Shown here one piece after another: positions 1 to 64,000 of a stretch of DNA of 64,000 bases (positions within the stretch are counted from its first letter, which is position 1; each line of letters starts with the position of its first letter). The translations under genes and the position numbers were made by a program. The notes under the pieces are model-generated. The model was not told the origin of the DNA. It did no database searches and saw nothing but the letters and a program-made list of their open reading frames with translations. This stretch comes from Gammaproteobacteria bacterium (GTDB taxonomy: Bacteria; Pseudomonadota; Gammaproteobacteria; JASBUN01), in NCBI GenBank assembly GCA_037385045.1, contig JARRNJ010000007.1:7717-71716 (forward strand). Direction: 5' to 3'.

Positions 1-219
1 AAGGATGTGGCACGCCGTGTGCCGCTCGAGCGCATGCTGGTGGAAACCGACTCCCCGTACCTGGCTCCGGTACCTCATCGGGGCAAGCCCAACGAACCGG
101 CCTGGGTGCGGCACGTGGCCGAATACATCGCCGAGCTGCGCGGCTTGACGCTGGAGGAACTCGCCGCTGCCACGTCCGAGAATTACTTCCGGCTCTTCGG
201 GCGGCCGCCGGCGGAGTAG
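1..219 (+). CDS. TatD-family metal-dependent hydrolase, C-terminal fragment (gene starts upstream of window)
   Basis: Frame open from base 1. Translation ..[42 protein letters not shown] fits the conserved TatD/YcfH C-terminus (ETDxPYL..RG..NEP). Stop TAG at 217-219. Confidence 0.8.
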
Positions 220-340
220 TAGGGTGCGCCTGCCGTAGGCGGCGCACCGACTGCGCCTGGGCGCCCCGCGGAATGCGTGGGGTCGGTGCCGTATCAGGCA
301 GGCGGTGCGTTGCCGCCTTGCGGCGTCGAACGCACCCTAC
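219..340. repeat. REP-like nested inverted repeats between convergent genes
   Basis: 'gtagggtgcg' (219-228) is the exact reverse complement of 'cgcaccctac' (331-340). An inner 8-bp stem pairs ggtgcgcc (223-230) with ggcgcacc (241-248), and gcctgcc/ggcaggc also pair. The element sits between the tatD stop and the yciA stop. Confidence 0.5.
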
Positions 341-366
341 GGGTGATTGTCCGTTGGTGAAAAACC

Positions 367-759
367 CTAGGCCGGCACCGGCGTCGGTTTGCCCGACGCA
401 TCCACCGCGACGTAGGTCAGCACCGCCTCGGTGACCCGCACGACCCCGGCCTCGCCCCGGTCACGTTCGGCATACACCACGACGTCAACCGTCAGGGAGG
501 TTCGGCCCACCCGGACGACATCAGCGTAGAAGCTCACCACGTCGCCGACATAGACCGGTTCATGGAACTGAAACGAATTCACCGCCACGGTGACCACGCG
601 GCCCCGCACCCGCCGGTAGGCCTCGATGGCGCCGGCGATATCCACCTGGGACATGATCCAGCCGCCGAATATGTCGCCGCTGGCGTTGGTGTCACCGGGC
701 ATGGGCAGCAGCCGGGTGGTGGGTTGGCGGTCGGGAAGTCGGTCATTTACGTTGCTCAT
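367..759 (-). CDS. yciA: acyl-CoA thioesterase, YciA-like hotdog fold
   Basis: 130-aa translation MSNVNDRLPDRQPTTRLLPMPGDTNASGDIFGGWIMSQVDIAGAIEA..VTVAVNSFQFHEPVYVGDVV closely parallels E. coli YciA (LAMPADTNANGDIFGGWLMSQMD). ATG at 759; alternative in-frame ATGs lie at 771-777. Confidence 0.85.
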   Translation of the reverse strand: MSNVNDRLPDRQPTTRLLPMPGDTNASGDIFGGWIMSQVDIAGAIEAYRRVRGRVVTVAVNSFQFHEPVYVGDVVSFYADVVRVGRTSLTVDVVVYAERDRGEAGVVRVTEAVLTYVAVDASGKPTPVPA

Positions 760-884
760 AAGCCATCTCATCATCATGAACGCCCGCGCGCCATCCCTGC
801 AGGGGCGCCGGGCCGGGCGGTGATGCCACCGGGTTGCAGCCCGCCTATTGCACCAGCCAAAGCCCGGTTGGCGCAATAGGGGGG

Positions 885-2697
885 CTAGTGGCCGCTGTAT
901 AAGTCTTCGATCGCGGCGGCGTACTTGCGCAGAATCTGCGCCCGGCGCAGTTTCATGGTCGGGGTGAGCAGCCCGTTGTCCACGGTCCACGGTTCGGGGC
1001 ACACGGTGATGCGGTGTATCTTGGCGTAACCGGGAAACTGTCGCGGGAAACTGTCGCGTCAGTTGGGCCACGCGCGCCCCCACGATCTGTTCGCGGCGCA
1101 CAGGCGGTACGGCTTCGGGGCGGCGGCTGACGCCGTGCTGGCCGGCCACTGCGGCCCAAACCTCAGGATTGAGGACCACCAGCGCCACCAGGTACGGCCT
1201 GCCTTCGCCGGTCACCAGCACGTGGTCGAACAGCCGGTCGACGACGATAGCGCTTTCCATATCAACCGGGGACACCTTCTCGCCGTTGGACAGGACAATG
1301 ATCTCCTTCAGGCGGCCGGTGATATAGATGTGGTGGTCCTCGATCCGCACCCGGTCGCCGGTATGCAGCCAGCCTTCGGCATCGATGGCGGCGCCGGTGG
1401 CCTTCGGATCCTTCCAGTAGCCCAACATGACATTGGGTCCGCGTACCAGCAGTTCCTCATTGTCGGCCACTTTCACCTCGACGCCGGGCAGCGGTTCGCC
1501 GACGCTGGCCGGGTCGTTGTGTTCCTGGCGGTTGACGCTGATCACCGGGCTGCTTTCCGTGAGGCCGTAGCCCTGGACCATGGTAAGGCCGAGGCCGATG
1601 AACAGTCGGGCAATGGGCGTGGGCAACGCCGCGCCCCCGCATACTGCCAGGCGCAGGCGGCCGCCGAGGCGGGCGCGAACTTTTTTCCCCACCAGACGGT
1701 CGAGCAGCGGCTGCACGATGAAACCCGGCTGCCAGCCGATCTTTCCCTGCTGGTGGAGGAATCGCCGCCACCCCAATTCCACCGCCTGTTCGAACAGGCG
1801 CCGGGCGAGTGGCGGCTTGGCGGCCAGTTGTTCCTGGATACGTCCGTGGACGCGCTCGAAAATCCGCGGCACGGAAATCAGAACCGTCGGGCGTACGTGC
1901 ACGAGGTCCTCGCGCAGCTCGGCGATCGAGCGGGCGTAGGCGACGGTGGCGCCGCCCAGCATCGGTATGTAATACCCGGCGGTGCGTTCGAGGGTGTGCG
2001 ACAGGGGCAGAAAAGAAAGAAACAGGTCCTCCCGGTAGATGGTCATGCTCTGTACGCTGGCCCAACTGTTCCACACCATGTTGTGATGGCTGAGCATGAC
2101 GCCTTTGGGCCGACCCGTGGTGCCGGAGGTGTAGACGATGCTGGCCAGGTCCCCGGGCGCGGCGCGGTCGGGCGCGAGTTGGCAGGGTTCGCCTGGCAGC
2201 CACTCACCGACCCACCGCAACCGCGGGTCATGGGGTTCGCCTTCCATTTCCTCCAGGGTGAGGATGCGCTGCACCTGCCCCAGTTCATGGCGCACCCGGT
2301 AGAGCTGCGACCAGTGTTCGCCGCCCTCGATCAACAGCAGCTTGGCCCCGCTGTGTTGCAGGATATAGGCGGCGTTTTCCGCACGGTCCAAGGTGAAGAG
2401 CGGCACCACCACCAGGCCGAGGCTGAGCGCGGCCTGGTCGAACAGGACCCACTGCGGGCAGTTGCGCAGCATGATCGCAACCCGGTCCCCGGGCTGCAGG
2501 GCTTCGTTTTGCAGCGCCGTCTGCCAGCGTGCCACGCCGGCGGCCATTGCCGACCACGTGATGTCGCTCCAGGCGCCCGTGGCATTGTCGAAGTGACGGT
2601 AGCCGACCGCATCGGGAGTGCGCTCGACACGGGCGCGAAAGAGACCATGGAGGGTGCCGGCGGTGTCGGGATTGATGTAGTCCCTGGTCCAGGCCAT
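885..2697 (-). pseudogene. fadD: long-chain acyl-CoA synthetase (AMP-forming, FadD-like) interrupted by a +13 nt frameshift
   Basis: The N-terminal ~550 aa carry AMP-binding motifs (YTSGTTGRPKGVMLSH, GYGLTE, GWLHTGD, GRLKEIIVLSNGEKV). After ..AQLTRQFP the frame degenerates into an Arg/Pro-rich tail. The canonical tail FPGYAKIHRITVCPEPWTVDNGLLTPTMKLRRAQILRKYAAAIEDLYSGH* is in the adjacent frame, with its stop at 885-887. Deleting one 13-mer restores the frame. Confidence 0.85.
1031..1056 (-). repeat. perfect 13-bp tandem duplication (cgggaaactgtcg x2) causing the fadD frameshift
   Basis: Plus-strand positions 1031-1043 and 1044-1056 are identical. On the coding strand this reads cgacagtttcc-cgcgacagtttcc-cggttacgcc, i.e. 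R-Q-F-P then G-Y-A only if one copy is removed. Confidence 0.95.
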
Positions 2698-2712
2698 GGT
2701 GGCTGTGTCTGC

Positions 2713-4818
2713 CTACCCGCCGGCGGGCGCGGGTTCCCGGCTCCAACTGGGATCGGGTGCGAAGCGATCGCCGCAGCGGTGCTCCAACGCCAGCAGCCGC
2801 GAGCGTAGCGCCTGGACTCCGGTGGCGCGGGCGTAATGCAGCGGACCGCCCCGAAACGGAGCGAAGCCGGCGCCGAATACCACACCGGCGTCGAGCAGAT
2901 CGGCGTCTTCCACCACCTGCTCGCGCAGGCAGGCGGCGGCCTCATTGATCAGGCGCAGGATCAACCGTTCCTCCAGGTCGGGCGGGGCCCGGTAATCGCG
3001 CGCCGGTCGGCGCGACGACGGTTTGCCGCGGCGATAGTCGTAGAAGCCGCCGCCGCTCTTGAGTCCGAGGCGTCCGGCGCGGACAAGGGCGCGCAGCGAT
3101 TCCGGAACGCCGGTGCCGAGACGCTCGGCGAGGATTTCCGCCACCGACAGGCAAACATCCAGGCCAACCGTATCGGCCAGGGTCAACGGGCCCATGGGCA
3201 TACCGAATTGCACCGCCGCCTGGTCCACGAGCGCCGCCGGCACGCCTTCTTCGGCCAGCGTCACCGCCTCCAGCAGATAGGGCATGAGGATGCGGTTGAC
3301 GAGGAATCCCGGGGTGCTGCGCACCGGCAGCGGCAGGCGGTCGATCTGCCGCGCGAACGCCGCGGCCTGGCGCGCGGACTCCTGGGTCGTATTATTCCCC
3401 GCCACCACTTCCACCAGCTGCATTTTGTCCACCGGATTGAAAAAGTGCAGTCCCACCAGCCGTTCGGGCCGCAGCAGGCTTGCGCCCAGCTCCTCCAGGG
3501 GGATGCTGGAAGTGTTGGTGGCGATCAGGGCGGAACGCTTGATGCGTGGCTCCATGTCACGGAACAGCGCCTGTTTGGCGTCCAGGTCCTCGAAGATCGC
3601 TTCGATCAACACGTCCGCGCGGGCAATGCCGTCCCCCTTGGCGTCCGGTATCAGGCGGTCCATGGCCGCCTGCACCGAGCGCGGCCGGCGCAGCTTGCGG
3701 CGAAACAACGTGTGGGCCCGCCGTATCGCCGGGGCGATGTGCGCGGGGGTGCGGTCCTGCAGCGTCACTGTCAGCCCCCGTAAGGTGCACCATGCGGCAA
3801 TGTCGCCGCCCATGGCGCCCGCGCCGACCACGTGCACGTGCTGCGCTCGGAACTCTGCCTTGCGCCCCAGGCTCTTCAATCGCTCCTGGAGGAAGAACAC
3901 CCGCAGCAGATTCTGCGCCGTTTCGCCGGTGAGTAGCCGCGCCACGGACCGGGCTTCCTCGACCATCATTACATCGGGCTGCCCGGCGAAGTGCTGCCAC
4001 AGGTCGATCAGCGCGTAAGGAGCCGGGTAATGTTCGCGGGCGGCCCGTTTCGCCACCTGGCGGCGCAGCACCGCCGCCGCCACGGGGCGTAGCGGGCGCC
4101 ACCCGGGAAGTCGGCTGAACCATGCGGAGCGCTTCGGCGGCGGTTGGTGGTCGATCAGGCTGCGCGCTGCGCTGTCGAGCGAATGTTCGGGAACGGCATG
4201 ATCGACCAGTCCGATGCGTGCGGCTGCCCGCGCGTCGAGCGAGCGGCCGGTCAACATCATATCCATGGCGGTTGGCGCGCCCACCAGGCGAGGCAGCCGC
4301 ACGGTGCCGCCGAAGCCCGGATGGATGCCGAGCCGGACTTCGGGCAGTCCGATGCGCGTGGCCGCGTCATTGCAGGCCACCCGGTAGCGGCACGCCAGCG
4401 CCAGCTCGGTGCCGCCGCCCAGGCAGAAACCGTGAATGATGCTGACCGTGGGGAAGGGCAGTGCCGCCAGGCGGTCGAAGATGTTCTGTGCCAGCCGCAC
4501 CTGCTCGAAAGCCTTTTCCTCGTCGGCCAGATGCGTGAACTCGCGTACGTCGGCGCCGGCGATGAAGCCGTTGTGCTTGTCGGAGACGACTACCAATCCG
4601 GTGGGGGCATGGCGTTCAATCTGTTCAAGACAGTCGTTGAGTTCACGCAGAACCGGCGTCGACAGCACGTTGGTGCGGCCGTCCGCATGGTCGAAATGCA
4701 GCCAGCCGATGCCGTTGCGGTCCCAGCGGATTTTCCAGTGACGGGCCGCCGTGGTGGTTTCCTCGGCGGCCGGCGCCTGCGGATCGTTTTGGGTTGCATC
4801 GGTATCGGTCATTGGCAC
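2713..4818 (-). CDS. fadJ: fatty-acid oxidation complex alpha subunit (enoyl-CoA hydratase / 3-hydroxyacyl-CoA dehydrogenase), FadJ-like
   Basis: 701 aa. N-terminal crotonase fold (NGFIAGADVREF, GFCLGGGTELALAC) followed by a Rossmann 3-HCDH domain (VHVVGAGAMGGDIA). Lies directly downstream of the thiolase. Confidence 0.9.
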   Translation of the reverse strand: MPMTDTDATQNDPQAPAAEETTTAARHWKIRWDRNGIGWLHFDHADGRTNVLSTPVLRELNDCLEQIERHAPTGLVVVSDKHNGFIAGADVREFTHLADEEKAFEQVRLAQNIFDRLAALPFPTVSIIHGFCLGGGTELALACRYRVACNDAATRIGLPEVRLGIHPGFGGTVRLPRLVGAPTAMDMMLTGRSLDARAAARIGLVDHAVPEHSLDSAARSLIDHQPPPKRSAWFSRLPGWRPLRPVAAAVLRRQVAKRAAREHYPAPYALIDLWQHFAGQPDVMMVEEARSVARLLTGETAQNLLRVFFLQERLKSLGRKAEFRAQHVHVVGAGAMGGDIAAWCTLRGLTVTLQDRTPAHIAPAIRRAHTLFRRKLRRPRSVQAAMDRLIPDAKGDGIARADVLIEAIFEDLDAKQALFRDMEPRIKRSALIATNTSSIPLEELGASLLRPERLVGLHFFNPVDKMQLVEVVAGNNTTQESARQAAAFARQIDRLPLPVRSTPGFLVNRILMPYLLEAVTLAEEGVPAALVDQAAVQFGMPMGPLTLADTVGLDVCLSVAEILAERLGTGVPESLRALVRAGRLGLKSGGGFYDYRRGKPSSRRPARDYRAPPDLEERLILRLINEAAACLREQVVEDADLLDAGVVFGAGFAPFRGGPLHYARATGVQALRSRLLALEHRCGDRFAPDPSWSREPAPAGG

Positions 4819-4849
4819 AGGTTCCTCGCGCAGTTCGCCGTGACGGACT

Positions 4850-6154
4850 TCAGACCGTCTCCATCAACATAGCACCACCCTGGCCGCCGCCGATACACAG
4901 GCTGGCCACGCCGCGCTGGGCCGAGTTGCGGCGCAGCACGTGCAGAAGGTGAAGTACGATGCGAGCGCCGCTGGCGCCGACCGGGTGGCCGACACTGACG
5001 CCGCCACCGTCCACGTTGAGGCGTTGGCGGTCGAGTTCACCCATCGACTGCTTGAGGTGCAGGTGCCGGCGGCAGTAATCCTCGTCGTTCCAGGCCCGCA
5101 GGCAGGCCAGTACCTGGGCGGCAAAGGCTTCGTTGATTTCCCAGTAGTCAACGTCCTCAAGCTGAAGCTGCTGCCGCCGCAGCAGCGGCGTCATGGCATG
5201 CACCGGGCCCAAACCCATTTGCGCCGGGTCGACGGCCGCCCACTGGCTGTCGACGATGCGGCCCAATACCGGCAGTTGGTGTTCCTGGACGGCCTTTTCG
5301 CTGGCCAGCAACAGCCACGCCGCGCCGTCGGTGACCTGGGCGCTGTTACCAGCGGTGACCTGTCCGAACGGTCGTTCGAAGGCCGGCTTCAGCCGGTTCA
5401 ACTGCTGGACGTCGGTGTCACGGCGCAGTCCCGTATCGGCGTCGGTGACGTTGCCGCGCAGGTCGTAGACGGGTTCGATCTCCTCGAGCCACCCCCGGTC
5501 CTGCGCTTCGGCCAGCCGCCGATGGCTTTCGACGGCGAACTCGTCCATCTCGGCCCGGGTGACGTCGAAGCGATGAGCGAGCAGTTCAGCGGTCTGTCCC
5601 ATGGACAGGCCGACGAACGGATCGGTCAACCCGCGCAGCAGGGCGAGCACAGGTTTAAGGTACGCGGGCCGCAGGCGTGCGAGTGCCCGCACGCGTCCTC
5701 CCACACCGCGCGCCCGCGACCATCCCGCCAGCCAGCCGACCATGGCCCGGCTGAACAACACCGGCGCGTGGCTCATGGCCTCCGTGCCGCCGGCCAGCAC
5801 CAGGTCGCAGAGCCCGTTGGCGATGTCGTGGGCGGCGCTGTCGATCGCCTGCATCCCCGAGCCGCAATTGCGCTGCACCGTCCATCCGGGTACCGCATCA
5901 CCGCACCCGAGGCGCAAGCCAACCACGCGTCCGATGTTGGCCTCCTCCGGTCCGGGCATGACACAACCGAGCACCACCTCGTCGAGTGCATCCGCGGGGA
6001 AAGGCTGGCGTGCCAGCAGCGGCCGCGCCGCCCACACGGCCAGGTCCGCGGCCGAAAACGCACCCGGTGCGCCCCGGACTTTGAGAAACGGGGTGCGGGC
6101 GCCGTCGACCACGAACACCGGTTTTCCCGTATAGGCTTTCTTGCGATACCCCAT
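4850..6154 (-). CDS. fadI: 3-ketoacyl-CoA thiolase, FadI-like
   Basis: Thiolase motifs present (VQRNCGSGMQAI, GLSMGQTAE, NEAFAAQVLA, GGGVSVGHPVGASGARI, CIGGGQGGAM). ATG at 6154 is preceded by AAGGAG; the ORF-track start at 6181 is probably too long. Confidence 0.9.
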   Translation of the reverse strand: MGYRKKAYTGKPVFVVDGARTPFLKVRGAPGAFSAADLAVWAARPLLARQPFPADALDEVVLGCVMPGPEEANIGRVVGLRLGCGDAVPGWTVQRNCGSGMQAIDSAAHDIANGLCDLVLAGGTEAMSHAPVLFSRAMVGWLAGWSRARGVGGRVRALARLRPAYLKPVLALLRGLTDPFVGLSMGQTAELLAHRFDVTRAEMDEFAVESHRRLAEAQDRGWLEEIEPVYDLRGNVTDADTGLRRDTDVQQLNRLKPAFERPFGQVTAGNSAQVTDGAAWLLLASEKAVQEHQLPVLGRIVDSQWAAVDPAQMGLGPVHAMTPLLRRQQLQLEDVDYWEINEAFAAQVLACLRAWNDEDYCRRHLHLKQSMGELDRQRLNVDGGGVSVGHPVGASGARIVLHLLHVLRRNSAQRGVASLCIGGGQGGAMLMETV

Positions 6155-6164
6155 GCGCGCTCCT

Positions 6165-8696
6165 TTAAAGTTGCCCGGCACCGCGGACCGGTTGCGCCGC
6201 TGCCGACTGGACCGCGGCCGGGTCCGCGATCGGCTCGCTTTTCAGGGGCGCTGCCGATTCGGGCCCGGCGGCGCCGTTCCCATGCAACGAGGGCACGAAG
6301 TCATCCACCGCCGTTACAACGGTGCGTGCGGCGCGGGCCGCGCGCACCAATGCCGCTTCGTCGGCGCTGATCACGGAGTCCTGCAGCGCTTGTTCCAACA
6401 GATCACCGTGGTCCTGCAGGCGCCCGTCGCGCATGGCGTTGCGCAGCGTTTGTTCAACCGGTTCGGCGGCCACCACTTTCGACAGCGCATCGTCGAGCCG
6501 TGCCAGCGCTTCGCGGCCCGCCTGCGGCAGGAAGATGCCCTGCGTGAGCCGGTCACGGACCGCGCCCGGTTCCAGCAGCAGCACCGCCACTTGATGACCC
6601 AGTTGATCCGAGGGCGGGCGACAGTGCGCTCCCAATGGAAATGCGAGTGCCCGCAGCAGCCACGCCAGCCACCGGTTGGGATAGTTGCGCAGCAGCGCCG
6701 TGCAGGCGGTCTGGATCTCGTACAGTGCCTGCTGGCAGCTCCAATGTAACAGGGGCAGGTCTTCGGCCGGCGACTGCTGGTCGTGGAAACGCTTCAGGCA
6801 CGCCGAACCGATGTACAGGTTGCTGAACATATCCGCCAGGCGGCCGGACAGCTTCTCCCGGCGTTTCAGGGCACCGCCCAGCGTCAACATGGAAATGTCC
6901 GCGACCAGCGCGAACACCGCGCTCATGCGGGTCAGTTGCCGATAATAGCGCGCCGCCGGGCCGCGCACCGGGGAGCGTGCCAGGCGTGCGCCGGTCAGGC
7001 CCAGGAACAGGCTGCGTGCCAAGTTGCTGAGGGTGAAACCCATGTGCCCGAACAAGGCCCGGTCGAAGCGTTTCAGCGCCGCGTCGGGATTGGGGTCGAG
7101 CGCCGCGCTGATTTCCTCAAGCGCATACGGGTGGCAGCGCAGAGCGCCTTGGCCGAACACGATCAGGCTGCGGGTGAGGATATTGGCGCCTTCGACGGTA
7201 ATGCTGATGGGTATGGCCTGATACGCCCGGGCGAGCAGGTTGTGGGGACCCATGCAGATCCCGACGCCTCCATGCACGTCCATTGCGTCGTTGATCACGC
7301 GGCGCATGCGTTCGGTGAGGTTGTACTTGGCGATCGCCGAAACCACCGCCGGGTGCTCGCCGAGATCAACGCCGGTGGTGGTCAGGTTGCGTACCGCATC
7401 CATCTGGTAGGTATAACCGCCGATGCGTGCCAGCGCCTCCTCGACGCCCTCGAACCGGCCGATGGGGAGCTTGAACTGCTGGCGGACGCGGGCGTAGGCA
7501 CCGCTGGCGCGGGAGGCGAGTTTCCCCGCTCCGGTGCTCAACGCCGGAAGGGAAATGGAACGTCCCGCGGCCAGGCACTCCATCAACATCTGCCAGCCTT
7601 GGCCGACGCGTTCGCGCCCACCGATAACCCGGTCCATCGGGATGAACACGTCCTTGCCCCGGTTGGGTCCGTTCTGAAACGGAATGTTGAGCGGCAGATG
7701 GCGCCGGCCGATGTCGATACCCGGCGTGTCGGTGGGAATCAGCGCCAGGGTGATGCCCAGCGCGTCCCGGTCGCCGATGAGGTGCTCCGGGTCATGGAGC
7801 TTGAATGCCAGGCCGAGGACGGTGGCCACCGGCCCCAGCGTGATGTAGCGCTTGCTCCAGTTCAAGCGAATGCCCAGCACGTTCCGGCGCCCATGGACGT
7901 CCTGCCGGCAAACCACGCCGGTATCGGGAATGGCGGCGGCATCGCTGCCGGCCTCGGGTCCGGTGAGGGCGAAACAGGGAACCTCGTCGCCGCGGGCCAG
8001 CCGCGGCAGGTAATGGTCTTTCTGGGCGTCGGTGCCGTAACGCAGCAGCAGCTCCGCCGGTCCGAGCGAGTTGGGCACCATCAGCGTGACCGCCGCGGTG
8101 ACGCTGCGGCTGGCCACCTTCATCACCACGCACGAGTGCGCATGAGCCGAGAACTCCAGGCCGCCGTAGCGTCGGGGAATGATCATGCCGAAGAAGCCGC
8201 GCTCCTTGATGAAGTGCCATACCGCCGGCGGCAGGTCCTGGCGCTCGTGGGTGATGTCCCAATCGTCGAGCATGGCGCAAAGCTGTTCCACCGGGCCGTC
8301 GAGAAACGCCTGTTCGTCGCTGCGCAGCTGTGGTTGGGGGAATTGCAGCAGCATGTTCCAGGGCGGCATGCCGCGGAACAGATTGCCGTCCCACCACACG
8401 GTGCCGGCGCGCAGCGCTTCCTGTTCGGTGCGGGAAATGGCCGGCATGTGTACGCGGAACGCCTGCAGCACCGGCCGGCTCAGCCGGCGGCGCAGCGGAC
8501 GCACGGTCAGCGGAATGAATACGGCGGCGAGGAGCAGCGCGACGACGCCCTGCGCCCAGGAAAACGCCGGCGACACCACCACCCAGCCGCCCCAGGCGGC
8601 CGGCGCCAGCACCGTCCACAGCCACAAGGGGGCGCGAAAGTAGAGCAACAGCCAAGCGAACGCGGCGATGACAACGAGGGTGCTGAACGTCACCAT
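6165..8696 (-). CDS. fadE: large membrane-anchored acyl-CoA dehydrogenase, FadE-like
   Basis: About 843 aa from MVTFSTLVVIAAFAWLLLYF (N-terminal TM segments), followed by acyl-CoA dehydrogenase domains (FALTGPEAGSDA, GRSISLPA). ATG at 8696 has the RBS GAGGGAGAA upstream. Confidence 0.9.
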   Translation of the reverse strand: MVTFSTLVVIAAFAWLLLYFRAPLWLWTVLAPAAWGGWVVVSPAFSWAQGVVALLLAAVFIPLTVRPLRRRLSRPVLQAFRVHMPAISRTEQEALRAGTVWWDGNLFRGMPPWNMLLQFPQPQLRSDEQAFLDGPVEQLCAMLDDWDITHERQDLPPAVWHFIKERGFFGMIIPRRYGGLEFSAHAHSCVVMKVASRSVTAAVTLMVPNSLGPAELLLRYGTDAQKDHYLPRLARGDEVPCFALTGPEAGSDAAAIPDTGVVCRQDVHGRRNVLGIRLNWSKRYITLGPVATVLGLAFKLHDPEHLIGDRDALGITLALIPTDTPGIDIGRRHLPLNIPFQNGPNRGKDVFIPMDRVIGGRERVGQGWQMLMECLAAGRSISLPALSTGAGKLASRASGAYARVRQQFKLPIGRFEGVEEALARIGGYTYQMDAVRNLTTTGVDLGEHPAVVSAIAKYNLTERMRRVINDAMDVHGGVGICMGPHNLLARAYQAIPISITVEGANILTRSLIVFGQGALRCHPYALEEISAALDPNPDAALKRFDRALFGHMGFTLSNLARSLFLGLTGARLARSPVRGPAARYYRQLTRMSAVFALVADISMLTLGGALKRREKLSGRLADMFSNLYIGSACLKRFHDQQSPAEDLPLLHWSCQQALYEIQTACTALLRNYPNRWLAWLLRALAFPLGAHCRPPSDQLGHQVAVLLLEPGAVRDRLTQGIFLPQAGREALARLDDALSKVVAAEPVEQTLRNAMRDGRLQDHGDLLEQALQDSVISADEAALVRAARAARTVVTAVDDFVPSLHGNGAAGPESAAPLKSEPIADPAAVQSAAAQPVRGAGQL

Positions 8697-8709
8697 TTCT
8701 CCCTCACTT

Positions 8710-9657
8710 TCAGGCGCGTTTGGCGTGTGTCTTCCTGCTGAGGACCTCCTTGAGAAGCCCCACGCCGTGACGCGCATCTTCGGACTCGGATGGCATCGGA
8801 TCGGCGTCGTCGGGTGGAGACACTTGCGCCTGCACCTGCATCAGAATTTCCGCCGGCAGTCGGCCGGAATCATCTTCTCCCACCGGCTGTTCCCACGGGA
8901 ACGTGCGGTATATGGCCATGTCCTCGAATCCAAGGTACGGGTGCTTGATGATGTCGAAGTAGGGCGAATAGTCGAAATCCTTGGGCGTGAACAGGCGCAC
9001 GTTGCGCTTGTACAGGCGCAGCGCGCCGTCGTCGGACCGGTGGACCACGGGGATGATGGGGTATTGCACCGAGGAAAATGCCGCCGCGATCATGGATGAG
9101 CAGACGGTGCGAGTAGGTTGCCCGGCGTTGTGGGCGAACAAGGTGGAGCGCCAGCGCCGCGGCAAGACACCGTAGGGAAACATGAACCGTGCCAGGTCCA
9201 GCAGTTGGCGCAGGTCGTAGTCGCAGCCCAGATGCCGGGTCGTGTAGGCGATGACCTCCGAGACGTCGGGCCGCGACAACCCCTTGGGGCGACAGATGCG
9301 CAGGTGCTCCCGCGCGTACTTGTGCAGGGGGGTGACGATGGTGCCTTCGCCGAGGAGTGCCTCGATCACCAGTTGCTCGTGGGGATCACCCTGGTGGAAC
9401 TGCTCGATATGGCGGCGCACGTCGGGATCGTCGATCTCGGCCAGGCGGCCGATATACAGCGCGGAGTGGGTCCAGGGGCTCTGGGTGATGGTCTTGATGA
9501 CATCACTGACGCGGCTGCGGCCCTCGATCAGGACCACGTCGCAGGGCCGAATCTCGAAGCGCAGGCGCTGGAAGTCACATAACGGGCTGCCACTGACGTC
9601 GCGTTCCTTGGTCAGCCATTGGATGAATCGTGTGCCAATCCATGCCCTGAGACCCAT
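8710..9657 (-). CDS. YiiX-like permuted papain-fold (NlpC/P60 superfamily) protein, function unknown
   Basis: 315 aa. Motifs ..DVVLIEGRSRVSDVIKTITQSPWTHSALYIG.. and ..TVCSSMIAAAF.. resemble the YiiX/'lipo-like' family. First gene of the fad operon. Confidence 0.55.
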   Translation of the reverse strand: MGLRAWIGTRFIQWLTKERDVSGSPLCDFQRLRFEIRPCDVVLIEGRSRVSDVIKTITQSPWTHSALYIGRLAEIDDPDVRRHIEQFHQGDPHEQLVIEALLGEGTIVTPLHKYAREHLRICRPKGLSRPDVSEVIAYTTRHLGCDYDLRQLLDLARFMFPYGVLPRRWRSTLFAHNAGQPTRTVCSSMIAAAFSSVQYPIIPVVHRSDDGALRLYKRNVRLFTPKDFDYSPYFDIIKHPYLGFEDMAIYRTFPWEQPVGEDDSGRLPAEILMQVQAQVSPPDDADPMPSESEDARHGVGLLKEVLSRKTHAKRA

Positions 9658-9872
9658 TGCATGCTCCTTCTCGGGCGGGGGGATCGAGAAAACCGGCGGC
9701 CGGGTTCTTTGCTGCGTTCAGACTTCCGTTATGACCGTTGTGTCGCCCCCTTGGTCCGCGCGTGACGCGACCGCCACGCGCGCGCAAAAACCTTGCCCTA
9801 CACTCAACTATAGATAGCCGCGCGAAGAAAGGAAAGGCGGGCGCCAATACAAGGCCGCCGGAAAGGCGTGGT

Positions 9873-11012
9873 TTATGCCCGGAAGCGGAGCACTAGGTCC
9901 ACTGCCGTATCCAACTGCCGGCGCTGGATATAGAAATGGGGCGAGAAGCGGATGCCGCCGCCGCGTTGGGCGCACATGACGCCGCGCTCCTGCAGATAAG
10001 CGTACAGCACCGCGGGGTCGGCGGTGCGGTGGCGGAAGGTGACAATCCCGGCGAGGCGGGCTTCGGGGCCTTGGGTGACAGGCTGCAGCGTGTCACTGTG
10101 TTTGTGGATTTTTTCCAACAGATAAATCGAGTGTTCCCGCACTTTGCGGCTGACGGTCTCGATTCCGACCTCCTGCAGCACCGATAGGCTGGCGTGCAGC
10201 GCATGGATGCCGAGCATGTTGGGGCTGCCGCATTCGAAGCGCCGGGCCGACGTCGCCGGCTGCCACTCGTCGCGGTCGAAGTCGCCGCAATGCTCGACCA
10301 TGTGCCAGCCGAACTGGCGCAGGGTGAGGTGTTCGCGCGCTTCGGGGCGTGTGTAGAACAGCGCCACACCTTCCGGACCCATCATCCACTTGTGTCCATC
10401 GGCAACCACGAAGTCAGCAGCGGCGCTTTGGACGTCGAAGGGAACGGCGCCCAGGGATTGAATCGCGTCGACGCAAAACAGTACCCCACTGCTGCGGCAG
10501 ACGTTTCCAAGTTCCTCGAGGTTCAGGCGCAGGCCGGTCGCGTAGTGGACCGAGCTGACCGACAGCAGGCGGGTGCGCCCGTCGATGCGGGCGGCAATGG
10601 CCGCCTCGGGGGTTTCGGCGGCCGCGATGTCGACCTGGCGCACTTCCACCCCCATGGGCGCCAGCGACTCCCATACAATGCGGTTGGACGGGAATTCGTG
10701 CGCGGGGATGACGACGTTGTCCCCGCTCTTCCATTCCAGGCCATGGGCGACCACCGACAGCCCTTCCGAGGTGCTCTTCAACAGTGCGATGTCGTCCGCC
10801 GAAGGGGCGTTGATCAGCCAGCGCAGCTGCTCACGCAGCTGCGTCTCCACCGACAGCCACTTCAGATAGCCTTGCGAACCGTGCAGAAGATTGTCCTTGG
10901 CGAACGATCGCACCGCGTCCGTGGTGCACAGCGGCCACGGCGACACCGCCGCGTGGTTGAGGTAGATGAGGCCGTCCTCAAGCCGGAATTCAGAATTCCA
11001 GGAAGCGGTCAT
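9873..11012 (-). CDS. class-V aminotransferase (cysteine desulfurase / selenocysteine lyase-like)
   Basis: LNHAAVSPWP near the N-terminus and a PLP-lysine context VVADGHKWMMGPEGVALFY. ATG at 11012 (MTASWNSEF) is preferred over the Arg-rich extension to 11111. Confidence 0.8.
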   Translation of the reverse strand: MTASWNSEFRLEDGLIYLNHAAVSPWPLCTTDAVRSFAKDNLLHGSQGYLKWLSVETQLREQLRWLINAPSADDIALLKSTSEGLSVVAHGLEWKSGDNVVIPAHEFPSNRIVWESLAPMGVEVRQVDIAAAETPEAAIAARIDGRTRLLSVSSVHYATGLRLNLEELGNVCRSSGVLFCVDAIQSLGAVPFDVQSAAADFVVADGHKWMMGPEGVALFYTRPEAREHLTLRQFGWHMVEHCGDFDRDEWQPATSARRFECGSPNMLGIHALHASLSVLQEVGIETVSRKVREHSIYLLEKIHKHSDTLQPVTQGPEARLAGIVTFRHRTADPAVLYAYLQERGVMCAQRGGGIRFSPHFYIQRRQLDTAVDLVLRFRA

Positions 11013-11167
11013 TGCGGTTCCTTGATTTCTTTCCAGGCGCGCTGTGGTGCGACGCCTACGCCATGCCGCCAACGATCTTGTAGCGGCGCACGGAACTGCA
11101 GAGCGTATCAATATCCAGTGCGGTTATACACCCCGCGGCCGTGGGTGGTTTGCCGCGGCGTGCCGGA

Positions 11168-11707
11168 TCAGCGCCTCAACGCGGCCGCTACCAGTTTGTG
11201 GGCCACGTCATGATAGGTGGCGGCGAGGAGAGCGAGCGAGCGTTCGTTGCGGTAGGAGGCCGAGGAAACGACTCTCCCGTCCGAGACTGCGATGAATTGC
11301 ATCGTGGCAGTGGCGACCTTGTAGCCGGGCACACCGCGCATTTCGTCGATTACGGTCTGGCCTCCGTCCATGGGCGTGACCGATCCGACGACAACCGTGT
11401 CGGCGCCCAATTTCCTTCCCAGCTGAAGGATGCGTTTGCGGTACGCGTTGGAGGTGAAGTCGGCGTTGCCGAGCTTTTCGTGCTTCAGGAGCAGGACCAC
11501 CGTTTGCTTGGGAATTACATCGGCTCCCTGTTGCAGCAGTTCGTAATTGATGCGATCGGCGAACAATTCGCCGTGAGGTCCGGAGAAGGGCAACACGGCG
11601 ACCGTCGCCAACGACGCGGCTCTGACCGGCTGGGAAACGCGGGCGGCGTCGCGGGCGCAGCCCGCGACGAGCGCCAGCGCGAGCATAACCATCACCAGTT
11701 TGCGCAT
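11168..11707 (-). CDS. putative lipoprotein, function unknown
   Basis: MRKLVMVMLALALVAGC has signal peptide plus lipobox features. The mature part (VAVLPFSGP..) is vaguely CsgG/LpoB-like. The start was chosen at the lipoprotein signal. Confidence 0.6.
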   Translation of the reverse strand: MRKLVMVMLALALVAGCARDAARVSQPVRAASLATVAVLPFSGPHGELFADRINYELLQQGADVIPKQTVVLLLKHEKLGNADFTSNAYRKRILQLGRKLGADTVVVGSVTPMDGGQTVIDEMRGVPGYKVATATMQFIAVSDGRVVSSASYRNERSLALLAATYHDVAHKLVAAALRR

Positions 11708-11815
11708 CGCCTTGGCTCCACGACCTGAATCGGATGCAATGATAGTAGCACCACCCCGCGGGGCCGTCACCGCTCGGGAGCGTGCCGGGGAACGGGTAGT
11801 GCGGACGGCGCTGGG

Positions 11816-12550
11816 CTAGCGGATTTCGGTCTTGTAGCTGAACTTGTCGGCGCGGCCCTTGGTGGTGCGCACTTCGATGATCCGGTCGCCGGTGGTATGG
11901 GTGACGCGCTTCAATACCACCACCGGTGTGCCGGGGGCGATATTGAGCTTGGCGGCGGTTTTCCTGTCGGCCGCTTCGGCGGTGAGCGTCTCCTCCGCGC
12001 GGACCACAGGCACATTGAACTTTTCCACGATCAGGGCATAGAGCAGGTCGGGAATATGAATGTCCTCGTTCTCCAGTCCAGGCACTACGTCGGCGCGCCA
12101 GTGGCAGTATTCCACCAAAACCGGCTTCTTGCGCACGTAGCCGATGCGCTCGATGAACAGTATTTCGCTCTTGGGCGCAACGCCCAGGCGCTCACAGATG
12201 TCGGGGCTGCCGGACTCCAGCCGGCGGATCGTCGTCTCCTTGTGAATGCGCACGCCCTTGCCTTCGGCGTCGCCGTAGGAGAAGAAGCGGAACAGGCTGT
12301 TGTTGAAATCGATGCGGGATACGTAGGTACCTTTGCCCTGGTGGCGGAACAGCACCCGCTGCCAGACCAGGTTGTCAATGGCTTTCTTCACCGTTCCCTG
12401 GCTGACGCCGAGCGCCTTCGCCAACTGCGGCTCCGACGGGACCAGGTCGCCGGGGATCAGTTCGCCCGAGTCGATCAGTTCGCGAATGTGTTCCTCGACC
12501 ACCTGGTACAAGGGTTTGGTCTGGATGGGGCTGGGCGGCGGCCGAGTCAT
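11816..12550 (-). CDS. GntR-family transcriptional regulator, HutC subfamily (UTRA effector domain)
   Basis: The wHTH segment LVPSEPQLAKALGVSQGTVKKAIDNLVWQRVLFRHQGKGTYV is followed by a UTRA-like C-terminus. Divergent from the tct genes. Confidence 0.85.
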   Translation of the reverse strand: MTRPPPSPIQTKPLYQVVEEHIRELIDSGELIPGDLVPSEPQLAKALGVSQGTVKKAIDNLVWQRVLFRHQGKGTYVSRIDFNNSLFRFFSYGDAEGKGVRIHKETTIRRLESGSPDICERLGVAPKSEILFIERIGYVRKKPVLVEYCHWRADVVPGLENEDIHIPDLLYALIVEKFNVPVVRAEETLTAEAADRKTAAKLNIAPGTPVVVLKRVTHTTGDRIIEVRTTKGRADKFSYKTEIR

Positions 12551-12775
12551 CGCAAATCTCCGTCTGGGGGCGCGGTGCTTCCGCTGGCCGCCGTGCGGCC
12601 GCTTCGATTCAAGACTGAGGGGGGATACCGATCGGGGGCGAGCGCCGTGACCGCGGGCGCACCTTGCGCGCGCCTCTGCCCGTGACCGAGTAATTTTCCT
12701 GAATCAATGGCTTCCATGCGTTGCTATTGTATCCACATGGCGAGTGTCGCTACAGCATCCCCCACACAGTGTAAC

Positions 12776-12858
12776 TTGACAAGCCTCGATGAGCCTGTTT
12801 AATTCAGCAAGGGACAGAAATAACTCATATAGATCAGTTGTCCTTACTATAGCACAAC
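12776..12858 (+). promoter_or_regulatory. candidate sigma-70 promoter plus imperfect dyad (possible GntR operator) upstream of tctA
   Basis: TTGACA (12776-12781), a 17-nt spacer, then TTAATT (12799-12804). Dyad GTTGTCCT-TACTAT-AGCACAAC at 12837-12858 matches 7 of 8 arm positions. Located in an AT-rich 384-bp divergent intergenic region. Confidence 0.3.
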
Positions 12859-12934
12859 AATCATAAGCGCCACGCTACCGTTTCCTGCGCATACTCAAAC
12901 CAACGGGGCAAGTGGCAAGAGGAGTCGATCGCCG

Positions 12935-14455
12935 ATGGAGTTCCTGCATTATCTGCCGGATGCCTTGTCCGGCTGGAATCTGTTGATCCTGTGCCTGGGC
13001 ACGGTGGGAGGGCTGGTGCTGGGGGCGACGCCCGGACTGAGTCCCACCATGGCGGTCGCACTGCTGATTCCGTTCACGTTCCAGATGCCGGCGGATTCCG
13101 GATTGATTTTGCTCGGGTCCGTATACACGGCCACGGTCGCCGGGGGTGCGGTCAGCGCCATTCTGGTCAACATTCCCGGCGCCCCGGCCAACATCGCCAC
13201 GGTGCTGGACGGCCACCCGATGGCCAAGTCCGGCCGCGCCACAGAGGCGTTGCACTACTGTTTCATCAGTTCGCTCATCGGCGGAATCCTGGGCGTACTG
13301 GTGTTGATCTTCTTCACGCCCGTGCTGGCGAACTTTGCGTTGAGTTTCGGGCCCTCGGAGTTGTTCTGGATCGCGATCCTCGGGGTGACCGTGATCGGGT
13401 CGCTGGGTTCGAAGTCGGTGCTGAAGGGGCTGTTTGCCGGCGCGGTGGGCTTATGGCTCTCGACCATCGGCTATGACCCGGTCTTGGGTGAACAGCGGTT
13501 CGTGTTCACCTCCGCCTTGACGGGTGGCATCAATATCATTGCCGCGCTGATCGGCCTGTTCGCCATTCCCCAGGTGCTGGGCATGTTGGAGGATGCGGCC
13601 GGCGGCAAAAGCGGTGTGATGTACGATATGGAAAAGCGCAGCGTCTTTACCTCACTGCGCTACAACGTCCGTCGCCTGCGCGCCCTGACAGTGGGCAGCA
13701 TCACCGGCATTATCGTCGGCCTGATACCGGGCGCCGGGGGACAGATCGCGGGATTGATCTCTTACGACCAGGCGAAAAAATTCAGCCGCGATCCCAGCCG
13801 CTTCGGCACCGGCGAGCCGGACGGGGTGATCGCCGCCGAATCGGCCAACAACGCCATGGTCGGTCCGTCCCTGGTGCCGTTGCTGACCTTGAGTGTTCCC
13901 GGCAGCCCGACCGCGGCGGTGCTGCTGGGCGGGCTGCTGATTCACGGGTTGTTTCCCGGGCCCAACCTTTTCACCACGCACGCCAAAGTGACCTGGACCT
14001 TCATCGATTCCCTGTTGCTGGGCCAGATCCTGATGGCGGTGTTCGGGCTGTGGATCAGCCGCTACAGCCGCTTCGTGACGCGTATTCCCAACAATTTCAT
14101 GGCCGCGGCGGTGACCGTCCTGGCGGTGTTCGGGACCTACAGTGTCCAGAACAACTTCGACGACGTGATGGTCATGATGACCCTGGGCACGGCGATGTAT
14201 TTTGCCATGAAGCTGGGTTTCAGCCCGGCGCCGGTGGTGCTGGGTATCATTCTGGGTCCGATCGCCGAAACCAACTTTGCCCAGGGGCGCCTGATCGCGG
14301 ACAGCGGCGCAGGGATGATGCCCTATTTCTTCACCGGCACCATGAACATCATCCTCATAGCGCTGTGCGTGGCCTCGGTCGGCTACAGTATCTATGTGGA
14401 GATACGATCGATCAGGCGGCGCAAGAAAGGAGCATCCCAATGGCAAGGCGCTTGA
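12935..14455 (+). CDS. tctA: tripartite tricarboxylate transporter large permease TctA
   Basis: 506-aa polytopic membrane protein with typical TctA segments (PGLSPTMAVALLIPFTF, GGAVSAILVNIPGAPAN, LTLSVPGSPTAAVLLGGL). Confidence 0.9.
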   Translation: MEFLHYLPDALSGWNLLILCLGTVGGLVLGATPGLSPTMAVALLIPFTFQMPADSGLILLGSVYTATVAGGAVSAILVNIPGAPANIATVLDGHPMAKSGRATEALHYCFISSLIGGILGVLVLIFFTPVLANFALSFGPSELFWIAILGVTVIGSLGSKSVLKGLFAGAVGLWLSTIGYDPVLGEQRFVFTSALTGGINIIAALIGLFAIPQVLGMLEDAAGGKSGVMYDMEKRSVFTSLRYNVRRLRALTVGSITGIIVGLIPGAGGQIAGLISYDQAKKFSRDPSRFGTGEPDGVIAAESANNAMVGPSLVPLLTLSVPGSPTAAVLLGGLLIHGLFPGPNLFTTHAKVTWTFIDSLLLGQILMAVFGLWISRYSRFVTRIPNNFMAAAVTVLAVFGTYSVQNNFDDVMVMMTLGTAMYFAMKLGFSPAPVVLGIILGPIAETNFAQGRLIADSGAGMMPYFFTGTMNIILIALCVASVGYSIYVEIRSIRRRKKGASQWQGA

Positions 14456-14883
14456 CCGCAATCGGCGCGATCGCGCTCAGCATATTCCTGTACTGGGCGG
14501 CGGCGTCGGCTGAAGACCAGGCCGCCTACCTGTTCCCCAAGGTGATCGCCGCCTCGATGCTGGTGTTGGCGGTTGCGATTCTGATCCGTGAGTGGGCGCC
14601 GCGGGTTGGTGCCGATGCCGCGGCCGTGGTGTCGGTGCCGTGGGTCCGACTGTGGCCCATATTCGCGATTTTCGTGCTGTACCTGTTGGCGGCGCAGCAG
14701 TTGGGATTCTACGCTACGTCATTGCTGGCGTTTATTGCCATCGGCGTGGTCTACTCGCCGTCGGAGAGCAGCTTCGGCGACATCAAGCGTTGCGTGCCCA
14801 TATCTTTGGTTTTTCTTGCCGTGTTGTATCTGGTGTTCGTTGTACTGTTGCAGGTCCAGACCCCTCGCGGGCTGTTGTTCTGA
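14440..14883 (+). CDS. tctB: tripartite tricarboxylate transporter small permease TctB
   Basis: 147-aa four-TM protein MARRLTAIGAIALSIFLYW... ATG at 14440 follows AAAGGAG and overlaps the tctA stop by 16 nt. Confidence 0.7.
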   Translation: MARRLTAIGAIALSIFLYWAAASAEDQAAYLFPKVIAASMLVLAVAILIREWAPRVGADAAAVVSVPWVRLWPIFAIFVLYLLAAQQLGFYATSLLAFIAIGVVYSPSESSFGDIKRCVPISLVFLAVLYLVFVVLLQVQTPRGLLF

Positions 14884-14971
14884 GCCGGACGACGAACTGA
14901 TTTTGCCAGGGAAGCGAAGGACGTCATGGACGTGTTACACAAACGCCACAAGGCGGAGGAGGAGAGAGAAA

Positions 14972-15958
14972 ATGAAAAATAACGTATTTCGGTTCCTGAA
15001 ACGGTTCGCGTTCGTCCTGGCGGCGGGTGCGTCGCTGATGATGTCGGCCGGGGCCCATGCCGGGAATTATCCGGACCGGCCTTTGAGTCTAATGGTGGCT
15101 TACTCGCCCGGCGGTGCAACCGACTTCCAGGCGCGCATCGTCACCATGATGGCGGCCAAATACCTGGGTGAACCGATCGTCATCATCAACAAGCCCGGCG
15201 CCGGCGGCCAGGTCGGGTGGAATTGGTTCGCCAGCCAGGCCAAGCACAACGGCTATGAGCTGGGCGCTTACAACCTGCCGCATGTTATTTCCCAGTCGAT
15301 CGTCTTCGACACCAAGTACAACATCCACAACCTGGAGCCGATCGCCAACTGGGGTGCCGACCCTGCCGTGTTGATCGTGAACAAGAGCAGTCCGTTCAAC
15401 AACGTCAAGGAGTTCGTTGCCTACGCCAAGAAGCATCCGGGCAAGATCACCGTGTCGGGCGCCGGCCTGTTCGTGGGCCATCATATCGCCACGCTGCAGC
15501 TGGAGCGGGCGGCGGGCATCAAGCTCACCTATGTGCCCACCAAGGGCGGTGTGCCGGCCATGCAATACGTGATCGGCGGCAAAGTGATGGCCGGCTTCAA
15601 CAACCTGTCGGATGCCTACCGCAACCGCGACCGGCTCAAGATCCTGGCGGTTGCCGATACCCATCGCAACAAGGAGTTTCTGCCGAATGTGCCCACCTTC
15701 GAGGAAGAGGGCATCAACGTGGACAATTCCAGTGTCAACTTCCGCGGCATCATGGTGCCGAAGGGTACGCCGAAATCGGTGATCGACTATCTGGCGAAGA
15801 AGGTGCCGGAGATGTTCCACGACAAGAAGGTGCTGGCGAAGATGAAGGCCGGCGGCTCGCCGGTGCGGATCATGGACCGCCAGGAAGTGCTGAAGATGTG
15901 GCAACACCGCCAGGCCTACCTGACCAAGCTGCTGGCGAAGCTGCGCAAGAAGAAATAG
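14972..15958 (+). CDS. tctC: Bug/TctC-family periplasmic substrate-binding protein
   Basis: Signal peptide MKNNVFRFLKRFAFVLAAGASLMMSAGAHA, then NYPDRPLSLMVAYSPGGATDFQARI, the hallmark of the Bug family. RBS GGAGGAGGAGAG lies upstream. Confidence 0.85.
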   Translation: MKNNVFRFLKRFAFVLAAGASLMMSAGAHAGNYPDRPLSLMVAYSPGGATDFQARIVTMMAAKYLGEPIVIINKPGAGGQVGWNWFASQAKHNGYELGAYNLPHVISQSIVFDTKYNIHNLEPIANWGADPAVLIVNKSSPFNNVKEFVAYAKKHPGKITVSGAGLFVGHHIATLQLERAAGIKLTYVPTKGGVPAMQYVIGGKVMAGFNNLSDAYRNRDRLKILAVADTHRNKEFLPNVPTFEEEGINVDNSSVNFRGIMVPKGTPKSVIDYLAKKVPEMFHDKKVLAKMKAGGSPVRIMDRQEVLKMWQHRQAYLTKLLAKLRKKK

Positions 15959-15972
15959 TCCCTGCGGGGTGC

Positions 15973-16006
15973 CGGATGGCCGGGTTCGTTGCAGCCCGGC
16001 CATCCG
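15973..16006 (+). terminator. 12-bp perfect GC-rich hairpin after tctC (possible terminator, no U-tract)
   Basis: cggatggccggg (15973-15984) pairs with cccggccatccg (15995-16006) across a 10-nt loop. No T-run follows. Confidence 0.45.
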
Positions 16007-16113
16007 CTGTCAGCGGGGTTCAATTGAACATTCCGCCAGGGTATGGTACATCTTCACACATATACATGAGTTAGACGGGTGGCGGCGTCGCCATCCGTGC
16101 AGAGGCCGATACC

Positions 16114-17562
16114 ATGAAACAGGAAAGCCAGGGTGCCGCCCGCGCCGCCGATGCCGCATCGGTCGTGCGCAGCCTGGTTGAGCGGGCCCGCCGTGCACAG
16201 CGCCTTTATGAGTCGTTTTCCCAGGAGCGCGTGGACGAAGTGGTGACCGCGGTAGCCTGGGGGCTGATCAATCCGGACCACAACCGGATGTTGGCCGAAC
16301 TGGCCGTCCGTGAGACCGGACTCGGCAACGTCGAGGACAAGGTCACAAAGAATCAGCGCAAGACTTTTGGTCTGTTGCGCGATCTCAGCCGTGCGCGCTC
16401 GGTGGGCGTTATCAATGAGGATCCCGACAAGGGCTTGGTGGAAATCGCGCGGCCGGTCGGGGTCGTGGGGGCAGTGGTGCCGTCGACCAATCCGGTGGCC
16501 ACGCCGTTCAACAAGTCGCTCAATGCGCTCAAGGGGCGCAACGCCATCATTCTGTCGCCGTCGCCCAAGGGACAGGTGGTGTGCGAGCGCCTGGTGGGGA
16601 TTATCCGGGAAGAGCTGCGGCGCGTCGGCGCGCCGGAGGACCTGGTGCAACATCTGCCGGCGCCGGGATCCAAGGAAGCCACCTACGAGCTGATGCGCCA
16701 AGTGGACCTGGTGGTGGCCACCGGCTCGCAGAACAACGTGCGCGCGGCCTACTCCAGCGGCACGCCGGCGATCGGCGTCGGCGCCGGCAACGTACCGGTG
16801 ATCATTGACACGGATGCCGATCTGCAGCTGGCTGCAGCCAATATTGCCGCGTCCAAGACCTTCGACAACGCTACCAGCTGTTCCTCGGAGAACAGCCTGA
16901 CAATCGTCGATTCGGTGTACGACGACATGATCGAAGCGCTGTCCGCGCAAGGTGGCTGGCTGCTCGACCGCCAGGCCAGGCAACGTCTGCAACAGGTGAT
17001 GTGGCAAGACGGCCATCTCAATCGCAAAGTCATCGCCAAGTCGGCGGCCGAGATCTGTCAGGTTGCGGGCCTGCGGCCGCCCGGTTCGTCGCCGCCGCGG
17101 TTTCTGATGGTGGAAGAGAGCGGGGTGGGCGCCGATTTTCCGTTTTCCGATGAAAAGTTGAGCCCCGTGTTGACCGTTTATCGTGCCGGTGATTTCGCTG
17201 CCGCGTTCGACCTGGTCAGACGCATCCTCGAGTTCAAAGGCGCCGGGCATTCGGTGGGAGTCTACAGCCACAACGACAATCACATCATGCGCCTCGGGCT
17301 GGAGATGCCGGTGTGCCGGGTGATCGTCAATCAGGCCCACTGCTTCGCCACCGGCGGCAGTTTCGACAACGGGCTGCCGTTCTCCCTGTCCATGGGCTGC
17401 GGCACCTGGGGCGGCAACAGCATTTCCGACAACATGAACTACCGCCATTACCTCAACATCACGCGCATCTCCCGGACTATCCGCCACGACGAGCCGACTC
17501 AGGAGGAGTTGTTCGGCGCGTTCTGGAGTAAGTACGGGATTACGCCGCCGGGCGGGCACTGA
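16114..17562 (+). CDS. CoA-acylating aldehyde dehydrogenase (SucD/EutE/PduP clade); candidate sulfoacetaldehyde dehydrogenase (SauS-like)
   Basis: 482 aa with VPSTNPVATPFNKSLNALKGRNAIILSPSPKG and a catalytic Cys context FDNATSCSSENS. The function is inferred from adjacency to the CoA ligase and Xsc. Confidence 0.7.
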   Translation: MKQESQGAARAADAASVVRSLVERARRAQRLYESFSQERVDEVVTAVAWGLINPDHNRMLAELAVRETGLGNVEDKVTKNQRKTFGLLRDLSRARSVGVINEDPDKGLVEIARPVGVVGAVVPSTNPVATPFNKSLNALKGRNAIILSPSPKGQVVCERLVGIIREELRRVGAPEDLVQHLPAPGSKEATYELMRQVDLVVATGSQNNVRAAYSSGTPAIGVGAGNVPVIIDTDADLQLAAANIAASKTFDNATSCSSENSLTIVDSVYDDMIEALSAQGGWLLDRQARQRLQQVMWQDGHLNRKVIAKSAAEICQVAGLRPPGSSPPRFLMVEESGVGADFPFSDEKLSPVLTVYRAGDFAAAFDLVRRILEFKGAGHSVGVYSHNDNHIMRLGLEMPVCRVIVNQAHCFATGGSFDNGLPFSLSMGCGTWGGNSISDNMNYRHYLNITRISRTIRHDEPTQEELFGAFWSKYGITPPGGH

Positions 17563-17573
17563 CAGAGGGCGTT

Positions 17574-19154
17574 ATGGAAACGATTCGCAATCTGATTGAT
17601 ACATGGGCCGAAGCGGCGCCGGAGCAGGTTTTTCTGGTGGCGCCGGAAACCGGCAAGGAACTGACCGCGGGCGAGCTGCAAGAGCTGGTGCGGTTCGTCG
17701 CCGCCCGGCTGGCCGATCTGGGGTTGGAGAAGGGCGACAAGGCGGCTTTTTTGATGGACAACGGCTTGTGGACCACAGTGCTGTTCCTGGGCGCCATGTA
17801 TGCGGGGCGGGTCATCGTGCCCCTCAATGCCGTGGCCGGACCCGACCAGCTGGCCTACGTGCTGGAACATTCCGATAGCAAGGTCGTGTTCGTCAACGAG
17901 CAGTATGCCGAGAAATTCGCGCCGATCATCGATGGCGCCGCGGAGCAGGTACGGATGATCGCGGCCGACGAAGATGCCGGGCCGAATTGGCCGCAAATGA
18001 CCAACCCGACACCGGGAGACCCGTTGCCGGCGCTGGCCGCCGAGGACGAGGCGTTGATGATTTACACCTCCGGCACCACGGGGCGGCCGAAAGGCGTGCT
18101 GCTTAGCCACGCCAATGCCATTGCCGGTGGCGCCAACACCGCACGTGCCCACGACCTGACCGCGCAGGATCGTGCGCTGTGTGTGCTGCCGCTCTATCAC
18201 ATCAACGGTGAAATGGTTACTGTAATGGCCCCGCTGGTGAGTCACGGCAGTGTGGTGATGCCCCATCGGTTCAGTACGCCGCAATTCTGGGAGCTGATCA
18301 GCCGCTTTCGATGCACCTGGTTCAGCGTGGTCCCGACCATCATCGCGTATTTGTTAGAGCAGGCGGAACGCGACGGCACACCAACCGCACAGGGATTGAA
18401 CCTTCAGCAGCTGCGGTTCGGGCGGTCGGCGTCGGCGCCGCTGTCACCGGATATGCATCAAGCCTTCGAGCGGCAGTTCAACGTGCCGGTGATCGAAACC
18501 ATGGGATTGAGCGAGACGGCGGCCCAGATTCTTTCCAACCCCATGCCGCCTGCTGCGCCCAAGTATGGTTCGCCCGGCATTGCGTATGGCAACGAGGCCA
18601 AGATCGTCGATGCCGACGGCCGCGTGCTGACCGACGGCGAATCGGGTGAGCTGATGATCCGCGGCCCGAACGTGATGAAGGGCTATTACAAGAACCCGGA
18701 GGCCACGGCTAAGGCGCTGGAGCCCGACGGCTGGCTGCATACCGGCGACTTGGCGTTTCGCGACGCTGACGGCTATTACTTCATCACCGGGAGACTGAAG
18801 GAAATCATCATCAAGGGTGGGGAGAACATCGCCCCGCGGGAAATCGATGAAGTGCTGTACCAACACCCGGCGGTGCTGGAAGCGGCCGCGTTTCCCGTGC
18901 CGGACAAGCGTTACGGCCAGGAAATCATGGCCGGCGTCGTGCTCAAGCCAGAAGCTCAGTGCGACGAGGGAGAGCTGGAGACGTTTTGCGAGGGGAAGTT
19001 GGGCGGTTATAAGTGCCCAAGAAAGATCTGGCTCCTGGACACTCTGCCCAAGGGACCTTCGGGCAAGATCCAGCGTCTCAAACTGGCCGAGCTGGTGGAG
19101 CAACCGGCGAATGCCACCGCCGATAACCAACATCAAACTGCATCGTCGAATTAG
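17574..19154 (+). CDS. AMP-dependent acyl-CoA ligase; candidate sulfoacetate-CoA ligase (SauT-like)
   Basis: AMP-binding motifs IYTSGTTGRPKGVLLSH, GLSET, GWLHTGDLAF, GRLKEIIIKGGENI, GKIQR. Lies 12 nt after the aldehyde dehydrogenase gene. Confidence 0.65.
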   Translation: METIRNLIDTWAEAAPEQVFLVAPETGKELTAGELQELVRFVAARLADLGLEKGDKAAFLMDNGLWTTVLFLGAMYAGRVIVPLNAVAGPDQLAYVLEHSDSKVVFVNEQYAEKFAPIIDGAAEQVRMIAADEDAGPNWPQMTNPTPGDPLPALAAEDEALMIYTSGTTGRPKGVLLSHANAIAGGANTARAHDLTAQDRALCVLPLYHINGEMVTVMAPLVSHGSVVMPHRFSTPQFWELISRFRCTWFSVVPTIIAYLLEQAERDGTPTAQGLNLQQLRFGRSASAPLSPDMHQAFERQFNVPVIETMGLSETAAQILSNPMPPAAPKYGSPGIAYGNEAKIVDADGRVLTDGESGELMIRGPNVMKGYYKNPEATAKALEPDGWLHTGDLAFRDADGYYFITGRLKEIIIKGGENIAPREIDEVLYQHPAVLEAAAFPVPDKRYGQEIMAGVVLKPEAQCDEGELETFCEGKLGGYKCPRKIWLLDTLPKGPSGKIQRLKLAELVEQPANATADNQHQTASSN

Positions 19155-19166
19155 GAGGACAGCATA

Positions 19167-20912
19167 ATGGCTCGCATGACCCCAAGCGAAGCGTTCGTGG
19201 AGACCCTGGTGGCCCAGGGCGTCAAGGACGTCTTCGGCATCGTCGGCTCCGCGTATATGGATGCGCTGGACCTGTTTCCGGCGGCGGGAATCCGCTTCAT
19301 TCCCACGGTCCACGAGCAAGGTTCGGCGCATATGGCGGACGGCTATTCCCGGGTCAGCGGCAAACAGGGGGTGTGCATCGGCCAGAACGGTCCTGGCATC
19401 ACCAATTTTGTCACCGCCATTGCCGCGGCCTACTGGGCCCATTCGCCAGTGGTGGCCATCACCCCGGAGACCGGCACCATGGGTGTGGGGTTGGGCGGTT
19501 TTCAGGAGGCCGATCAGCTGTCGATCTTCCAGTCCATCACCAAGTATCAGGCCCACGTCAACAACCCGGCGCGGATGGCCGAGATGACGGCCCGGGCCTT
19601 CGACCGGGCGCTGTCCGAGCGGGGCCCGACACAGCTGAATATTCCCCGGGATTACTTTTACGGTGAAATGGACACGGACATTCCCACGCCGGTGCGCATC
19701 GAGGCGCCCATCGGCGGCGCCAAGAGCCTGGAGGAGGCCGCCGACCTGCTGGCCGGTGCCAAATTCCCGGTGATCATGGCCGGCGGCGGCGTCATCAGCG
19801 CCGGCGGCGTCGAGGAAACCAAGCAATTGGCCGAGCGGCTTTCGGCGCCGGTGGTGACCAGCTACCTGCACAACGACGCCTTCCCGGCCAATCATCCGCT
19901 GTGGTGCGGCCCGTTGGGCTATCAGGGCTCCAAGGCCGGCATGAACCTGATCGCCAAAGCCGACGTGGTGCTGGCGCTGGGCACCCGCCTGGGCCCGTTC
20001 GGCACTCTGCCGCAATACGGCATGGACTACTGGCCCAAGTCGGCCAAGATCATCCAGGTGGACGTGGACTACCGCATGGTGGGCCTGGTCAAGTCGGTGG
20101 CCGTTGGCATCTGCGGCGACGCCCGGGGTGTGGCCGTGGCCTTGAGCGAACGCCTCCAGCAGCGCGATCTCGCCTGCCAGCAGAACCGCGAGGAGCGCGA
20201 GAAGGAGATCAAGCGCCAGCAGCAGGCGTGGGAAACCGAGCTCAACGACTGGACCCAGGAGACCGACGAATGGAGCCGTGAAGTCGCGGGCGAGGGTGGC
20301 CGCATGCATCCACGCCAGATGCTGCGGGCGATGGAGCGTGCCATGCCGGAGGACGCCATGGTGTCCACCGACATCGGCAACATCTGCTCGGTGTCCAACA
20401 GCTACCTGCGCTTCAACCGTCCCAACAGCATGTTCGCGGCCATGAGCTTCGGCAACTGCGGCTACGCCTTCCCCACCATCATCGGCGCCAAGGTGGCGGC
20501 GCCCGAGCGCCCGGCGGTGGCGTATGTGGGCGACGGCGCCTGGGCCATGAGCATGGTCGAGATCCTGACCTGCGTGCGCGAGAACATTCCGGTCACCGCG
20601 GTGGTGTTCAATAACCGCCAGTGGGGCGCCGAGAAGAAGAACCAGGTCGATTTCTACTCCCAGCGCTTTTTGGGCAGCAACCTGGAGAACCCGAGCTTCG
20701 CCGGCATTGCCCAGTCCATGGGCGCCCAGGGAGTGACCATCGAGCGCGTCGAGGAGGTGGGTCCGGCGCTGGCCAAGGCCTGCGAGGACCAGAAGCAGGG
20801 CAAGACCACCATCCTGGAAATGCTTGTCACCCGTGAGCTGGGCGAGCCGTTCCGCCGTGACGCGTTGAAGAAGCCGGTGCGCTTGCTTGACAAGTACAAG
20901 GACTTTGTCTGA
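19167..20912 (+). CDS. xsc: sulfoacetaldehyde acetyltransferase (ThDP-dependent)
   Basis: 581 aa. ThDP-enzyme N-terminus (GSAHMADGYSRVSG, GQNGPGITNF), ThDP motif GDGAW..NN, and segments I recall as Xsc-typical (HNDAFPANHPLWCGPLGYQGSKAGM, GTRLGPFGTLPQYGMDYWPK, ELGEPFRRDALKKPV). Confidence 0.8.
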   Translation: MARMTPSEAFVETLVAQGVKDVFGIVGSAYMDALDLFPAAGIRFIPTVHEQGSAHMADGYSRVSGKQGVCIGQNGPGITNFVTAIAAAYWAHSPVVAITPETGTMGVGLGGFQEADQLSIFQSITKYQAHVNNPARMAEMTARAFDRALSERGPTQLNIPRDYFYGEMDTDIPTPVRIEAPIGGAKSLEEAADLLAGAKFPVIMAGGGVISAGGVEETKQLAERLSAPVVTSYLHNDAFPANHPLWCGPLGYQGSKAGMNLIAKADVVLALGTRLGPFGTLPQYGMDYWPKSAKIIQVDVDYRMVGLVKSVAVGICGDARGVAVALSERLQQRDLACQQNREEREKEIKRQQQAWETELNDWTQETDEWSREVAGEGGRMHPRQMLRAMERAMPEDAMVSTDIGNICSVSNSYLRFNRPNSMFAAMSFGNCGYAFPTIIGAKVAAPERPAVAYVGDGAWAMSMVEILTCVRENIPVTAVVFNNRQWGAEKKNQVDFYSQRFLGSNLENPSFAGIAQSMGAQGVTIERVEEVGPALAKACEDQKQGKTTILEMLVTRELGEPFRRDALKKPVRLLDKYKDFV

Positions 20913-20959
20913 GATCGCGGCAACGCGGCGCTCGGCCAACCGCAACGACGGGTAGGAGC

Positions 20960-21400
20960 ATGTTCAATACCATCTTGGTTGCACTGGACGGATCGGATCA
21001 CGCTCGCCATGCGCTGAAGGTGGCGGTCGGACTGGCCGAGCGCTGCGGCGCGAAGCTGCTGCTGTGCCATGCCATCGAACCGCATCCGCTGCGTTCCGAC
21101 CTGAGCCGGATCGCCAGCGAAGCGGCCGAGGAAATGTACGAGCGCATCGGCGGTGAGGTGGCCGAACGTGTTCTCGGCGACGCCGAACAGGCGGCGCGCG
21201 AGGCCGGTATCGCCGAGATTGGCCGCGTGGTTCAGGAGGGCAGCGCGGCGCCGGCGATCGTCGCCGCCGCGGATCACGAGGGAGCCGACCTGATCGTGGT
21301 CGGCACCCGCGGGCTGACCGGACTGCACGAACTGGCCCTGGGCAGCGTCGCTCACAACGTCACTGCCATGGCCCATTGTCCGGTGGTGGTGGTGAAGTGA
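20960..21400 (+). CDS. universal stress protein (UspA family)
   Basis: 146 aa: MFNTILVALDGSDHA..., GADLIVVGTRGLTGLHELALGSVAHNV, HCPVVVVK. Confidence 0.85.
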   Translation: MFNTILVALDGSDHARHALKVAVGLAERCGAKLLLCHAIEPHPLRSDLSRIASEAAEEMYERIGGEVAERVLGDAEQAAREAGIAEIGRVVQEGSAAPAIVAAADHEGADLIVVGTRGLTGLHELALGSVAHNVTAMAHCPVVVVK

Positions 21401-21439
21401 CACCGCGCCGGATACCGGGCACCGGCGCCGGGGGTGCCG

Positions 21440-22639
21440 ATGGCTGACGGGTTGCTGGTCCTCAACGCCGGGTCATCGAGCATCAAGTTCGCCATGTACA
21501 GGCTCGGCGAGCCGGGCACCGATCCGCAGTTGCACCTGCGCGGCAACCTGTCCGGTATCGAAGAACAGCCGCACTTGTTCGCGGCTGACGCCTCCGGACG
21601 GCAGCTGGAGGAGGGCGTGCTGCCGGGGAGCGCGGTGCAAAACCACCAGGATGCACTCGATCATCTTCTCGATTGGCTGGATCGGCAGGCGCATGAAGTG
21701 CACTTGGTTGGCGTCGGGCATCGGGTGCTGCATGGCGGACGCGACTACACCCGGCCGGTAAGAATTACCCCGGATCTGTTGCAGCAGCTGGATCGCTTCT
21801 GCCCACTGGGGCCGGACAACCAGCCCCACAACCTTGCCGGGATCCGTGCCATGGAAGCGGTGGCACCGGACCTGCCCCAAGTGGCGTGTTTTGACACGGC
21901 GTTTCACGCCCGTCAGCCGCCGGTCGCGCGCCTGATGCCGCTGCCGGGCGAATACGCTGACCGCGGCTTCGTCCGTTATGGGTTCCACGGCCTGTCATAT
22001 GACTACATCACCAGCGTACTGCCGTCGTACAACGACGGGCATTTTCCCCAACGGCTGATCATCGCCCACCTGGGCAGCGGCGCCAGCGCCGCCGCTATCA
22101 AGGACGGTGTCGGCATCGCAACGACCATGGGGCTTACCGCCCTGGACGGCCTCATGATGGGCACCCGGTCGGGTTCCCTGGACCCGGGCGCGCTGCTGTA
22201 TCTGATGGAGGAGGACGGACTGGGCGCGCAGGAGCTCAGCGACCTGCTGTACAAGCGCTCCGGTCTGTTGGGCGTTTCCGGCATCAGCGCGGACATGCGG
22301 GTGCTGCTGGACAGTTCCGAACCAGGCGCGCGGCGGGCCGTGGATCTGTTTAGTTATCGTGTTGTGCGCGCGGTCGGTTCGCTGGTCGCCGCACTGCAGG
22401 GCCTCGACGGACTGGTATTCACCGGCGGGATCGGCGAGCACGCCGCCACCATCCGGGCCGGGGTCTGCCACCAGTTGCGTTGGCTGGGGCTGGATCTGGA
22501 CGAGAACGCCAACGACCGCCACGGTCCGGTGATTACGCAGGCCACCAGTGCCGTCAAGGGTTGGGTGATCCCCACCAATGAAGAGCTGGTGATCGCGCGC
22601 CATACCATGGAAGTGTTGGCGCGGGAATCCGCCGGGTAA
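21440..22639 (+). CDS. ackA: acetate kinase
   Basis: LVLNAGSSSIKFAMY, VGHRVLHGG, YGFHGLSY, AHLGSGASAAAI, FTGGIGEH. ATG at 21440; an alternative GTG lies at 21434. Confidence 0.9.
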   Translation: MADGLLVLNAGSSSIKFAMYRLGEPGTDPQLHLRGNLSGIEEQPHLFAADASGRQLEEGVLPGSAVQNHQDALDHLLDWLDRQAHEVHLVGVGHRVLHGGRDYTRPVRITPDLLQQLDRFCPLGPDNQPHNLAGIRAMEAVAPDLPQVACFDTAFHARQPPVARLMPLPGEYADRGFVRYGFHGLSYDYITSVLPSYNDGHFPQRLIIAHLGSGASAAAIKDGVGIATTMGLTALDGLMMGTRSGSLDPGALLYLMEEDGLGAQELSDLLYKRSGLLGVSGISADMRVLLDSSEPGARRAVDLFSYRVVRAVGSLVAALQGLDGLVFTGGIGEHAATIRAGVCHQLRWLGLDLDENANDRHGPVITQATSAVKGWVIPTNEELVIARHTMEVLARESAG

Positions 22640-22730
22640 GGGCGCGCTCAAGGGCGCGCGCATAACATCAAAGCCGAGGCCGGCGGCGTTGTAGCACCGA
22701 TCCCCTCCCATCTCCTGTTTGTGAGGACCG

Positions 22731-23522
22731 ATGAACGCTGTAGTTTCCGAGGTCGGCGCGGCCCTGAGCGGGATCGCGCCCCATGTGCTGGTCGGTGTGA
22801 TACTGGTGCTGGCGCTTGCGGGCCTGATCAAGGGCACCCTGGGTTTCGGGTTGCCGTTGGTGGCGATATCGCTGCTCTCGAACGTCGTGGAGATCCACCT
22901 GGCGTTGGCGTTGGTGACGCTGCCGATCGTGCTCAGCAACCTTTGGCTGGGCCTGCAGGGCGGCGACTTTCCCGGAACGCTGCGCAAGTACTGGATGGTG
23001 GTGCTGGCGGTCGGTGTCGGCATTTTCGCCGGTTCGCGGGTGCTGGTGGGCATCGACAAAAACCTGCTGATGTTCCTCCTGGGCACGGTGATCATCGTTT
23101 TCGCCCTGGCGGAGCAATTCAAGTCGGGCGCCGGGCTGGTGATCCCCCCGCATGCGGAAAGGGGGTGGGGCATCGCCGCGGGCCTCGTGGCCGGACTGAT
23201 GGGCGGCCTGTCCACCGCCTACGGCCCGCCGCTGATCATGTACCTGACCGCGTTGCGGCTGCCGAAGGAGGTCTACATCGGCACCCTGGGCGTGATCTGG
23301 TTCTTTGCGTCGATCTTCCTGGTGGCGGCGTTCTCCAGCGTCAAGATCCTCACGCCGTATACGGCAGTCCTTTCGGGGCTTTCGGTGTTTCCCGTGTTCG
23401 TCGGCATGGCGCTGGGCAAACGGCTGCGCGCGCGCATCGACCAGCACCTGTTTCAGCGTCTGACCCTGATCGCACTGGTGATTCTGGCCCTGAACCTGCT
23501 GCGCCGCGGCTTGTGGGGCTGA
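22731..23522 (+). CDS. TauE/SafE-family anion (sulfite) exporter
   Basis: 263-aa protein with about 7-8 TM segments and the characteristic N-terminus LIKGTLGFGLPLVAISLL plus the repeated half GLMGGLSTAYGPPLIMYL. Confidence 0.8.
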   Translation: MNAVVSEVGAALSGIAPHVLVGVILVLALAGLIKGTLGFGLPLVAISLLSNVVEIHLALALVTLPIVLSNLWLGLQGGDFPGTLRKYWMVVLAVGVGIFAGSRVLVGIDKNLLMFLLGTVIIVFALAEQFKSGAGLVIPPHAERGWGIAAGLVAGLMGGLSTAYGPPLIMYLTALRLPKEVYIGTLGVIWFFASIFLVAAFSSVKILTPYTAVLSGLSVFPVFVGMALGKRLRARIDQHLFQRLTLIALVILALNLLRRGLWG

Positions 23523-23535
23523 ACGCGGTTCCGCA

Positions 23536-23961
23536 TCAACTTCGCCGCCCGCCGGCGTAACGCCGGTAGAAATCCGGCGCCGCACGTACGGCAACCGCCA
23601 TGCGCCGGGCCCGCCGGTGCCACTCGACGGCCAGCGGCGGCGGCAGGTGGTCGGCGAGGGTCGCCCGCAACACTGCCAGCCAGGCCTCCACCAGCGAGTC
23701 GTCGACCCCGACGCGCCAATGGGTCAGGCCGATGTCGTATCGGTACCCCTGGTACGGCCGTCCCCCGAGGGCGACCCACCAGAAATGGGTCAGCTTGGCT
23801 GTGTGCGCCGCCCAGTCCCGCACCGTTGCAAAGGGCTGTGACAACTGCGGATGGCGCTGCACACGGTCGTAGAAATCGGCGACCACAACCGCCACCCGGT
23901 GATGACCGATACGCGCGTGGGTGCTGCGCGCACGTAATGTGGATGGCTTTTCGCCCGGCAT
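23536..23961 (-). CDS. group-III truncated haemoglobin-like globin
   Basis: 141 aa. FYDRVQRHPQLSQPF..W..H..KLTHFWWVALGGRPYQG..H..WLAVLRATL follows the pattern of Ctb-type truncated globins. Confidence 0.6.
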   Translation of the reverse strand: MPGEKPSTLRARSTHARIGHHRVAVVVADFYDRVQRHPQLSQPFATVRDWAAHTAKLTHFWWVALGGRPYQGYRYDIGLTHWRVGVDDSLVEAWLAVLRATLADHLPPPLAVEWHRRARRMAVAVRAAPDFYRRYAGGRRS

Positions 23962-24090
23962 GCTCTCGGCTCCGCGTCTCCCACGGGTGATTTACCGATG
24001 ATGACGCCGGTCTCAGGCCGGCTCCATGACCAAAGTCAAGTGAGTAAATACATTAAATAATAACTATAACATTATGTAATACAATACTAT

Positions 24091-27000
24091 CTAGCTGGCA
24101 CTCGTACCGGAAACTGCGTGATGAGGGGTGGTGCGCGGATGCCAACGCAGATACAGGGCGGGGATCAGGTTGGTGCTGAGCAGGGAACTCCAGACCACCC
24201 CGCCGAGGACCACAGCCGCCAGCCCCTGTTCGGGTGCGGCGCCGGCGCCCCAGGCCAGGGCGGTCGGCAGCATGCCCAGCACCGCCGTCAGTGTGGTGAG
24301 GACGATGGGCCGGAAGCGTACCGCTACCGCGTCGAAGACTGCCTCGTGCGCCGCCATTCCGCGTCGCTCGTTACGCTGGGCCCGGTGCAACAACACGATG
24401 CCGTGATTGAGGCTGATGCCCATGACCGTGAGAAACCCGACCAGGCCGACGGCGTTGAGTCCAACGCCGCTGAGGGCCAATGCCAGCGCGCCGCCGGTGC
24501 AGGCGAGCGGCACCTGGATCAGCAGAATGGCCGGCACCCGCAGGCTGCCGAACTGCATCAGCAGGATGGCCACTGCCAATACCAGCGCAGCGGCGGCGGC
24601 CAGCGCCAGCACCACGCCGGTGTGGCGCAGGCGGGGGTAAAGCCCGCCCACCGACACGCGATAACCCGGCGGCAGCTGCATCCCCGACAGGGCCCGCCGG
24701 ATACCTGCGGCGGCGGCTCCCAAGGTGCCGTGAGGGGTCGCCAGGATCGCCATCGCCCGGGCGCCGTCCCGGTGCCGCAGCTGGTTGGGAACCGTGCGCA
24801 GACGGACCCGGGCCAGTCGGCCCAGGGGCGTCCAGCCATGGTCGGTGTGAATCAGCAGGGCGCGCAAACGCGCAGGGCTCAGGTATGGTGCGTCGGCCAG
24901 GCGCATGTAGAGGTCGACGCGGTGGTTCGACTCGGGAATGCGCGCGATGACCTGTCCGCCGAGCGCCGGGCGCAACTGCGCATACAGGGATTGGGCGCTG
25001 ACGCCGTAAAGGCCCAGGGCATCGGTGCGCGGCGCAACGTCCAGCGCCGTGACCGGGTAGCCGTCATTGTCGAACACGGCGGCCAGCGCCGGCGTCCTGC
25101 GCAGGCGTGCGCTGACCCGGGCGGCAACCTGGCGCAACAATGGGATTCTTTGTCCGTACACGGTAACGACCAGCGGCTGCGGAAGCCCGGAGAGGCTTTC
25201 ACCGACCCGTTCCACGGTCGGGGTATCGAAGCCCTGCTGCACGCCGGTGGTGGAGCTGGCCGCCTGCAGCCGGTGCGCGACGGCATCCAGGTTTTCGCGG
25301 CCGCTGCCCGGCTTCAACACGGCCTGGATTTCGCCGGCGAAACTGCGCTCGGTGTAGGCGGTGTCGCCCGCCGAACCGATGCGCGCGAACACGTGGGCCA
25401 CCTCGGGGCGGGCGGCGAGCGCCCGGGTGATGTGCTCCACCGCCCGGCGGGTGTCGTCGAGGGCCGTGCCCGGCGGCAGGGTGAAGCTGTCGAGCAATAC
25501 GCCTTCGTTTGGCAGCGGCAGGAAGTTCATGGGCACCTGGAACAGCAGCAAGAGGCTGACCCCGAACAGCAATGCTGCCCCACCCAGGCTGGTCAGCGGA
25601 CGGGCGACGGTGAGTTGCAGCAGGCGGTGGTTGGTCCGTTGCAGTCGGGCGAGCGCCCGGGCGCCCGGCGTCGCACGAGGTCGGGTCGGCGGCCGGATGT
25701 GGGACAGGGCCAGAGGAATCAGCGTCAGGGACACCAACAGCGAGCCGAGCAGGGCGACGGTCATGGCCAGGGCGAAGGGCAGAAAGAACAATGCCGCCAA
25801 TCCGCCCGCCGCCAGCAGCGGGGCATAACTCGACACCGTGGTCAGGGTGCCGGTGAAGTCCGGACCGGCGATGTCCACCAACCCGGACCAGACCCCGGCG
25901 ATGCCGGTCTCACCCTGCTCCCAGCGATGGTAGATGCTTTCCATGACAATGATGGCGTCATCGGCCAGCAGCCCCACCGCCACCGACAGCGCGCCCAGCG
26001 TCAACAGGTTCAGGCTGTGCCCGGTGGCGTAGATGCCCGCCACGGCGCTCAGCAATGCCACCGGGACACTGAGCGCCAGGATCCAGACACCGCGATGGGT
26101 GCCGAGGACGGCGAACAGGACCAGGATCGCCAGGACCGCGCCTACCAGCAGGTTGCGCCCCAGATCCCGGCCGATGAGCGATACCACGTGCCCCTGGTCG
26201 TAGACGTGCACCCAGTGGCTGCCGGGCGGCAACTGGGCCTGCAGCTGCCGCAGCCTGGCGGAGACCGCCCGGGAAACCGGCACCGTCGAGGCGCCGGGCT
26301 GTTTGTACACCAGCATGGCCACGGTGGGCCGGCCGTCGAGCAGAGTGGCGTTGTGCAGCGGCTCGGCGGTGTGCACGATGCGCGCCAGGCTGCCGAGGGG
26401 AATGCGTTGCTTACCGGCGGGAATCGACACCCGCGCCAGGTCTTGGATGCGCTTTGGCAGGTGGCGTGCCTGCAGCAGCACGTCCTGATGACCGAGCACC
26501 AAATGGCCCGCCGGTCCGAGCACCACGCTCTGGCGGATGGTTTTCGCGATGGTCGACAGGGAAACGTTGTAGCGGCGCAGTTGCGCCAATTGCGGCTGAA
26601 TCCACAATGCCTCCTGCCCGCCGCCAAAGACCTCGACCCGCTGCACGCCCGGCAGCGCGCGCAGCGCCGGTGCGATGACCGCCTGTATCGTGCGTTGCAC
26701 TTTCCAGGCCGGGGTGCCCCCTGGAATATCGACGGCGTAGTCGGCCACTTCGTTGATGGGGTTGCCCAGCGCCTCGGCGTACGGTTGCACGCCGCCTGGA
26801 AGGCTGGCTTGCGAACGATCCAGCGCACTGTTCACCGCCTGCAGGTCCTGCTGCACTGCAGTGCCCTGGCGAAAGCGGACGCTGATGCGCAAGGTACCCT
26901 GACCCATTACCGAGCGCACACCGGTGACATCCGGGACGGCCAGCAGTTGTCGTTCCAGCGGCCGCGTCAGCAGCGTTTCCACCTCGACGGCGGAGGCGCC

Positions 27001-27177
27001 CGGGTAGTGGGCGATGACGCTGATTTCCGGGTAATCGAACCGGGGCAGCACCTCCACTGGTACGTGCCACAACGCATAGCCACCGTAGCCCAGGAGCAGA
27101 CCGTAGCCCAGCAGCCCCAGCAGCGGGCGCGAAACCAGCCAAACGAACCATGCCGGAACCCGGGTACCGCCGCCCAT
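24091..27177 (-). CDS. RND efflux transporter permease (CusA/CzcA-AcrB superfamily)
   Basis: About 1028 aa from MGGGTRVPAWFVWLVSRPLLG, with 12-TM RND architecture (LPRFDYPEISVIAHYPGAS, DDAIIVMESI, GISLNHGIVLL). The ATG at 27177 lies 1 nt after the adaptor stop (TGAcATG). Confidence 0.9.
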   Translation of the reverse strand: MGGGTRVPAWFVWLVSRPLLGLLGYGLLLGYGGYALWHVPVEVLPRFDYPEISVIAHYPGASAVEVETLLTRPLERQLLAVPDVTGVRSVMGQGTLRISVRFRQGTAVQQDLQAVNSALDRSQASLPGGVQPYAEALGNPINEVADYAVDIPGGTPAWKVQRTIQAVIAPALRALPGVQRVEVFGGGQEALWIQPQLAQLRRYNVSLSTIAKTIRQSVVLGPAGHLVLGHQDVLLQARHLPKRIQDLARVSIPAGKQRIPLGSLARIVHTAEPLHNATLLDGRPTVAMLVYKQPGASTVPVSRAVSARLRQLQAQLPPGSHWVHVYDQGHVVSLIGRDLGRNLLVGAVLAILVLFAVLGTHRGVWILALSVPVALLSAVAGIYATGHSLNLLTLGALSVAVGLLADDAIIVMESIYHRWEQGETGIAGVWSGLVDIAGPDFTGTLTTVSSYAPLLAAGGLAALFFLPFALAMTVALLGSLLVSLTLIPLALSHIRPPTRPRATPGARALARLQRTNHRLLQLTVARPLTSLGGAALLFGVSLLLLFQVPMNFLPLPNEGVLLDSFTLPPGTALDDTRRAVEHITRALAARPEVAHVFARIGSAGDTAYTERSFAGEIQAVLKPGSGRENLDAVAHRLQAASSTTGVQQGFDTPTVERVGESLSGLPQPLVVTVYGQRIPLLRQVAARVSARLRRTPALAAVFDNDGYPVTALDVAPRTDALGLYGVSAQSLYAQLRPALGGQVIARIPESNHRVDLYMRLADAPYLSPARLRALLIHTDHGWTPLGRLARVRLRTVPNQLRHRDGARAMAILATPHGTLGAAAAGIRRALSGMQLPPGYRVSVGGLYPRLRHTGVVLALAAAAALVLAVAILLMQFGSLRVPAILLIQVPLACTGGALALALSGVGLNAVGLVGFLTVMGISLNHGIVLLHRAQRNERRGMAAHEAVFDAVAVRFRPIVLTTLTAVLGMLPTALAWGAGAAPEQGLAAVVLGGVVWSSLLSTNLIPALYLRWHPRTTPHHAVSGTSAS

Positions 27178-27178
27178 G

Positions 27179-28048
27179 TCAGTCCGGGGGTTGATAGTGC
27201 TGGGTGAAGTCCCGGTGGAAGCGCAGATAGACGTCGGATACGCGGACCTGCTGTCCCGGCTGCAGGCCCTGCCGGATGAACGTCTCATCGGCGCGCGCGG
27301 AGCCGGGCACCACCGCCTGTGGTCGGTCGCCGGCGCGCGTGTGCAGCAATACCCACCAGCGCCCACGGTCCAGCACCAGGGCGGATGTGGGAACCACGGT
27401 GCCGTGCCGCCGCTCGCCCTGCAGGGTCACCGTTCCGGCATCCCCATTGCGCCAAGTGCCGGAACCTTTGGTCGCGGCGCACAACACCTCGCGGCCGCTG
27501 TCGCTGCGCAGCGGCTGAATCCGGCTGATGACCTTGACTGCGACCCTGGTCCCGCTCCCCAGCGGGCGAAACGTGCCATGCATGCCGACGTGCACGGACT
27601 CGGCGTCGCGGCCGTAGAAGACCGCCCTCAGCCACAGGGCATGGAGCGGGGCCAGGTCGATCAGGGCGTCGCCTGCGCCGACGCGTTGGCCATCGCCGAC
27701 GCTCACCGACACGACTGTGCCCGCCACCGGCGCGCCGACGGTGGTCGTGGCTTTCTGGTACTGCAGGCGCGCTTGGGCGGCATCGGCGACAGACCGGCGT
27801 TCTGCGACATCCGCTCGGGCGCGCTGCAGTTCCTTGCGAGTGCTAACGCCGGGGTAGGTCTCCCGGAGCCGATGCAGGGCCTGTTGTGCAAGATGCAGGG
27901 CAGCCTGAGCGCGGGCGGCGGCGGCCGCAGCCTGTTCAAGTTCCATGCGCCGTTCAGCGCCGCCGAGAGTTGCAATGACGTCGCTGCGGTGCACCAAATG
28001 CCACTCCGGGGGCTGCCGATGCCGGAGCAGGCAGCCACGCCAAGACAC
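27179..28048 (-). CDS. RND periplasmic adaptor (MFP), apparently N-terminally degraded
   Basis: Coiled-coil hairpin (ELEQAAAAAARAQAALHLAQQAL..ARLQYQ), a lipoyl half (APVAGTVVSVSVGDGQRVGAGDALIDL) and beta-barrel/MP regions. The TM/signal segment HPLGWILTLVLGVLAWL is in a different frame (27954-28238). Confidence 0.65.
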   Translation of the reverse strand: MSWRGCLLRHRQPPEWHLVHRSDVIATLGGAERRMELEQAAAAAARAQAALHLAQQALHRLRETYPGVSTRKELQRARADVAERRSVADAAQARLQYQKATTTVGAPVAGTVVSVSVGDGQRVGAGDALIDLAPLHALWLRAVFYGRDAESVHVGMHGTFRPLGSGTRVAVKVISRIQPLRSDSGREVLCAATKGSGTWRNGDAGTVTLQGERRHGTVVPTSALVLDRGRWWVLLHTRAGDRPQAVVPGSARADETFIRQGLQPGQQVRVSDVYLRFHRDFTQHYQPPD

Positions 28049-28386
28049 CGAGAACCAGCGTCAGGATCCAGCCGAGCGGATGCGGGCCCGCGCCGCTTGC
28101 GGAACCGGCAGGGAACCCGGACGCTGGCCGGAGCCGCTGTGGAATACGGATGCCGGTCATTGTTGCGGCCATCGATGGGCGCGCCTCTGACAGGGGACGG
28201 AGCTTCACCTCGAAGCAGGAATGATGCCGTGTCAACAAACTTTAAGAAACGTTTTTAAGTAACTAATAAACCAATAAATTATTTGACAGCGCACCGCGCC
28301 GTTGGTGGTGCATAGCAACCATCGACGGGGGTATGAAACCATAATGAGGTTGGGTTTGGGCCCGACGGCGGCGGCCCGGCGGTTGG

Positions 28387-28869
28387 CTATTGGGCCCCCG
28401 GCTGTTTGCTGCGGGCCGCACGGTCCTCGTCGGCGCCGGGTGAAAGGAGTTCGATCAGTTCGGATCGGCGGTGTCTGAGCAGGTCTTCGACGGTGAATTC
28501 GTCCAGGGCACGCAACAGCGTATTGAGGCCATGCCGTAGCACGCCGCGCAGGGTGCAGACCGGGCGAATGCAGCATTTGCCGCCGTCGGTACGGAAGCAC
28601 TCCACCAGATCCCAGTTCTCCTCCATCCGGCGCGCCACGTCACCGACATAGATTTCTGTGGCGCTGCGCGCCAAGCGAATGCCGCCCCCTTTGCCACGCT
28701 GGGTATGGACGAATCCGGCCCGGCCCAGACGATGGATCACCTTCATGAGGTGGTTGCGCGAGATGTCGTAGGTGGCCGCGATCTCGCTGATGGTGGCCAG
28801 CCGGCCATCATTCAGCCCCAAGTACATCAGTACGCGCAGGGCGTAATCGGTGGACTGGCTGAAGCGCAT
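28387..28869 (-). CDS. Rrf2-family transcriptional regulator (NsrR/IscR-like, Cys-containing)
   Basis: MRFSQSTDYALRVLMYLG..ISEIAATYDISRNHLMKVIHRLGRAGFV..RGKGGGIRLA. Cys cluster candidates at ECFRTDGGKCCIRPVC. Confidence 0.85.
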   Translation of the reverse strand: MRFSQSTDYALRVLMYLGLNDGRLATISEIAATYDISRNHLMKVIHRLGRAGFVHTQRGKGGGIRLARSATEIYVGDVARRMEENWDLVECFRTDGGKCCIRPVCTLRGVLRHGLNTLLRALDEFTVEDLLRHRRSELIELLSPGADEDRAARSKQPGAQ

Positions 28870-28890
28870 CGCCTGGCCGTCGCCCCGCGT

Positions 28891-29826
28891 TCAGTTGAAA
28901 GCGGCCGCGACTGCCTCTCGCCCGGCGTTCTGCCGGTGATCGACGGCAAAGGCGCGCAGTTCCGTTGCCAGCGCCAGGCTGGCAGCGCTGCGGAATCCTC
29001 CGCGTCGCCAGATCAGGCCCACGGAACAGGGCGCAATCGCGCCCTCGAATCGCAGCCGGCGCAAGGTGCCGTGGGTTGGCACCGCCATCGCCGGCAGAAC
29101 CGTAGCAAGATCCGTTTCCCGCGCCACCCCGAGCAGGCTGTGCACCGAGTCCATTTCCACCAGGACCGGGGGCGAGACTCCTTCGGTGCGGATTGCCTGG
29201 TCCAGCATGCGGCGAATCTGAAAGCGGTCCGGAAGCAACGCCAGCGGGACGTTGGCGAGTTCCTTGACGGGCAGCGCGTCGCATCCGGCGAGGGGGTGGT
29301 TCTGTCCGACCACCAGGACCAGTTCCTCGTCGAACAGATGTTCGGTCTCGAAGCGGTTGCCGTTCTGGCTCACCGGGAGAAATGCCACGCCCAGGTCCAG
29401 GCGTGCATCCTGCACCCCGACTTCAATCTCCCAGGCCGCCAGTTCCTGGGCGTGGATCTGCACCCCCGGATGGGCGCGGACCAGTCTGGCGACCACCTTG
29501 GGCAGCAGGCCGACGCTGATCACCTGCAGACTGCCGATGGTCACCGTGCCCTGGACCAGCTGATTGAGGTCCGACAAGGCGACCCGGGCGTCCTGGATCT
29601 GGCGCAGGACGCTGCGGGCGAAAGGCAGCAACGCCGACCCCGCCACGGACAACCGCGCCCCCTTGGTGTGGCGCTCCACCAGGGAAACTCCCAGCTCGGC
29701 TTCCAGCTTGCGCAGTTGCTGCGACAGACCGGGCTGGGTGATGTGCACCTTGGCCGCCGCTCGCCCCATGTGTTGCTCCTCGGCTACGGCGAGCAGGTAA
29801 CGCAACTGGCGCAATTCCATGGGCAC
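28891..29826 (-). CDS. LysR-family transcriptional regulator, divergent from dsrA
   Basis: MELRQLRYLLAVAEEQHMGRAAAKVHITQPGLSQQLRKLEAELGVSLVER, followed by a LysR substrate-binding domain. Confidence 0.9.
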   Translation of the reverse strand: MPMELRQLRYLLAVAEEQHMGRAAAKVHITQPGLSQQLRKLEAELGVSLVERHTKGARLSVAGSALLPFARSVLRQIQDARVALSDLNQLVQGTVTIGSLQVISVGLLPKVVARLVRAHPGVQIHAQELAAWEIEVGVQDARLDLGVAFLPVSQNGNRFETEHLFDEELVLVVGQNHPLAGCDALPVKELANVPLALLPDRFQIRRMLDQAIRTEGVSPPVLVEMDSVHSLLGVARETDLATVLPAMAVPTHGTLRRLRFEGAIAPCSVGLIWRRGGFRSAASLALATELRAFAVDHRQNAGREAVAAAFN

Positions 29827-29917
29827 TCCATAAGCGTTGGTTTAGAAGACGAAACGAAAACAATCCGTTTGTACCCCACGCGGCATATTTCGGCGTGGCT
29901 CATTTGCCGTTAAATAT

Positions 29918-29940
29918 AACATGTACGATGTATACATGTT
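29918..29940. promoter_or_regulatory. perfect 8-bp inverted repeat AACATGTA-N7-TACATGTT, candidate LysR (T-N11-A type) box
   Basis: Arms at 29918-25 and 29933-40. It lies 18 nt upstream of the dsrA ATG, in the AT-rich part of the lysR-dsrA divergent region. Confidence 0.4.
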
Positions 29941-29957
29941 CATAGAGAGGGTCGACT

Positions 29958-31199
29958 ATGGCGAAGAAAGACTACGAGACACCCAACCTGAGCCAGCTCG
30001 AGGATGGTCCCTGGCCGAGCTTTGTCCAAGGACTCAAGCACTTAGCGGACAAGAACGAAATGATGAACGATCTGGTGGGCCAGCTTGAGCATTCCTATCA
30101 GACCAAGAAGGGCTATTGGAAGGGTGGCACCGTTAGCGTATTCGGCTATGGCGGCGGGATCATTCCCCGATTTTCGGAGGTGGCCGACCGGTTTCCGGCC
30201 TCCCGCGAGTTCCACACCCTGCGGATCATGCCCCCCGCGGGCATGCACTACAACACCGATATCCTGCGTCAGCTGGCTGACATCTGGGACCGGCACGGGT
30301 CCGGCCTGATCGCCTTCCACGGGCAAAGCGGCGACATCATGTTCCAGGGTTGCAGTACCGACGAAGTCCAGAAGGCCTGGGACGAGATCAACGAGATCGG
30401 TTTCGATCTCGGCGGTGCCGGCCCCTCGGTGCGCACTTCCATGTCATGCGTCGGCTCGGCCCGCTGCGAGCACTCCTGCTTCAACGAGCAGCGTGCGCAC
30501 CGGGAGGTGATGAACTCCTTTACCGACGACCTGCACCGTCCGGCGCTGCCATACAAATTCAAGTTCAAGTTTTCCGGTTGTCCGAACGACTGCATGAACT
30601 CCATCCAGCGGGCCGATATGGCCGTCATTGGAACCTGGCGCGACGACATTCAGGTCAAGCAGGACCAGGTGGCCGCATTCATCCAGGAAAAGGGGCGCAA
30701 TTACGTCATCGACAATGTCATCACTCGCTGTCCGACACGCTGCATTTCGCTCAAAGATGACGACACCCTGGAGATCGACAATCATAACTGCGTGCGTTGC
30801 ATGCACTGCATCAATGTGATGACCAAAGCGCTGTCGCCCGGCAAGGATCGCGGCGTGACCGTGCTGGTGGGAGGCAAGCGTACGTTGAAGATCGGTGATC
30901 TGTTCGGCTCGGTCATCATACCGTTTATGAAGCTCGAGTCCGAGGAGGACCATGAGCGACTGGTCGAGCTGGCGTCTGAGATCATCGATTTCTGGGCGGA
31001 AAACGGTCTCGAGCACGAGCGTTGCGGCGAAATGATCGAGCGGATCGGGCTGCAGAACTTTCTCGAGGGGATCGGTGTCGACGTGGATCCAGCGATGGTG
31101 TCCCAGCCGCGCACGAATTCCTTCGTGCGCATGGACATGTGGGAGGAAGAGGCGGAGAAGTGGCGGCAGCGTCAAAGTGCGAAGGCCGGTGGCGGTTGA
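29958..31199 (+). CDS. dsrA: dissimilatory sulfite reductase alpha subunit
   Basis: 413 aa. GPWPSFV, GYWKGGTVSVFGYGGGIIPRFSE, sirohaem/FeS Cys motifs SCVGSARCE and KFSGCPNDC, and ferredoxin insert CPTRCI..CVRCMHCINVM. The C-terminus ENGLEHERCGEMIERIGL is very similar to my recollection of Allochromatium-type DsrA. Confidence 0.9.
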   Translation: MAKKDYETPNLSQLEDGPWPSFVQGLKHLADKNEMMNDLVGQLEHSYQTKKGYWKGGTVSVFGYGGGIIPRFSEVADRFPASREFHTLRIMPPAGMHYNTDILRQLADIWDRHGSGLIAFHGQSGDIMFQGCSTDEVQKAWDEINEIGFDLGGAGPSVRTSMSCVGSARCEHSCFNEQRAHREVMNSFTDDLHRPALPYKFKFKFSGCPNDCMNSIQRADMAVIGTWRDDIQVKQDQVAAFIQEKGRNYVIDNVITRCPTRCISLKDDDTLEIDNHNCVRCMHCINVMTKALSPGKDRGVTVLVGGKRTLKIGDLFGSVIIPFMKLESEEDHERLVELASEIIDFWAENGLEHERCGEMIERIGLQNFLEGIGVDVDPAMVSQPRTNSFVRMDMWEEEAEKWRQRQSAKAGGG

Positions 31200-31247
31200 G
31201 CGCGGCGGTCGTCGGCTCGATTATGGCAGCGAACAGGAGACGTATTT

Positions 31248-32321
31248 ATGAGTACTGAGTTGCGTGCGCCGATCGAAAGCGGCGTCCCCGATCCATTTCA
31301 ATTCATGCACCCGGTGATGCAGCGTAATTTCGGCCAGTGGGCTTGGCACGACCGTCCGCGCCCCGGTGTGCTCCATCATGTATCGGAGCAGGGTGAGGCG
31401 ATCTGGACCGTGCGGGCAGGAACCTGCCGGCAGATGGATACCGACACGATCCGCAAACTGTGTCAGATTGCCGACCAACACGCCGACGGCTTCGTCCGGT
31501 TTACCATCCGCAGCAACATCGAGTTCATGGTGGCCGACGAGGCCAAGGTTGACCCGCTCATCGCCCGGCTCGAACAAGAGGGCTTCCCGGTAGGCGGGAC
31601 CGGCAATTCGGTCTCCACCGTGGCCCATACGCAAGGGTGGCTGCATTGCGACATCCCGGCCAGCGACGCCTCCGGGGTGGTGAAATCCCTCATGGACGAG
31701 CTCTACCATGAATTTACCCATGAGGAGATGCCCAACCGGGTGCGGTTGTCCACTTCCTGCTGCCAGATCAACTGCGGCGGACAAGCCGACATCGCCATCA
31801 ACGTGCAGCACACCAAGCCACCGAAGATCAACCATGACCTGGTGGCGAACGTCTGCGAGCGGCCTTCGGTGGTCGCGCGGTGCCCGGTCGCCGCGATACG
31901 GCCGGCTCTGGTCAACGGTAAGCCGTCTCTCGAAGTGGACGAGAAGAAATGTATCTGCTGCGGCGCCTGCTATCCGCCCTGTCCGCCCATGCAGATCAAT
32001 GACCCCGAGAACTCCAAACTGGCGATCTGGGTGGGAGGCAAGAACTCCAATGCCCGCAGCCGCCCCGCCTACCAGAAGCTGGTGGTCGCCGGCCTGCCCA
32101 ACAATCCGCCGCGTTGGCCGGAAGCCGTCCAGGCGGTTCGTACCATCCTGGATTGCTACAAGAAGGATGCGCACGAGTGGGAGCGTTTGGGCGAGTGGAT
32201 CGATCGGATCGGCTGGTCGCGGTTTTTCGAGCTTACGGGTTTCCCGTTCACGCGTTTTCATATCGACAATTGGCGTGCACACAAGCACGGCTTGAACACG
32301 TCGACGCATATCCGGTTCTGA
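31248..32321 (+). CDS. dsrB: dissimilatory sulfite reductase beta subunit
   Basis: 357 aa. HTQGWLHCDIPASDASG, STSCCQINCGG, ferredoxin domain CPVAAI..CICCGACYPPCP, and the typical tail WRAHKHGLNTSTHIRF. Confidence 0.9.
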   Translation: MSTELRAPIESGVPDPFQFMHPVMQRNFGQWAWHDRPRPGVLHHVSEQGEAIWTVRAGTCRQMDTDTIRKLCQIADQHADGFVRFTIRSNIEFMVADEAKVDPLIARLEQEGFPVGGTGNSVSTVAHTQGWLHCDIPASDASGVVKSLMDELYHEFTHEEMPNRVRLSTSCCQINCGGQADIAINVQHTKPPKINHDLVANVCERPSVVARCPVAAIRPALVNGKPSLEVDEKKCICCGACYPPCPPMQINDPENSKLAIWVGGKNSNARSRPAYQKLVVAGLPNNPPRWPEAVQAVRTILDCYKKDAHEWERLGEWIDRIGWSRFFELTGFPFTRFHIDNWRAHKHGLNTSTHIRF

Positions 32322-32419
32322 GACTCCATAGTGGAGCTGTCAGGGGGTCGGACGACATGTTCATGCTCCTTCATGTCGCCCGGCGCTCCTGACCCTTCTA
32401 ACACAGGCAACATTGCGGG

Positions 32420-33073
32420 GTGACCCTGATGCTCGAGGCGGAGGGCGCCTGTCGGGACCTGTCAGAGGAAGATTTCGTCTACGCCATGAGGGAGATGAGT
32501 ACATATATTGACATTACCGCACAGGACTTGCTGGCGCTGTTTCAACTGGCCTGCAAGTACGCGGACATCCGCCATGCCGAGCGGGTACGAGTAGGCAATG
32601 TCATGACCCGGGACGTCGTCATGATCAGGCCGGATACCTCTCTCGCCGAAGCGGCAAGGAAGCTCCTTCGTCACGGAATAGACGGAATGCCGGTAGTGGA
32701 CTCGGAGCGACGGCCGGTCGGCATGCTTACCGAAGCGGACCTGCTGGCAAACGTCGGCCTGCCGTGCCGCCACCCGAGTTGCCGTCCGTGGCGGAAGCTT
32801 GCCGGGATATTCGCCGCCGAGGTTAGGCGCATGGACGGGCTCGCGGGAACTGTGCGCGAAGCCATGTGGGCCGAACCCGTTACCATCTCCGATACCGCGA
32901 GGCTGCAGGAATTGATCGACTTTATGAAGAAAATGCACGTCAAGCGCGTGATCGTTACTGATGACGAAGGTCGCGTTTCCGGAATCGTGACCCGTTCCAA
33001 TATCGTGCGGGCGTTCGTGGATGCACACCCGGACCCCGGCGACCATGATGTCGACGGATGGCCCGAATGGTGA
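32420..33073 (+). CDS. CBS-pair domain protein
   Basis: Two CBS motifs (VGNVMTRDVVMIRPDTSLAEAARKLLRHGIDGMPVVD; VREAMWAEPVTISDTARLQELIDFMKKMHVKRVIVTD). GTG start at 32420, or ATG at 32429. Confidence 0.8.
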   Translation: MTLMLEAEGACRDLSEEDFVYAMREMSTYIDITAQDLLALFQLACKYADIRHAERVRVGNVMTRDVVMIRPDTSLAEAARKLLRHGIDGMPVVDSERRPVGMLTEADLLANVGLPCRHPSCRPWRKLAGIFAAEVRRMDGLAGTVREAMWAEPVTISDTARLQELIDFMKKMHVKRVIVTDDEGRVSGIVTRSNIVRAFVDAHPDPGDHDVDGWPEW

Positions 33074-33252
33074 GCGAGAACGTAACACAACGAACGAGCA
33101 GGATTGGCGCCTGTCCAAGCCGCCGACCATGACCGGCAACACCAGACTATTTAATGCGACCGCGAATGCGGAAGTCCGCGGCGCAATACACAGGGCGCGC
33201 GCCATGCGCCGTTATTCCGAAGGTCCGAATCTGAACGGCCAGGAGGTAAGCA

Positions 33253-33609
33253 GTGAACGCACGAGTTGAAGATTTCTCCGGTATGGTGCTCAGCGGGGTC
33301 GACGTCTGCCAGGAAGGTTACTTGGTGGATCCGGACGAGTGGACTCCGCAAGTGGCGGTGGAATTCGCACAAGGCTACGGCTTGGAACTCACCGATCAGC
33401 ATTGGGATATTCTCGAGTTCATGCGCCGCTACTACGAAGAGCACAAAGTCGCGGCGGACGCCCGGTTCGTGATCAAGTATCTGGCCGACGATCTGGGCAA
33501 GGGCAGGGCAGCACGAGTCGCGTTGTATCAGTTATTTCCATACGGCTACATGCAGCAGGCCTGCAAGATCGCCGGCATGCGCCGGCCGCGGGCCTGGAGT
33601 ACCGGTTGA
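33253..33609 (+). CDS. DsrC/TusE-family protein lacking the penultimate (CysA) cysteine
   Basis: 118 aa. ..GYLVDPDEWTPQVAVEFAQ..LTDQHWDILEFMRRYYEE..LFPYGYMQQACKIAGMRRPRAWSTG*. The family fold and the CysB position (ACKIAG) are present, but the canonical ..PKPTGCV end is replaced. Confidence 0.85.
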   Translation: MNARVEDFSGMVLSGVDVCQEGYLVDPDEWTPQVAVEFAQGYGLELTDQHWDILEFMRRYYEEHKVAADARFVIKYLADDLGKGRAARVALYQLFPYGYMQQACKIAGMRRPRAWSTG

Positions 33610-34015
33610 CAACGACTCCCATCCATCGCCAAAGCGCGAGGTGTTTTGCTCTGGCGGTAGCCCCGCGGGGACCGGCCGCGGTTGCGCCAGCGGTCGATCG
33701 GCATGTTCAGGCCCGGTTAGCCAATCAATGGTACCCGGCTGAAAATGCTTCGGCCGCGTGTGAGGCCAAAGCGGGCTGATACCCCGGTCAACCGCTTGGG
33801 ACTGTCGAGTCAGGATTTTTTCCGAAACACCTGCGCTAAATCAATAGCGGTTCGGGTCAAGCATGGATTGGCTGCCAAATTAGAGGTATATAGGTAACCT
33901 GATAAAAGCAGGGAACGATTGTAGCTTCATCTTGGAGCGTGCCGGGGAGGCTGGCGGGATTTGTTCGGGGCCGTTGGGTTTGGCGGCTGTTCCGATGGCG
34001 ATAGGTCGAGGTAGC

Positions 34016-34729
34016 ATGGCGGTCGAACCGTCTTTCATCCAGACACAGCATACCTGCGAGCACTGTGTGCTTCGGCAGCTGTTCGTGCGTTCTGGCCTCG
34101 CCGGTGAGCAGATTGCCGCCCTGGGCAACGCCACCATTCGCTGCCATGGCCCTTATCGGCGGGGACAGCATATTTTCCGCGCCGGCGATCAAGTGAAATC
34201 CCTCTACGTGATCACCAGTGGGGCGGTCAAGACCGAAATCACTGCGCCCAGTGGCAGGCAGGTCACAGGCTTTTTCCTGACTGGGGAGTCGTTTGCCGCC
34301 GAGGCCATCGGCCGCGATGTCCTGCCGTTCGATGCGATTGCCCTGCGCAAGACCACGGTATGCGAACTGTCCCGTACCCACCTGGAAGAACTATGTGCGG
34401 AAAACGAGCGGTTGCTGCACGAGGTGCTGCGATTCCTGTCCGAACACATTCGTACCTCCAGCCGCCAATGGATCTCGATGCGCCACCTCAATTCGGAGCA
34501 GCGCGTCATACGCTTCCTTAGGGACTTGCGCCGGCGCATCGCGCTCCGCCAGGGGCATGAGCCGGGCGAAATTCGCCTGCCCATGACCAAGGACGATATT
34601 TCCTGCTTTCTCTCCCTGGCCCCCGAGACCCTGAGCCGGACCCTGACGAAGCTTGCAAAGGGGGGCGTAATCCGCAACACAATGAAAAGCGTCGAACTGC
34701 TCGACCGCGAGGCGATTGAGACTCACTGA
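34016..34729 (+). CDS. Crp/Fnr-family transcriptional regulator
   Basis: cNMP-like beta-roll (FRAGDQVKSLYVITSGAVKT) and C-terminal HTH (MTKDDISCFLSLAPETLSRTLTKLAKGGVI). ATG at 34016. Confidence 0.85.
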   Translation: MAVEPSFIQTQHTCEHCVLRQLFVRSGLAGEQIAALGNATIRCHGPYRRGQHIFRAGDQVKSLYVITSGAVKTEITAPSGRQVTGFFLTGESFAAEAIGRDVLPFDAIALRKTTVCELSRTHLEELCAENERLLHEVLRFLSEHIRTSSRQWISMRHLNSEQRVIRFLRDLRRRIALRQGHEPGEIRLPMTKDDISCFLSLAPETLSRTLTKLAKGGVIRNTMKSVELLDREAIETH

Positions 34730-35062
34730 ACGGGGCTGTAAGCGAGCGAGCACAGTGACCGACTTAAAACAGGCTGCGGTCACACGGGCCTATGCGGGCG
34801 CCGGCTGGACGCCCACGGTCTGCAGGGGCTCTGCAAGCTAGCCAGGCGTTTAGGTTCACGCGCAGCAATCACTGCGCCGCATATGCGTATAATGTATATT
34901 ATGTTAAATGCTAGAACATATCGCAGACGTGCAACCCTAGCAATGGGTCGCCCAATCTCCGGTCTGCCCGCGTCTTGGAATGTGCAAGGCGTTGTCGCAT
35001 GAGTCATCGTTGCGCCTGTGGGCTATATTTTGTCAGCCACCTGAACAATCCGACGGAACGCC

Positions 35063-37033
35063 ATGCGAGTCGCCATGTTAGGACCACCCAGACCTCGTCC
35101 GGTGCGATTGCTCCTGATCAATCCGCGGTTTCCGGAAAGCTTCTGGAGTTTCCGCTGGGCGCTTGAAAACATCCTGCCCCACAAACGGGCAATCAATCCA
35201 CCGCTTGGTTTGGCTACCCTGGCGGCGCTATGTCCGCCGGCCTGGCAGGTGGAAATCATCGACGAGAATATCGAACCCGTCCCGTTGGATCCACAAGCGG
35301 ATATCGTCGGCATCTGCGGCATGGCCGCGCAGTTTCCCCGTCAGCGGGAGTTGATCGAGTACTACCGCCGTCGGGGCCATTACGTTGTGGCGGGAGGCAG
35401 TTTCGCCTCGCTGTGCCCGGAGCGTTACTCCGGCTTGGCCGACACCGTCGTTGCCGGCGAGGCCGAATACATTTGGCCCGCGTTCTGCCGCGAGTTTGAA
35501 CACGGAGCACCCAAAACTCTCTACCAGGAAAACGGCGTGGTCAACCTGGAGGACTCGCCCACGCCGCGCTTCGACCTGTTGAAACTGAACCGATATAACT
35601 CGGTGAGCATGCAATTCTCGCGCGGTTGCCCGTACCGATGCGAATTCTGCGATATCATCGTCATGTTCGGGCGTCGGCCGCGCACCAAGCGTGTCGAGCA
35701 GATCGGCCGCGAACTCGATGTGCTTCGTGCTCACGGGGTCCACGACGTGTTTTTCGTGGACGACAATCTGATCGGCAACAAGAAGCTCGCGAAAGCGCTG
35801 CTGCGCTACATTGATGAGTACCAACAGCGGCACGACTACGTCTTCCGATTCGGCACGGAGGCTTCGATCAACGTGGCCGATGATCCAGCGCTACTGCGGT
35901 TGTTGACGGCCGCGAACTTCACGTGGGTATTCATCGGCATCGAGTCACCCGACGAAGGCAGCTTGCAAGAAGCCAATAAGGATCAGAATACCGGGCGCGA
36001 CCTGCTAACAGCAGTGCGCACCCTCTATCAGAACGGCATCGACGTCCTGGCGGGCTTTATCATCGGTTTTGACAACGATAATTTGGATTCCTTTAGCGCG
36101 CAGTACCGTTTTATCACCGATTCGGGCATTCAGGTCTCAATGGTAGGTCTGCTCACAGCGTTACCGCGTACGCCGCTATATGGGCGTCTGCAACGCGAAG
36201 GCCGGCTAATCGAAGGCGCAGCGCACGGTGACAACACCAAGCCGGACACCAATATTATTCCGAAGCGTATGGGCCGCGAGGAAATGGTTCGGGCTTATCA
36301 GGCGTTGTACCAGCGTTTGTTCACGGACGATGGTATTGCCCGGCGCATCTGCAACAAAGCCGGCTATCTGAAAAATCCCGCCTGCGCACAACGATACGGG
36401 CTGCGCGAAGGTCTGGGCAACGTGCGCAGGCTAATCATGCGCGGATTGCTTGCCGGCGGACCGAAACGGGTGTTTCACTTCGTCCGCACGTTGGTAGCCT
36501 GCCCGCCTCGCGTCTGGCAACAGGTTGTTCAGGACTGGATCGTGGGATTGGCCATGCGCGATTATATCAGGCGCCACTTCATGACCAGTTTGGCTCGGGA
36601 ACGACATCTGACGCAGCGCACGGGCGCGTGGATACGCAAACTATTCGCGACCGAGATACGTCATGGCACGGTCGAAATCGACACCCGTTTGGATGAAGGC
36701 GGTGCGGCCCTGCAGATCATGCTACGCGGGTATACCCGTCGCGCATTCTGCATGCGCACGGTGCGCCGTTTGAACAAACTGCTGCGTCGATCGGCTACCA
36801 CCGTAACATTGCACATCGATTCGCTCGCAGCGAATCAAACGCGGCAACTGAGGCGTCTGCTCAAGCGCTTGGCTCCCTACGGCGATCGTGTCTCGATCTG
36901 GATCGGCGAGCGCGCGCGGCCGCTCGCCCCGACAGTCGACTCTTCGGTGTTTCACCTGCTGCTGACCGTTGATGGTCCCGCGTGTCCGCGCCCGCGTGCC
37001 GGCGATGTGCCTGTCGACGCGACGAGGAGCTGA
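35063..37033 (+). CDS. B12-binding-domain radical SAM protein with long C-terminal extension (DUF4070-like)
   Basis: N-terminal cobalamin-binding-like region (LLINPRFPESFWSF..PLGLATLAA..DIVGICGMA), the radical SAM CxxxCxxC motif (SRGCPYRCEFCD), and a C-terminal extension of about 250 aa. Confidence 0.85.
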   Translation: MRVAMLGPPRPRPVRLLLINPRFPESFWSFRWALENILPHKRAINPPLGLATLAALCPPAWQVEIIDENIEPVPLDPQADIVGICGMAAQFPRQRELIEYYRRRGHYVVAGGSFASLCPERYSGLADTVVAGEAEYIWPAFCREFEHGAPKTLYQENGVVNLEDSPTPRFDLLKLNRYNSVSMQFSRGCPYRCEFCDIIVMFGRRPRTKRVEQIGRELDVLRAHGVHDVFFVDDNLIGNKKLAKALLRYIDEYQQRHDYVFRFGTEASINVADDPALLRLLTAANFTWVFIGIESPDEGSLQEANKDQNTGRDLLTAVRTLYQNGIDVLAGFIIGFDNDNLDSFSAQYRFITDSGIQVSMVGLLTALPRTPLYGRLQREGRLIEGAAHGDNTKPDTNIIPKRMGREEMVRAYQALYQRLFTDDGIARRICNKAGYLKNPACAQRYGLREGLGNVRRLIMRGLLAGGPKRVFHFVRTLVACPPRVWQQVVQDWIVGLAMRDYIRRHFMTSLARERHLTQRTGAWIRKLFATEIRHGTVEIDTRLDEGGAALQIMLRGYTRRAFCMRTVRRLNKLLRRSATTVTLHIDSLAANQTRQLRRLLKRLAPYGDRVSIWIGERARPLAPTVDSSVFHLLLTVDGPACPRPRAGDVPVDATRS

Positions 37034-37175
37034 GTCCGGCACCTCAGCCAGGGTATTGTGCCCGCGGCAAAGACCAACTCCGCTCCCGACGCGATACCAC
37101 CGGGCGACAACTCACGGCGAACTCACCCGCCACGCCGGTCGGGCCAAATACCGACGATGCCTAGGTGCCAAATTG

Positions 37176-37201
37176 AATGGGTATACTGTCCCCGGAATAC
37201 C
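37176..37201 (+). repeat. 26-nt repeat unit aatgggtatactgtccccggaatacc, copy A
   Basis: Identical over 26 nt to 39053-39078. Lies 7 nt downstream of the anti-sigma gene stop (37208). Confidence 0.9.
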
Positions 37202-37207
37202 CGCAAC

Positions 37208-37471
37208 TCAGTGCGTGTCGTCGCTGCCCCGGTCCCGCAATACTCGACGGATGCGCTCCGCAACCTCCGGCGGCAATGGCTTTTCAACGGGAAATGATCC
37301 TTCGTAAGCTCCGACACGCAGAACCCGTCGCAGGAAGCGTAGCTGTCTTTCAAAGCGCCGACATCGTTTGCATATCCACAGATGCAGGCGTACGCCGATA
37401 CGCTCTTGCAGACGGAGCTTTCGGTCCAGCCCCTCTGACACCAGCCGGCTCGTTTGTTTGCAGGTGAGCAT
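37208..37471 (-). CDS. small zinc-finger (HxxxCxxC, ZAS-type) anti-sigma factor
   Basis: 87 aa from MLTCKQTSRLVSEGLDRKL.., with the motif HLWICKRC. Starts 14 nt after the ECF sigma stop. Confidence 0.65.
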   Translation of the reverse strand: MLTCKQTSRLVSEGLDRKLRLQERIGVRLHLWICKRCRRFERQLRFLRRVLRVGAYEGSFPVEKPLPPEVAERIRRVLRDRGSDDTH

Positions 37472-37484
37472 TGTTGTCGCCCTG

Positions 37485-38054
37485 TCAACCCAGCCCTTCT
37501 TCCGCCAGGCACTGTCGCATCCCCAGTCGGGCGCGGTGCAGGCTGGTCCAAAGGTTGCTCGGTGTAATCGACAATTCCTTACACACGGCATCCGCATCCA
37601 TTTCCCATAGATCGCGCAGGACAAACAGACGTGCTGCCCGTGGCGACAACGCGGCGAGACAGCGTTCTATGAGTTCCCAAAACTGACGTCCCGAAGCGTG
37701 ACGTTCCGGATTCCCCCACTCGGATAGCGGGTGAGTCCATCGGCCGGCGTCGTTGAATTCATGCTCGACACGCGCCGCTTCGGCACGCTCCCATGCGACC
37801 TCTTCGGAACCGTCAACCGCTGGATCACGTGCTTGCCGTCGGAATTCGTCCACGATTTTGTGCTTCAAAATACCGATCAACCACGTGCGCACCGACGCCG
37901 AGCCCCTATAATTCCCGCGTGCCTGAAGTGCGGCGAGCAGTGTTTCCTGCACAGCGTCCTCGGCGCGGTCGGCGTCTCGCAAGTGCACCAGCGCGAAGGA
38001 ATACAGGGCGTTGCCGTGCTCTTCCAGCCACCGTTCGGCTTCCTCGATCGACAT
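37485..38054 (-). CDS. ECF (group IV) sigma-70 factor
   Basis: Region 2 (LYSFALVHLRDADRAEDAVQETLLAAL) and region 4 HTH (LRDLWEMDADAVCKELSITPSNLWTSLHRARLGMRQCL). ATG at 38054 (MSIEEAERW). Confidence 0.85.
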   Translation of the reverse strand: MSIEEAERWLEEHGNALYSFALVHLRDADRAEDAVQETLLAALQARGNYRGSASVRTWLIGILKHKIVDEFRRQARDPAVDGSEEVAWERAEAARVEHEFNDAGRWTHPLSEWGNPERHASGRQFWELIERCLAALSPRAARLFVLRDLWEMDADAVCKELSITPSNLWTSLHRARLGMRQCLAEEGLG

Positions 38055-38563
38055 ATCACCATCCCGTAACGACACGGCTATATGGTAACCGTATCGCCAG
38101 TCGAGTCCCAGTGTGGGCACCCGACAGGCAACACTCTCAATGGTCAGGCGGACGACGCTCGGCCACGAGTACGTATTGTATTGGTCGCTGTCGCGGGGAA
38201 ATCCTTACGGCATATTCTGGTTGGCTAGCCCTGCACGTCCTGCAGCGCTCCGGTGATTTTGCTCTGTTGACCTGAGTAGTGCCTGCGAGAGTGCGGCCTC
38301 CCCCCCGCGTTTCGACATCCAGTTGGACGACGCTTCGCCCTGGAGGACGGAATGTCCTGTGTACTGTCAGCCGTCATTGCCTAGGCGCCAAGAGCCGAAT
38401 AATTGTCGGAATATCCAACGCTTGCAGCGAACATCCGGAGCCCGGGAGTGAGGCTCGTCGGGCCGATGGCAGTTCGTCGATGTAAGGATTCAGCTGTGAG
38501 TCCGACAGATTAACGTGGGGCAATGTCGACAGCTTGCAAGTCATTAGAGAACGGAGAGACAAA

Positions 38564-38983
38564 ATGAATATATCAAGAGCTATTCTGGCCGGATTCGTGG
38601 CCACCGTTGTTCTGTCAATCCTCATGATACTCAAGAGCATGATGGGTCTGATGCCGAACCTCAATGTGATTCACATGCTGGGTCACATGACGGGCACTGG
38701 CCCGGTCGGTGGCTGGGTCGCACACTTTGTCATCGGGTCGATTGCCTGGGGTATTGGCTTCTGCCTTTTGTTCCGCGTGCTTCCAGGGGGAATGCCTTGG
38801 ATAAAGGGGATTGTATTCGCAATCGGCGCATGGTTGCTCATGATGATCGTAGTCATGCCGATGGCCGGCGCCGGATTGTTCGGAATGCATCTGGGCATCA
38901 TGGCTCCGGTCATGACACTGGTGCTGCACATCATCTTTGGTGCGGTGCTGGGGGCCGTATACGGTCGTCCTGCAACTTCATGA
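38564..38983 (+). CDS. small integral membrane protein (about 4 TM helices), family not confidently recognised
   Basis: 139 aa: MNISRAILAGFVATVVLSILMILK..GGWVAHFVIGSIAWGIGF..AIGAWLLMMIVVMPMAGAGLFG..VLHIIFGAVLGAVYG. RBS GGAGAGA lies upstream. Confidence 0.6.
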   Translation: MNISRAILAGFVATVVLSILMILKSMMGLMPNLNVIHMLGHMTGTGPVGGWVAHFVIGSIAWGIGFCLLFRVLPGGMPWIKGIVFAIGAWLLMMIVVMPMAGAGLFGMHLGIMAPVMTLVLHIIFGAVLGAVYGRPATS

Positions 38984-39585
38984 TTCACGGCGACTTCCGG
39001 TGATTCCGGGGACAGTATACCGATTAATCCATGGGATTCAGTAGGATTGAGAAATGGGTATACTGTCCCCGGAATACCGATGTCGTCTCTGGCGCCTTCG
39101 AGGACCGCCGGGATGTCTTGGTTCCTGGAATACGGGTCGCCGTCCACGATGTCCGGGTTGAAGAAGAACGAATTGGGCGAAAAGCCGAACGAGTATGCAT
39201 CGTATGGCAGGCCGCCCGCACACCGGCAGCCCCTGAATTTGCCAAGAAGTTGTTCCCGGTATCGGTCAACGGTCGGCAACCAGATCGCACGCGCGTCGGT
39301 GGCGAACAGGGTCAAGGAATCGGGCGCCACCCCGGAGAACCGGCCAACCAGCCGGGCTATTTTTCCCAGTGAAGACCTGAACGTCACATCACTTCGAAAG
39401 AAGCTGACCGGCTCGGCGTGCCAGGCGCTTGCGCAGGTATACACCAATACAAGCTCCCCGACGTCGGGATCCGGGTTGAAAAAATCCCCTCCCCTGACGG
39501 TCGAACTATAAAATTCCAGCCGGCACGGCAGCATGCGGTTTGGATCGGGGAACGGCGGTTGCGATGGGTTGTCGGAAGACAGCAT
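38683..39585 (-). CDS. hypothetical protein; 3' boundary unreliable (ORF runs through the inverted repeat and antisense into the membrane-protein gene)
   Basis: The 300-aa ORF has no recognisable family. The first ~175 aa (39585 down to ~39060) look protein-like (..GELVLVYTCASAWHAEPVSFFRSDV..). The remainder overlaps 38564-38983 on the opposite strand. Confidence 0.3.
   Translation of the reverse strand: MLSSDNPSQPPFPDPNRMLPCRLEFYSSTVRGGDFFNPDPDVGELVLVYTCASAWHAEPVSFFRSDVTFRSSLGKIARLVGRFSGVAPDSLTLFATDARAIWLPTVDRYREQLLGKFRGCRCAGGLPYDAYSFGFSPNSFFFNPDIVDGDPYSRNQDIPAVLEGARDDIGIPGTVYPFLNPTESHGLIGILSPESPEVAVNHEVAGRPYTAPSTAPKMMCSTSVMTGAMMPRCIPNNPAPAIGMTTIIMSNHAPIANTIPFIQGIPPGSTRNKRQKPIPQAIDPMTKCATQPPTGPVPVM
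39003..39078. repeat. 19-bp perfect inverted repeat formed by an inverted copy (39003-39021) and direct copy B (39053-39078) of the 26-nt unit
   Basis: attccggggacagtatacc (39003-39021) is the exact reverse complement of ggtatactgtccccggaat (39057-39075), with a 35-nt AT-richer loop. Starts 20 nt after the membrane-protein stop. Confidence 0.9.
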
Positions 39586-40028
39586 GGCCTTTCACTCGTC
39601 GCCGATTGCCGCGCCCGGCATAAGTCGCCCCGTTTTCAATCTCCGCGATTCCAACAGGACGCTCCCGGAACATCGAAAGCCCGCGGCGGCCGCTTATTGG
39701 ACGGCCGATCGTTCTGTTTCACAACCAGGCGCGCCATTTGAATATTTGACAACGTTGTCGGCCCGTCAAATCCGCGGGCCGCCGTACGACATCGTGCGCA
39801 TGACACTACACGAACAGGTAGGGCTATGATCGGGAATGGGCGCCGGAAGCCGGAGAACACGACAGCGGCGGCTGTGCCTCCCCTCCCGCCGTCGCGTTTG
39901 CAGCGTGGTCGCGTGTACGGCCGTGCACCTTGTACATGCCCACGTAGTGACCGCCGCCGGGACCAGCAGCGCGCTACCCTGCCGGCCGACGGGTGTCGGC
40001 ACCCATGATCGGCGGCAGTACCTATACG

Positions 40029-41282
40029 TCAGCCGAGAAGGTCTGCGTAGGAGAAGAACCGCAGCATGTCGCCGTGAGCGACTTGGCGCCTGGCGGGGAT
40101 CTCGACCAGGCCCACCGTTCGCACGACGCCTGTCAATGCATCAGAGCTCTGGCCGGCGCAGGGGTCTGCGTATAGCGTGTCGCCTTGATGGCGCAGCCGG
40201 GCGCGGAGAAATTCGCAGCGTTGTTGCGGATGTTGCCGTGTGAATCCGGCGCTTACCGGCCACCAACGTGCCTCCCATGCGGCGCGTCCAGCCAACCGTA
40301 ACAGATACGGTCGAGAAAACATGAGGAATGTGACAAGGGCCGAGACCGGGTTGCCAGGCAAACCGAAAAAGGGTACACCGCCGACCGCGCCGAATGCCAA
40401 CGGCTTGCCGGGTTTGATCGCGACCCGCCAGAGGTCCAGGGTGCCTGCGGACAACACGGCCGATCGCACATGGTCTTCCTCGCCTACGGATACGCCTCCC
40501 GTCGTCAGGATGACGTCAGCTCCGGCGGCGGCTGCCTTCAAGGCAGCGCCGGTCGCCTCCAAACAATCGTCGACTGTGCCGAGGTCGACCGCATCGAGCC
40601 CCAATGCCCGAACCAGACCGAGCAGGACGGCCCGGTTGCTGTTGTAGATCTGGCCCGGAAGCAGATCCGCGCCCCAATCGGCGAGCTCGTCACCGGTAAA
40701 AAATACGGCGACCCGCGGCCGCCGGTACACCGAGACAGTCGCCAGACCGACCGAGGCGGCAAGCCCTGCGGCCTGCGGTGTGAGCACCTCTCCCCGAGCG
40801 AGGATCTTGTTGCCGGCGCCGACGTCGTGGCCGCGCGGACGAACGTTCTCGCCGGGCTCGACGCGGCGAGAAACGTGGATGGCGGCGGCATCGACGCGAC
40901 ACTCTTCCTGGCGCACCACGGAATCCGCCCCGGGCGGCAGCGGTGCACCAGTAAAGACCCGCGCCGCGGTGCCGGGCGCCAGGGCCAGGCCGATCTGCCC
41001 CGCGGGGATGCGTTGCGAAACACTCAGGAGGCGCTCATCGCGGGTGTCACAACTGCGCACCGCATATCCGTCCATGGCGCTGTTGTCGAAGCCGGGCACG
41101 TCGATGACGGCATGATGGTCTGCGGCCAGCACACGCCCAAACGCCGCGCTCAACGGCAGTCGCTCGGTTTCGCGCACTGGCTGCACGTCAGCCATGATCC
41201 GGATCAAGGCCTCATCGACCGTCAGCAGCCCGGCGCCCGCGCACGGGTCCGCTGCGCGAACCGATTGCGTGGAGGCGTTCAT
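40029..41282 (-). CDS. moeA: molybdopterin molybdenumtransferase MoeA
   Basis: 417 aa. LLTVDEALIRI, FDNSAMDGYAV, TGGVSVGEEDHV, KPGKPLAFG, GLPGNPVSALVTF. Confidence 0.9.
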   Translation of the reverse strand: MNASTQSVRAADPCAGAGLLTVDEALIRIMADVQPVRETERLPLSAAFGRVLAADHHAVIDVPGFDNSAMDGYAVRSCDTRDERLLSVSQRIPAGQIGLALAPGTAARVFTGAPLPPGADSVVRQEECRVDAAAIHVSRRVEPGENVRPRGHDVGAGNKILARGEVLTPQAAGLAASVGLATVSVYRRPRVAVFFTGDELADWGADLLPGQIYNSNRAVLLGLVRALGLDAVDLGTVDDCLEATGAALKAAAAGADVILTTGGVSVGEEDHVRSAVLSAGTLDLWRVAIKPGKPLAFGAVGGVPFFGLPGNPVSALVTFLMFSRPYLLRLAGRAAWEARWWPVSAGFTRQHPQQRCEFLRARLRHQGDTLYADPCAGQSSDALTGVVRTVGLVEIPARRQVAHGDMLRFFSYADLLG

Positions 41283-41824
41283 GACGATTCCCGCAACCGG
41301 GGAATCAGCTCAATCAGATTGCAGGGCCGGTGCCTTACATCCAATTGTGGTGAGATGACCTTTTCCCAGGCGGTCCGGCATGCACCGGTCGAGCCCGGCA
41401 AGCAGAAAACGTAGGTTCCGTTGGCGACGCCGGCCACCGCACGCGATGCGATGGTGGAGGTTCCGATCTCCTGGTACGAAACCCAGCGGAACAGTTCGCC
41501 GAAGCCTTCAATCTCCTTGTCAAACAATGGCCGAACGGCCTCGGGGGTTCCGTCCCGTCCGGTCAGGCCCGTGCCGCCGTTGGTGACTACGACATCCACG
41601 TCCGGATCGGCGATCCAATGGGAGACCCATTTTCGGATGGCATAGATATCGTCGGGCACGATGCGCTTCTCCGAAAACTGATGTCCCGCTTCCAGCAACG
41701 CGTCCACCAGCACCCGCCCGGAGGTATCGGTTTGCTCGTTGCGTGAGTCGGTTATGGTCATCACGGCGATGCGAACCGGCACGAACTCTGGCGTGGCACT
41801 TTTCAGAACAGATTGACTACCCAT
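41279..41824 (-). CDS. moaB: molybdenum cofactor biosynthesis protein B
   Basis: [57 protein letters not shown]. Confidence 0.85.
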
Positions 41825-41914
41825 GAGCTACTGATCTCCAACAGAGAGGGACGGACGGCGCCCAAGTGGCGCCGCCCTGCCAATGCCCGGTCCAGGGGTT
41901 CCGGGACCAACTAC

Positions 41915-44392
41915 TCAGAGGAAGCGTCGCCGCTTGAACGACACCGTACGTTTGTAAGCGTTCGTGTCCCCGGCCCGGCGTATGTTGGCCCAGGTTCCCT
42001 TGTAATACGGCACCACGTTGCGGTCCGTCCAGTCGGTCACGACGTCCCCCACTACGCCGTTGACGTAACCGAACATCATGAACGCCTGTCCGGGGCGGAT
42101 ATCCGGCTCCAGATAGGCCATCGCAAACGTCGATCCGAAGTCGTTGAACACCTCCACGATGTCCCCAGAGGTGACGCCGAGTCGTTTCGCGTCCTCCGGA
42201 TTCATCTCCATGGGCGACATCGGGTAGCGATTGCGCCGGAAGGCTATGTAACGGTCGTGGTACGCGGTCTGCCAAATGCGGTTGGTACGGCCGTTGTTGA
42301 TCCAGAACGGGTATTTCTCCTTTTCGCGCTCCACGGTCGACGCCAGACCGTTCCACGGCGCCGGCAGAAAATGCGCCTTTCCATCCGAGGTGCCGAACTT
42401 GCCGTCGGTATAGAGCATCTCGGTGCCGATCAGCTTACCGTGCTTATACTCCTTGATCGGCAGCTGCACGCCGTTGGTGCCCGCCTTGCGCAGCCGGCTG
42501 TAGGTCGCAATGTGTCCGGTCGGTCCGCCCTGGCTGTCGATCTTCTTCTCGCCCGCCATGCGGAAGCCGTCGTTGAACGCGTCCTCTTCGGTTTTCCAGT
42601 CGAATCCCTCGAACCGCTTGGCCATCTCGTTGTTGCCGTCCTTTTCATACAGCCGTTTCAACTCGTTGGCAATATCGGCGGCGATCAGACAGTCGGGCTT
42701 GGCCACTCCGGGGGGGTCCATGAAGCGTTCGGACAGGCGCATGCGGCGCTCGCCGTTCATCGATGTCAGGTTCATCTCGCCCGGGTGCACGGCCGGCAGC
42801 AGGAGATGCGCGGCGTCGGCGAATTTGACCTTGTAAAGGTCCACATCGACGACGAACAGGCCGCCGCGGTTATCCACCGCGTCATAAATCGCGTCGACCA
42901 GGTCCTCAGTTGAGCCGCCCCGGACGCGCGCCATAGCCTGCCGCACGACATCGGCGCGACGGTAAACGGCATCCCGGTAATTCTGCGCATTGAGCGTACT
43001 CTGGAACGCATTGCAGGCCCATACTGTCAACATGCGGCCATTGCCCTTGATGATCTCCTGATCTATGTAGGGAGCAGGCCTCGGTCCCGGGTACGGCGGG
43101 CGGGCATAGCCCTCCTGGTGGCCACCCATGCGCACCACGCCGGTTCCACGCCGGCCGACGTTGTGGGTGGCAAGCACCAGGTCAACCAACGCCGACTGGA
43201 TGCGGTAGTTGTCGTTGCCCCAGATGATTCCCTTCTCGTAGCCGTGCATGGTGCGTGGCGGATGCCCGGACGGCTTCGGTTTGTAGGCCCACTCGGCCGC
43301 CTTTTTCAGGTCGGACACGCTGATGCCGGTGATCTTGCTGCACTGGTGCAGACTCATTTTGTTGGCCTTCAGCGCGTGTTCAAACCCGCTGGTATGCTTC
43401 CGAATAAAGTCTTTGTTGTGCCAGCCCTTTTCGATCACATAGGTGAGCAGCCCGTTGAACAGGGCCGTGTCGGTACCGGGATTGATGGCCAAATGCAGTA
43501 CATTTTCCTTTCCGGCCACGTGTTCGGCCACCGACACCGTGAGGCTGCGCCGCGGATCGACGAAGATCACCTTCGCCCGTCCGACTGTTTCACCCGGGAA
43601 CCAGTTCTTCTTCTTGTCGACGCTTGCGCCCGTGAGGTTGGGCACCCAGTGGGCGAGGAAATAGTTGGTCTGGGTCTCGTAGGCGTTGGCGCCGATGGAG
43701 AAGATGACATCGGCCACTTCGGCGTCTTCATAGCTGTTGTTCAACTCGAAGATGCCCATGTCGCGGGTGGCATGGCACTCGGAGTTGTAGGCCGGCCGGT
43801 TGTGAATGCGGACCATCTTGGTCTGAATGCCACTGAAGATGAGCTTGCCGGTGCCCCAGGTGTTCTCAAAGCCGCCGCCGGCCCCGCCGTGATCGAAGAG
43901 ATTGAACATCAGTTGGTCAGGACCGTGCTCGTCGAGAATACGCTTTGCGACACGCGAATAAATTTGCAGCGCGCGGTTCCAGTCGATGTCGACCCAATCA
44001 TTCGCGGCGTACAACATCGGGTACTTCAACCGCATCTCACCGGGCATTTCTCCTGCCGAGTACATCACGGTCGCCATCTGCCCGCCGCGCGTCGAGGAAA
44101 GACCCTGGTTCACTTTGCACGCCTTGTCCGGCACGATCATGATGTTGTAGTCCTGACCATCGCGGTCCCGGACACGATTGACCATCGCCGGGGTCAGGAT
44201 CGCCTGCAGCGGCGCCAATTGCTTGCGGAAATCCAGGCCCAAGGCATTCTGATGGGGAGCGCGCCCGCCCTCGCGGTCGGCTGGCCACTTATAGACGTGA
44301 TAGCCGCAGCCGACAATGCAGAAGTGGCAGGTCATGTTGGTCTTGCTGGCGTCCGTTGGCGGCAACGGGATGCGGTCGGTAAATTCGCTCAT
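41915..44392 (-). CDS. aioA: arsenite oxidase large (molybdopterin) subunit
   Basis: 825 aa. The N-terminal 3Fe-4S motif [17 protein letters not shown] is characteristic of AioA, followed by the Mo-bisPGD fold. Lies immediately downstream of a Rieske subunit. Confidence 0.9.
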
Positions 44393-44405
44393 GCTTTGGC
44401 TCCCC

Positions 44406-44921
44406 CTACAATACGTTGGCCTGACGACCGTAAATGAGGCCCTCTACCGCAACGGCGGTGACGGTACCGTCCTTGTCGTTGTACTCCAGCACGATCCTCG
44501 GCAGATTCTCGGTTGCCTGCCCGTCCACCATCTGCCCTTCCATTTCCGGGTCGAAGATGCTGAAGTGGCACGGGCATTTGAAAGTCCGGGCCTTTTCGTC
44601 GTAGCTGACGGGGCAACCCATGTGGGTGCACATGGTGCTGTATGCGACGATGTCCTTATCCGGTCCCACTCCACCCGGTACCGCCCGCCCCGTTTTGATG
44701 AGCGCACACGGCGAATCGGCGTCGGGATAAGAGAATGTCACCGGTGTGCCGGTCTTGAAGCCTCGCGCCTTGCCCACCTGCTGCTTCGGATAGGGAAGCG
44801 TGGTTCGCCCTACCTCGGCGGGTCGTTCGGCCCCGAGGACGTTACCCGTGGCCAGGGATGCGGCTCCGGCCGCTACGCCGCCGCCGAGCTTGATGAAATC
44901 CCGTCGTGACAATTTACCCAT
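44406..44921 (-). CDS. aioB: arsenite oxidase small (Rieske) subunit with Tat signal
   Basis: [24 protein letters not shown] (twin-arginine signal). Rieske motifs CTHMGCPV and [11 protein letters not shown] at 44921 has GGAG upstream. Confidence 0.9.
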
Positions 44922-45013
44922 CGCGTTGACTCCTTCAGTCATGTTTCGGGCCGGTGTTGCCGGTCGGAGGGCGCGCCGGATGCGACGCCGCCGGCGATTC
45001 GGAAAGGAGGAGG

Positions 45014-45029
45014 AGCAAAATCCAGACCA
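45014..45029 (-). promoter_or_regulatory. candidate sigma-54 (-24/-12) promoter for aioBA
   Basis: The minus strand reads TGGTCT-GGATT-TTGCT (GG-N10-GC spacing, TTGC at -12), about 90 nt upstream of the aioB ATG. A sigma-54 activator (aioR) is encoded nearby. Confidence 0.45.
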
Positions 45030-45080
45030 TCCCGGCGCGGCTGCCAAATCAGGCACCTGCGGTCGTGGCCAACACTCGAT

Positions 45081-45127
45081 GTTACCGAAAGGTAACGCGA
45101 TGCGACTCAACGTTACGTCGCGGTAAC
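45081..45127. promoter_or_regulatory. two GTTAC-N6-GTAAC palindromes (candidate AioR enhancer sites)
   Basis: GTTACcgaaagGTAAC (45081-45096) and GTTACgtcgcgGTAAC (45112-45127). Centres are about 31 bp apart, and the sites lie 50-100 bp upstream of the candidate -24/-12 element. Confidence 0.45.
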
Positions 45128-45153
45128 GCATCGCCGGCTACACAACGCCCCAT

Positions 45154-45181
45154 GCCGCCCGCAGATGAGATTGCGGGCGGC
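45154..45181 (+). other. 10-bp perfect hairpin in the moaA leader
   Basis: gccgcccgca (45154-63) pairs with tgcgggcggc (45172-81) across an 8-nt loop. Lies about 110 nt upstream of the moaA ATG. Confidence 0.6.
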
Positions 45182-45287
45182 TCTATACAAGCCTTGCACG
45201 TAACGGGGGCAAGCCGGATCCGGTCTCCCCCTCAACGGCATGGATCTTGCGCGCAGGACACCGGTCATTACAGCAAGGAGACGTTCC

Positions 45288-46280
45288 ATGACGGGGTTCC
45301 CGCGCCTCATTGATCCGTTCGGTCGCAGCATCGACTACCTGCGCTTGTCGGTCACCGACCGTTGTGATCTGCGCTGCAGTTATTGTCTGCCGAAAGGCTA
45401 TCGGGACTTCGAGATTCCGGATCATTGGCTGACGTTCGACGAGATCGCGGCGATTGTGACCGCCTTTGTCACCCTTGGCGTTCGCCGCGTTCGGTTGACC
45501 GGCGGCGAGCCGTTGGTGCGCAAAGGCCTGCCGGAGCTGGCCGCAAAGCTCAGCGGTATTCCCGGGCTTGCGGATCTGTCGTTGAGTACGAATGCCGTTC
45601 GTCTTGCCGGCTGCGCGGCTGAATTGCACGCCGCAGGAATCAGCCGCATCAACGTCAGCCTGGACTCGCTGGAACCTGGCCGTTACCGGGAAATTACCGG
45701 CGGCGGTCGGCTGGAGAAGGTACTTTCCGGACTCCGGGCGGCCAGACGGGCCGGCTTCGGTCCAATCAAAATCAACATGGTGGTCATGGGCGGGGTCAAT
45801 GATGACGAGGTGGACGCCATGGTGGCATTTTGCCTGGCGGAGGCCTTTACGTTGCGTTTGATCGAACCGATGCCGATGGGCGCGACCGGTCGGAACGCGC
45901 AAAGGTACCATGTTGACCTCGGCGAAGTCCGCCGGCGCCTCGAGCAGCGCTTCCAACTCATTCCGGATGTGGTGCCGGGAGGCGGTCCGGCCCGGTACGT
46001 CCGCGTCGCCGGCACGGACCTGAGAATCGGGTTTATTACCCCGATCTCACAGCACTTCTGCGCCACCTGTAATCGAGTGCGTCTGTCGGCTGCCGGGACC
46101 CTGTTCTTGTGCCTGGGACAGGAGCACCGCTACGACCTGCAGCGGGTGCTGAGGGATCCGCATTCTCCGGCAACACTGGAGCGCGCAATTCTTGAGGCTA
46201 TCGCGACCAAACCGCAACGACACACGTTCCGGGAGGAGCCGGGAAAGATTGTGCGCTTCATGTCGGCGACCGGCGGTTGA
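45288..46280 (+). CDS. moaA: GTP 3',8-cyclase MoaA (radical SAM)
   Basis: LIDPFGRSIDYLRLSVTDRCDLRCSYCLP, RLTGGEPLVR, C-terminal cluster FCATCNRVRLSAAGTLFLCLG. ATG at 45288 follows AAGGAG. Confidence 0.9.
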   Translation: MTGFPRLIDPFGRSIDYLRLSVTDRCDLRCSYCLPKGYRDFEIPDHWLTFDEIAAIVTAFVTLGVRRVRLTGGEPLVRKGLPELAAKLSGIPGLADLSLSTNAVRLAGCAAELHAAGISRINVSLDSLEPGRYREITGGGRLEKVLSGLRAARRAGFGPIKINMVVMGGVNDDEVDAMVAFCLAEAFTLRLIEPMPMGATGRNAQRYHVDLGEVRRRLEQRFQLIPDVVPGGGPARYVRVAGTDLRIGFITPISQHFCATCNRVRLSAAGTLFLCLGQEHRYDLQRVLRDPHSPATLERAILEAIATKPQRHTFREEPGKIVRFMSATGG

Positions 46281-46397
46281 TAGCGGGCTCGGACGGTAAC
46301 CAACTGAATTGATGACAGTATTGTCGGTCGCGCCACCGTCGGCAATCCGTTTATAATGATCTTCACCAGGAGGCGTCCGGATTTTCTGCACCCGCCC

Positions 46398-47252
46398 ATG
46401 CGTTTACGGCTCTTCCCACTCCTGCTGTTTGTGCTGGTCACGGCGATGCCGTTGGCAGCACGGGCTGCCCGCTTGGAAGCCCCGCTGCGCGTCGGGCTTA
46501 CTCCGGTGTTCCTTGACGACCACGTCAACTTCCTGCGGGCGTGGAAGCGGTATCTGGAGGAGCATATCGGACAACCGGTCGAATTCGTGCAGCGCAAGAG
46601 CTACCGGGAAATCAATGAACTGCTGCTGCGCGACGAAATCGACTTTGCGTGGGTTTGCGGGTTTCCCTACGTTCAGCACTGGCACACGTTCCGGTTGGTG
46701 GCTGTGCCGGTTTTCCAGGGTAAGCCGCTGTATCGCTCGTATTTGATTGTTCCCGCCAGCGACCATGTCACCCGCGGCTGGAGAGATCTGCGCGGCAAGG
46801 TGTTCGCGTTTTCCGATCCGGACTCGAACTCGGGTTATCTGTATCCGCAATACCACATGCGTCAGCTTGGCATTGTTCCCCCCCAGTTTTTCCGGGCGTT
46901 CTTTTTTGCCTGGGGGCACCGCAATGTCGTGGAGGCCGTCGCGGCGGGATTGGCGCAAGCCGGTGCCGTGGACGGCTACGTCTGGGAAACCTTAGCGAAA
47001 CAGGACCCCGGACTCACGAAACGAACGCGGGTCGTGGCCCGTTCTCCGCTTTTCGCCTTTCCGCCCATCGTGGCGCGCAACGCCCTGCCACGTGCGGCGG
47101 TGGAGAAATTCCAGAGGACACTGGTGCACATGTCGGACGATCCACAGGGCCGGCGTTTGCTGCGTGAACTGAATCTTGACGGATTTGCGGTGGAACCACC
47201 GGCGCTGTTCGATTCCATCCACCAAATGATGCTGGCGGTACCGTCGAGATGA
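46398..47252 (+). CDS. aioX: periplasmic PhnD-like binding protein, AioX-type arsenite sensor component
   Basis: Signal peptide MRLRLFPLLLFVLVTAMPLAARA and a PhnD-fold (RVGLTPVFLDD, DFAWVCGFPYV, FAFSDPDSNSGYLYP). Position directly upstream of aioSR. An alternative ATG lies at 46356. Confidence 0.8.
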   Translation: MRLRLFPLLLFVLVTAMPLAARAARLEAPLRVGLTPVFLDDHVNFLRAWKRYLEEHIGQPVEFVQRKSYREINELLLRDEIDFAWVCGFPYVQHWHTFRLVAVPVFQGKPLYRSYLIVPASDHVTRGWRDLRGKVFAFSDPDSNSGYLYPQYHMRQLGIVPPQFFRAFFFAWGHRNVVEAVAAGLAQAGAVDGYVWETLAKQDPGLTKRTRVVARSPLFAFPPIVARNALPRAAVEKFQRTLVHMSDDPQGRRLLRELNLDGFAVEPPALFDSIHQMMLAVPSR

Positions 47253-48686
47253 CTGTCTCCCGTTTCGACAGTTATCGCTTTCGCGTACCGCTGAGCCTCG
47301 CGGCCACGGCGGTTTTTTCCACGCTCGTGCTCAGCCTGGTGATAATCTGGCATACCTATGTCAACGTTGAGCAGGATTTGATTGATCATGGCCGCACGCT
47401 CGGTGCGGCAATGGTCGCGGCGCTGGCCCCGGCACTGCAACACGACGACGTGTGGATGGCGTATACTGTGCTTCGCGGCTCTGAGCCATCGGCCGATAAA
47501 TCGGCCGCGGCGTTTGTGGCGATTGATGGACAAGGGCGCATTGTCGCCTCGAGCCGGCCATTTCACTTTCCGGTAGCACGTACCCTTGCCGATGTAGCTC
47601 CCGCGTATCGGGAATTGACTGAACGATGGGCGGACGCCCTGCCCGATCGCTTTACCGTGTATCGGCACGCTCTGCCCGGACAGCTCGTTCTGCTCTCGCC
47701 AATCCAGTCCGACGGTGTCGCCATTGGTGCGCTGCTTACCGTTTATCCGCCGCAGGTGTTTCTGCCGCGTTTTCTGGCCATTGCCAAGCAGGGCACGGTC
47801 TCCGTTGTGCTCATCCTTATTGTGATTGTTCCCCTGGGGTGGTATTGGGGGAAACGCATGGTGCGTCCTCTCATGCGCCTGTCGAGATGCATGTCCCGCG
47901 TTACTCGGGAACCTGTCAGCCAGATCGATTGCACCATTGTGGAGGGAAAGGATGAGATTGGGCAATTGGGGCGCCAGTTCATGCGTATGATGCAGGACTT
48001 GCGTCAGAAGGCGGCGCTCGAGCGGCGGGTGGTGGTTTCGGACAGGTTGGCCGCGGTCGGCCGGTTGGCGGCGGGTGTCGCACACGAAATCAACAACCCG
48101 CTGGGCGGGATGCTGTTGTCGATCGATACCCTGAATCAACGCGGCCGACTTGACGATGATACGCGTCGGTCGCTGTCGCTGATCGAGCGCGGGCTATTGC
48201 AGATTCAGGATACGGTTTCCGCCCTCCTGGTGGAGGCGAGGCTCGAACAGCGGCCGCTCAGTCCCCGGGACATCGAGGATACGCGAATGCTGGTACAAAC
48301 GGATATCCAGCGCAAAGGCGCACGCATGACGTGGACCAACCAAGTATCCGAAGCCGTGCGGTTGCCGGCGACCCTCGTACGCCAAGTCATCATTAACCTC
48401 CTGCTGAACGCGGTCGAGGCGATACCCAGGCAGGGCGCGATCGACTGCCGGTTTGTCCGGCACCCGGACCACCTTGCAATCGAGATCGGAAATGACGGGG
48501 AGATGATCGATCCAAAAGAGCTCGAGCATCTGTTCGAGCCGTACTATTCCACCCGTGAAGGCGGTAATGGCCTGGGGTTGTGGGTAACCTATCAAATCGT
48601 CGAGCAGCTGCACGGTGAGATTTCAGTCGAAACTGTGCCGGGGCGCTGCATCTTTCGCGTGACGCTACCGTACGGCGGAATAGGCT

Positions 48687-48706
<20 letters not shown>
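47249..48706 (+). CDS. aioS: sensor histidine kinase AioS
   Basis: Two TM segments flank a periplasmic loop, followed by HAMP, the H-box AAGVAHEINNPL, and N/G boxes (LLNAVEA, GNGLGLW). Start overlaps the aioX stop (ATGA). Confidence 0.8.
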
Positions 48707-50021
<1,315 letters not shown>

Positions 50022-50238
50022 CCGGATGCGCATGCGCGCCCGGGAGTTGCCCGCGTCAACACGCTCAAGGGCCCCGACAACGCCGCCGGAATGATCCGTT
50101 ACAGGCGCCTGAGCCCGGCTCCCGTTTCTCCGGACGGCCGTGTCGATGGCGTCGCGCGGTTGGCACGCGAGATGAACGCCGTGTCGGGGGTTGGCGTTTT
50201 TCGGCCCATGCGCCGCCCGCCTGCTGCCGCGGAAATCA

Positions 50239-50475
50239 TCAATCCGAAAGCCATGTCTCCACGGTGTTGCGATCCGGCACGCCGCCGCTGTGCACAACCC
50301 GGCCGTCGACGACGACGCCCGGGGTGGACATGACGCCGTAACCCATGATTGCGCCGATGTCCTCCACCTTCTCCAATTCGACTTCGACGCCTTTGGCGTT
50401 CGCCGTCTCTTTGATGAGTTCCAACGTGCGCGAACAGTTGGCGCATCCGCCGCCCAGGACTTTGATGTTTCTCAT
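50239..50475 (-). CDS. small thioredoxin-fold protein (CxxC, redox-active disulfide protein 2-like)
   Basis: 78 aa: MRNIKVLGGGCANCSRTLELIKE..GVMSTPGVVVDGRVVHSGGVP. This family is commonly linked to ars permease genes. Confidence 0.7.
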   Translation of the reverse strand: MRNIKVLGGGCANCSRTLELIKETANAKGVEVELEKVEDIGAIMGYGVMSTPGVVVDGRVVHSGGVPDRNTVETWLSD

Positions 50476-50612
50476 TGCGTGACTCCTTTGGGTATGTGAC
50501 CTGTATTCACCCGCAATCCTGACTATTGCAGAGGTATTCAAACGCGGAGACGACCATTTGCCGTTGATCGAATCCTACGGAACGACTCATGGCCCGCGCT
50601 CGCCATACAGGC

Positions 50613-51578
50613 CTATCCATGGATGGTGGCGAGGTTGAAACCCCAGCCCACGAGCGTGAACGCGACCGCCAGCACTGCGGCGAAAAGCGCCAATGCCGGC
50701 CAGCGGATAACTTTGCGCAGAATGATCATCTCGGGAAGCGAAAGCGCGGCAATACTCATCATGAAGGCCAACGTCGTGCCGACAGCCACGCCTTTGCTCA
50801 GCATTGCCTCGGCCACCGGAATCACGCCCGTGGCGTTGGAATACAGCGGTACGCCCAACAGAACGGCCCCGGGCACCGCCAACCAGTTTCCCTTGCCTCC
50901 CAGATGCGCGCTCACCCAGCCTTCCGGCGCGTAGCCGTGGAACAGTGCGCCCAGGGCGATACCGGCCAGCACCCACTTCCACAGGCGCCGGACAATCTCC
51001 TTCACCTCACCCCAGGCATAGCGGTGGCGCCCCGCCAGCGTGGTGTCCGGCTCGACGGGCGCGGCTTCGCCCATATGGATCTGCCAGACATACGCCTCCA
51101 CCCAGCGTTCGGGCCGGAAGCGCTCGATGATGATACCGCCTGCGTACGCCACTCCCAGCCCCGCGGCAACGTACATGGCGGTGAGCTGCCAACCCAGGAC
51201 ACCCAGCAAAACGACCACTGCCACCTCGTTGATCATGGGGCTCGCGATCAGAAAGGAAAACGTGACACCCAGCGGTATGCCCGCTTCGACGAAGCCGATG
51301 AACAACGGCACCGACGAGCAGGAGCAAAACGGCGTGACCGCCCCCAGCGTGACGGCCGCGGTGCGCGCCAGCCACTTGGGTTTGCCACGCACGTAGCTGC
51401 GCACGCGCTCCGGCGACAACAGCGCACGCAGGAGGCCCATCACGTAGATGATCGCCACCAGCAGCACGAAAATCTTCGCGGTGTCCATCACGAAAAAGTG
51501 AACGGTCGTGCCCAGGTGACCGGTCGGCGTGAGGCCGAGCCATCGGTAGACGATCAGACTTGCAAACGCATCAAACAC
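50613..51578 (-). CDS. ArsP-like permease (DUF318 family)
   Basis: 321-aa polytopic protein with the vicinal-cysteine motif TPFCSCSSVPLF typical of ArsP-type organoarsenical permeases. Downstream of arsR. Confidence 0.7.
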   Translation of the reverse strand: MFDAFASLIVYRWLGLTPTGHLGTTVHFFVMDTAKIFVLLVAIIYVMGLLRALLSPERVRSYVRGKPKWLARTAAVTLGAVTPFCSCSSVPLFIGFVEAGIPLGVTFSFLIASPMINEVAVVVLLGVLGWQLTAMYVAAGLGVAYAGGIIIERFRPERWVEAYVWQIHMGEAAPVEPDTTLAGRHRYAWGEVKEIVRRLWKWVLAGIALGALFHGYAPEGWVSAHLGGKGNWLAVPGAVLLGVPLYSNATGVIPVAEAMLSKGVAVGTTLAFMMSIAALSLPEMIILRKVIRWPALALFAAVLAVAFTLVGWGFNLATIHG

Positions 51579-51710
51579 GGCGGTATGGACGGCTCATCGC
51601 GGGGCGTCTCGCTGATCAACGAGGCGGGAGATCGTGGCGGCCGGAAATCGCGCCTGTTGTTCCGCGCAGCGCATCTGAGGCACGGTCAACGGGCCGCGAA
51701 TCCGGGCCGA

Positions 51711-52064
51711 TCACGCCCAGCACGACGCCCCGGGCCGGTTGGGCATCGCCTGGAGCGCGGCGTGGTCGTCAGCGTAGAGGGGTTGGTCGGCGAGTCCTGC
51801 GGCCGTCGCCGCCAGCACCTGGTGGACCCATTCGGGCACAGCGGCGTTAATGCGGTAGTACACCCATGCGCCCTGGCGCCGATGCTCAACCAATCCCGTT
51901 TGGCGCATCTGTGCCAGGTGGCGAGAGATCATCGGCTGCGAAACCCCGAACGCGTGGGTCAGCTCGCATACGCACAGTTCACCTTCCCGATGAAGAAGCA
52001 ATAGCGCCCGCAACCGCAGCGGGTGGGCCAGGGTGGGAAACAGGGCGTCGGCGTCAATATGCAT
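51711..52064 (-). CDS. arsR: ArsR/SmtB-family metalloregulator
   Basis: LAHPLRLRALLLLHREGELCVCELTHAFGVSQPMISRHLAQMRQTGLV. Carries an ELCVCEL As(III)-site-like motif. ATG at 52064. Confidence 0.85.
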   Translation of the reverse strand: MHIDADALFPTLAHPLRLRALLLLHREGELCVCELTHAFGVSQPMISRHLAQMRQTGLVEHRRQGAWVYYRINAAVPEWVHQVLAATAAGLADQPLYADDHAALQAMPNRPGASCWA

Positions 52065-52072
52065 GTCTACTA

Positions 52073-52108
52073 ATATACGGTTGACAATATATAATGTCAA
52101 CCGTATAT
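52073..52108. promoter_or_regulatory. 36-bp palindrome (14-bp perfect arms) overlapping the -35/-10 hexamers; candidate ArsR operator/promoter
   Basis: ATATACGGTTGACA-atatataa-TGTCAACCGTATAT. On the minus strand this gives TTGACA-N17-TATATT, with the -10 ending 8 nt before the arsR ATG. Confidence 0.6.
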
Positions 52109-52217
52109 CATGCCGGCGCCCAGTCGCGGATATTCAGTTGCCGCAACGAACCCGGTGGTGCCAGAGCCCCCTACCCTGCAGATCCCCGTAGCGCATGCGC
52201 TGGGACCTTCAATCGCC

Positions 52218-53147
52218 TCACTCGCCTGTGGATTTGGTCGCACCCGCCGGTGCGATCCGCACGAGCACGCGCTCGCCGACATGTGCGTCGACTGGTTTCA
52301 GGAAATGAAGTACGCATGTGACTGTGCGCGTGTAGGCGTGCTGCGACGGATTCTCAGTCAGAGTCGACGGTCGGAACACTTTTCCGACTCGCACGACGCG
52401 CGCCTTTCCGACTGGGGTTTCCGTATCGTTATCGAGCAGGACTTGGGCGGTCATGCCCGCATGCACCGCGCCGGCGAACTCGCTGTTAAGTTCGGCGACG
52501 ACGATGCGCGGACGGTCCGGCAACAGAGTGAACATGGGACCCGACTGCGGTGAGACTGTTTCGCCCGGCTGCACATGCACCTTGACCAGGTACCCCGCCA
52601 CCGGCGCCTCCAATATGTGTTGAGCCAGTGCATAACGGGCTTCATCCAGCTGCCCGCGGGCGACCGTGGCGGCGGCCTGAGCGGCCGCGTGCCGGGCGCT
52701 GAGCTGCCGGACCTGAGCGGCTGCATCGATCGCATTCTGGCCGGCGTCGGCACCGGCTGCCGCGGCCTGCCCCAGGATCTGTGCGCGTTTGCGGGCGGCT
52801 TCCAGGCGAACCTCAGCCAGGCGAACCTCGGCCCGCGCCTCTTCCAAGCGGCCCTTGGCGACGGTAATGGCAGCCTTGGCTCCGGCTGACTGCAGCTTGG
52901 ACAAGGATTGGCCGCGATGCACATGATCCCCGGCATGGGCCAATACGGAGGCGATGACACCAGGTTGCGCCGAACTCAACTGCAGCATCCCGCCCTCCAC
53001 GTCAATGCGCCCGCGGGCCACAGCTGCATAACGGGGCGTGGACGCCTGCACCGCCGGTGGATCCGCGTGGCGATCTGAACAGCCGGCCACTGAAGCCAGG
53101 ACACCGATCAGCAGGGATGCAACGGTACGAGCACGCAGTTTCTTCAT
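52218..53147 (-). CDS. HlyD/MacA-family periplasmic adaptor lipoprotein
   Basis: Lipobox MKKLRARTVASLLIGVLASVAGC. Coiled-coil Ala/Gln-rich hairpin and barrel-sandwich halves (GVIASVLAHAGDHVHRGQSL; APVAGYLVKVHVQPGETV). Confidence 0.8.
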   Translation of the reverse strand: MKKLRARTVASLLIGVLASVAGCSDRHADPPAVQASTPRYAAVARGRIDVEGGMLQLSSAQPGVIASVLAHAGDHVHRGQSLSKLQSAGAKAAITVAKGRLEEARAEVRLAEVRLEAARKRAQILGQAAAAGADAGQNAIDAAAQVRQLSARHAAAQAAATVARGQLDEARYALAQHILEAPVAGYLVKVHVQPGETVSPQSGPMFTLLPDRPRIVVAELNSEFAGAVHAGMTAQVLLDNDTETPVGKARVVRVGKVFRPSTLTENPSQHAYTRTVTCVLHFLKPVDAHVGERVLVRIAPAGATKSTGE

Positions 53148-53896
53148 TGGGCAATTCCAGTCGAAGCAGTGTCGGCCGGTGGTGGCGATAAATGGCGATC
53201 GGCAAGGATGCGGCCGTCTTCCATCTTGAGCACCCGATCGGCGTGACCGATCAGCCGCGGATCGTGGCTTACGCACAAAACCGTGGTACCGTGCCGGCGT
53301 GCAATACGGTGCAGCATGTCGACGACCATCTGGCCGTTGGTGGCATCGAGCGAGCTGGTGGGCTCGTCGGCGAAAAGCAGAGCCGGCTCCTTGGCCAGAG
53401 CACGGGCGATAGCCACGCGTTGTTTCTCGCCGCCGGAGAGTTCGATGGGCCGCAACTGCATGCGTGGTCGCATGCCAACCTCCGCCAACGCCGCCTCCGC
53501 CCGTTGCCGGGCCTCCTGACGGCCGAGGCCCAGGTAGCCCAAAGGCAAAACCACTTGCTCGAACGCGGTCAGCGCCGGGAACAGGTTGAATCCCTGAAAC
53601 ACGAAGCCGGTATGATGCAGGCGGAAACGTTCCACCGCTCGCTTGCTCATGCCCTCGAGGTGCTCACCGAGGGCCCGTACACTGCCGCTGTCGGCGCGCT
53701 GCAAACCACTGAGGATCGACAGCAGTGTGCTCTTGCCGCAGCCGGATGGGCCCGAAATCAACGTCATCTCGCCACCGGCAACTGTCAGTGACAGGTCGCA
53801 TAGTACCGTGGTGGTGATGCGCCCCGACTGAAACGACTTCGAAACATGCTCTGCGACCAGGACCGGCTTTCCATCGTTGGCGACGTGAGTGTTCAT
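53144..53896 (-). CDS. ABC transporter ATP-binding protein (MacB/LolD-type)
   Basis: Walker A GPSGCGKSTL, signature LSGGEKQRVAIARAL, Walker B LLFADEPTSSLD. Confidence 0.9.
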   Translation of the reverse strand: MNTHVANDGKPVLVAEHVSKSFQSGRITTTVLCDLSLTVAGGEMTLISGPSGCGKSTLLSILSGLQRADSGSVRALGEHLEGMSKRAVERFRLHHTGFVFQGFNLFPALTAFEQVVLPLGYLGLGRQEARQRAEAALAEVGMRPRMQLRPIELSGGEKQRVAIARALAKEPALLFADEPTSSLDATNGQMVVDMLHRIARRHGTTVLCVSHDPRLIGHADRVLKMEDGRILADRHLSPPPADTASTGIAQ

Positions 53897-53900
53897 GGGT

Positions 53901-55034
53901 TCACCTCAACAATGTCGCCGGATCGGCACGCCGCAGGCTGTTCATCGACAGGAGACCCGAAACGGCTGCCAGCGCCAAAATGACCACAACGCACGCCAGG
54001 GTCACCGATCCGTCGAGTACGACCGGCACGTCTTCACTGTGAGCAAAGACAATCAAGATGGCGCCGAGCACGGCGGCGCCGGCCAGCCCGATTGCGCCCA
54101 CCCAGAAGGCCTGTTCCAAGACCACCCAGCGCAGGGCGCGTACACCCACACCCAGTGCATTGAGCGTTGCGTATTCACGAATCGAACCCACCACAGCCGC
54201 GGCCAGTGCCTGGCTGGTAATCATTGCGCCGACGAGAAACACGATGGCAGCCAGGAACAACACGCCGGCACCGGCACCGGTATCAAACAGCCAGAACAGC
54301 ATTGACCGGTGGGCGAAAGCTGTACTCGTCCATGCCTGATAGGGACCGAAGCCGTTATGCCCCCGCAACGCGGCGGCTACTTGATCGGCCCGGGCCGGGT
54401 CGGCCAGCTTGGCCACCAGGTAGGTCGGGCGGCCGGCATCCGTGGGGTCGGCGTCAAGCCGCCGCGCGGTCGCCAGTGAGGTCACTACGTTGACACCGCC
54501 CAGCGCGCGCAGACCGCTCGCGACACCGGCTACGCGCACTCGGTGCCCGTTGACGCTGGCGCTCGAGCCGACCGACACTCCCAGCTTGCCCAGGTCCGCG
54601 CGATCGACGATTACCGCGTCGGGTTCCTTCAGCCGCGCGCGCAATGACGGCGGCAATACGCGGGCGAACATCAGGCCATTGGCGCTGGGGTTGATGCCGG
54701 ATACAAACACCGACACACCGCCGGTACCGGCGCTGCCGTGCCAGTCGCCGTTAATCCAGATGAACGGCTCGACCTGCCGCACCGCCCGGTTCATGTACAG
54801 CAACGTGGCGACATCGGGGGAGATGCTGCGGCCCTGGTCGACGCTCTGGGTCCCAGGGTAGCCGACCCAGATGTCGGCGTCCGAACCTGTTATATACACC
54901 GCGGCACCCCCGAAAATGCCCAGCACCAACGCCGCCTGCAGCAATTGCAGCAGGCCGGCAAAGCCGATTGCCAGCACTGCGGGCAGAAACCGGCGCCACT
55001 CGTAAATGAGGGTTTTGCGGGCCAGGGCGACCAT
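53901..55034 (-). CDS. ABC transporter permease (FtsX/DevC-like)
   Basis: 377 aa. N-terminal TM segment, a large periplasmic loop and three C-terminal TM segments (FtsX-like). Start overlaps the upstream stop (TAATG). Confidence 0.8.
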   Translation of the reverse strand: MVALARKTLIYEWRRFLPAVLAIGFAGLLQLLQAALVLGIFGGAAVYITGSDADIWVGYPGTQSVDQGRSISPDVATLLYMNRAVRQVEPFIWINGDWHGSAGTGGVSVFVSGINPSANGLMFARVLPPSLRARLKEPDAVIVDRADLGKLGVSVGSSASVNGHRVRVAGVASGLRALGGVNVVTSLATARRLDADPTDAGRPTYLVAKLADPARADQVAAALRGHNGFGPYQAWTSTAFAHRSMLFWLFDTGAGAGVLFLAAIVFLVGAMITSQALAAAVVGSIREYATLNALGVGVRALRWVVLEQAFWVGAIGLAGAAVLGAILIVFAHSEDVPVVLDGSVTLACVVVILALAAVSGLLSMNSLRRADPATLLR

Positions 55035-56476
55035 TACGGCGCCTGCTTACCGGAACCGGCGGCTGTATCGTCGCTCGCCGGCAGTGGTGGCGCTCCCCCC
55101 AGGGCCTTGTACAACGCCACATAGCCAATGTCACGGTCGCGACGAGCGGCGGCGAGCTTTAGTTCAGCCTTGGTGCTGGCGATGTCGATTCTTGCACTTT
55201 CCAGGTCGCTGGCCAGGCCGAGGCGGCGCCGCGTGCGTTGCACGATTCGGGCGTTCTTCCAAACGGCACAGACCTGCCGGATGGCATCCTCGCGATGACG
55301 CTGTTCCCCGAGGTTGCCGAGCGCAGTCTCGACGTCAGCCACTCCCGCCAGCACCGCCTTGCGGTAGGCCAGCACCGCGGCTTTGAGTTCGTCGCTCTGA
55401 GCGGTTTCCCGTGCTTTGCGCATGCCCCAATCGAACAGTGGGATGTCGATGATCGGACCAACGGTGCCGATATCATTGGTGCCGCCGGTGGGGCGGTAGG
55501 TGGCGATGTTGGTAGACCACAACAGCGACGTACCGAGACCGATACGCGGCATCCGATTCGCATGCGCGATGCCGAGTTCGCCCGCCGCCTGAAGTACGCG
55601 CGCCCGTGCGCGGGCGATCTCCGGCCGCGAGCGCAACAGGTCCGCCGGAGCCTCAATCGGTCCGTCCGGGCCCAGAGCCGGCAGGGTCCCCGGTTTAAGC
55701 CAGGTTGCATCGGGTTCATCGCGCCCCAATAACACCGCCAGGCGCTCGGCGGCGGCGTTCAAGGCCGCCCGCGGCCCGCTAAGCGCGGCCCGGGCGGCCG
55801 CCACCCTCGCATTGGCTTGGGCCAACGCGGTCGGGCTGTCCAGGTGCAGCTTGACTCGGGTCTGCTCGAGCTTGGCCTGACGCCGGCGGGCATCGACAAT
55901 CCGCTGCAACAGCTGTTCGCGGCGCTGGGCGGCACGCAACTGGATAAACTCGCGCACCACTTCGGCTACCAGCGAGACGCGCACTTCGCGCAGAGCCGCG
56001 TCGGCCTCGCCGAGTCGGCCGGCAGCGATGCGATCGGTGGCCGCGCCGCGACCGAATAGGCCCAACTCCCACGTCGCATCGAAGCCGATCACAAAATACG
56101 ACGCACTCGCATCCGGATCGATCGGGTCGTCTGTACGCGCACGCAACTGCGGCTGGTTGGGCGCTCGATGCACACGATACAAGGCGCGCTCCGCGCGCAG
56201 CCGGTATAAGGCGCCGGCGGCGTCCGGGTTGGATTTCAAAGCTGAATCGACCAGGTGGTTCAACGCCGGATCGTCAAAGGCCTTCCACCAGCCGTGGAGG
56301 TCCACGGGCGGAACCCCCGGCTTACCCTCCTGATGGCGCCAATGGGAGACGGTTTCCCGGTCGAGCTTCGGAATCGGTGCAACGGCGCAGCCACCCAGGG
56401 CCGCGATCAGCGCCAGTACCACGCTGCGGGTACACCATGATCGAGGACGGGTTGAGTATTGCCGGATCCGGCACAT
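55034..56476 (-). CDS. outer-membrane efflux lipoprotein (NodT/TolC family)
   Basis: Lipobox VVLALIAALGGC. Two OEP repeats with coiled-coil segments. The start at 56476 was chosen at the signal peptide. Confidence 0.85.
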   Translation of the reverse strand: MCRIRQYSTRPRSWCTRSVVLALIAALGGCAVAPIPKLDRETVSHWRHQEGKPGVPPVDLHGWWKAFDDPALNHLVDSALKSNPDAAGALYRLRAERALYRVHRAPNQPQLRARTDDPIDPDASASYFVIGFDATWELGLFGRGAATDRIAAGRLGEADAALREVRVSLVAEVVREFIQLRAAQRREQLLQRIVDARRRQAKLEQTRVKLHLDSPTALAQANARVAAARAALSGPRAALNAAAERLAVLLGRDEPDATWLKPGTLPALGPDGPIEAPADLLRSRPEIARARARVLQAAGELGIAHANRMPRIGLGTSLLWSTNIATYRPTGGTNDIGTVGPIIDIPLFDWGMRKARETAQSDELKAAVLAYRKAVLAGVADVETALGNLGEQRHREDAIRQVCAVWKNARIVQRTRRRLGLASDLESARIDIASTKAELKLAAARRDRDIGYVALYKALGGAPPLPASDDTAAGSGKQAP

Positions 56477-56981
56477 CAATGTATATGGCAAACGTGCACG
56501 CCTCTGAAGATCCCTCCGACAGCCCCCTGACCGGGCAGGTTTCCGAGTCAGCGGCGACAGCGCATCTGCATAAGGCCACGGGCCGATGAGCCAAAAAGGC
56601 ACCTATCGGAGATGGGCCGGTACCGAAATCGTTGCGGGAAATATCCGAATTGCCGACAACGAGCTGCCTTGCTCCACCAACTTCGTAGTTGGAAGAACCC
56701 ACGGGGCCATCCAACGACATCGTACGGCTCGCAGCCAACTCAGCCAATTTTCATGGGTAATTTTACCATTGTTTCCGTTTTCCGGACCAATCTGCACCAT
56801 ACCGATTCGTAATGTTGGGTCCGGAAAAGATTACATGCGCCAGTCGCCCCATTTGCCACTCCGGTTCCGAACGGGGAAGAGCGGAACCTGGCGACCAACG
56901 CTGCTCCGCCGCAGCCCGTGAAGACGTCGCCGTGTCAGGGTGATGCGAAAAGACTCGCTTATTCGGAGAGCGATCGTCTGT

Positions 56982-57644
56982 TCACAAGCCCAGTTGCTCC
57001 AGCTGCAGGATGCGAACACCGCGCCGGGCCCAATCGGCCCGCAGCGCATCGTCGTCACCTGCATCAATCGAGCGGGTCAGGTCCCAGATTACCGACACCC
57101 GAAATCCGTCCTCCACCGCGTCCTCCACGCTCCATTTGACGCAGTAGTCCCGCGCCAGGCCAATGACGACGATCTCCTCCATGCCGCGGTCGCGAAGATA
57201 GCCGGCCAGCCCGGTCCTGGGCCGGTCGCCGTTGGGTCCCCAGTTGTTACGGAAGGCGCTGTAGGAGTCGACCGCCGGATCGGTCGCTTTGCGAACGATC
57301 ACGTCAACCCTCTCCCACGGAATGGCGGGATGCAACTGAGCGCCGTCGGTATTCTGAACGCAATGGTCCGGCCACAGCACCTGTTGGTGGCCGTACAGTT
57401 CGATGCGGTCCATGGGCGCGTGTCCGGGGTGGCTGCTGGCGAAGGAGATATGCCCCGGCGGATGCCAGTCCTGCGTCGCGGCGCAGTGACGAAATCCGCC
57501 GCCGGACAGCAAACGGACCGTGGGTTCCACGATCTGGTCGCCGCCCGGCACCGCCAGCGCACCGCCGGGCATGAAGTCGGGTTGGATGTCCGTCAACAGC
57601 AGCACGGTGTGCTCGCGATCAATCGAAAGGCTTTGCCCGGCCAT
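56982..57644 (-). CDS. pncA: nicotinamidase/pyrazinamidase (isochorismatase family)
   Basis: LLLTDIQPDFMPGGALAV, ATQDWHPPGHISF, VVIGLARDYCVKWS (catalytic Cys context). Confidence 0.85.
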   Translation of the reverse strand: MAGQSLSIDREHTVLLLTDIQPDFMPGGALAVPGGDQIVEPTVRLLSGGGFRHCAATQDWHPPGHISFASSHPGHAPMDRIELYGHQQVLWPDHCVQNTDGAQLHPAIPWERVDVIVRKATDPAVDSYSAFRNNWGPNGDRPRTGLAGYLRDRGMEEIVVIGLARDYCVKWSVEDAVEDGFRVSVIWDLTRSIDAGDDDALRADWARRGVRILQLEQLGL

Positions 57645-57908
57645 GCCCCTCCTCCGAGTACGGACTTCTGTCCGCGTGCTTCCCGGTCCAACTATAGACG
57701 GGCAGCCGGTACGCCAACAGGCGCGCCCCGCCGGGCAGCCACGGCATCGACGCCGTTACCACTGCATTCACGAAGACACCGGAACGGCAACGACTGGTGC
57801 CGTGCGACGCCAGCGCGCCAACGGCAGCGTCGGCAGGACAGATAAATGCGAAGATCGGGACTGAGGGCGGAGCCGCGTACCGACGGCGGTTGGGTGGACG
57901 GTTCGAGT

Positions 57909-58529
57909 CTACCCATCCTTTGGCTGGAGTGACTCGCCGAGCACCGGCAGCAGGTCGGCCAGCAACCCGGCAGCGTTGCGCACGTTGAGTTTGCGCATCA
58001 GGCTGGTGCGGTGCGCTTCCACGGTCTTGATGCTGATTCCCAGCTCGGCCGCAATGACTTTGTTGACCTGACCGCGAAGAATACGCCGTGCCACCTCACG
58101 CTCGCGGGCCGTGAGCAGCTCGAATCGGCAGCGGACCGCTCGCCGGCGCATGGCCTCCGGCCATTCCTTGCGGCTGTGCTCCAACTGTGTCTGAACCAGG
58201 TCCAATACGTCCTGATCGCGAAACGGCTTCTGAAGGAAATCGACGGCGCCCGCGCGCATGCCTTCCACCGCCGTGCGTATGTCCCCATGGGCGCTCATCA
58301 GAATCGCGGAAACCGGCGCATCCATGTCGCGTAGCCGTTGCTGCAGCGCAATGCCGTTGATTCCGGGCATCCGGACGTCCAACGGTTCCCATTCGCTCAG
58401 GAATTCCGTGCCGGTGGCAAACGACTGGGTTCGCAGACCGACGGAATGCAGGAGCGCAGCGAGGGAATCCCGCACCGCGTCGTCATCGTCCACGATCACT
58501 ACAGTTTCGGCACCGCAAGAATCACACAT
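57909..58529 (-). CDS. FixJ/LuxR-family response regulator
   Basis: Receiver domain (VVIVDDDDAVRDSL..LDVRMPGINGIAL..MSAHGD..DFLQKPF) and LuxR HTH (LTAREREVARRILRGQVNKVIAAELGISIKTVEAHR). Start overlaps the kinase stop by 8 nt. Confidence 0.85.
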   Translation of the reverse strand: MCDSCGAETVVIVDDDDAVRDSLAALLHSVGLRTQSFATGTEFLSEWEPLDVRMPGINGIALQQRLRDMDAPVSAILMSAHGDIRTAVEGMRAGAVDFLQKPFRDQDVLDLVQTQLEHSRKEWPEAMRRRAVRCRFELLTAREREVARRILRGQVNKVIAAELGISIKTVEAHRTSLMRKLNVRNAAGLLADLLPVLGESLQPKDG

Positions 58530-59808
58530 CGTTCCGGGTCCCCGCAGGCATGGTGAAATGAAATACCGCTCCTCTGGGCGCGTTGGGCTCGGCCCACAAC
58601 TTGCCGCCATGCGCCTCAATGATCGCCTGACTCAGCGCCAATCCCAATCCCAGCCCTTCGGACTTGGTGGTGAAGAACGGCTTGAACATCTGCTTTTGAA
58701 CATCGGCGGTGAACCCGGGGCCGTTGTCGGCGATTGATACCTGGATAAACTCCGGGTTCGGGGAGGAAGCGCGGACCGCAATGTGCCCATCGGTAAGTCC
58801 GGCGCCCTGTATGGCGTCCGATGCGTTCATGAGCAGATTGACGAACACCTGCTGGATCTCCGAGGGATCGGCCAACGCGGGGCCGGCGGTGTCCACCTGG
58901 CAGTCCACCCTGGCGCCGCTCCCGCTCAGCACCCCGGCGACCGTCTGCAGCGCTTCGCCGGCCGCGTCGTGCAGGTCAACCAGGCTGCGCTCGGGGCGTT
59001 GTCGGGCCAGCCCGCGGATGTGCTGCAGGATGTCCGCGGCCCGGTGGGCCTGGGCTTCGAGCTTGGTCACCAATTCGAGCGGCTCCGAGTCATCGGGCAG
59101 GATGCCTTGCAAGGTACGCCGCAACGCCTGCGCGTAAGTGGCAATGGCACTGAGCGGTTGCCCGACCTCATGGGCGATCCCGGCGGACACCTCCCCCACG
59201 GTGCTCAGCCGTGCCGCTCGCAACAGCGACTCCTGCTGCTCCTTCACCTGTTCCTGCAGCCGTTGTTCGGTGGAGATGTCCAGAACGGCAATGAGGCATT
59301 CACTCAGTTGAGGATCTTCCGGGGCGTATGGGATACCAATCAGGCGCGTGGGAATGCCTCCTGACGTCTCGCAGCGCAGGCGGAAATCCGCCACACGACG
59401 CCGATTGTTCGACAACAGGTCGAAGAGGTAGTCATGAAAGCGCTCGGCGTCCGGCGCATCCACCAATTCTGCGAACGGACGACCGATCAGCGCCGAGGCG
59501 TCGGTCCAGAGAATGGCGGCTCCGGTAAGATTCAGGTCCTGCACGCAGCCATCGTTTCCCAGCACGAAATAACCGACCGGCGCCAGTTCGAATAAGGCTT
59601 TGAAGCGATCGCGCTCTTGCTCCAGTTCGCCGTGAGCGCTGCTCAGCTTGCGGTTTTGCGCCTCCAGGTCACGGATATAGGCGATGCGCTGGCGTAGCAG
59701 CGCGGTTCCGGAAAAGGTCCGCGGCGTATCGACGGCGGCCAACTCGTGTTCGAGCCGCGTCAACAATTCATGGTCGGAGAGTTCTTCGGGCCGTTGCGGG
59801 AGCTTCAT
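58522..59808 (-). CDS. PAS-domain sensor histidine kinase (FixL-like)
   Basis: PAS region (APVGYFVLGNDGCVQDLNLTGAAIL), H-box AGIAHEVGQPL, N/G boxes (NLLMNASDA, DNGPGF, GLGLGLALSQ). Start uncertain: 59808, or 59931 on the ORF track. Confidence 0.8.
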   Translation of the reverse strand: MKLPQRPEELSDHELLTRLEHELAAVDTPRTFSGTALLRQRIAYIRDLEAQNRKLSSAHGELEQERDRFKALFELAPVGYFVLGNDGCVQDLNLTGAAILWTDASALIGRPFAELVDAPDAERFHDYLFDLLSNNRRRVADFRLRCETSGGIPTRLIGIPYAPEDPQLSECLIAVLDISTEQRLQEQVKEQQESLLRAARLSTVGEVSAGIAHEVGQPLSAIATYAQALRRTLQGILPDDSEPLELVTKLEAQAHRAADILQHIRGLARQRPERSLVDLHDAAGEALQTVAGVLSGSGARVDCQVDTAGPALADPSEIQQVFVNLLMNASDAIQGAGLTDGHIAVRASSPNPEFIQVSIADNGPGFTADVQKQMFKPFFTTKSEGLGLGLALSQAIIEAHGGKLWAEPNAPRGAVFHFTMPAGTRNDV

Positions 59809-60389
59809 TTGAGCCCCGGAGTTAGGAGGGATCGCGCGCCCGGAAGATTGGAGGCGTATCCGTCGGTCGCCAGTGCAACAGCAGCCTGCGCCCGCCATAC
59901 CATTGGCGCGGGCCCGGGTCGCCGGCACCACGGTGGGGTCATTGCCGCCTCACGGATAGCCCGTGCAAACTGAGACAGCACCGGTTATCACCTCCCTGCT
60001 TCCTATGCGACATCGCCTGATTCAGTTACGTCCCATGGGCGTCCCTGACCCGCTCCCTGGGTTAAATATACGGCCCTGGCACGAGGTTTGTCTAGAACGC
60101 GGGTTACACCCCGGGGATCCGGTTTGACCGTCGGGCACGAGTGGATTGCGGCGCCTGGCATGCCATGGGGGCGCTGCGGCGGAAGCGGCGGGTGCTGCCG
60201 CGAAGTCGGGGACACCGTGCTACCACGTCAGGCAGCGACGGCGTATGCGCCGCGCCCGGCGCGTCGAGGCGGGGTGGCGGCGCCAACGAGGCGGAACCTG
60301 CGGGCAGTCACCGCTGCTCGGGCGCGTTGGAGCGGACGGATCCGGGGCCCGCTGCCGCAGCCCCGGCGCCGGAGCCTCGGCCGTGCGAT

Positions 60390-61271
60390 TCAGAGCAATT
60401 CACCGCGTAAGGTGGGAACAACGTGTCCACCCACGCGTATTTCGCCACGCCCATTCCGGTTTTGCGCCTTCAGCATGATCAACGACGGACGCCCGATCTC
60501 GTAACCCTGCTCGATACGAACCGACAAGTCCGTCGTCGCGAGGAGCCGATGTTCCAATAGATAGGACCCGAGAAACGCGGCCCCGTTGCCCGTCGCGGGA
60601 TCTTCGCGCACGCCGTGCGCTTCGAAATAGAAACGTGCACTCAGGTCATTGCGGGGATCGCGAGCCTGCGTGCAAAACGCGTAGACCAGTGGCGGAAACC
60701 CGTCCGCTGCAAGACCGGAAAAGGCCGCCGGGTCCGGACGACTGCGAGCCAGGGCGTCCAGGGAGCGCAACGGGACCATCATGGCCGACGTGCCGGCCGA
60801 AATCACCCGCACAGGGGAATCGGTCGATACATCCTCGGGCGAAAGCCGCAGTGCAGCGGCCACCCTTTTACTGTCACACCCGGGCCCTGACGCCGTCGCC
60901 GGTGCCAGAAACCAGACCACCTCCTTGCCATCGCCGGCAAGTTCAAAGGTGACCGCAACCTGACCGACGGCGAGGTTGAGCCGTACCGTTCCGGAATCCG
61001 GGGCCAAGTGGCGGCGTATGATCCACGCCGTACCGAGGATCGGATGGCCGGCGAAAGCGATCTCGCGCGCCGGGGTGAAAATCCGCACGTGATATCCGCC
61101 ATCGTGCTCAGGCACCGGGGCGCAGAACGTTGTCTCGGAAAAATTGATCTCCGCGGCGATCTGTTGCATGACATCATCAGGCACAGGACCGTCGCTGAGG
61201 ACGACCGCCAACGGGTTGCCGGTATAGGGCCTGTCCGCGAACACATCAACCATATACACTCGGCGCGCCAT
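60390..61271 (-). CDS. PhzF-family isomerase-like protein
   Basis: VDVFADRPYTGNPLAVVL, INFSETTFC, FAGHPILGTAW, and the duplicated-domain layout typical of PhzF. Confidence 0.85.
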   Translation of the reverse strand: MARRVYMVDVFADRPYTGNPLAVVLSDGPVPDDVMQQIAAEINFSETTFCAPVPEHDGGYHVRIFTPAREIAFAGHPILGTAWIIRRHLAPDSGTVRLNLAVGQVAVTFELAGDGKEVVWFLAPATASGPGCDSKRVAAALRLSPEDVSTDSPVRVISAGTSAMMVPLRSLDALARSRPDPAAFSGLAADGFPPLVYAFCTQARDPRNDLSARFYFEAHGVREDPATGNGAAFLGSYLLEHRLLATTDLSVRIEQGYEIGRPSLIMLKAQNRNGRGEIRVGGHVVPTLRGELL

Positions 61272-61376
61272 CCTGTTTCATCCCCGTTGTTTGTCTACAG
61301 CCAATACGCCGCTGGAAGCCTATGGGACGAACTCGGTACCGGCTGCCTGCGTCGGGACTGCCGATGAGCGGATTGT

Positions 61377-62351
61377 CTAAGTCGTGTGTCGACTCGGATT
61401 CAGCCGGGAGGCTCCCGGTGCAGGCGGCCGCGGTGCGGCAGACCGCTGAGGCTGGTCCGGCGACGCCGGCGCAGCGACGGGCGGACGGTCCGCGAGAAAA
61501 TTCCGGACCACCTCTGCGGTCTGTTGCGGGAACTCCTCGTAAAATGACAGCTTGCCGTACAGCATTCGCACCGTAACGACGTTCGGTACCCTGGCCAAGG
61601 CTTCCATTTCCAACCGTGATTTGCGCGGCGCGCGTTGGGAGAAGACGTTCAGTATCGGCAAACCGACATCCCGGGCCGCACGCGTCTGCTCCTCCCCGCT
61701 TGGAAAGGGGTCGAGACGCCCGGTTACGAAGCGGGCCGACCCATGACGGGCTCCACGCGCACGGGTAACAGCCAGTTTTTCCTGCAACCGAGCGCCCGCA
61801 AGCCACGCACGATTGGCGTAGACGTGTCCGCGGGCCATCATCCCGATCACGGCCCGGTTGACATTAAGTCCGTAGAGCAGACGGCCCAGCAGCGGAAGAT
61901 CGAAACCGTGCGCCATGCTGTCGAACAGCTTGTAATCCCGCCCGACCATGGTTGGCAACGGTCCGCGCCACGTCGGGGAGAGGAAAACAAGCCGCTCGCC
62001 GGCGGCCTCTTGGCGTGTGAAGTGCCTGAGTACGTAGCCGGTTGCGTGGCCGGCCGCCACGATGCCAAACGGATTTGCCGCAACGTGCGAAAGAAGATGC
62101 CGCAGGAACGCTGTGTAGATCGCCGGCCGCCAATGAATGTAAGGCTTCGGCTGGTCGCCGAATCCCGGCCAGTCGACGGCCACGGTGGAAAACGACGGAG
62201 CGAGTTGTTCTTGCAGGCCGTGTAGCTCGTACCGCGTGGAAATCGAACTCAGTGCCGGCAGCAACAGAAGAGTCGGCCCGGTGCCAGCTCGGGTGATGCC
62301 GATTCCGAGGTCATGGCCGTCGCAGCACCAGGTTATCGTTTCATGGTCCAT
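61377..62351 (-). CDS. alpha/beta-hydrolase-fold protein with Ala at the nucleophile position
   Basis: LLLLPALSSIS..VAVDWPGFGDQ..FGIVAAGHATGYVL. The nucleophile elbow reads G-H-A-T-G instead of G-x-S-x-G. Confidence 0.65.
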   Translation of the reverse strand: MDHETITWCCDGHDLGIGITRAGTGPTLLLLPALSSISTRYELHGLQEQLAPSFSTVAVDWPGFGDQPKPYIHWRPAIYTAFLRHLLSHVAANPFGIVAAGHATGYVLRHFTRQEAAGERLVFLSPTWRGPLPTMVGRDYKLFDSMAHGFDLPLLGRLLYGLNVNRAVIGMMARGHVYANRAWLAGARLQEKLAVTRARGARHGSARFVTGRLDPFPSGEEQTRAARDVGLPILNVFSQRAPRKSRLEMEALARVPNVVTVRMLYGKLSFYEEFPQQTAEVVRNFLADRPPVAAPASPDQPQRSAAPRPPAPGASRLNPSRHTT

Positions 62352-62517
62352 GTGTGCGCCTTCGCTCGCCTCTCGTCAAAGGGAGTGCATTGCGGTTCAA
62401 TTATTCCCACCGCGGCCGCCCGCCGCTCCAGTGCCTGCCATGCAGCAGGGGAATCGCCCACACGGAAACAGCCGCCTCCCGTTGCCCAAGCGTCCCGTGT
62501 CCGGGCCGCCGATCCAC

Positions 62518-63297
62518 TTAAACCGATTGCTGGGCCCGCAAGCGTCTTCCCAGGTGTTCGCCGATAAGGGAAATCCAGTGAAGGCCTTCCTGTGTTCCCG
62601 GTTGCTTGGCCACGCCCCACAGCCCGGTTGCGCCGCCCTTGGCAGGCGAAGCCTGCGCCAGGTCCTGCCCGGCGGCCACCAAGGCGTCGGCAAGCGCGAT
62701 CACGATCGCGCGCGATTCGCTATGCTCGAGCACTCCCAGGATACGCAGTACGCCCTCGTTGCGCGCAAGCCGGTCAACCAACGCAATCCCCTCCGAAAAA
62801 ACCACTGCCAGGCGGCTGATGATGTCCTCACTGAGGGCGTCCACCGCGGAGGACAGCACCCCGGCGACGTTGACCATGCGATCCAGATCACCGTTTTCGA
62901 CGAGCTTTCTGATCGCCGGCAGCGCGTGGCCTACGCCACTTCGGTTAACGCGATCCAGCAGGTCCAGGCCTTCGGATATCGTCGTCGACAGTCGGGCGAC
63001 GATATCATCGGACAACGAGTCCTGGACCGAAGCCATCAAACGCATAAGCTCGAGCATACGCGGGAGTTCGTCGCCACTGACCATTTGGGCCAATACCGGC
63101 AATCCCCGGTCGATGCCGCTGCGATTCAGGCGGTCGAGCAGCGCCATGCCCTCGCTGAGCGCCGAGGAAAGGCGTTCGATCATCTCGTCGGACGTCGCGT
63201 CCTTTGCCGCCGACAGCAGGTCGATCATCTCGGAAAAGCTGTCTGTCGTCGCGGCGTCCAGAGCCAGCGAAGTCTGCGATGTGTCGTTGTCCGTCAA
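62518..63297 (-). CDS. DUF1641-like protein built of three tandem ~60-aa repeats
   Basis: Repeats ..SDEMIERLSSALSEGMALLDRLNRSGI.., ..SDDIVARLSTTISEGLDLLDRVNRSGV.., ..SEDIISRLAVVFSEGIALVDRLARNEG... Directly downstream of an SQR-like flavoprotein gene, the usual DUF1641 context. Confidence 0.55.
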   Translation of the reverse strand: MTDNDTSQTSLALDAATTDSFSEMIDLLSAAKDATSDEMIERLSSALSEGMALLDRLNRSGIDRGLPVLAQMVSGDELPRMLELMRLMASVQDSLSDDIVARLSTTISEGLDLLDRVNRSGVGHALPAIRKLVENGDLDRMVNVAGVLSSAVDALSEDIISRLAVVFSEGIALVDRLARNEGVLRILGVLEHSESRAIVIALADALVAAGQDLAQASPAKGGATGLWGVAKQPGTQEGLHWISLIGEHLGRRLRAQQSV

Positions 63298-63309
63298 GAT
63301 CGTTTCTCC

Positions 63310-64000
63310 TCAGAGCAAACCGCGCACCGTGGTCCAATACATCTGGTTATACGCCTTTTTGAACCAGTGAATCGACTTTGACGGCGGCCTCAGGTCGGGA
63401 AGATTGACGTAATCGAACGAGTTGTAGGTAGCGCGATCGAAACCCGCTTCGATGAAGCAGTATACCCTGCCGTCATACTGCCGCACCGGAAGCCCGGTCT
63501 TGATCATCGACGCAATGTTTTCAGCGACGACTTCCGATTCGTAGTGGGCCGCCGATCCGGTTTTGCTGACCGGAACATTGGTCGCATCGCCAATCACATA
63601 TACGTTGTCGCGGCCGTCCATGGTCAACTTGAACCGGTCGGTCGGGATCCAGCCGCCCTGCCCCATGCCGTTTTCCTCAATGGTTTCCATGCCGCGGTGG
63701 GGCGGGATCGCGATCAGCAGGTCATATGGGAGTTCAGTACCCTCTTCGCTGTAGACAATCTTTTTTTCGGGATCGATCTCCCGGACATTGAACAGAGTCT
63801 CGTACTCGATGCCGGCCTTGTCGAATTCCGGCTTGGCCCAGCGGGCGACGTTGGCCGTGGCGTGGACATGGTTGACGGGGTATTGATAACGCAGGGTCAC
63901 CTTGTCGCGTATCCCTCGCGCCTTGAAAAAGTCGTGCAGCATGAACATGGCCTCGACCGGCGCCACCGGGCACTTGTGCGGAATGGATACCACCATCGCT
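63310..64000 (-). CDS. FAD-dependent pyridine-nucleotide-disulfide oxidoreductase, sulfide:quinone oxidoreductase-like (C-terminal part; gene continues beyond window)
   Basis: IPHKCPVAPVEAMFML, VYVIGDATNVPVSKTGSAAHYE, and the typical SQR-family C-terminus. The ORF is open to base 64000. Confidence 0.75.
   Translation of the reverse strand, partial: AMVVSIPHKCPVAPVEAMFMLHDFFKARGIRDKVTLRYQYPVNHVHATANVARWAKPEFDKAGIEYETLFNVREIDPEKKIVYSEEGTELPYDLLIAIPPHRGMETIEENGMGQGGWIPTDRFKLTMDGRDNVYVIGDATNVPVSKTGSAAHYESEVVAENIASMIKTGLPVRQYDGRVYCFIEAGFDRATYNSFDYVNLPDLRPPSKSIHWFKKAYNQMYWTTVRGLL

Follow-up and report, generated by a model that had tools for sequence, protein, structure and literature searches.

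Sulfoacetate arises in the turnover of sulfoquinovose and taurine, and naming the organisms that consume it helps to close the organosulfur cycle. For Cupriavidus necator H16, the work of Weinitschke et al. 2010, as far as it is summarised in PMC10413351, places sauRSTU in one cluster, with xsc and pta elsewhere. Clusters that bring together a TTT importer, SauS, SauT or SauCD, and Xsc have been described in alpha-, gamma- and deltaproteobacteria (Liu et al. 2023, J Biol Chem, PMC10413351). The same study found that SauZ, a protein of the TctC family, binds sulfoacetate with a Kd of 0.13 µM and binds neither isethionate nor 3-sulfopropanoate, and its SauZ sequence family is UniRef50_Q165A0, in which the SauZ of Bilophila wadsworthia is included. 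Clusters of this hybrid type were reported again in 2025, from Arctic sponge symbionts (PMC12625764). Another TTT system, SlcHFG, imports sulfolactate in Roseovarius nubinhibens and Chromohalobacter salexigens (PMC5812351).

Here we describe a locus from an uncultured gammaproteobacterial family, to which the window (the whole stretch of 64,000 nucleotides that was analysed) adds a well-resolved example. We postulate that this cluster is very probably an inducible operon through which sulfoacetate is dissimilated.

Gene content and conservation of the locus

The initial annotation had described ten genes, one of them divergent from the others. All ten are intact ORFs, at or near the positions given there and in the same order. 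Nine of them lie co-directionally on the plus strand, with intergenic gaps of -16 to 155 nt. The features of the locus are as follows.

11816-12550, minus strand: GntR regulator of the HutC subfamily, wHTH and UTRA domains (PF00392, 64 bits; PF07702, 103 bits)
12776-12803, plus strand: candidate sigma-70 promoter of tctA, as read from the sequence
12824-12837, strand not applicable: 14-bp palindrome CTCATATAGATCAG, predicted operator 1, 98 nt upstream of the tctA start
12935-14455, plus strand: TctA, large membrane subunit of the TTT importer (PF01970, 442 bits)
14440-14883, plus strand: TctB, small membrane subunit (PF07331, 54 bits; within ORF 14050-14883)
14972-15958, plus strand: TctC, periplasmic binding protein with signal peptide (PF03401, 129 bits)
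16057-16070, strand not applicable: second copy of the palindrome, predicted operator 2 and internal promoter region, 44 nt upstream of sauS
16114-17562, plus strand: SauS, acylating sulfoacetaldehyde dehydrogenase (NF047625 equivalog, 773 bits)
17574-19154, plus strand: SauT-type AMP-forming sulfoacetate-CoA ligase (PF00501 and PF13193)
19167-20912, plus strand: Xsc, sulfoacetaldehyde acetyltransferase, a ThDP enzyme (TIGR03457, 959 bits)
20960-21400, plus strand: Usp of the ATP-binding class (PF00582, 114 bits)
21434-22639, plus strand: AckA, acetate kinase (PF00871, 342 bits; TIGR00016, 337 bits against a cut-off of 293)
22731-23522, plus strand: TauE/SafE-family permease, putative sulfite exporter (PF01925, 79 bits against a cut-off of 33)

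tctB, whose start was identified together with its ribosome-binding site, shares its first 16 nt with the end of tctA. The mechanical ORF of TctC begins at 14588, which we rejected as an over-extension; the true start, at 14972, is marked by the ribosome-binding site GGAGGAGG and followed by a signal peptide. Two neighbours of the cluster, an upstream class-V aminotransferase (9873-11111) and a 200-aa lipoprotein-like ORF (11168-11770), were not retained as members of the system, because neither is conserved beside a related cluster.

The distribution of the locus was surveyed with TctC in 80 species genomes, the best of at least 546 that matched, and Bilophila is not in this set. TctABC-SauS-SauT is the common core in these 80. 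Among the 48 species loci with full flanks, SauS was found within 10 kb of this TctC in 42, while SauT was near it in 34 and Xsc in 19. The full ten-gene order also occurs in a genome from a second genus of the family (L009, G001), and nine of the ten genes are present in two further genomes of that family (L016 and L017). Gene order is thus conserved, and with this recurrence in another genus the arrangement is no chance juxtaposition. The complete set of GntR, Usp, TauE, and AckA was restricted, among the surveyed loci, to the source genome and that one genus of its family. The cluster had also been labelled an island, a term that our data do not establish: its GC content (0.60-0.63) is only slightly lower than that of its flanks (0.64-0.68), and all five species genomes of the family encode SauS, yet the genes flanking the cluster vary between these genomes.

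Enzymes, importer, and substrate

The identities of the three central enzymes, as originally proposed, were supported by profile searches and trees. Xsc scored 959 bits against TIGR03457 (cut-off 676), while the top non-Xsc family reached 359 bits and none of the acetolactate synthase models exceeded that score. In a tree, the protein falls inside the Xsc clade and is split from the five other ThDP enzymes of the genome with a support of 100; it is encoded by a single gene in this genome. SauS exceeded the cut-off of NF047625 (600 bits), and the runner-up family, AdhE, reached 422 bits, under its own cut-off. Both proteins are therefore members of their respective families.

No NCBIfam model is specific for SauT, and the best match of the ligase was a generic ligase subfamily, under its cut-off. 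Its assignment comes from comparison with an IclR-SauS-SauT-MFS cluster of Caballeronia, whose proteins served as proxies for those of C. necator. The ligase is 46% identical, over its full length, to the Caballeronia SauT, whose top match in the source genome is in turn the window ligase (434 bits, against 202 for the runner-up). In a tree whose outgroup consisted solely of seven other AMP-binding paralogues from the source genome, the window ligase and all SauS-adjacent ligases, from both TTT-type and MFS-type clusters, form one clade (SH-aLRT 100). The window SauS is 57% identical to the Caballeronia SauS, which itself scores 800 bits on NF047625. These identities uphold the initial annotation in its view that the locus mirrors the SauS/SauT/Xsc logic of C. 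necator.

The PDB holds no structure of Xsc, SauS, SauT, or SauZ, and returned distant relatives only. Among solved structures, oxalate-CoA ligases come nearest to the ligase; these enzymes activate a small dianion, and we counted this in favor of sulfoacetate. The same match can be read as a sign that ligase and dehydrogenase serve a small dicarboxylate devoid of sulfonate (oxalate, malonate, or succinate semialdehyde chemistry) and lie beside xsc by chance, as can the nearest solved structure of SauS, an acylating succinate-semialdehyde dehydrogenase, and the 296 bits obtained by the ligase with the malonyl-CoA synthase model. We regard this as highly improbable, since SauS surpasses its cut-off by 173 bits with every other NCBIfam family below its own, many phyla have the ligase-SauS pair linked with Xsc and with transporters of the TTT or MFS type, and the short gaps between sauS and sauT (11 nt) and between sauT and xsc (12 nt) point to co-translation.

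The importer is also consistent with sulfoacetate. The tctABC genes adjoin SauS and a sulfoacetate-CoA ligase, as in SauXYZ-type clusters, and TctA, which is 61-88% identical across related clusters, is one of the two SauXY membrane subunits in the nomenclature of Liu et al. TctC is 61-78% identical to its counterparts in the best 80 of at least 546 genome matches, with 61% identity to the TctC of a Ruegeria plasmid cluster (TctABC-SauS-SauT), 61-62% to the Roseobacteraceae proteins of such clusters, and 70% to those of Desulfarculaceae. These identities would fit the SauZ family (UniRef50_Q165A0) with its alpha-, gamma- and deltaproteobacterial members. TctC is probably a sulfoacetate-binding SauZ homologue, and sulfoacetate would be its substrate. 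A look-up in the ESM Atlas with TctC matched only clusters named "TctC". The sulfoacetate clusters of Azospirillum and Sulfitobacter carry unrelated TctC lineages and were left out as evidence for the window protein. As for components of the MFS-type system, a Caballeronia SauU query had no match in the source genome at 1e-10, and a SauR-like match sits on another contig, outside the cluster.

Since Xsc is common to several routes, the substrate might instead be another C2 or C3 sulfonate, such as 3-sulfolactate, isethionate, or taurine; SlcHFG, which imports sulfolactate in Roseovarius and Chromohalobacter, is one of the TTT systems in which tctA precedes tctB, as observed here (PMC5812351). 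We consider this very unlikely. The cluster contains no sulfolactate dehydrogenase, taurine aminotransferase or dehydrogenase, or isethionate dehydrogenase, and the binding preferences of SauZ stand against isethionate and 3-sulfopropanoate (PMC10413351). Moreover, the combination of a SauS above its equivalog cut-off with a SauT-clade ligase is sensible only for the conversion of a carboxylate into an aldehyde. Searches of the whole genome yielded neither a sulfopyruvate decarboxylase nor a taurine binding protein above cut-off, which leaves SauST as the only recognised feeder of Xsc.

Sulfoacetate degradation would proceed as follows. TctABC would take up sulfoacetate, with TctC as a high-affinity, SauZ-type periplasmic binding protein. 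The SauT ligase would convert it into sulfoacetyl-CoA, which SauS would reduce to sulfoacetaldehyde with NAD(P)H. Xsc would then perform the phosphorolytic cleavage of the C-S bond, resulting in acetyl phosphate and sulfite. This is the route that had been put forward from the outset, and the cut-offs passed by SauS and Xsc, together with the clade of the ligase, speak for it. The ligase spends two ATP equivalents; AckA would recover one of them by transferring the phosphate of acetyl phosphate to ADP, which releases acetate and ATP, and TauE may pass sulfite out of the cytoplasm.

These steps presuppose a flux toward sulfoacetate breakdown, which the composition of the operon suggests. In a variant of the sulfo-transketolase pathway, homologues of SauS and of the ADP-forming ligase work in the opposite sense (PMC10413351), and SauS might likewise oxidise sulfoacetaldehyde to sulfoacetyl-CoA, from which sulfoacetate is released, as in branches of sulfoquinovose and taurine metabolism. 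Such a reversal is scarcely credible for this locus: activation by an AMP-forming ligase is in practice irreversible, TTT systems that depend on a binding protein work as importers, sulfoacetaldehyde is consumed by the Xsc of the same operon, and SauS is the sole source of sulfoacetaldehyde that we found.

Regulation and accessory genes

The divergent regulator has the layout of the HutC subfamily, with an N-terminal wHTH and a C-terminal UTRA effector domain, and none of the named NCBIfam equivalogs (HutC, PhnF, and others) reaches its cut-off for this protein. In 25 related loci, an orthologue with 61-78% identity is divergently placed in the same way. The candidate tctA promoter consists of a -35 box TTGACA (12776-12781), a 16-nt spacer, and a -10 box TTTAAT (12798-12803); the sequence TTGACAAGC is common to four related intergenic regions. 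A consensus promoter and terminator scan, which returned fewer sites than in shuffled sequences and none that were useful, missed it because position 2 of the -10 box is not A.

A generic inverted-repeat search of the gntR-tctA spacer yielded nothing, and the putative operator was found through k-mers common to orthologous spacers. The 14-bp palindrome, sTCATnTAnATsAs, has a second copy upstream of sauS, which reads CACATATACATGAG on one strand and CTCATGTATATGTG on the opposite one. The pattern STCATNTANATSAS has five strand-wise matches at three places in the window, against 0.43 expected. It occurs upstream of tctA in 25 of 25 related loci with the GntR gene and is all but missing in the 58 loci that were not scored as carrying one; L009, L027, L031, L049, L051, and L066 also have a matching site upstream of SauS. 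Motif and regulator therefore co-occur, and the palindrome is likely the GntR operator. The regulator is probably a repressor of the cluster, which would bind this palindrome at two promoters, those of tctA and sauS, and be released by a metabolite of the pathway.

Downstream of xsc, the locus encodes a Usp with the nucleotide-binding motif G-x2-G-x9-G-S/T, here GTRG-x9-GS (GTRGLTGLHELALGS). This gene occurs in 10 of the 48 loci with full flanks, each time together with GntR, and is a conserved accessory gene. Halomonas elongata reportedly encodes an ATP-binding Usp, TeaD, in the operon of its ectoine TRAP transporter TeaABC. In the PDB, the window Usp matched a Thermus Usp and, as its second-best match, TeaD (3hgm; E 5e-16, full length). 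By analogy with TeaD, the protein may tune the activity of the transporter.

AckA follows Xsc in L009, L016, L017, L038, and L047, a minority of the loci. The idea that AckA stands in place of Pta holds inside the cluster and fails for the genome, where a short stand-alone Pta is encoded on another contig (C4). Acetyl phosphate therefore need not pass through AckA. This Pta gene adjoins a fumarase and a two-component system, so we rejected it as part of a sulfonate context.

TauE-family proteins are generic anion permeases. With its positional counterparts in L009 and L028, the window protein shares 63% and 49% identity, respectively, and it is a putative sulfite exporter. The source genome encodes AprA, sulfite-oxidase-family enzymes, and Acs, fit to handle sulfite and acetate. 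No RuBisCO was detected; the genomes of the family do carry APS reductase and sulfite-oxidase-family enzymes.

The form of the cluster with GntR, Usp, AckA, and TauE might represent, in this family, a distinct energetic and regulatory variant. Sulfoacetate would then serve mainly to provide sulfite as an electron donor and, by way of AckA, substrate-level ATP, acetate being a by-product, and Usp would gate uptake by TctABC in response to energy status, as TeaD does for the TRAP system. We find this doubtful. If Usp did gate the importer, this would be the first Usp-regulated TTT system.

Comparison with described systems

Among the described systems, TeaABC-TeaD resembles the locus in that its operon combines a binding-protein-dependent secondary transporter with a small Usp that has an ATP motif, and differs in transporter type (TRAP versus TTT) and substrate (ectoine). 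SlcHFG is also an organosulfonate TTT system, with tctB downstream of tctA and a pathway that ends at Xsc; its companion enzymes, compared by description, are sulfolactate dehydrogenases and sulfopyruvate decarboxylase, whereas the window has SauS and SauT (PMC5812351). The SauXYZ-SauCD-SauS-TauF-IseG pathway of Bilophila wadsworthia shares a TTT importer with a sulfoacetate-binding protein and the reduction of sulfoacetyl-CoA by SauS. There, however, the ligase is the ADP-forming SauCD instead of SauT, and sulfoacetaldehyde is converted into isethionate and cleaved by a glycyl-radical enzyme without Xsc, which the window uses (PMC10413351).

In the part of the C. necator H16 work relayed by PMC10413351, the chemistry is the same, with a SauT ligase, a SauS reductase, and cleavage by Xsc. 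Compared with that account, the window has TctABC instead of the MFS transporter SauU, a GntR/HutC regulator instead of IclR, and Xsc within the operon, with AckA rather than Pta after it. The initial annotation had listed the importer, the regulator, and the embedded Usp as differences from C. necator, and the first two hold; as a novelty, the exchange of MFS for TTT does not stand, since it had already been published (PMC10413351, PMC12625764).

The closest systems are the hybrid clusters of sauST with a SauXYZ-type TTT importer, in which TctABC likewise lies beside SauS and an AMP-forming SauT, with Xsc nearby. The order TctA-TctB-TctC-SauS-SauT is identical in the Ruegeria plasmid cluster and in most of the best 80 of at least 546 loci. 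Neither PMC10413351 nor PMC12625764 mentions a GntR regulator, which is present here, and the former mentions no Usp or TauE, both of which are found in the window cluster together with AckA. Knowledge of the pathway itself is unchanged by the window, which offers a testable pair of GntR and 14-bp palindrome, together with a Usp that accompanies this regulator. The cluster type is known already from the publications of 2023 and 2025, and the window is a well-supported, ordinary find of it.

The cluster and its genes

All ten genes that the initial annotation had listed for this region were found intact. Nine of them lie on the plus strand, with the regulator gene divergent from them.

Genes and predicted operator sites of the cluster (window positions)
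11816-12550, minus: regulator with GntR and UTRA domains
12824-12837: palindrome copy 1, 98 nt upstream of tctA
12935-14455, plus: TctA
14440-14883, plus: TctB, overlapping tctA by 16 nt
14972-15958, plus: TctC
16057-16070: palindrome copy 2, 44 nt upstream of sauS
16114-17562, plus: acylating aldehyde dehydrogenase (SauS)
17574-19154, plus: AMP-forming ligase (SauT-type)
19167-20912, plus: ThDP enzyme (Xsc)
20960-21400, plus: Usp
21434-22639, plus: acetate kinase (AckA)
22731-23522, plus: TauE/SafE permease

The true start of tctC is at 14972, preceded by the ribosome-binding site GGAGGAGG and followed by a signal peptide; the mechanical ORF 14588-15958 is an over-extension of this gene. The enzyme genes are spaced by 11-47 nt. 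Downstream of gntR and on the same minus strand, positions 9873-11770 hold a class-V aminotransferase and a 200-aa lipoprotein-like ORF with no Pfam match. We rejected both as members of the system, since neither recurs next to any of the related clusters.

Enzyme identities and the substrate

The dehydrogenase scored 773 bits against NF047625, the NCBIfam family for acylating sulfoacetaldehyde dehydrogenase SauS (cut-off 600), and reached the cut-off of no other NCBIfam family, in agreement with its proposed identity. The ThDP enzyme scored 959 bits against TIGR03457 (Xsc, cut-off 676), while acetolactate synthase models gave 359 bits at most. Placement outside the Xsc clade had been named as the outcome that would speak against the proposal. 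In our phylogeny, the enzyme falls among Xsc proteins from related loci and from plasmid xsc genes annotated by PGAP, and a split with support of 100 separates it from five other ThDP enzymes of its own genome (3.48 Mb, 86% complete), in which Xsc is single-copy. A non-sulfonated dicarboxylate as the substrate is a reading that the SauS and Xsc scores speak against.

The Xsc proteins of 17 other loci form two subclades, with 65-86% and 45-49% identity to the window Xsc. The window's subclade also includes a Rhodococcus plasmid gene annotated as xsc. A member of the distant one (L010:12162-13943) also exceeds the TIGR03457 cut-off, with 886 bits.

NCBIfam has no SauT model, and both the window ligase and that of a canonical cluster matched nothing beyond the generic subfamily PRK06187, whose cut-off neither reached. 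As a stand-in for the SauT of Cupriavidus necator we used a plasmid cluster of Caballeronia sp. NK8, which encodes an IclR regulator, a SauS (800 bits on NF047625), an AMP-binding protein and an MFS transporter. The two ligases are 46% identical over their full length, and a search of the window's genome with the Caballeronia ligase returned the window ligase as the best hit (434 bits; runner-up 202). In a 65-row tree, every SauS-adjacent ligase belongs to a single clade (SH-aLRT 100), with the genome's seven other AMP-binding paralogues outside it. This clade draws on TTT-type clusters and on MFS-type clusters of Caballeronia, Paraburkholderia and Paracoccus, and the two types are interleaved within it, in line with the assignment of the ligase as SauT. 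Its closest solved structures are oxalate-CoA ligases, which is consistent with a small dianionic substrate.

Sulfolactate, taurine and isethionate are unlikely alternatives for the compound taken up. The cluster holds no feeder enzyme for any of these, and no sulfopyruvate decarboxylase or taurine binding protein scored above cut-off in the genome. The AMP-forming ligase and an importer that depends on a binding protein speak against a pathway running in reverse, which would form sulfoacetate. Collectively, the SauS, Xsc and ligase evidence supports the sulfoacetate interpretation of the confirmed ten-gene Sau/Xsc arrangement.

Regulation, the Usp and product fates

Comparing 17 orthologous gntR-tctA spacers for shared k-mers brought out a palindrome with the consensus sTCATnTAnATsAs. 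The copy at 12824-12837 lies just downstream of a plausible candidate promoter (TTGACA-16-TTTAAT). Across the 64-kb window, the pattern gave 5 strand-wise matches at 3 places (0.43 expected). Among 83 related loci, the motif was present in all 25 with a GntR orthologue, usually 55-160 nt upstream of tctA and often as a pair of copies spaced by about 74 nt; six loci have it upstream of sauS as well. The 58 loci in which GntR was not scored gave stray one-mismatch matches only, and the sole such match upstream of tctA is in L085, which has a weak GntR match. This good comparative evidence predicts that the palindrome is the GntR operator, serving two regulated promoters. We infer that GntR acts as a repressor, and the nature of the inducer is likewise inferred.

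GTRG-x9-GS, an ATP-binding motif, is present in the Usp. Among 48 related loci with full 10-kb flanks, this protein occurs solely where a GntR gene is also found (10/10), either after SauT or Xsc or, in Oceanospirillaceae, between GntR and TctA. Its second-best solved relative is TeaD, a Usp encoded in the operon of the TRAP transporter TeaABC. By analogy, it would be a reasonable guess, and no more, that the Usp tunes the transporter.

AckA was proposed to take the place of Pta. It does follow Xsc in the cluster, with only the Usp gene in between; a short stand-alone Pta is nevertheless encoded elsewhere in the genome, beside fumarase. The gene following Xsc in species-genome loci with full flanks is Pta in 4, AckA in 3 and neither in 12, and shorter loci and L009 (a same-family genome of another genus) add cases of each. 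The genome also encodes a PTA-domain fusion protein, Acs and two further AckA paralogues (C92:3230-4405 and C100:3720-4895, each about 42% identical to the cluster AckA), so acetyl phosphate could yield ATP and acetate or acetyl-CoA. Three AprA matches above cut-off, together with three proteins of the sulfite-oxidase family, offer possible routes for sulfite. The AprA matches (TIGR02061; C31:16845-18665, C132:2029-3726 and C98:6351-7979, with a fragment on C86) represent either multiple APS reductases or a mixture of strains, the bin being 5.5% contaminated. RuBisCO was not found in this 86% complete genome.

Distribution and relation to known clusters

The species genomes scanned contained at least 546 TctC relatives. 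The best 80 of these are 61-78% identical to the window TctC and come from Gammaproteobacteria, Alphaproteobacteria (including SAR11) and Thermodesulfobacteriota. Complete 10-kb flanks are available for 48 of these 80; SauS is present in 42 of the 48 loci, SauT in 34, Xsc in 19, GntR in 13, Pta in 12, Usp in 10, AckA in 3 and TauE in 1.

SauS exceeded its cut-off in 4/4 other species genomes of the family and in 1/36 sampled genomes of other families of the class. Three of these four family genomes, matched by coordinates to L009, L016 and L017, keep the window's order from GntR and TctABC through SauS, SauT and Xsc to Usp and AckA; TauE is present only in L009. The cluster flanks differ between same-family genomes. 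The description of the cluster as an island is thus not demonstrated; it resembles a family trait whose location within the genomes has shifted.

Nine SAR11 loci (L025, L026, L059, L062, L063 and, from complete Pelagibacter genomes, L039 and L041-L043) display TctA-TctC-SauS-SauT, with TctC 66-68% identical to that of the window and no GntR, Usp or Xsc within 10 kb. These loci point to uptake and activation of sulfoacetate in SAR11, where cleavage of the C-S bond would take place elsewhere or be missing. Seven deltaproteobacterial loci (L034, L036, L061, L069, L073, L077 and L078) have the order SauT-TctA-TctB-TctC, and at the thresholds applied no SauS was seen within 10 kb. In L068 and L085, a SauT-like ligase directly follows TctC and a separate SauS match was not found; a fusion or a replacement might explain this.

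At least three TctC lineages, unrelated to one another, have been taken into sulfoacetate-type clusters: the TctC of an Azospirillum plasmid (L013) is 28% identical to the window protein, and that of a Sulfitobacter plasmid (L099) was not found at 1e-80. The window TctC is 61% identical to that of a Ruegeria plasmid cluster, which shares the order TctA-TctB-TctC-SauS-SauT. In Bilophila wadsworthia, the TctC-family protein SauZ binds sulfoacetate (Kd 0.13 µM) and binds neither isethionate nor 3-sulfopropanoate; its close homologues in alpha-, gamma- and deltaproteobacteria adjoin SauS together with SauT or SauCD, and often Xsc (Liu et al. 2023, PMC10413351). The window TctC probably belongs to this exact family. 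A 2025 sponge-microbiome study described sauST with a TTT importer as a hybrid type (PMC12625764). The chief of the differences from Cupriavidus necator that the initial annotation listed, a TTT importer in place of an MFS one, is thus already published. The window cluster is a member of this known type, and our modest additions are limited to the predicted operator and the linkage of Usp to GntR.

Follow-up and report, generated by a model that had tools for sequence, protein, structure and literature searches.

Among the described systems closest to the locus analysed here, the canonical reverse Dsr system, as found in Allochromatium vinosum, encodes oxidative-type DsrAB within the cluster dsrABEFHCMKLJOPNRS. 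Several sulfur oxidisers also carry second or otherwise unusual copies, namely the 'aberrant' DsrAB of Thioalkalivibrio (Tv.) nitratireducens, SVA_0258-0259 of Sulfurifustis variabilis, SCL_0256-0257 of Sulfuricaulis limicola and DsrA1B1 of Thiohalobacter FOKN1, all encoded without dsrEFHCMKLJOPN. Publications merely record these copies and read them as redundancy or possible xenologous replacement (PMC4351914, PMC5024460, PMC6397845, PMC6382920, PMC6504805). A canonical dsr cluster lies elsewhere in the genomes of Tv. nitratireducens, Tv. denitrificans, Sulfuricaulis limicola and Sulfurifustis (PMC5024460, PMC6382920, PMC6504805), and in Sulfurifustis the products of both copies of dsrAB were found in the proteome of thiosulfate-grown cells. 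Moorella thermoacetica likewise has an extra dsrAB (with dsrC and dsrN) apart from its main dsr cluster and with its own DsrC-type gene, but that copy is deep-branching and reductive/archaeal-like, whereas the copy described below is nested within the oxidative type.

We examined a module of the order rrf2–lysR <> dsrA–dsrB–CBS–dsrC-like in a 64-kb window, that is, the whole stretch of DNA analysed. The genes dsrA (29958-31199, +; TIGR02064, 582 bits against a cut-off of 393), dsrB (31248-32321, +; TIGR02066, 510 bits against 342), a gene for a stand-alone CBS-pair protein (32420-33073, +; two copies of PF00571) and a DsrC-family paralogue without CysA (33253-33609, +; PF04358, 105 bits; TIGR03342, 92 bits) are co-directional with short gaps. 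Across a 131-bp control region they face a LysR-type regulator divergent from dsrA (28891-29826, -; HTH_1 and LysR_substrate domains) and an NsrR-like Rrf2-family Fe-S regulator (28387-28869, -; PF02082, 121 bits). Gene calls agreed with every position given by an earlier sequence-only reading for the LysR, DsrA, DsrB, CBS, DsrC-family and Crp/Fnr-like genes; its inventory of the module stood as far as it went, but it had overlooked the Rrf2 gene, a conserved part of the module. Unlike the canonical cluster, this dsrAB has its own regulators and a partner DsrC without CysA, and it has no adjoining dsrEFH, two-cysteine dsrC, dsrMKJOP, dsrL or dsrN. The claimed absence of other dsr partners held throughout the window: tblastn found no DsrEFH, DsrL, canonical DsrC, HPP, NnrS or Nar in the 64 kb, and Pfam and NCBIfam annotation found no DsrMKJOP, DsrN or DsrD among the ~58 ORFs. 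The arrangement is real and regulated, as the same reading had said, and it is also conserved in other genomes. We found no publication on the CBS/DsrC-variant/LysR/Rrf2 module or on any nitrogen-oxide link.

The cofactor and substrate residues of DsrAB are intact, bearing out the claim of complete sirohaem/FeS and ferredoxin motifs, and are identical to those of canonical reverse Dsr. DsrA carries C164x5C170 and C208x3C212 together with the ferredoxin cysteines C258/262/278/281/284; DsrB carries C134, C171, C172 and C176 with a ferredoxin motif at C235-C245, and the substrate residues R89, R159, K200 and K202 are all present. The window DsrA is 66-85% identical to DsrA of sulfur oxidisers (66-73% for the canonical reverse system, which occurs in the same kinds of host bacteria) versus 45-46% to reductive enzymes. 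These identities, the residue comparison and placement in a rooted tree confirm the oxidative type that the earlier reading had suggested. In that tree, rooted on the reductive 2XSJ_A and 3MM5_A, 19 stand-alone copies were monophyletic within the oxidative type with 65% support, rising to 93% for a 15-sequence core and 100% for a 12-sequence core; in a concatenated DsrAB tree, every stand-alone copy fell into one clan, with 100% bootstrap for a core of seven. The best database matches lay inside the stand-alone clade in 114 of 120 cases, and the clade held no dsrEFH-linked sequence. The window dsrAB is a member of a monophyletic paralogue lineage encoded without dsrEFH, which is widespread in sulfur-oxidising Gamma- and Betaproteobacteria.

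Three cultured carriers are in the tree: Tv. nitratireducens (locus L165), Tv. denitrificans (L166) and Thiohalobacter (L263). For Sulfuricaulis the tree has a MAG (L004), which shares the clade with the two Thioalkalivibrio species and whose dsrAB is probably the second copy published for that genus; the named second-copy genes of Sulfurifustis, S. limicola and FOKN1 are not among the sequences of the tree. The published account of Thiohalobacter HRh1 describes a single dsrAB and no dsrEFH, and the HRh1 copy compared here (L263) belongs to the stand-alone type; should this be the sole dsrAB of that strain, the lineage can serve as the main, rather than an auxiliary, enzyme. For the organism of the window, for which the best FadE match in the collections stands at 64%, we assume from its relatives that it oxidises sulfur and has denitrification genes and a canonical dsr cluster. 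Compared with canonical rDsrAB, the clade shows only about nine mild specific substitutions, with the Cys motifs and substrate Arg/Lys conserved. One of its features is His172, beside the Fe-S cysteine motif, present in 19/19 clade members; most canonical copies have Gln there.

The same rrf2-lysR <> dsrAB-CBS-dsrC-variant module occurs in L085, where it includes a canonical two-cysteine DsrC, and, without the Rrf2 gene, in L081. The CBS gene, the DsrC variant or both adjoin dsrAB in L001, L084, L165, L166, L259, L263, L267, L275, L294, L309, L314 and L318; in Tv. nitratireducens, CBS, HPP, LysR and a DsrC variant ending in PRAWSTG lie within 6 kb, and in Tv. denitrificans a DsrL-like gene lies downstream of dsrB. 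Neither CBS nor the DsrC variant is nearby in the Acidiferrobacterales-type subclade (L002-L004).

The DsrC-like protein belongs by fold to the DsrC/TusE/RspA family (PF04358; top PDB match A. vinosum DsrC 1YX3, E 3e-24) and shares its CysB and FPYG...CKIAG motif. Its C-terminus (...QQACKIAGMRRPRAWSTG*) keeps CysB and lacks CysA, the arm ending in MRRPRAWSTG versus LPKPTGCV; the missing CysA sets it apart from both DsrC sensu stricto and TusE. The altered ending had been recognised before, but it does not mark a degenerate copy: because relatives conserve the same ending, CKIAGM(R/K)RPRAWSTG, it is not a frameshift, and we rejected degeneration in favour of a conserved paralogue family. Approximately 75 of 80 loci, including those of Thiobacillus thioparus, T. 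denitrificans and Sulfuricella, have this C-terminus unchanged or with one residue changed, and in all the CysA-less ending recurs in hundreds of loci. These proteins make up a conserved subfamily of their own, set in a context of nitrogen-oxide and HPP genes.

The CBS protein is 36-49% identical to orthologues adjoining other stand-alone dsrAB copies. It also matches the C-terminal half of an HPP-CBS fusion (L113) at 30% identity (E 7e-17), which indicates homology to HPP-CBS membrane proteins in their cytoplasmic half. HPP membrane proteins are a family with nitrite-transport members. Among 80 loci with CBS orthologues, HPP is adjacent in 48, NnrS in 16 and Rrf2 in 10. LysR, CBS, the CysA-less DsrC and Rrf2 make up a recurrent cassette, found elsewhere around an HPP membrane protein and NnrS and often straight after narGHJI and an SQR-like flavoprotein. 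The order narH-narJ-narI, SQR-like gene, DsrC variant, NnrS was seen in ~16 loci and LysR <> DsrC-variant-HPP in ~17, counts that are not independent because many of the loci come from related Thiobacillus genomes. Close to stand-alone dsrAB itself we found NnrS, hemerythrin, NarXL-like and HPP genes in L165, NirK-like genes and Rrf2 in L166, NirS and NosR in L331, NnrS in L085, L267 and L294, and hemerythrin in L084; no nitrogen-oxide genes were found near it in L330, L332, L001, L002 and L004.

The Rrf2 protein has Asp8 and clustered cysteines in VECFRTDGGKCCIRPVC. Its top PDB match is NsrR (5N07, E 5e-16; IscR, E 3e-7), and its top NCBIfam match is also NsrR, at 127.8 bits, below the cut-off of 182. 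It lies beside LysR in L085 as well (63% identity), and at least 10 loci have a homologue adjoining the DsrC variant. The LysR protein, whose top NCBIfam match is CynR (226 bits, below its cut-off), occupies the same position in L081 and L085 (61-62% identity), and a divergent LysR of ~30% identity is found at 37/80 CBS loci and 23/85 DsrC-variant loci.

Between 18 and 40 nt before the dsrA start lies a perfect 8-7-8 palindrome, AACATGTA-N7-TACATGTT (29918-29940), which is unique in the window against 0.02 expected. It contains a putative NsrR-type box, ATGTAC-N5-ATACAT (29921-29937, 37 nt before dsrA), the sole window site within one mismatch of ATGYAT-N5-ATRCAT (consensus from PMC1274295); 0.23 such boxes are expected per window by chance, and 21 of 100 shuffles held at least one. 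L081 and L085 have ATGTA half-sites at the matching position. A LysR-like block of the control region is also conserved in these two closest relatives, and the palindrome could be a LysR site instead. Across the 3.6 Mb of loci fetched, 5 of 7 perfect NsrR boxes lie upstream of Rrf2 genes (L087, L097, L161, L164) or dsrA (L294), and FNR/DNR boxes with at most one mismatch precede dsrA in 5/28 stand-alone loci versus 4/66 canonical ones. The locus resembles the NsrR regulon (hmp, ytfE/dnrN, nnrS, hcp) in its Rrf2 protein, in NnrS as a frequent neighbour and in gATGyAT-N5-ATrCATc boxes that stand before Rrf2 genes and also before dsrA in the window and in L294. It differs in that its regulator falls under the NsrR equivalog cut-off, and the NsrR assignment rests on a best match below that threshold and a one-mismatch box. 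DsrAB and DsrC-like genes are unlisted as NsrR targets and go without mention in PMC1274295. A Crp/Fnr-family regulator follows the module (33932-34729, +; cNMP_binding and HTH_Crp_2; Fnr subfamily model 128 bits, below cut-off) at the position reported earlier; its N-terminus, read from sequence, has a CxxC but not the third FNR cysteine. Its membership in the module is doubtful, as no such gene adjoins the module either in L081 and L085 or in other relatives. Taken together, the companion genes and operator sites point to control responding to nitrite or nitric oxide, not to the neighbouring sulfonate pathway.

The explanation we favour, tentatively and at a little under even odds, is that a sulfur oxidiser uses this sirohaem DsrAB as an auxiliary enzyme in the presence of nitrogen oxides, with an NsrR-like protein and LysR controlling it. 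The operon would be repressed by the NsrR-like Rrf2 protein and activated by LysR, and would therefore be expressed with nitrite or NO, under denitrifying or micro-oxic conditions. Substrate and partners we infer: DsrAB would interconvert sulfite and sulfane sulfur by the usual sirohaem chemistry, as an auxiliary isoenzyme beside canonical rDsrAB, with DsrC, DsrL or DsrMK-type proteins encoded elsewhere. The CysA-less DsrC would be unable to form the DsrC trisulfide or persulfide, so that a role as a gating or regulatory subunit is more likely, and the CBS protein may be an adenylate or ligand sensor.

It is possible, but unlikely, that DsrAB with the CysA-less DsrC and CBS is no longer a sulfur enzyme and has become a cytoplasmic sirohaem reductase for nitrite, hydroxylamine or NO detoxification within the NsrR regulon. 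Sirohaem sulfite reductases are known to reduce nitrite and hydroxylamine too, and the recurring HPP, NnrS, narGHJI, NirS/NirK, hemerythrin, Rrf2 and NsrR boxes, the absence from the partner DsrC of the cysteine required for sulfur transfer and the clade-wide His172 would all fit. Yet the active site is otherwise that of canonical rDsrAB, the hosts are sulfur oxidisers, and the canonical DsrC in L085, the DsrL-like gene in L166 and the SQR-like flavoprotein by the DsrC variant indicate sulfur chemistry.

We regard as improbable an ordinary redundant rDsrAB isoenzyme that uses canonical DsrC/DsrEFH/DsrMKJOP encoded elsewhere and has no specific nitrogen-oxide link, its regulators serving general anaerobic or stress control. 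Such redundancy is consistent with the fact that Sulfurifustis and Sulfuricaulis have a second dsrAB alongside a full dsr cluster, with both Sulfurifustis products being made, with the very few clade-specific substitutions and with the loci that have no nitrogen-oxide neighbours. It accounts poorly for the age, monophyly and wide spread of the lineage, for its own set of conserved partners (CBS, CysA-less DsrC, LysR and Rrf2) and for the enrichment of NsrR and FNR/DNR boxes at its promoters.

The sequence-only reading had instead proposed a compact sulfite-handling unit coupled to organosulfonate degradation, by analogy with Bilophila-type sulfonate respiration. Such a module would reduce or otherwise deal with the sulfite that Xsc sets free from sulfoacetate or taurine. 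A complete sulfoacetate island, SauS-SauT-Xsc-AckA-TauE, is indeed close by (12935-23522, +; TctA, TctC-like, SauS, CoA ligase, Xsc at 973 bits, Usp, acetate kinase, TauE), ending 6.4 kb from dsrA (Xsc, 9 kb); its having acetate kinase instead of Pta is in keeping with acetyl phosphate as a source of conserved energy, and at one DsrC-variant locus (L133) SauS and SauT lie ~9 kb away. But the island has its own GntR regulator (11816-12550, -) and sulfite exporter TauE, and between it and the dsr module lie a globin-like gene in the opposite orientation and an RND efflux operon. The suggested survey for xsc co-occurrence gave no linkage: within 8-10 kb, Xsc, SauS and TauE were absent both from all ~27 other stand-alone dsrAB loci and from all 80 CBS-orthologue loci. 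In Bilophila-type respiration, the DsrAB is of the reductive type and works with a two-cysteine DsrC and DsrMKJOP. The window shares with Bilophila (Xsc or IslA) a sulfite-releasing pathway and dsrAB in one genome region, but its DsrAB is oxidative, and neither a two-cysteine DsrC nor DsrMK is present in the window. A canonical dsr cluster elsewhere, which that reading had itself named as evidence against its proposal, is found in cultured carriers of the lineage. We consider such a unit quite improbable, and the adjacency of the Xsc island would be incidental. Although the usual operon partners are missing, a silent or decaying duplicate is highly improbable, given intact ORFs with every motif present, a high GC3 codon bias, 99.7% identity of the locus in independent assemblies and conservation of the module across genomes at 62-89% protein identity.

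The module opens with a gene for an Rrf2-family regulator (28387-28869), lying immediately behind lysR (28891-29826), which is divergent from dsrA (29958-31199; TIGR02064, 582 bits against a cut-off of 393). dsrA is followed by dsrB (31248-32321; TIGR02066, 510 bits against a cut-off of 342), and both subunits pass these curated equivalog cut-offs for dissimilatory sulfite reductase. After dsrB come genes for a CBS-pair protein (32420-33073) and a DsrC-family protein (33253-33609), and a Crp/Fnr-family regulator (33932-34729, plus strand) lies downstream. ORF calls, family models and tblastn thus reproduced the orphan arrangement described in the sequence-only reading, whose gene list (LysR, dsrAB, CBS, DsrC-like and Crp/Fnr) was correct as far as it went and had overlooked the Rrf2 gene. 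By tblastn, the 64-kb window contains no homologue of DsrEFH, DsrL, canonical two-cysteine DsrC, HPP, NnrS or Nar, and no DsrM, DsrK, DsrP or DsrN-type domain was found among its roughly 58 annotated ORFs. Since neither dsrMKJOP, dsrL nor dsrN was found within the 64 kb, and no remnant of a canonical dsrC could be found in the window, the interval from the CBS gene to the DsrC variant included, the dsr genes are indeed orphans here. Two Logan contigs bear the same locus with 99.7% identity. An Rfam scan of the whole window gave no match, and a promoter and terminator scan of 28.0-35.2 kb was uninformative on the operon ends, because its counts were not above those of shuffled sequences.

DsrA carries the CX5C...CX3C sirohaem/Fe-S motif (C164x5C170, C208x3C212) and the ferredoxin motifs CPTRC/CVRCMHC, while DsrB has C134, C171, C172 and C176 and the ferredoxin motif CICCGACYPPCP. 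The four basic residues that bind substrate in the A. fulgidus enzyme have their aligned counterparts in R89, R159, K200 and K202. The closest named database matches are sulfur oxidisers, with Thioalkalivibrio (Tv.) nitratireducens and Tv. denitrificans at 78%. In alignments, the identity of the window DsrA is 45-46% with two solved reductive enzymes, 66-73% with copies linked to dsrEFH and 68-85% with the other stand-alone copies, that is, copies without dsrEFH. A neighbour-joining tree rooted with 2XSJ_A and 3MM5_A placed 86 oxidative (proteobacterial)-type sequences, the window one included, in a 100% clade, which bears out the earlier impression of an oxidative-type DsrA. The gene order of the reverse Dsr system, with dsrEFH and a two-cysteine dsrC right after dsrB, is missing, and neither was found in the 64 kb.

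To place this copy we used the loci fetched around DsrA relatives together with the window, 81 of which encode full-length DsrA and DsrB. As in canonical reverse Dsr, dsrEFH follows dsrB in 66 of the 81, in contrast to the window copy; 11 are demonstrably without it and four end too early to tell. A tree of concatenated DsrAB groups the stand-alone copies in one clan, with a 100%-bootstrap core made up of the window, its two closest relatives (BWSM_72, L081, and MFD01721.bin.1.106, L085), L084, L001, Tv. nitratireducens (L165) and Tv. denitrificans (L166). Support is 60% for the clan with the Ca. Muproteobacteria, Thiohalobacteraceae and Sulfuricaulis copies and 89% with L066 added. Eight further stand-alone copies reached through the CBS gene brought their number in the rooted tree to 19, and these are monophyletic within the oxidative type with 65% support overall, 93% for a 15-sequence core and 100% for a 12-sequence core (neighbour joining on corrected p-distances, with deep nodes at 38-40%). 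No dsrEFH-linked sequence falls within the stand-alone clade, and 114 of the 120 best database matches, taken as 90%-cluster representatives, lie inside it; the lineage comprises at least 114 clusters at 90% identity. Three more long contigs show the stand-alone arrangement.

The window feature is therefore a member of a stand-alone dsrAB lineage that is recorded but unexplained, and in this respect it is partly known. Müller et al. observed that the DsrAB of Tv. nitratireducens branches separately from its Thioalkalivibrio counterparts and suggested a xenologous replacement (PMC4351914). In Sulfurifustis variabilis and Sulfuricaulis limicola there is dsrAB outside the dsrABEFHCMKLJOPNR cluster (PMC5024460), and the products of both Sulfurifustis copies were detected in the proteome (PMC6397845). 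Multiple copies were reported in two Thioalkalivibrio genomes (PMC6382920), and in Thiohalobacter FOKN1 DsrA1B1 exists alongside a canonical cluster (PMC6504805). The literature that we found on extra dsrAB copies proposes no function for them beyond redundancy. The MAG JBAYTM01 (Thiohalobacteraceae SO_2016_LW2_99) contains two different stand-alone dsrAB, one per subclade, whose DsrA are 74% (L003) and 79% (L294) identical to that of the window; the L294 copy has CBS, NnrS, a perfect NsrR box and a variant DsrC alongside. In Thiohalobacter thiocyanaticus Hrh1 (L263, NZ_QZMU01000001.1 647399-663956), stand-alone dsrAB occurs with LysR, variant DsrC and CBS, and no dsrMKJOP was found within the 16.5 kb fetched; the published description of this strain gives a single dsrAB 'in the vicinity' of dsrMKJOP, with dsrEFH lacking.

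The partners of dsrAB are conserved along with it. In L085 we found Rrf2 (63% identity to the window) and LysR (61%) divergent from dsrA (86%), dsrB (89%) and CBS (49%), followed by a canonical two-cysteine dsrC, the DsrC variant and NnrS. In L081, LysR is divergent from dsrAB, CBS, the variant and a DUF2249 gene. The module, rightly read from the sequence alone as orphan and regulated, is conserved in both closest relatives. CBS, the variant DsrC or both also lie beside stand-alone dsrAB in L001, L084, L165, L166, L259, L263, L267, L275, L294, L309, L314 and L318. We found no paper combining dsrAB with a CBS domain and dsrC in the sense of a module, nor one joining dsrA with NsrR or nnrS. As far as our searches show, the module of CBS, CysA-less DsrC, LysR and Rrf2 and its nitrogen-oxide context are undescribed.

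The DsrC-like protein has the fold domain of the DsrC/TusE/RspA superfamily (PF04358, 105 bits; TIGR03342, 92 bits against 53.5; 1YX3, E 3e-24). Unlike DsrC sensu stricto and TusE, which carry CysA on a flexible arm, it lacks this penultimate cysteine and terminates in CKIAGMRRPRAWSTG. The variant ending, FPYGY(M/V)xQ(A/T)CKIAGM(R/K)RPRAWSTG, keeps CysB and makes the arm two residues longer; CysA is missing because the PRAWSTG-type ending replaces LPKPTGCV. Relatives of the variant number at least 578 in species-representative genomes. About 75 of the best 80 of these have the PRAWSTG ending or a one-residue variant of it, with Thiobacillus thioparus, T. denitrificans, Sulfuricella, Sideroxyarcus and Ca. 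Thiodiazotropha among the carriers in the same 80. Such recurrence argues against both decay and sequencing error, so that the C-terminus is altered relative to canonical DsrC, as had been noted, without being degenerate.

dsrAB itself is near the PRAWSTG-type dsrC in only 8 of 85 loci. Neighbourhood clustering with Pfam annotation revealed two dominant contexts, one of narH-narJ-narI, an SQR-like flavoprotein, the variant and NnrS (about 16 loci) and another in which LysR, with or without Rrf2, is divergent from the variant and HPP (about 17 loci), these counts not being phylogenetically independent because many of the loci come from Thiobacillus. Rrf2 adjoins the variant in 11 loci. Presumably the T. 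denitrificans genome holds a dsrC copy beside nar; in a T. denitrificans MAG locus (L143) we saw the variant next to nar directly. The flavoprotein of the nar loci, 515 aa long, lies between narI and the variant in L131 (8377-9924) and about 20 other loci of Thiobacillus-type genomes, and is a distant relative of type III sulfide:quinone reductase (92 bits, far under the cut-off). In L043 the variant DsrC has an SQR-like gene beside it, and a canonical dsr operon lies downstream of them. We also observed a second CysA-less DsrC-like subfamily, with the C-terminal ending CKIAGMRKP(L/R)KLMLD(I/V), in L282, L287, L289, L295 (ending at 7328) and L110; it is encoded between a divergent LysR gene and HPP-CBS, and some genomes contain it alongside the PRAWSTG type.

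The CBS protein links the module to an HPP cassette. It has a conserved N-terminal linker helix and a CBS pair, as in the cytoplasmic half of HPP-CBS proteins, and aligns with the CBS partners of HPP and with the fusion in L113, where a 428-aa HPP-CBS protein is encoded after the variant DsrC. In Tv. nitratireducens, CBS, HPP, a hypothetical protein and the variant share one operon. Across 80 loci with CBS orthologues, HPP is adjacent in 48, a divergent LysR is present in 37, NnrS in 16 and Rrf2 in 10; a DsrC-like gene of the PRAWSTG or MRKP(L/R)KLMLD(I/V) type occurs in 36, and stand-alone dsrAB in 12. The common cassette is LysR divergent from (DsrC-like)-HPP-CBS(-NnrS). Whereas (DsrC-like)-HPP stands between the divergent LysR and CBS in this cassette, dsrAB takes that place in the window, which has no homologue of the HPP transmembrane domain, fused or adjacent. 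The HPP family includes nitrite transporters of cyanobacteria and plastids.

We then examined the regulator and its candidate operators. The window Rrf2 protein scored 127.8 bits with the NsrR model NF008240, under its cut-off of 182, and the RirA score was about equal; its closest PDB match is NsrR (5N07, E 5e-16), versus E 3e-7 for IscR. Asp8 and three clustered cysteines, VECFRTDGGKCCIRPVC, read as Fe-S ligand residues. The 131-bp spacer between lysR and dsrA (29827-29957) contains a perfect palindrome, AACATGTA-N7-TACATGTT (29918-29940), unique in the window against 0.02 expected. Its core ATGTAC-N5-ATACAT (29921-29937), 37 nt before dsrA, has one mismatch to the NsrR consensus gATGyAT-N5-ATrCATc of Rodionov et al. 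(PMC1274295). It is the only NsrR-type site with at most one mismatch in the 64 kb, and, since 21 of 100 shuffles contained at least one such site, the window box alone is weak evidence. ATGTA half-sites occur at the same distance from dsrA in L081 and L085, and a LysR-like upstream block, TTATCCC-N5-GGAATATTC, is common to the window and these two relatives.

The 3.6 Mb of fetched loci contain seven perfect NsrR boxes. Four loci have one upstream of an Rrf2 gene (L087, L097, L161 and L164), and in L294 the box lies 84 nt upstream of the stand-alone dsrA, between NnrS and dsrA. In L087 (8287-11172) the box is located between Rrf2 and an operon in which the variant DsrC is encoded between two hydrophobic ORFs, the first of 169 aa and the second of 247 aa, with a membrane protein thus preceding the variant; the ORF downstream of the L087 Rrf2 gene reads as rubrerythrin-like. 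Boxes with a single mismatch occur at L263, in the region controlling dsrAB and LysR, and at L270, ahead of LysR. Of 28 stand-alone dsrA, 5 are preceded by an FNR/DNR box with no more than one mismatch, that of Tv. denitrificans among them, and two of these boxes are perfect; for canonical dsrA the figure is 4 of 66, with no perfect box. An FNR/DNR box at the window dsrA promoter was considered and rejected, as all 22 window matches with up to two mismatches lie elsewhere.

Genes of nitrogen-oxide metabolism recur near stand-alone dsrAB: a NarXL-like pair, HPP, NnrS and hemerythrin in Tv. nitratireducens; two NirK-like copper oxidases, cytochromes c and Rrf2 in Tv. denitrificans; NosR-like and cd1 NirS in L331; hemerythrin in L084; and NnrS in L085, L267 and L294. 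No such neighbours were found at L330, L332, L001, L002 and the Sulfuricaulis MAG locus L004.

At strict thresholds we detected no clade-specific DsrAB substitution. Relaxed thresholds gave nine, mild and mostly conservative, of which Q172H (CEHSC) is the only one near a cofactor; His172 occurs in every one of the 19 stand-alone copies and in 113 of the top 120 database matches, against 1 of 66 canonical copies. With only these nine mild substitutions, the sequence gives no evidence of a changed substrate. In Tv. denitrificans a DsrL-like NAD(P)H oxidoreductase (PRK12771, 734 bits) is encoded directly after dsrB. The few substitutions, the canonical DsrC in L085, this DsrL-like protein and the SQR-like flavoprotein in the nar loci argue for retained sulfur chemistry, and the regulation and cassette context point to nitrogen oxides. 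We thus take a middle position, in which the window DsrAB is most likely an auxiliary isoenzyme that a sulfur oxidiser expresses in response to nitrite or NO. Gene order, clade, conserved partners and operator-like sites are direct observations; what the enzyme acts on, which electron partners it uses and that the window genome has a canonical dsr cluster are inferred. Rrf2 would repress the operon, with nitrite or NO as the presumed inducing signal, and the CysA-less DsrC and the CBS protein may serve as non-catalytic partners of DsrAB.

A more far-reaching possibility, which we regard as rather unlikely, is that an oxidative-type DsrAB lineage was recruited into a nitrosative-stress and denitrification network together with the CysA-less DsrC and the HPP/CBS anion-transport cassette. 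DsrAB would then be either an NsrR-controlled sirohaem reductase handling nitrite, hydroxylamine or NO, or an NO-tolerant replacement sustaining sulfur oxidation during denitrification. dsrAB serves as the standard marker gene in surveys of sulfur oxidisers and sulfite reducers, and these would wrongly score a large paralogue lineage that has partners and regulation of its own as ordinary sulfur oxidation. If the recruitment were true, marker surveys would be counting a gene set at the junction of the sulfur and nitrogen cycles, and the multiplicity of dsrC paralogues in sulfur oxidisers would gain a function. To our knowledge, it has been on record for some twenty years that sulfur oxidisers have extra dsrAB copies and many dsrC paralogues, and no explanation has been offered. 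The recurrent NsrR-type operators, NnrS, HPP and narGHJI offer a concrete hypothesis, testable in the cultured carriers Tv. nitratireducens, Tv. denitrificans, Thiohalobacter thiocyanaticus and Sulfurifustis variabilis.

A further reading is that of a compact sulfite-handling unit coupled to organosulfonate degradation, proposed because of the Xsc pathway nearby. The sulfoacetate island (11816-23522, including its regulator) is a complete one and consists of GntR, TctA and TctC-like genes of a TTT transporter, SauS (773 bits), a SauT-like acyl-CoA ligase, Xsc (973 bits), Usp, an acetate kinase instead of Pta, and the sulfite exporter TauE, with the genes from TctA to TauE (12935-23522) on the plus strand. 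It has its own GntR regulator and a terminal TauE, oppositely oriented genes separate it from the module, and Xsc, SauS and TauE are absent near the other stand-alone dsrAB loci and in all 80 CBS-orthologue loci; our survey thus found no co-occurrence of dsrAB-CBS-dsrC-like with xsc outside the window, and the comparative evidence does not support the coupling. In contrast to Bilophila-type sulfonate respiration, with its reductive-type DsrAB, two-cysteine DsrC and DsrMK(JOP), the window has an oxidative DsrAB, a DsrC without CysA and no DsrMK, and its module shows no conserved association or co-regulation with the sulfite-releasing enzyme. Proximity to Xsc alone, tempting as the inference is, does not make the module a Bilophila-like unit; a coupling confined to the window organism is still conceivable.

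The window begins with fatty-acid beta-oxidation genes, followed by the sulfoacetate island. Between the island and the dsr module lie a small globin-like gene and an RND efflux pair, all on the minus strand; downstream of the module come an ECF sigma factor, the arsenite-oxidase island, arsR and arsP, and a MacAB-TolC type efflux system. The globin-like ORF (141 aa, 23536-23961, minus strand), between TauE and the RND pump, has only weak precomputed Protoglobin/Bac_globin matches and neighbours the putative NsrR-like regulon. The Crp/Fnr regulator has CxxC at its N-terminus and Phe where the third FNR cluster cysteine is expected, and keeps the internal cysteine (TTVCEL). Directly after it, a B12-binding radical SAM protein (656 aa, DUF4070; 35063-37033, plus strand) is encoded, whose gene is not conserved beside the module in relatives.

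An independent assembly, L168 (Logan SRR21285564), matches the window at 99.7% identity. Its membrane-fusion-protein gene contains 125 additional bases, at window position 27999/28000, and as the product is 372 aa there versus 289 aa in the window, the window copy may be truncated. L168 diverges fully after window position 39077, and where the window has the arsenite-oxidase island it encodes a methyltransferase, just one DsrE-family protein (122 aa) and an AraC regulator. In the window this island (40029-50021) contains aioA, the large subunit with a Rieske 3Fe-4S domain (41915-44392), and aioB, the Rieske subunit (44406-45131), both on the minus strand. Around aioA and aioB lie three molybdenum-cofactor genes, namely moeA, a mog/moaB-like gene with a MoCF_biosynth domain and one resembling moaA, as well as aioXSR, coding for a periplasmic binding protein of AioX type, a histidine kinase and a sigma-54 response regulator. 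After the island, a thioredoxin-like gene, the ArsP permease and ArsR occupy 50.2-52.1 kb.
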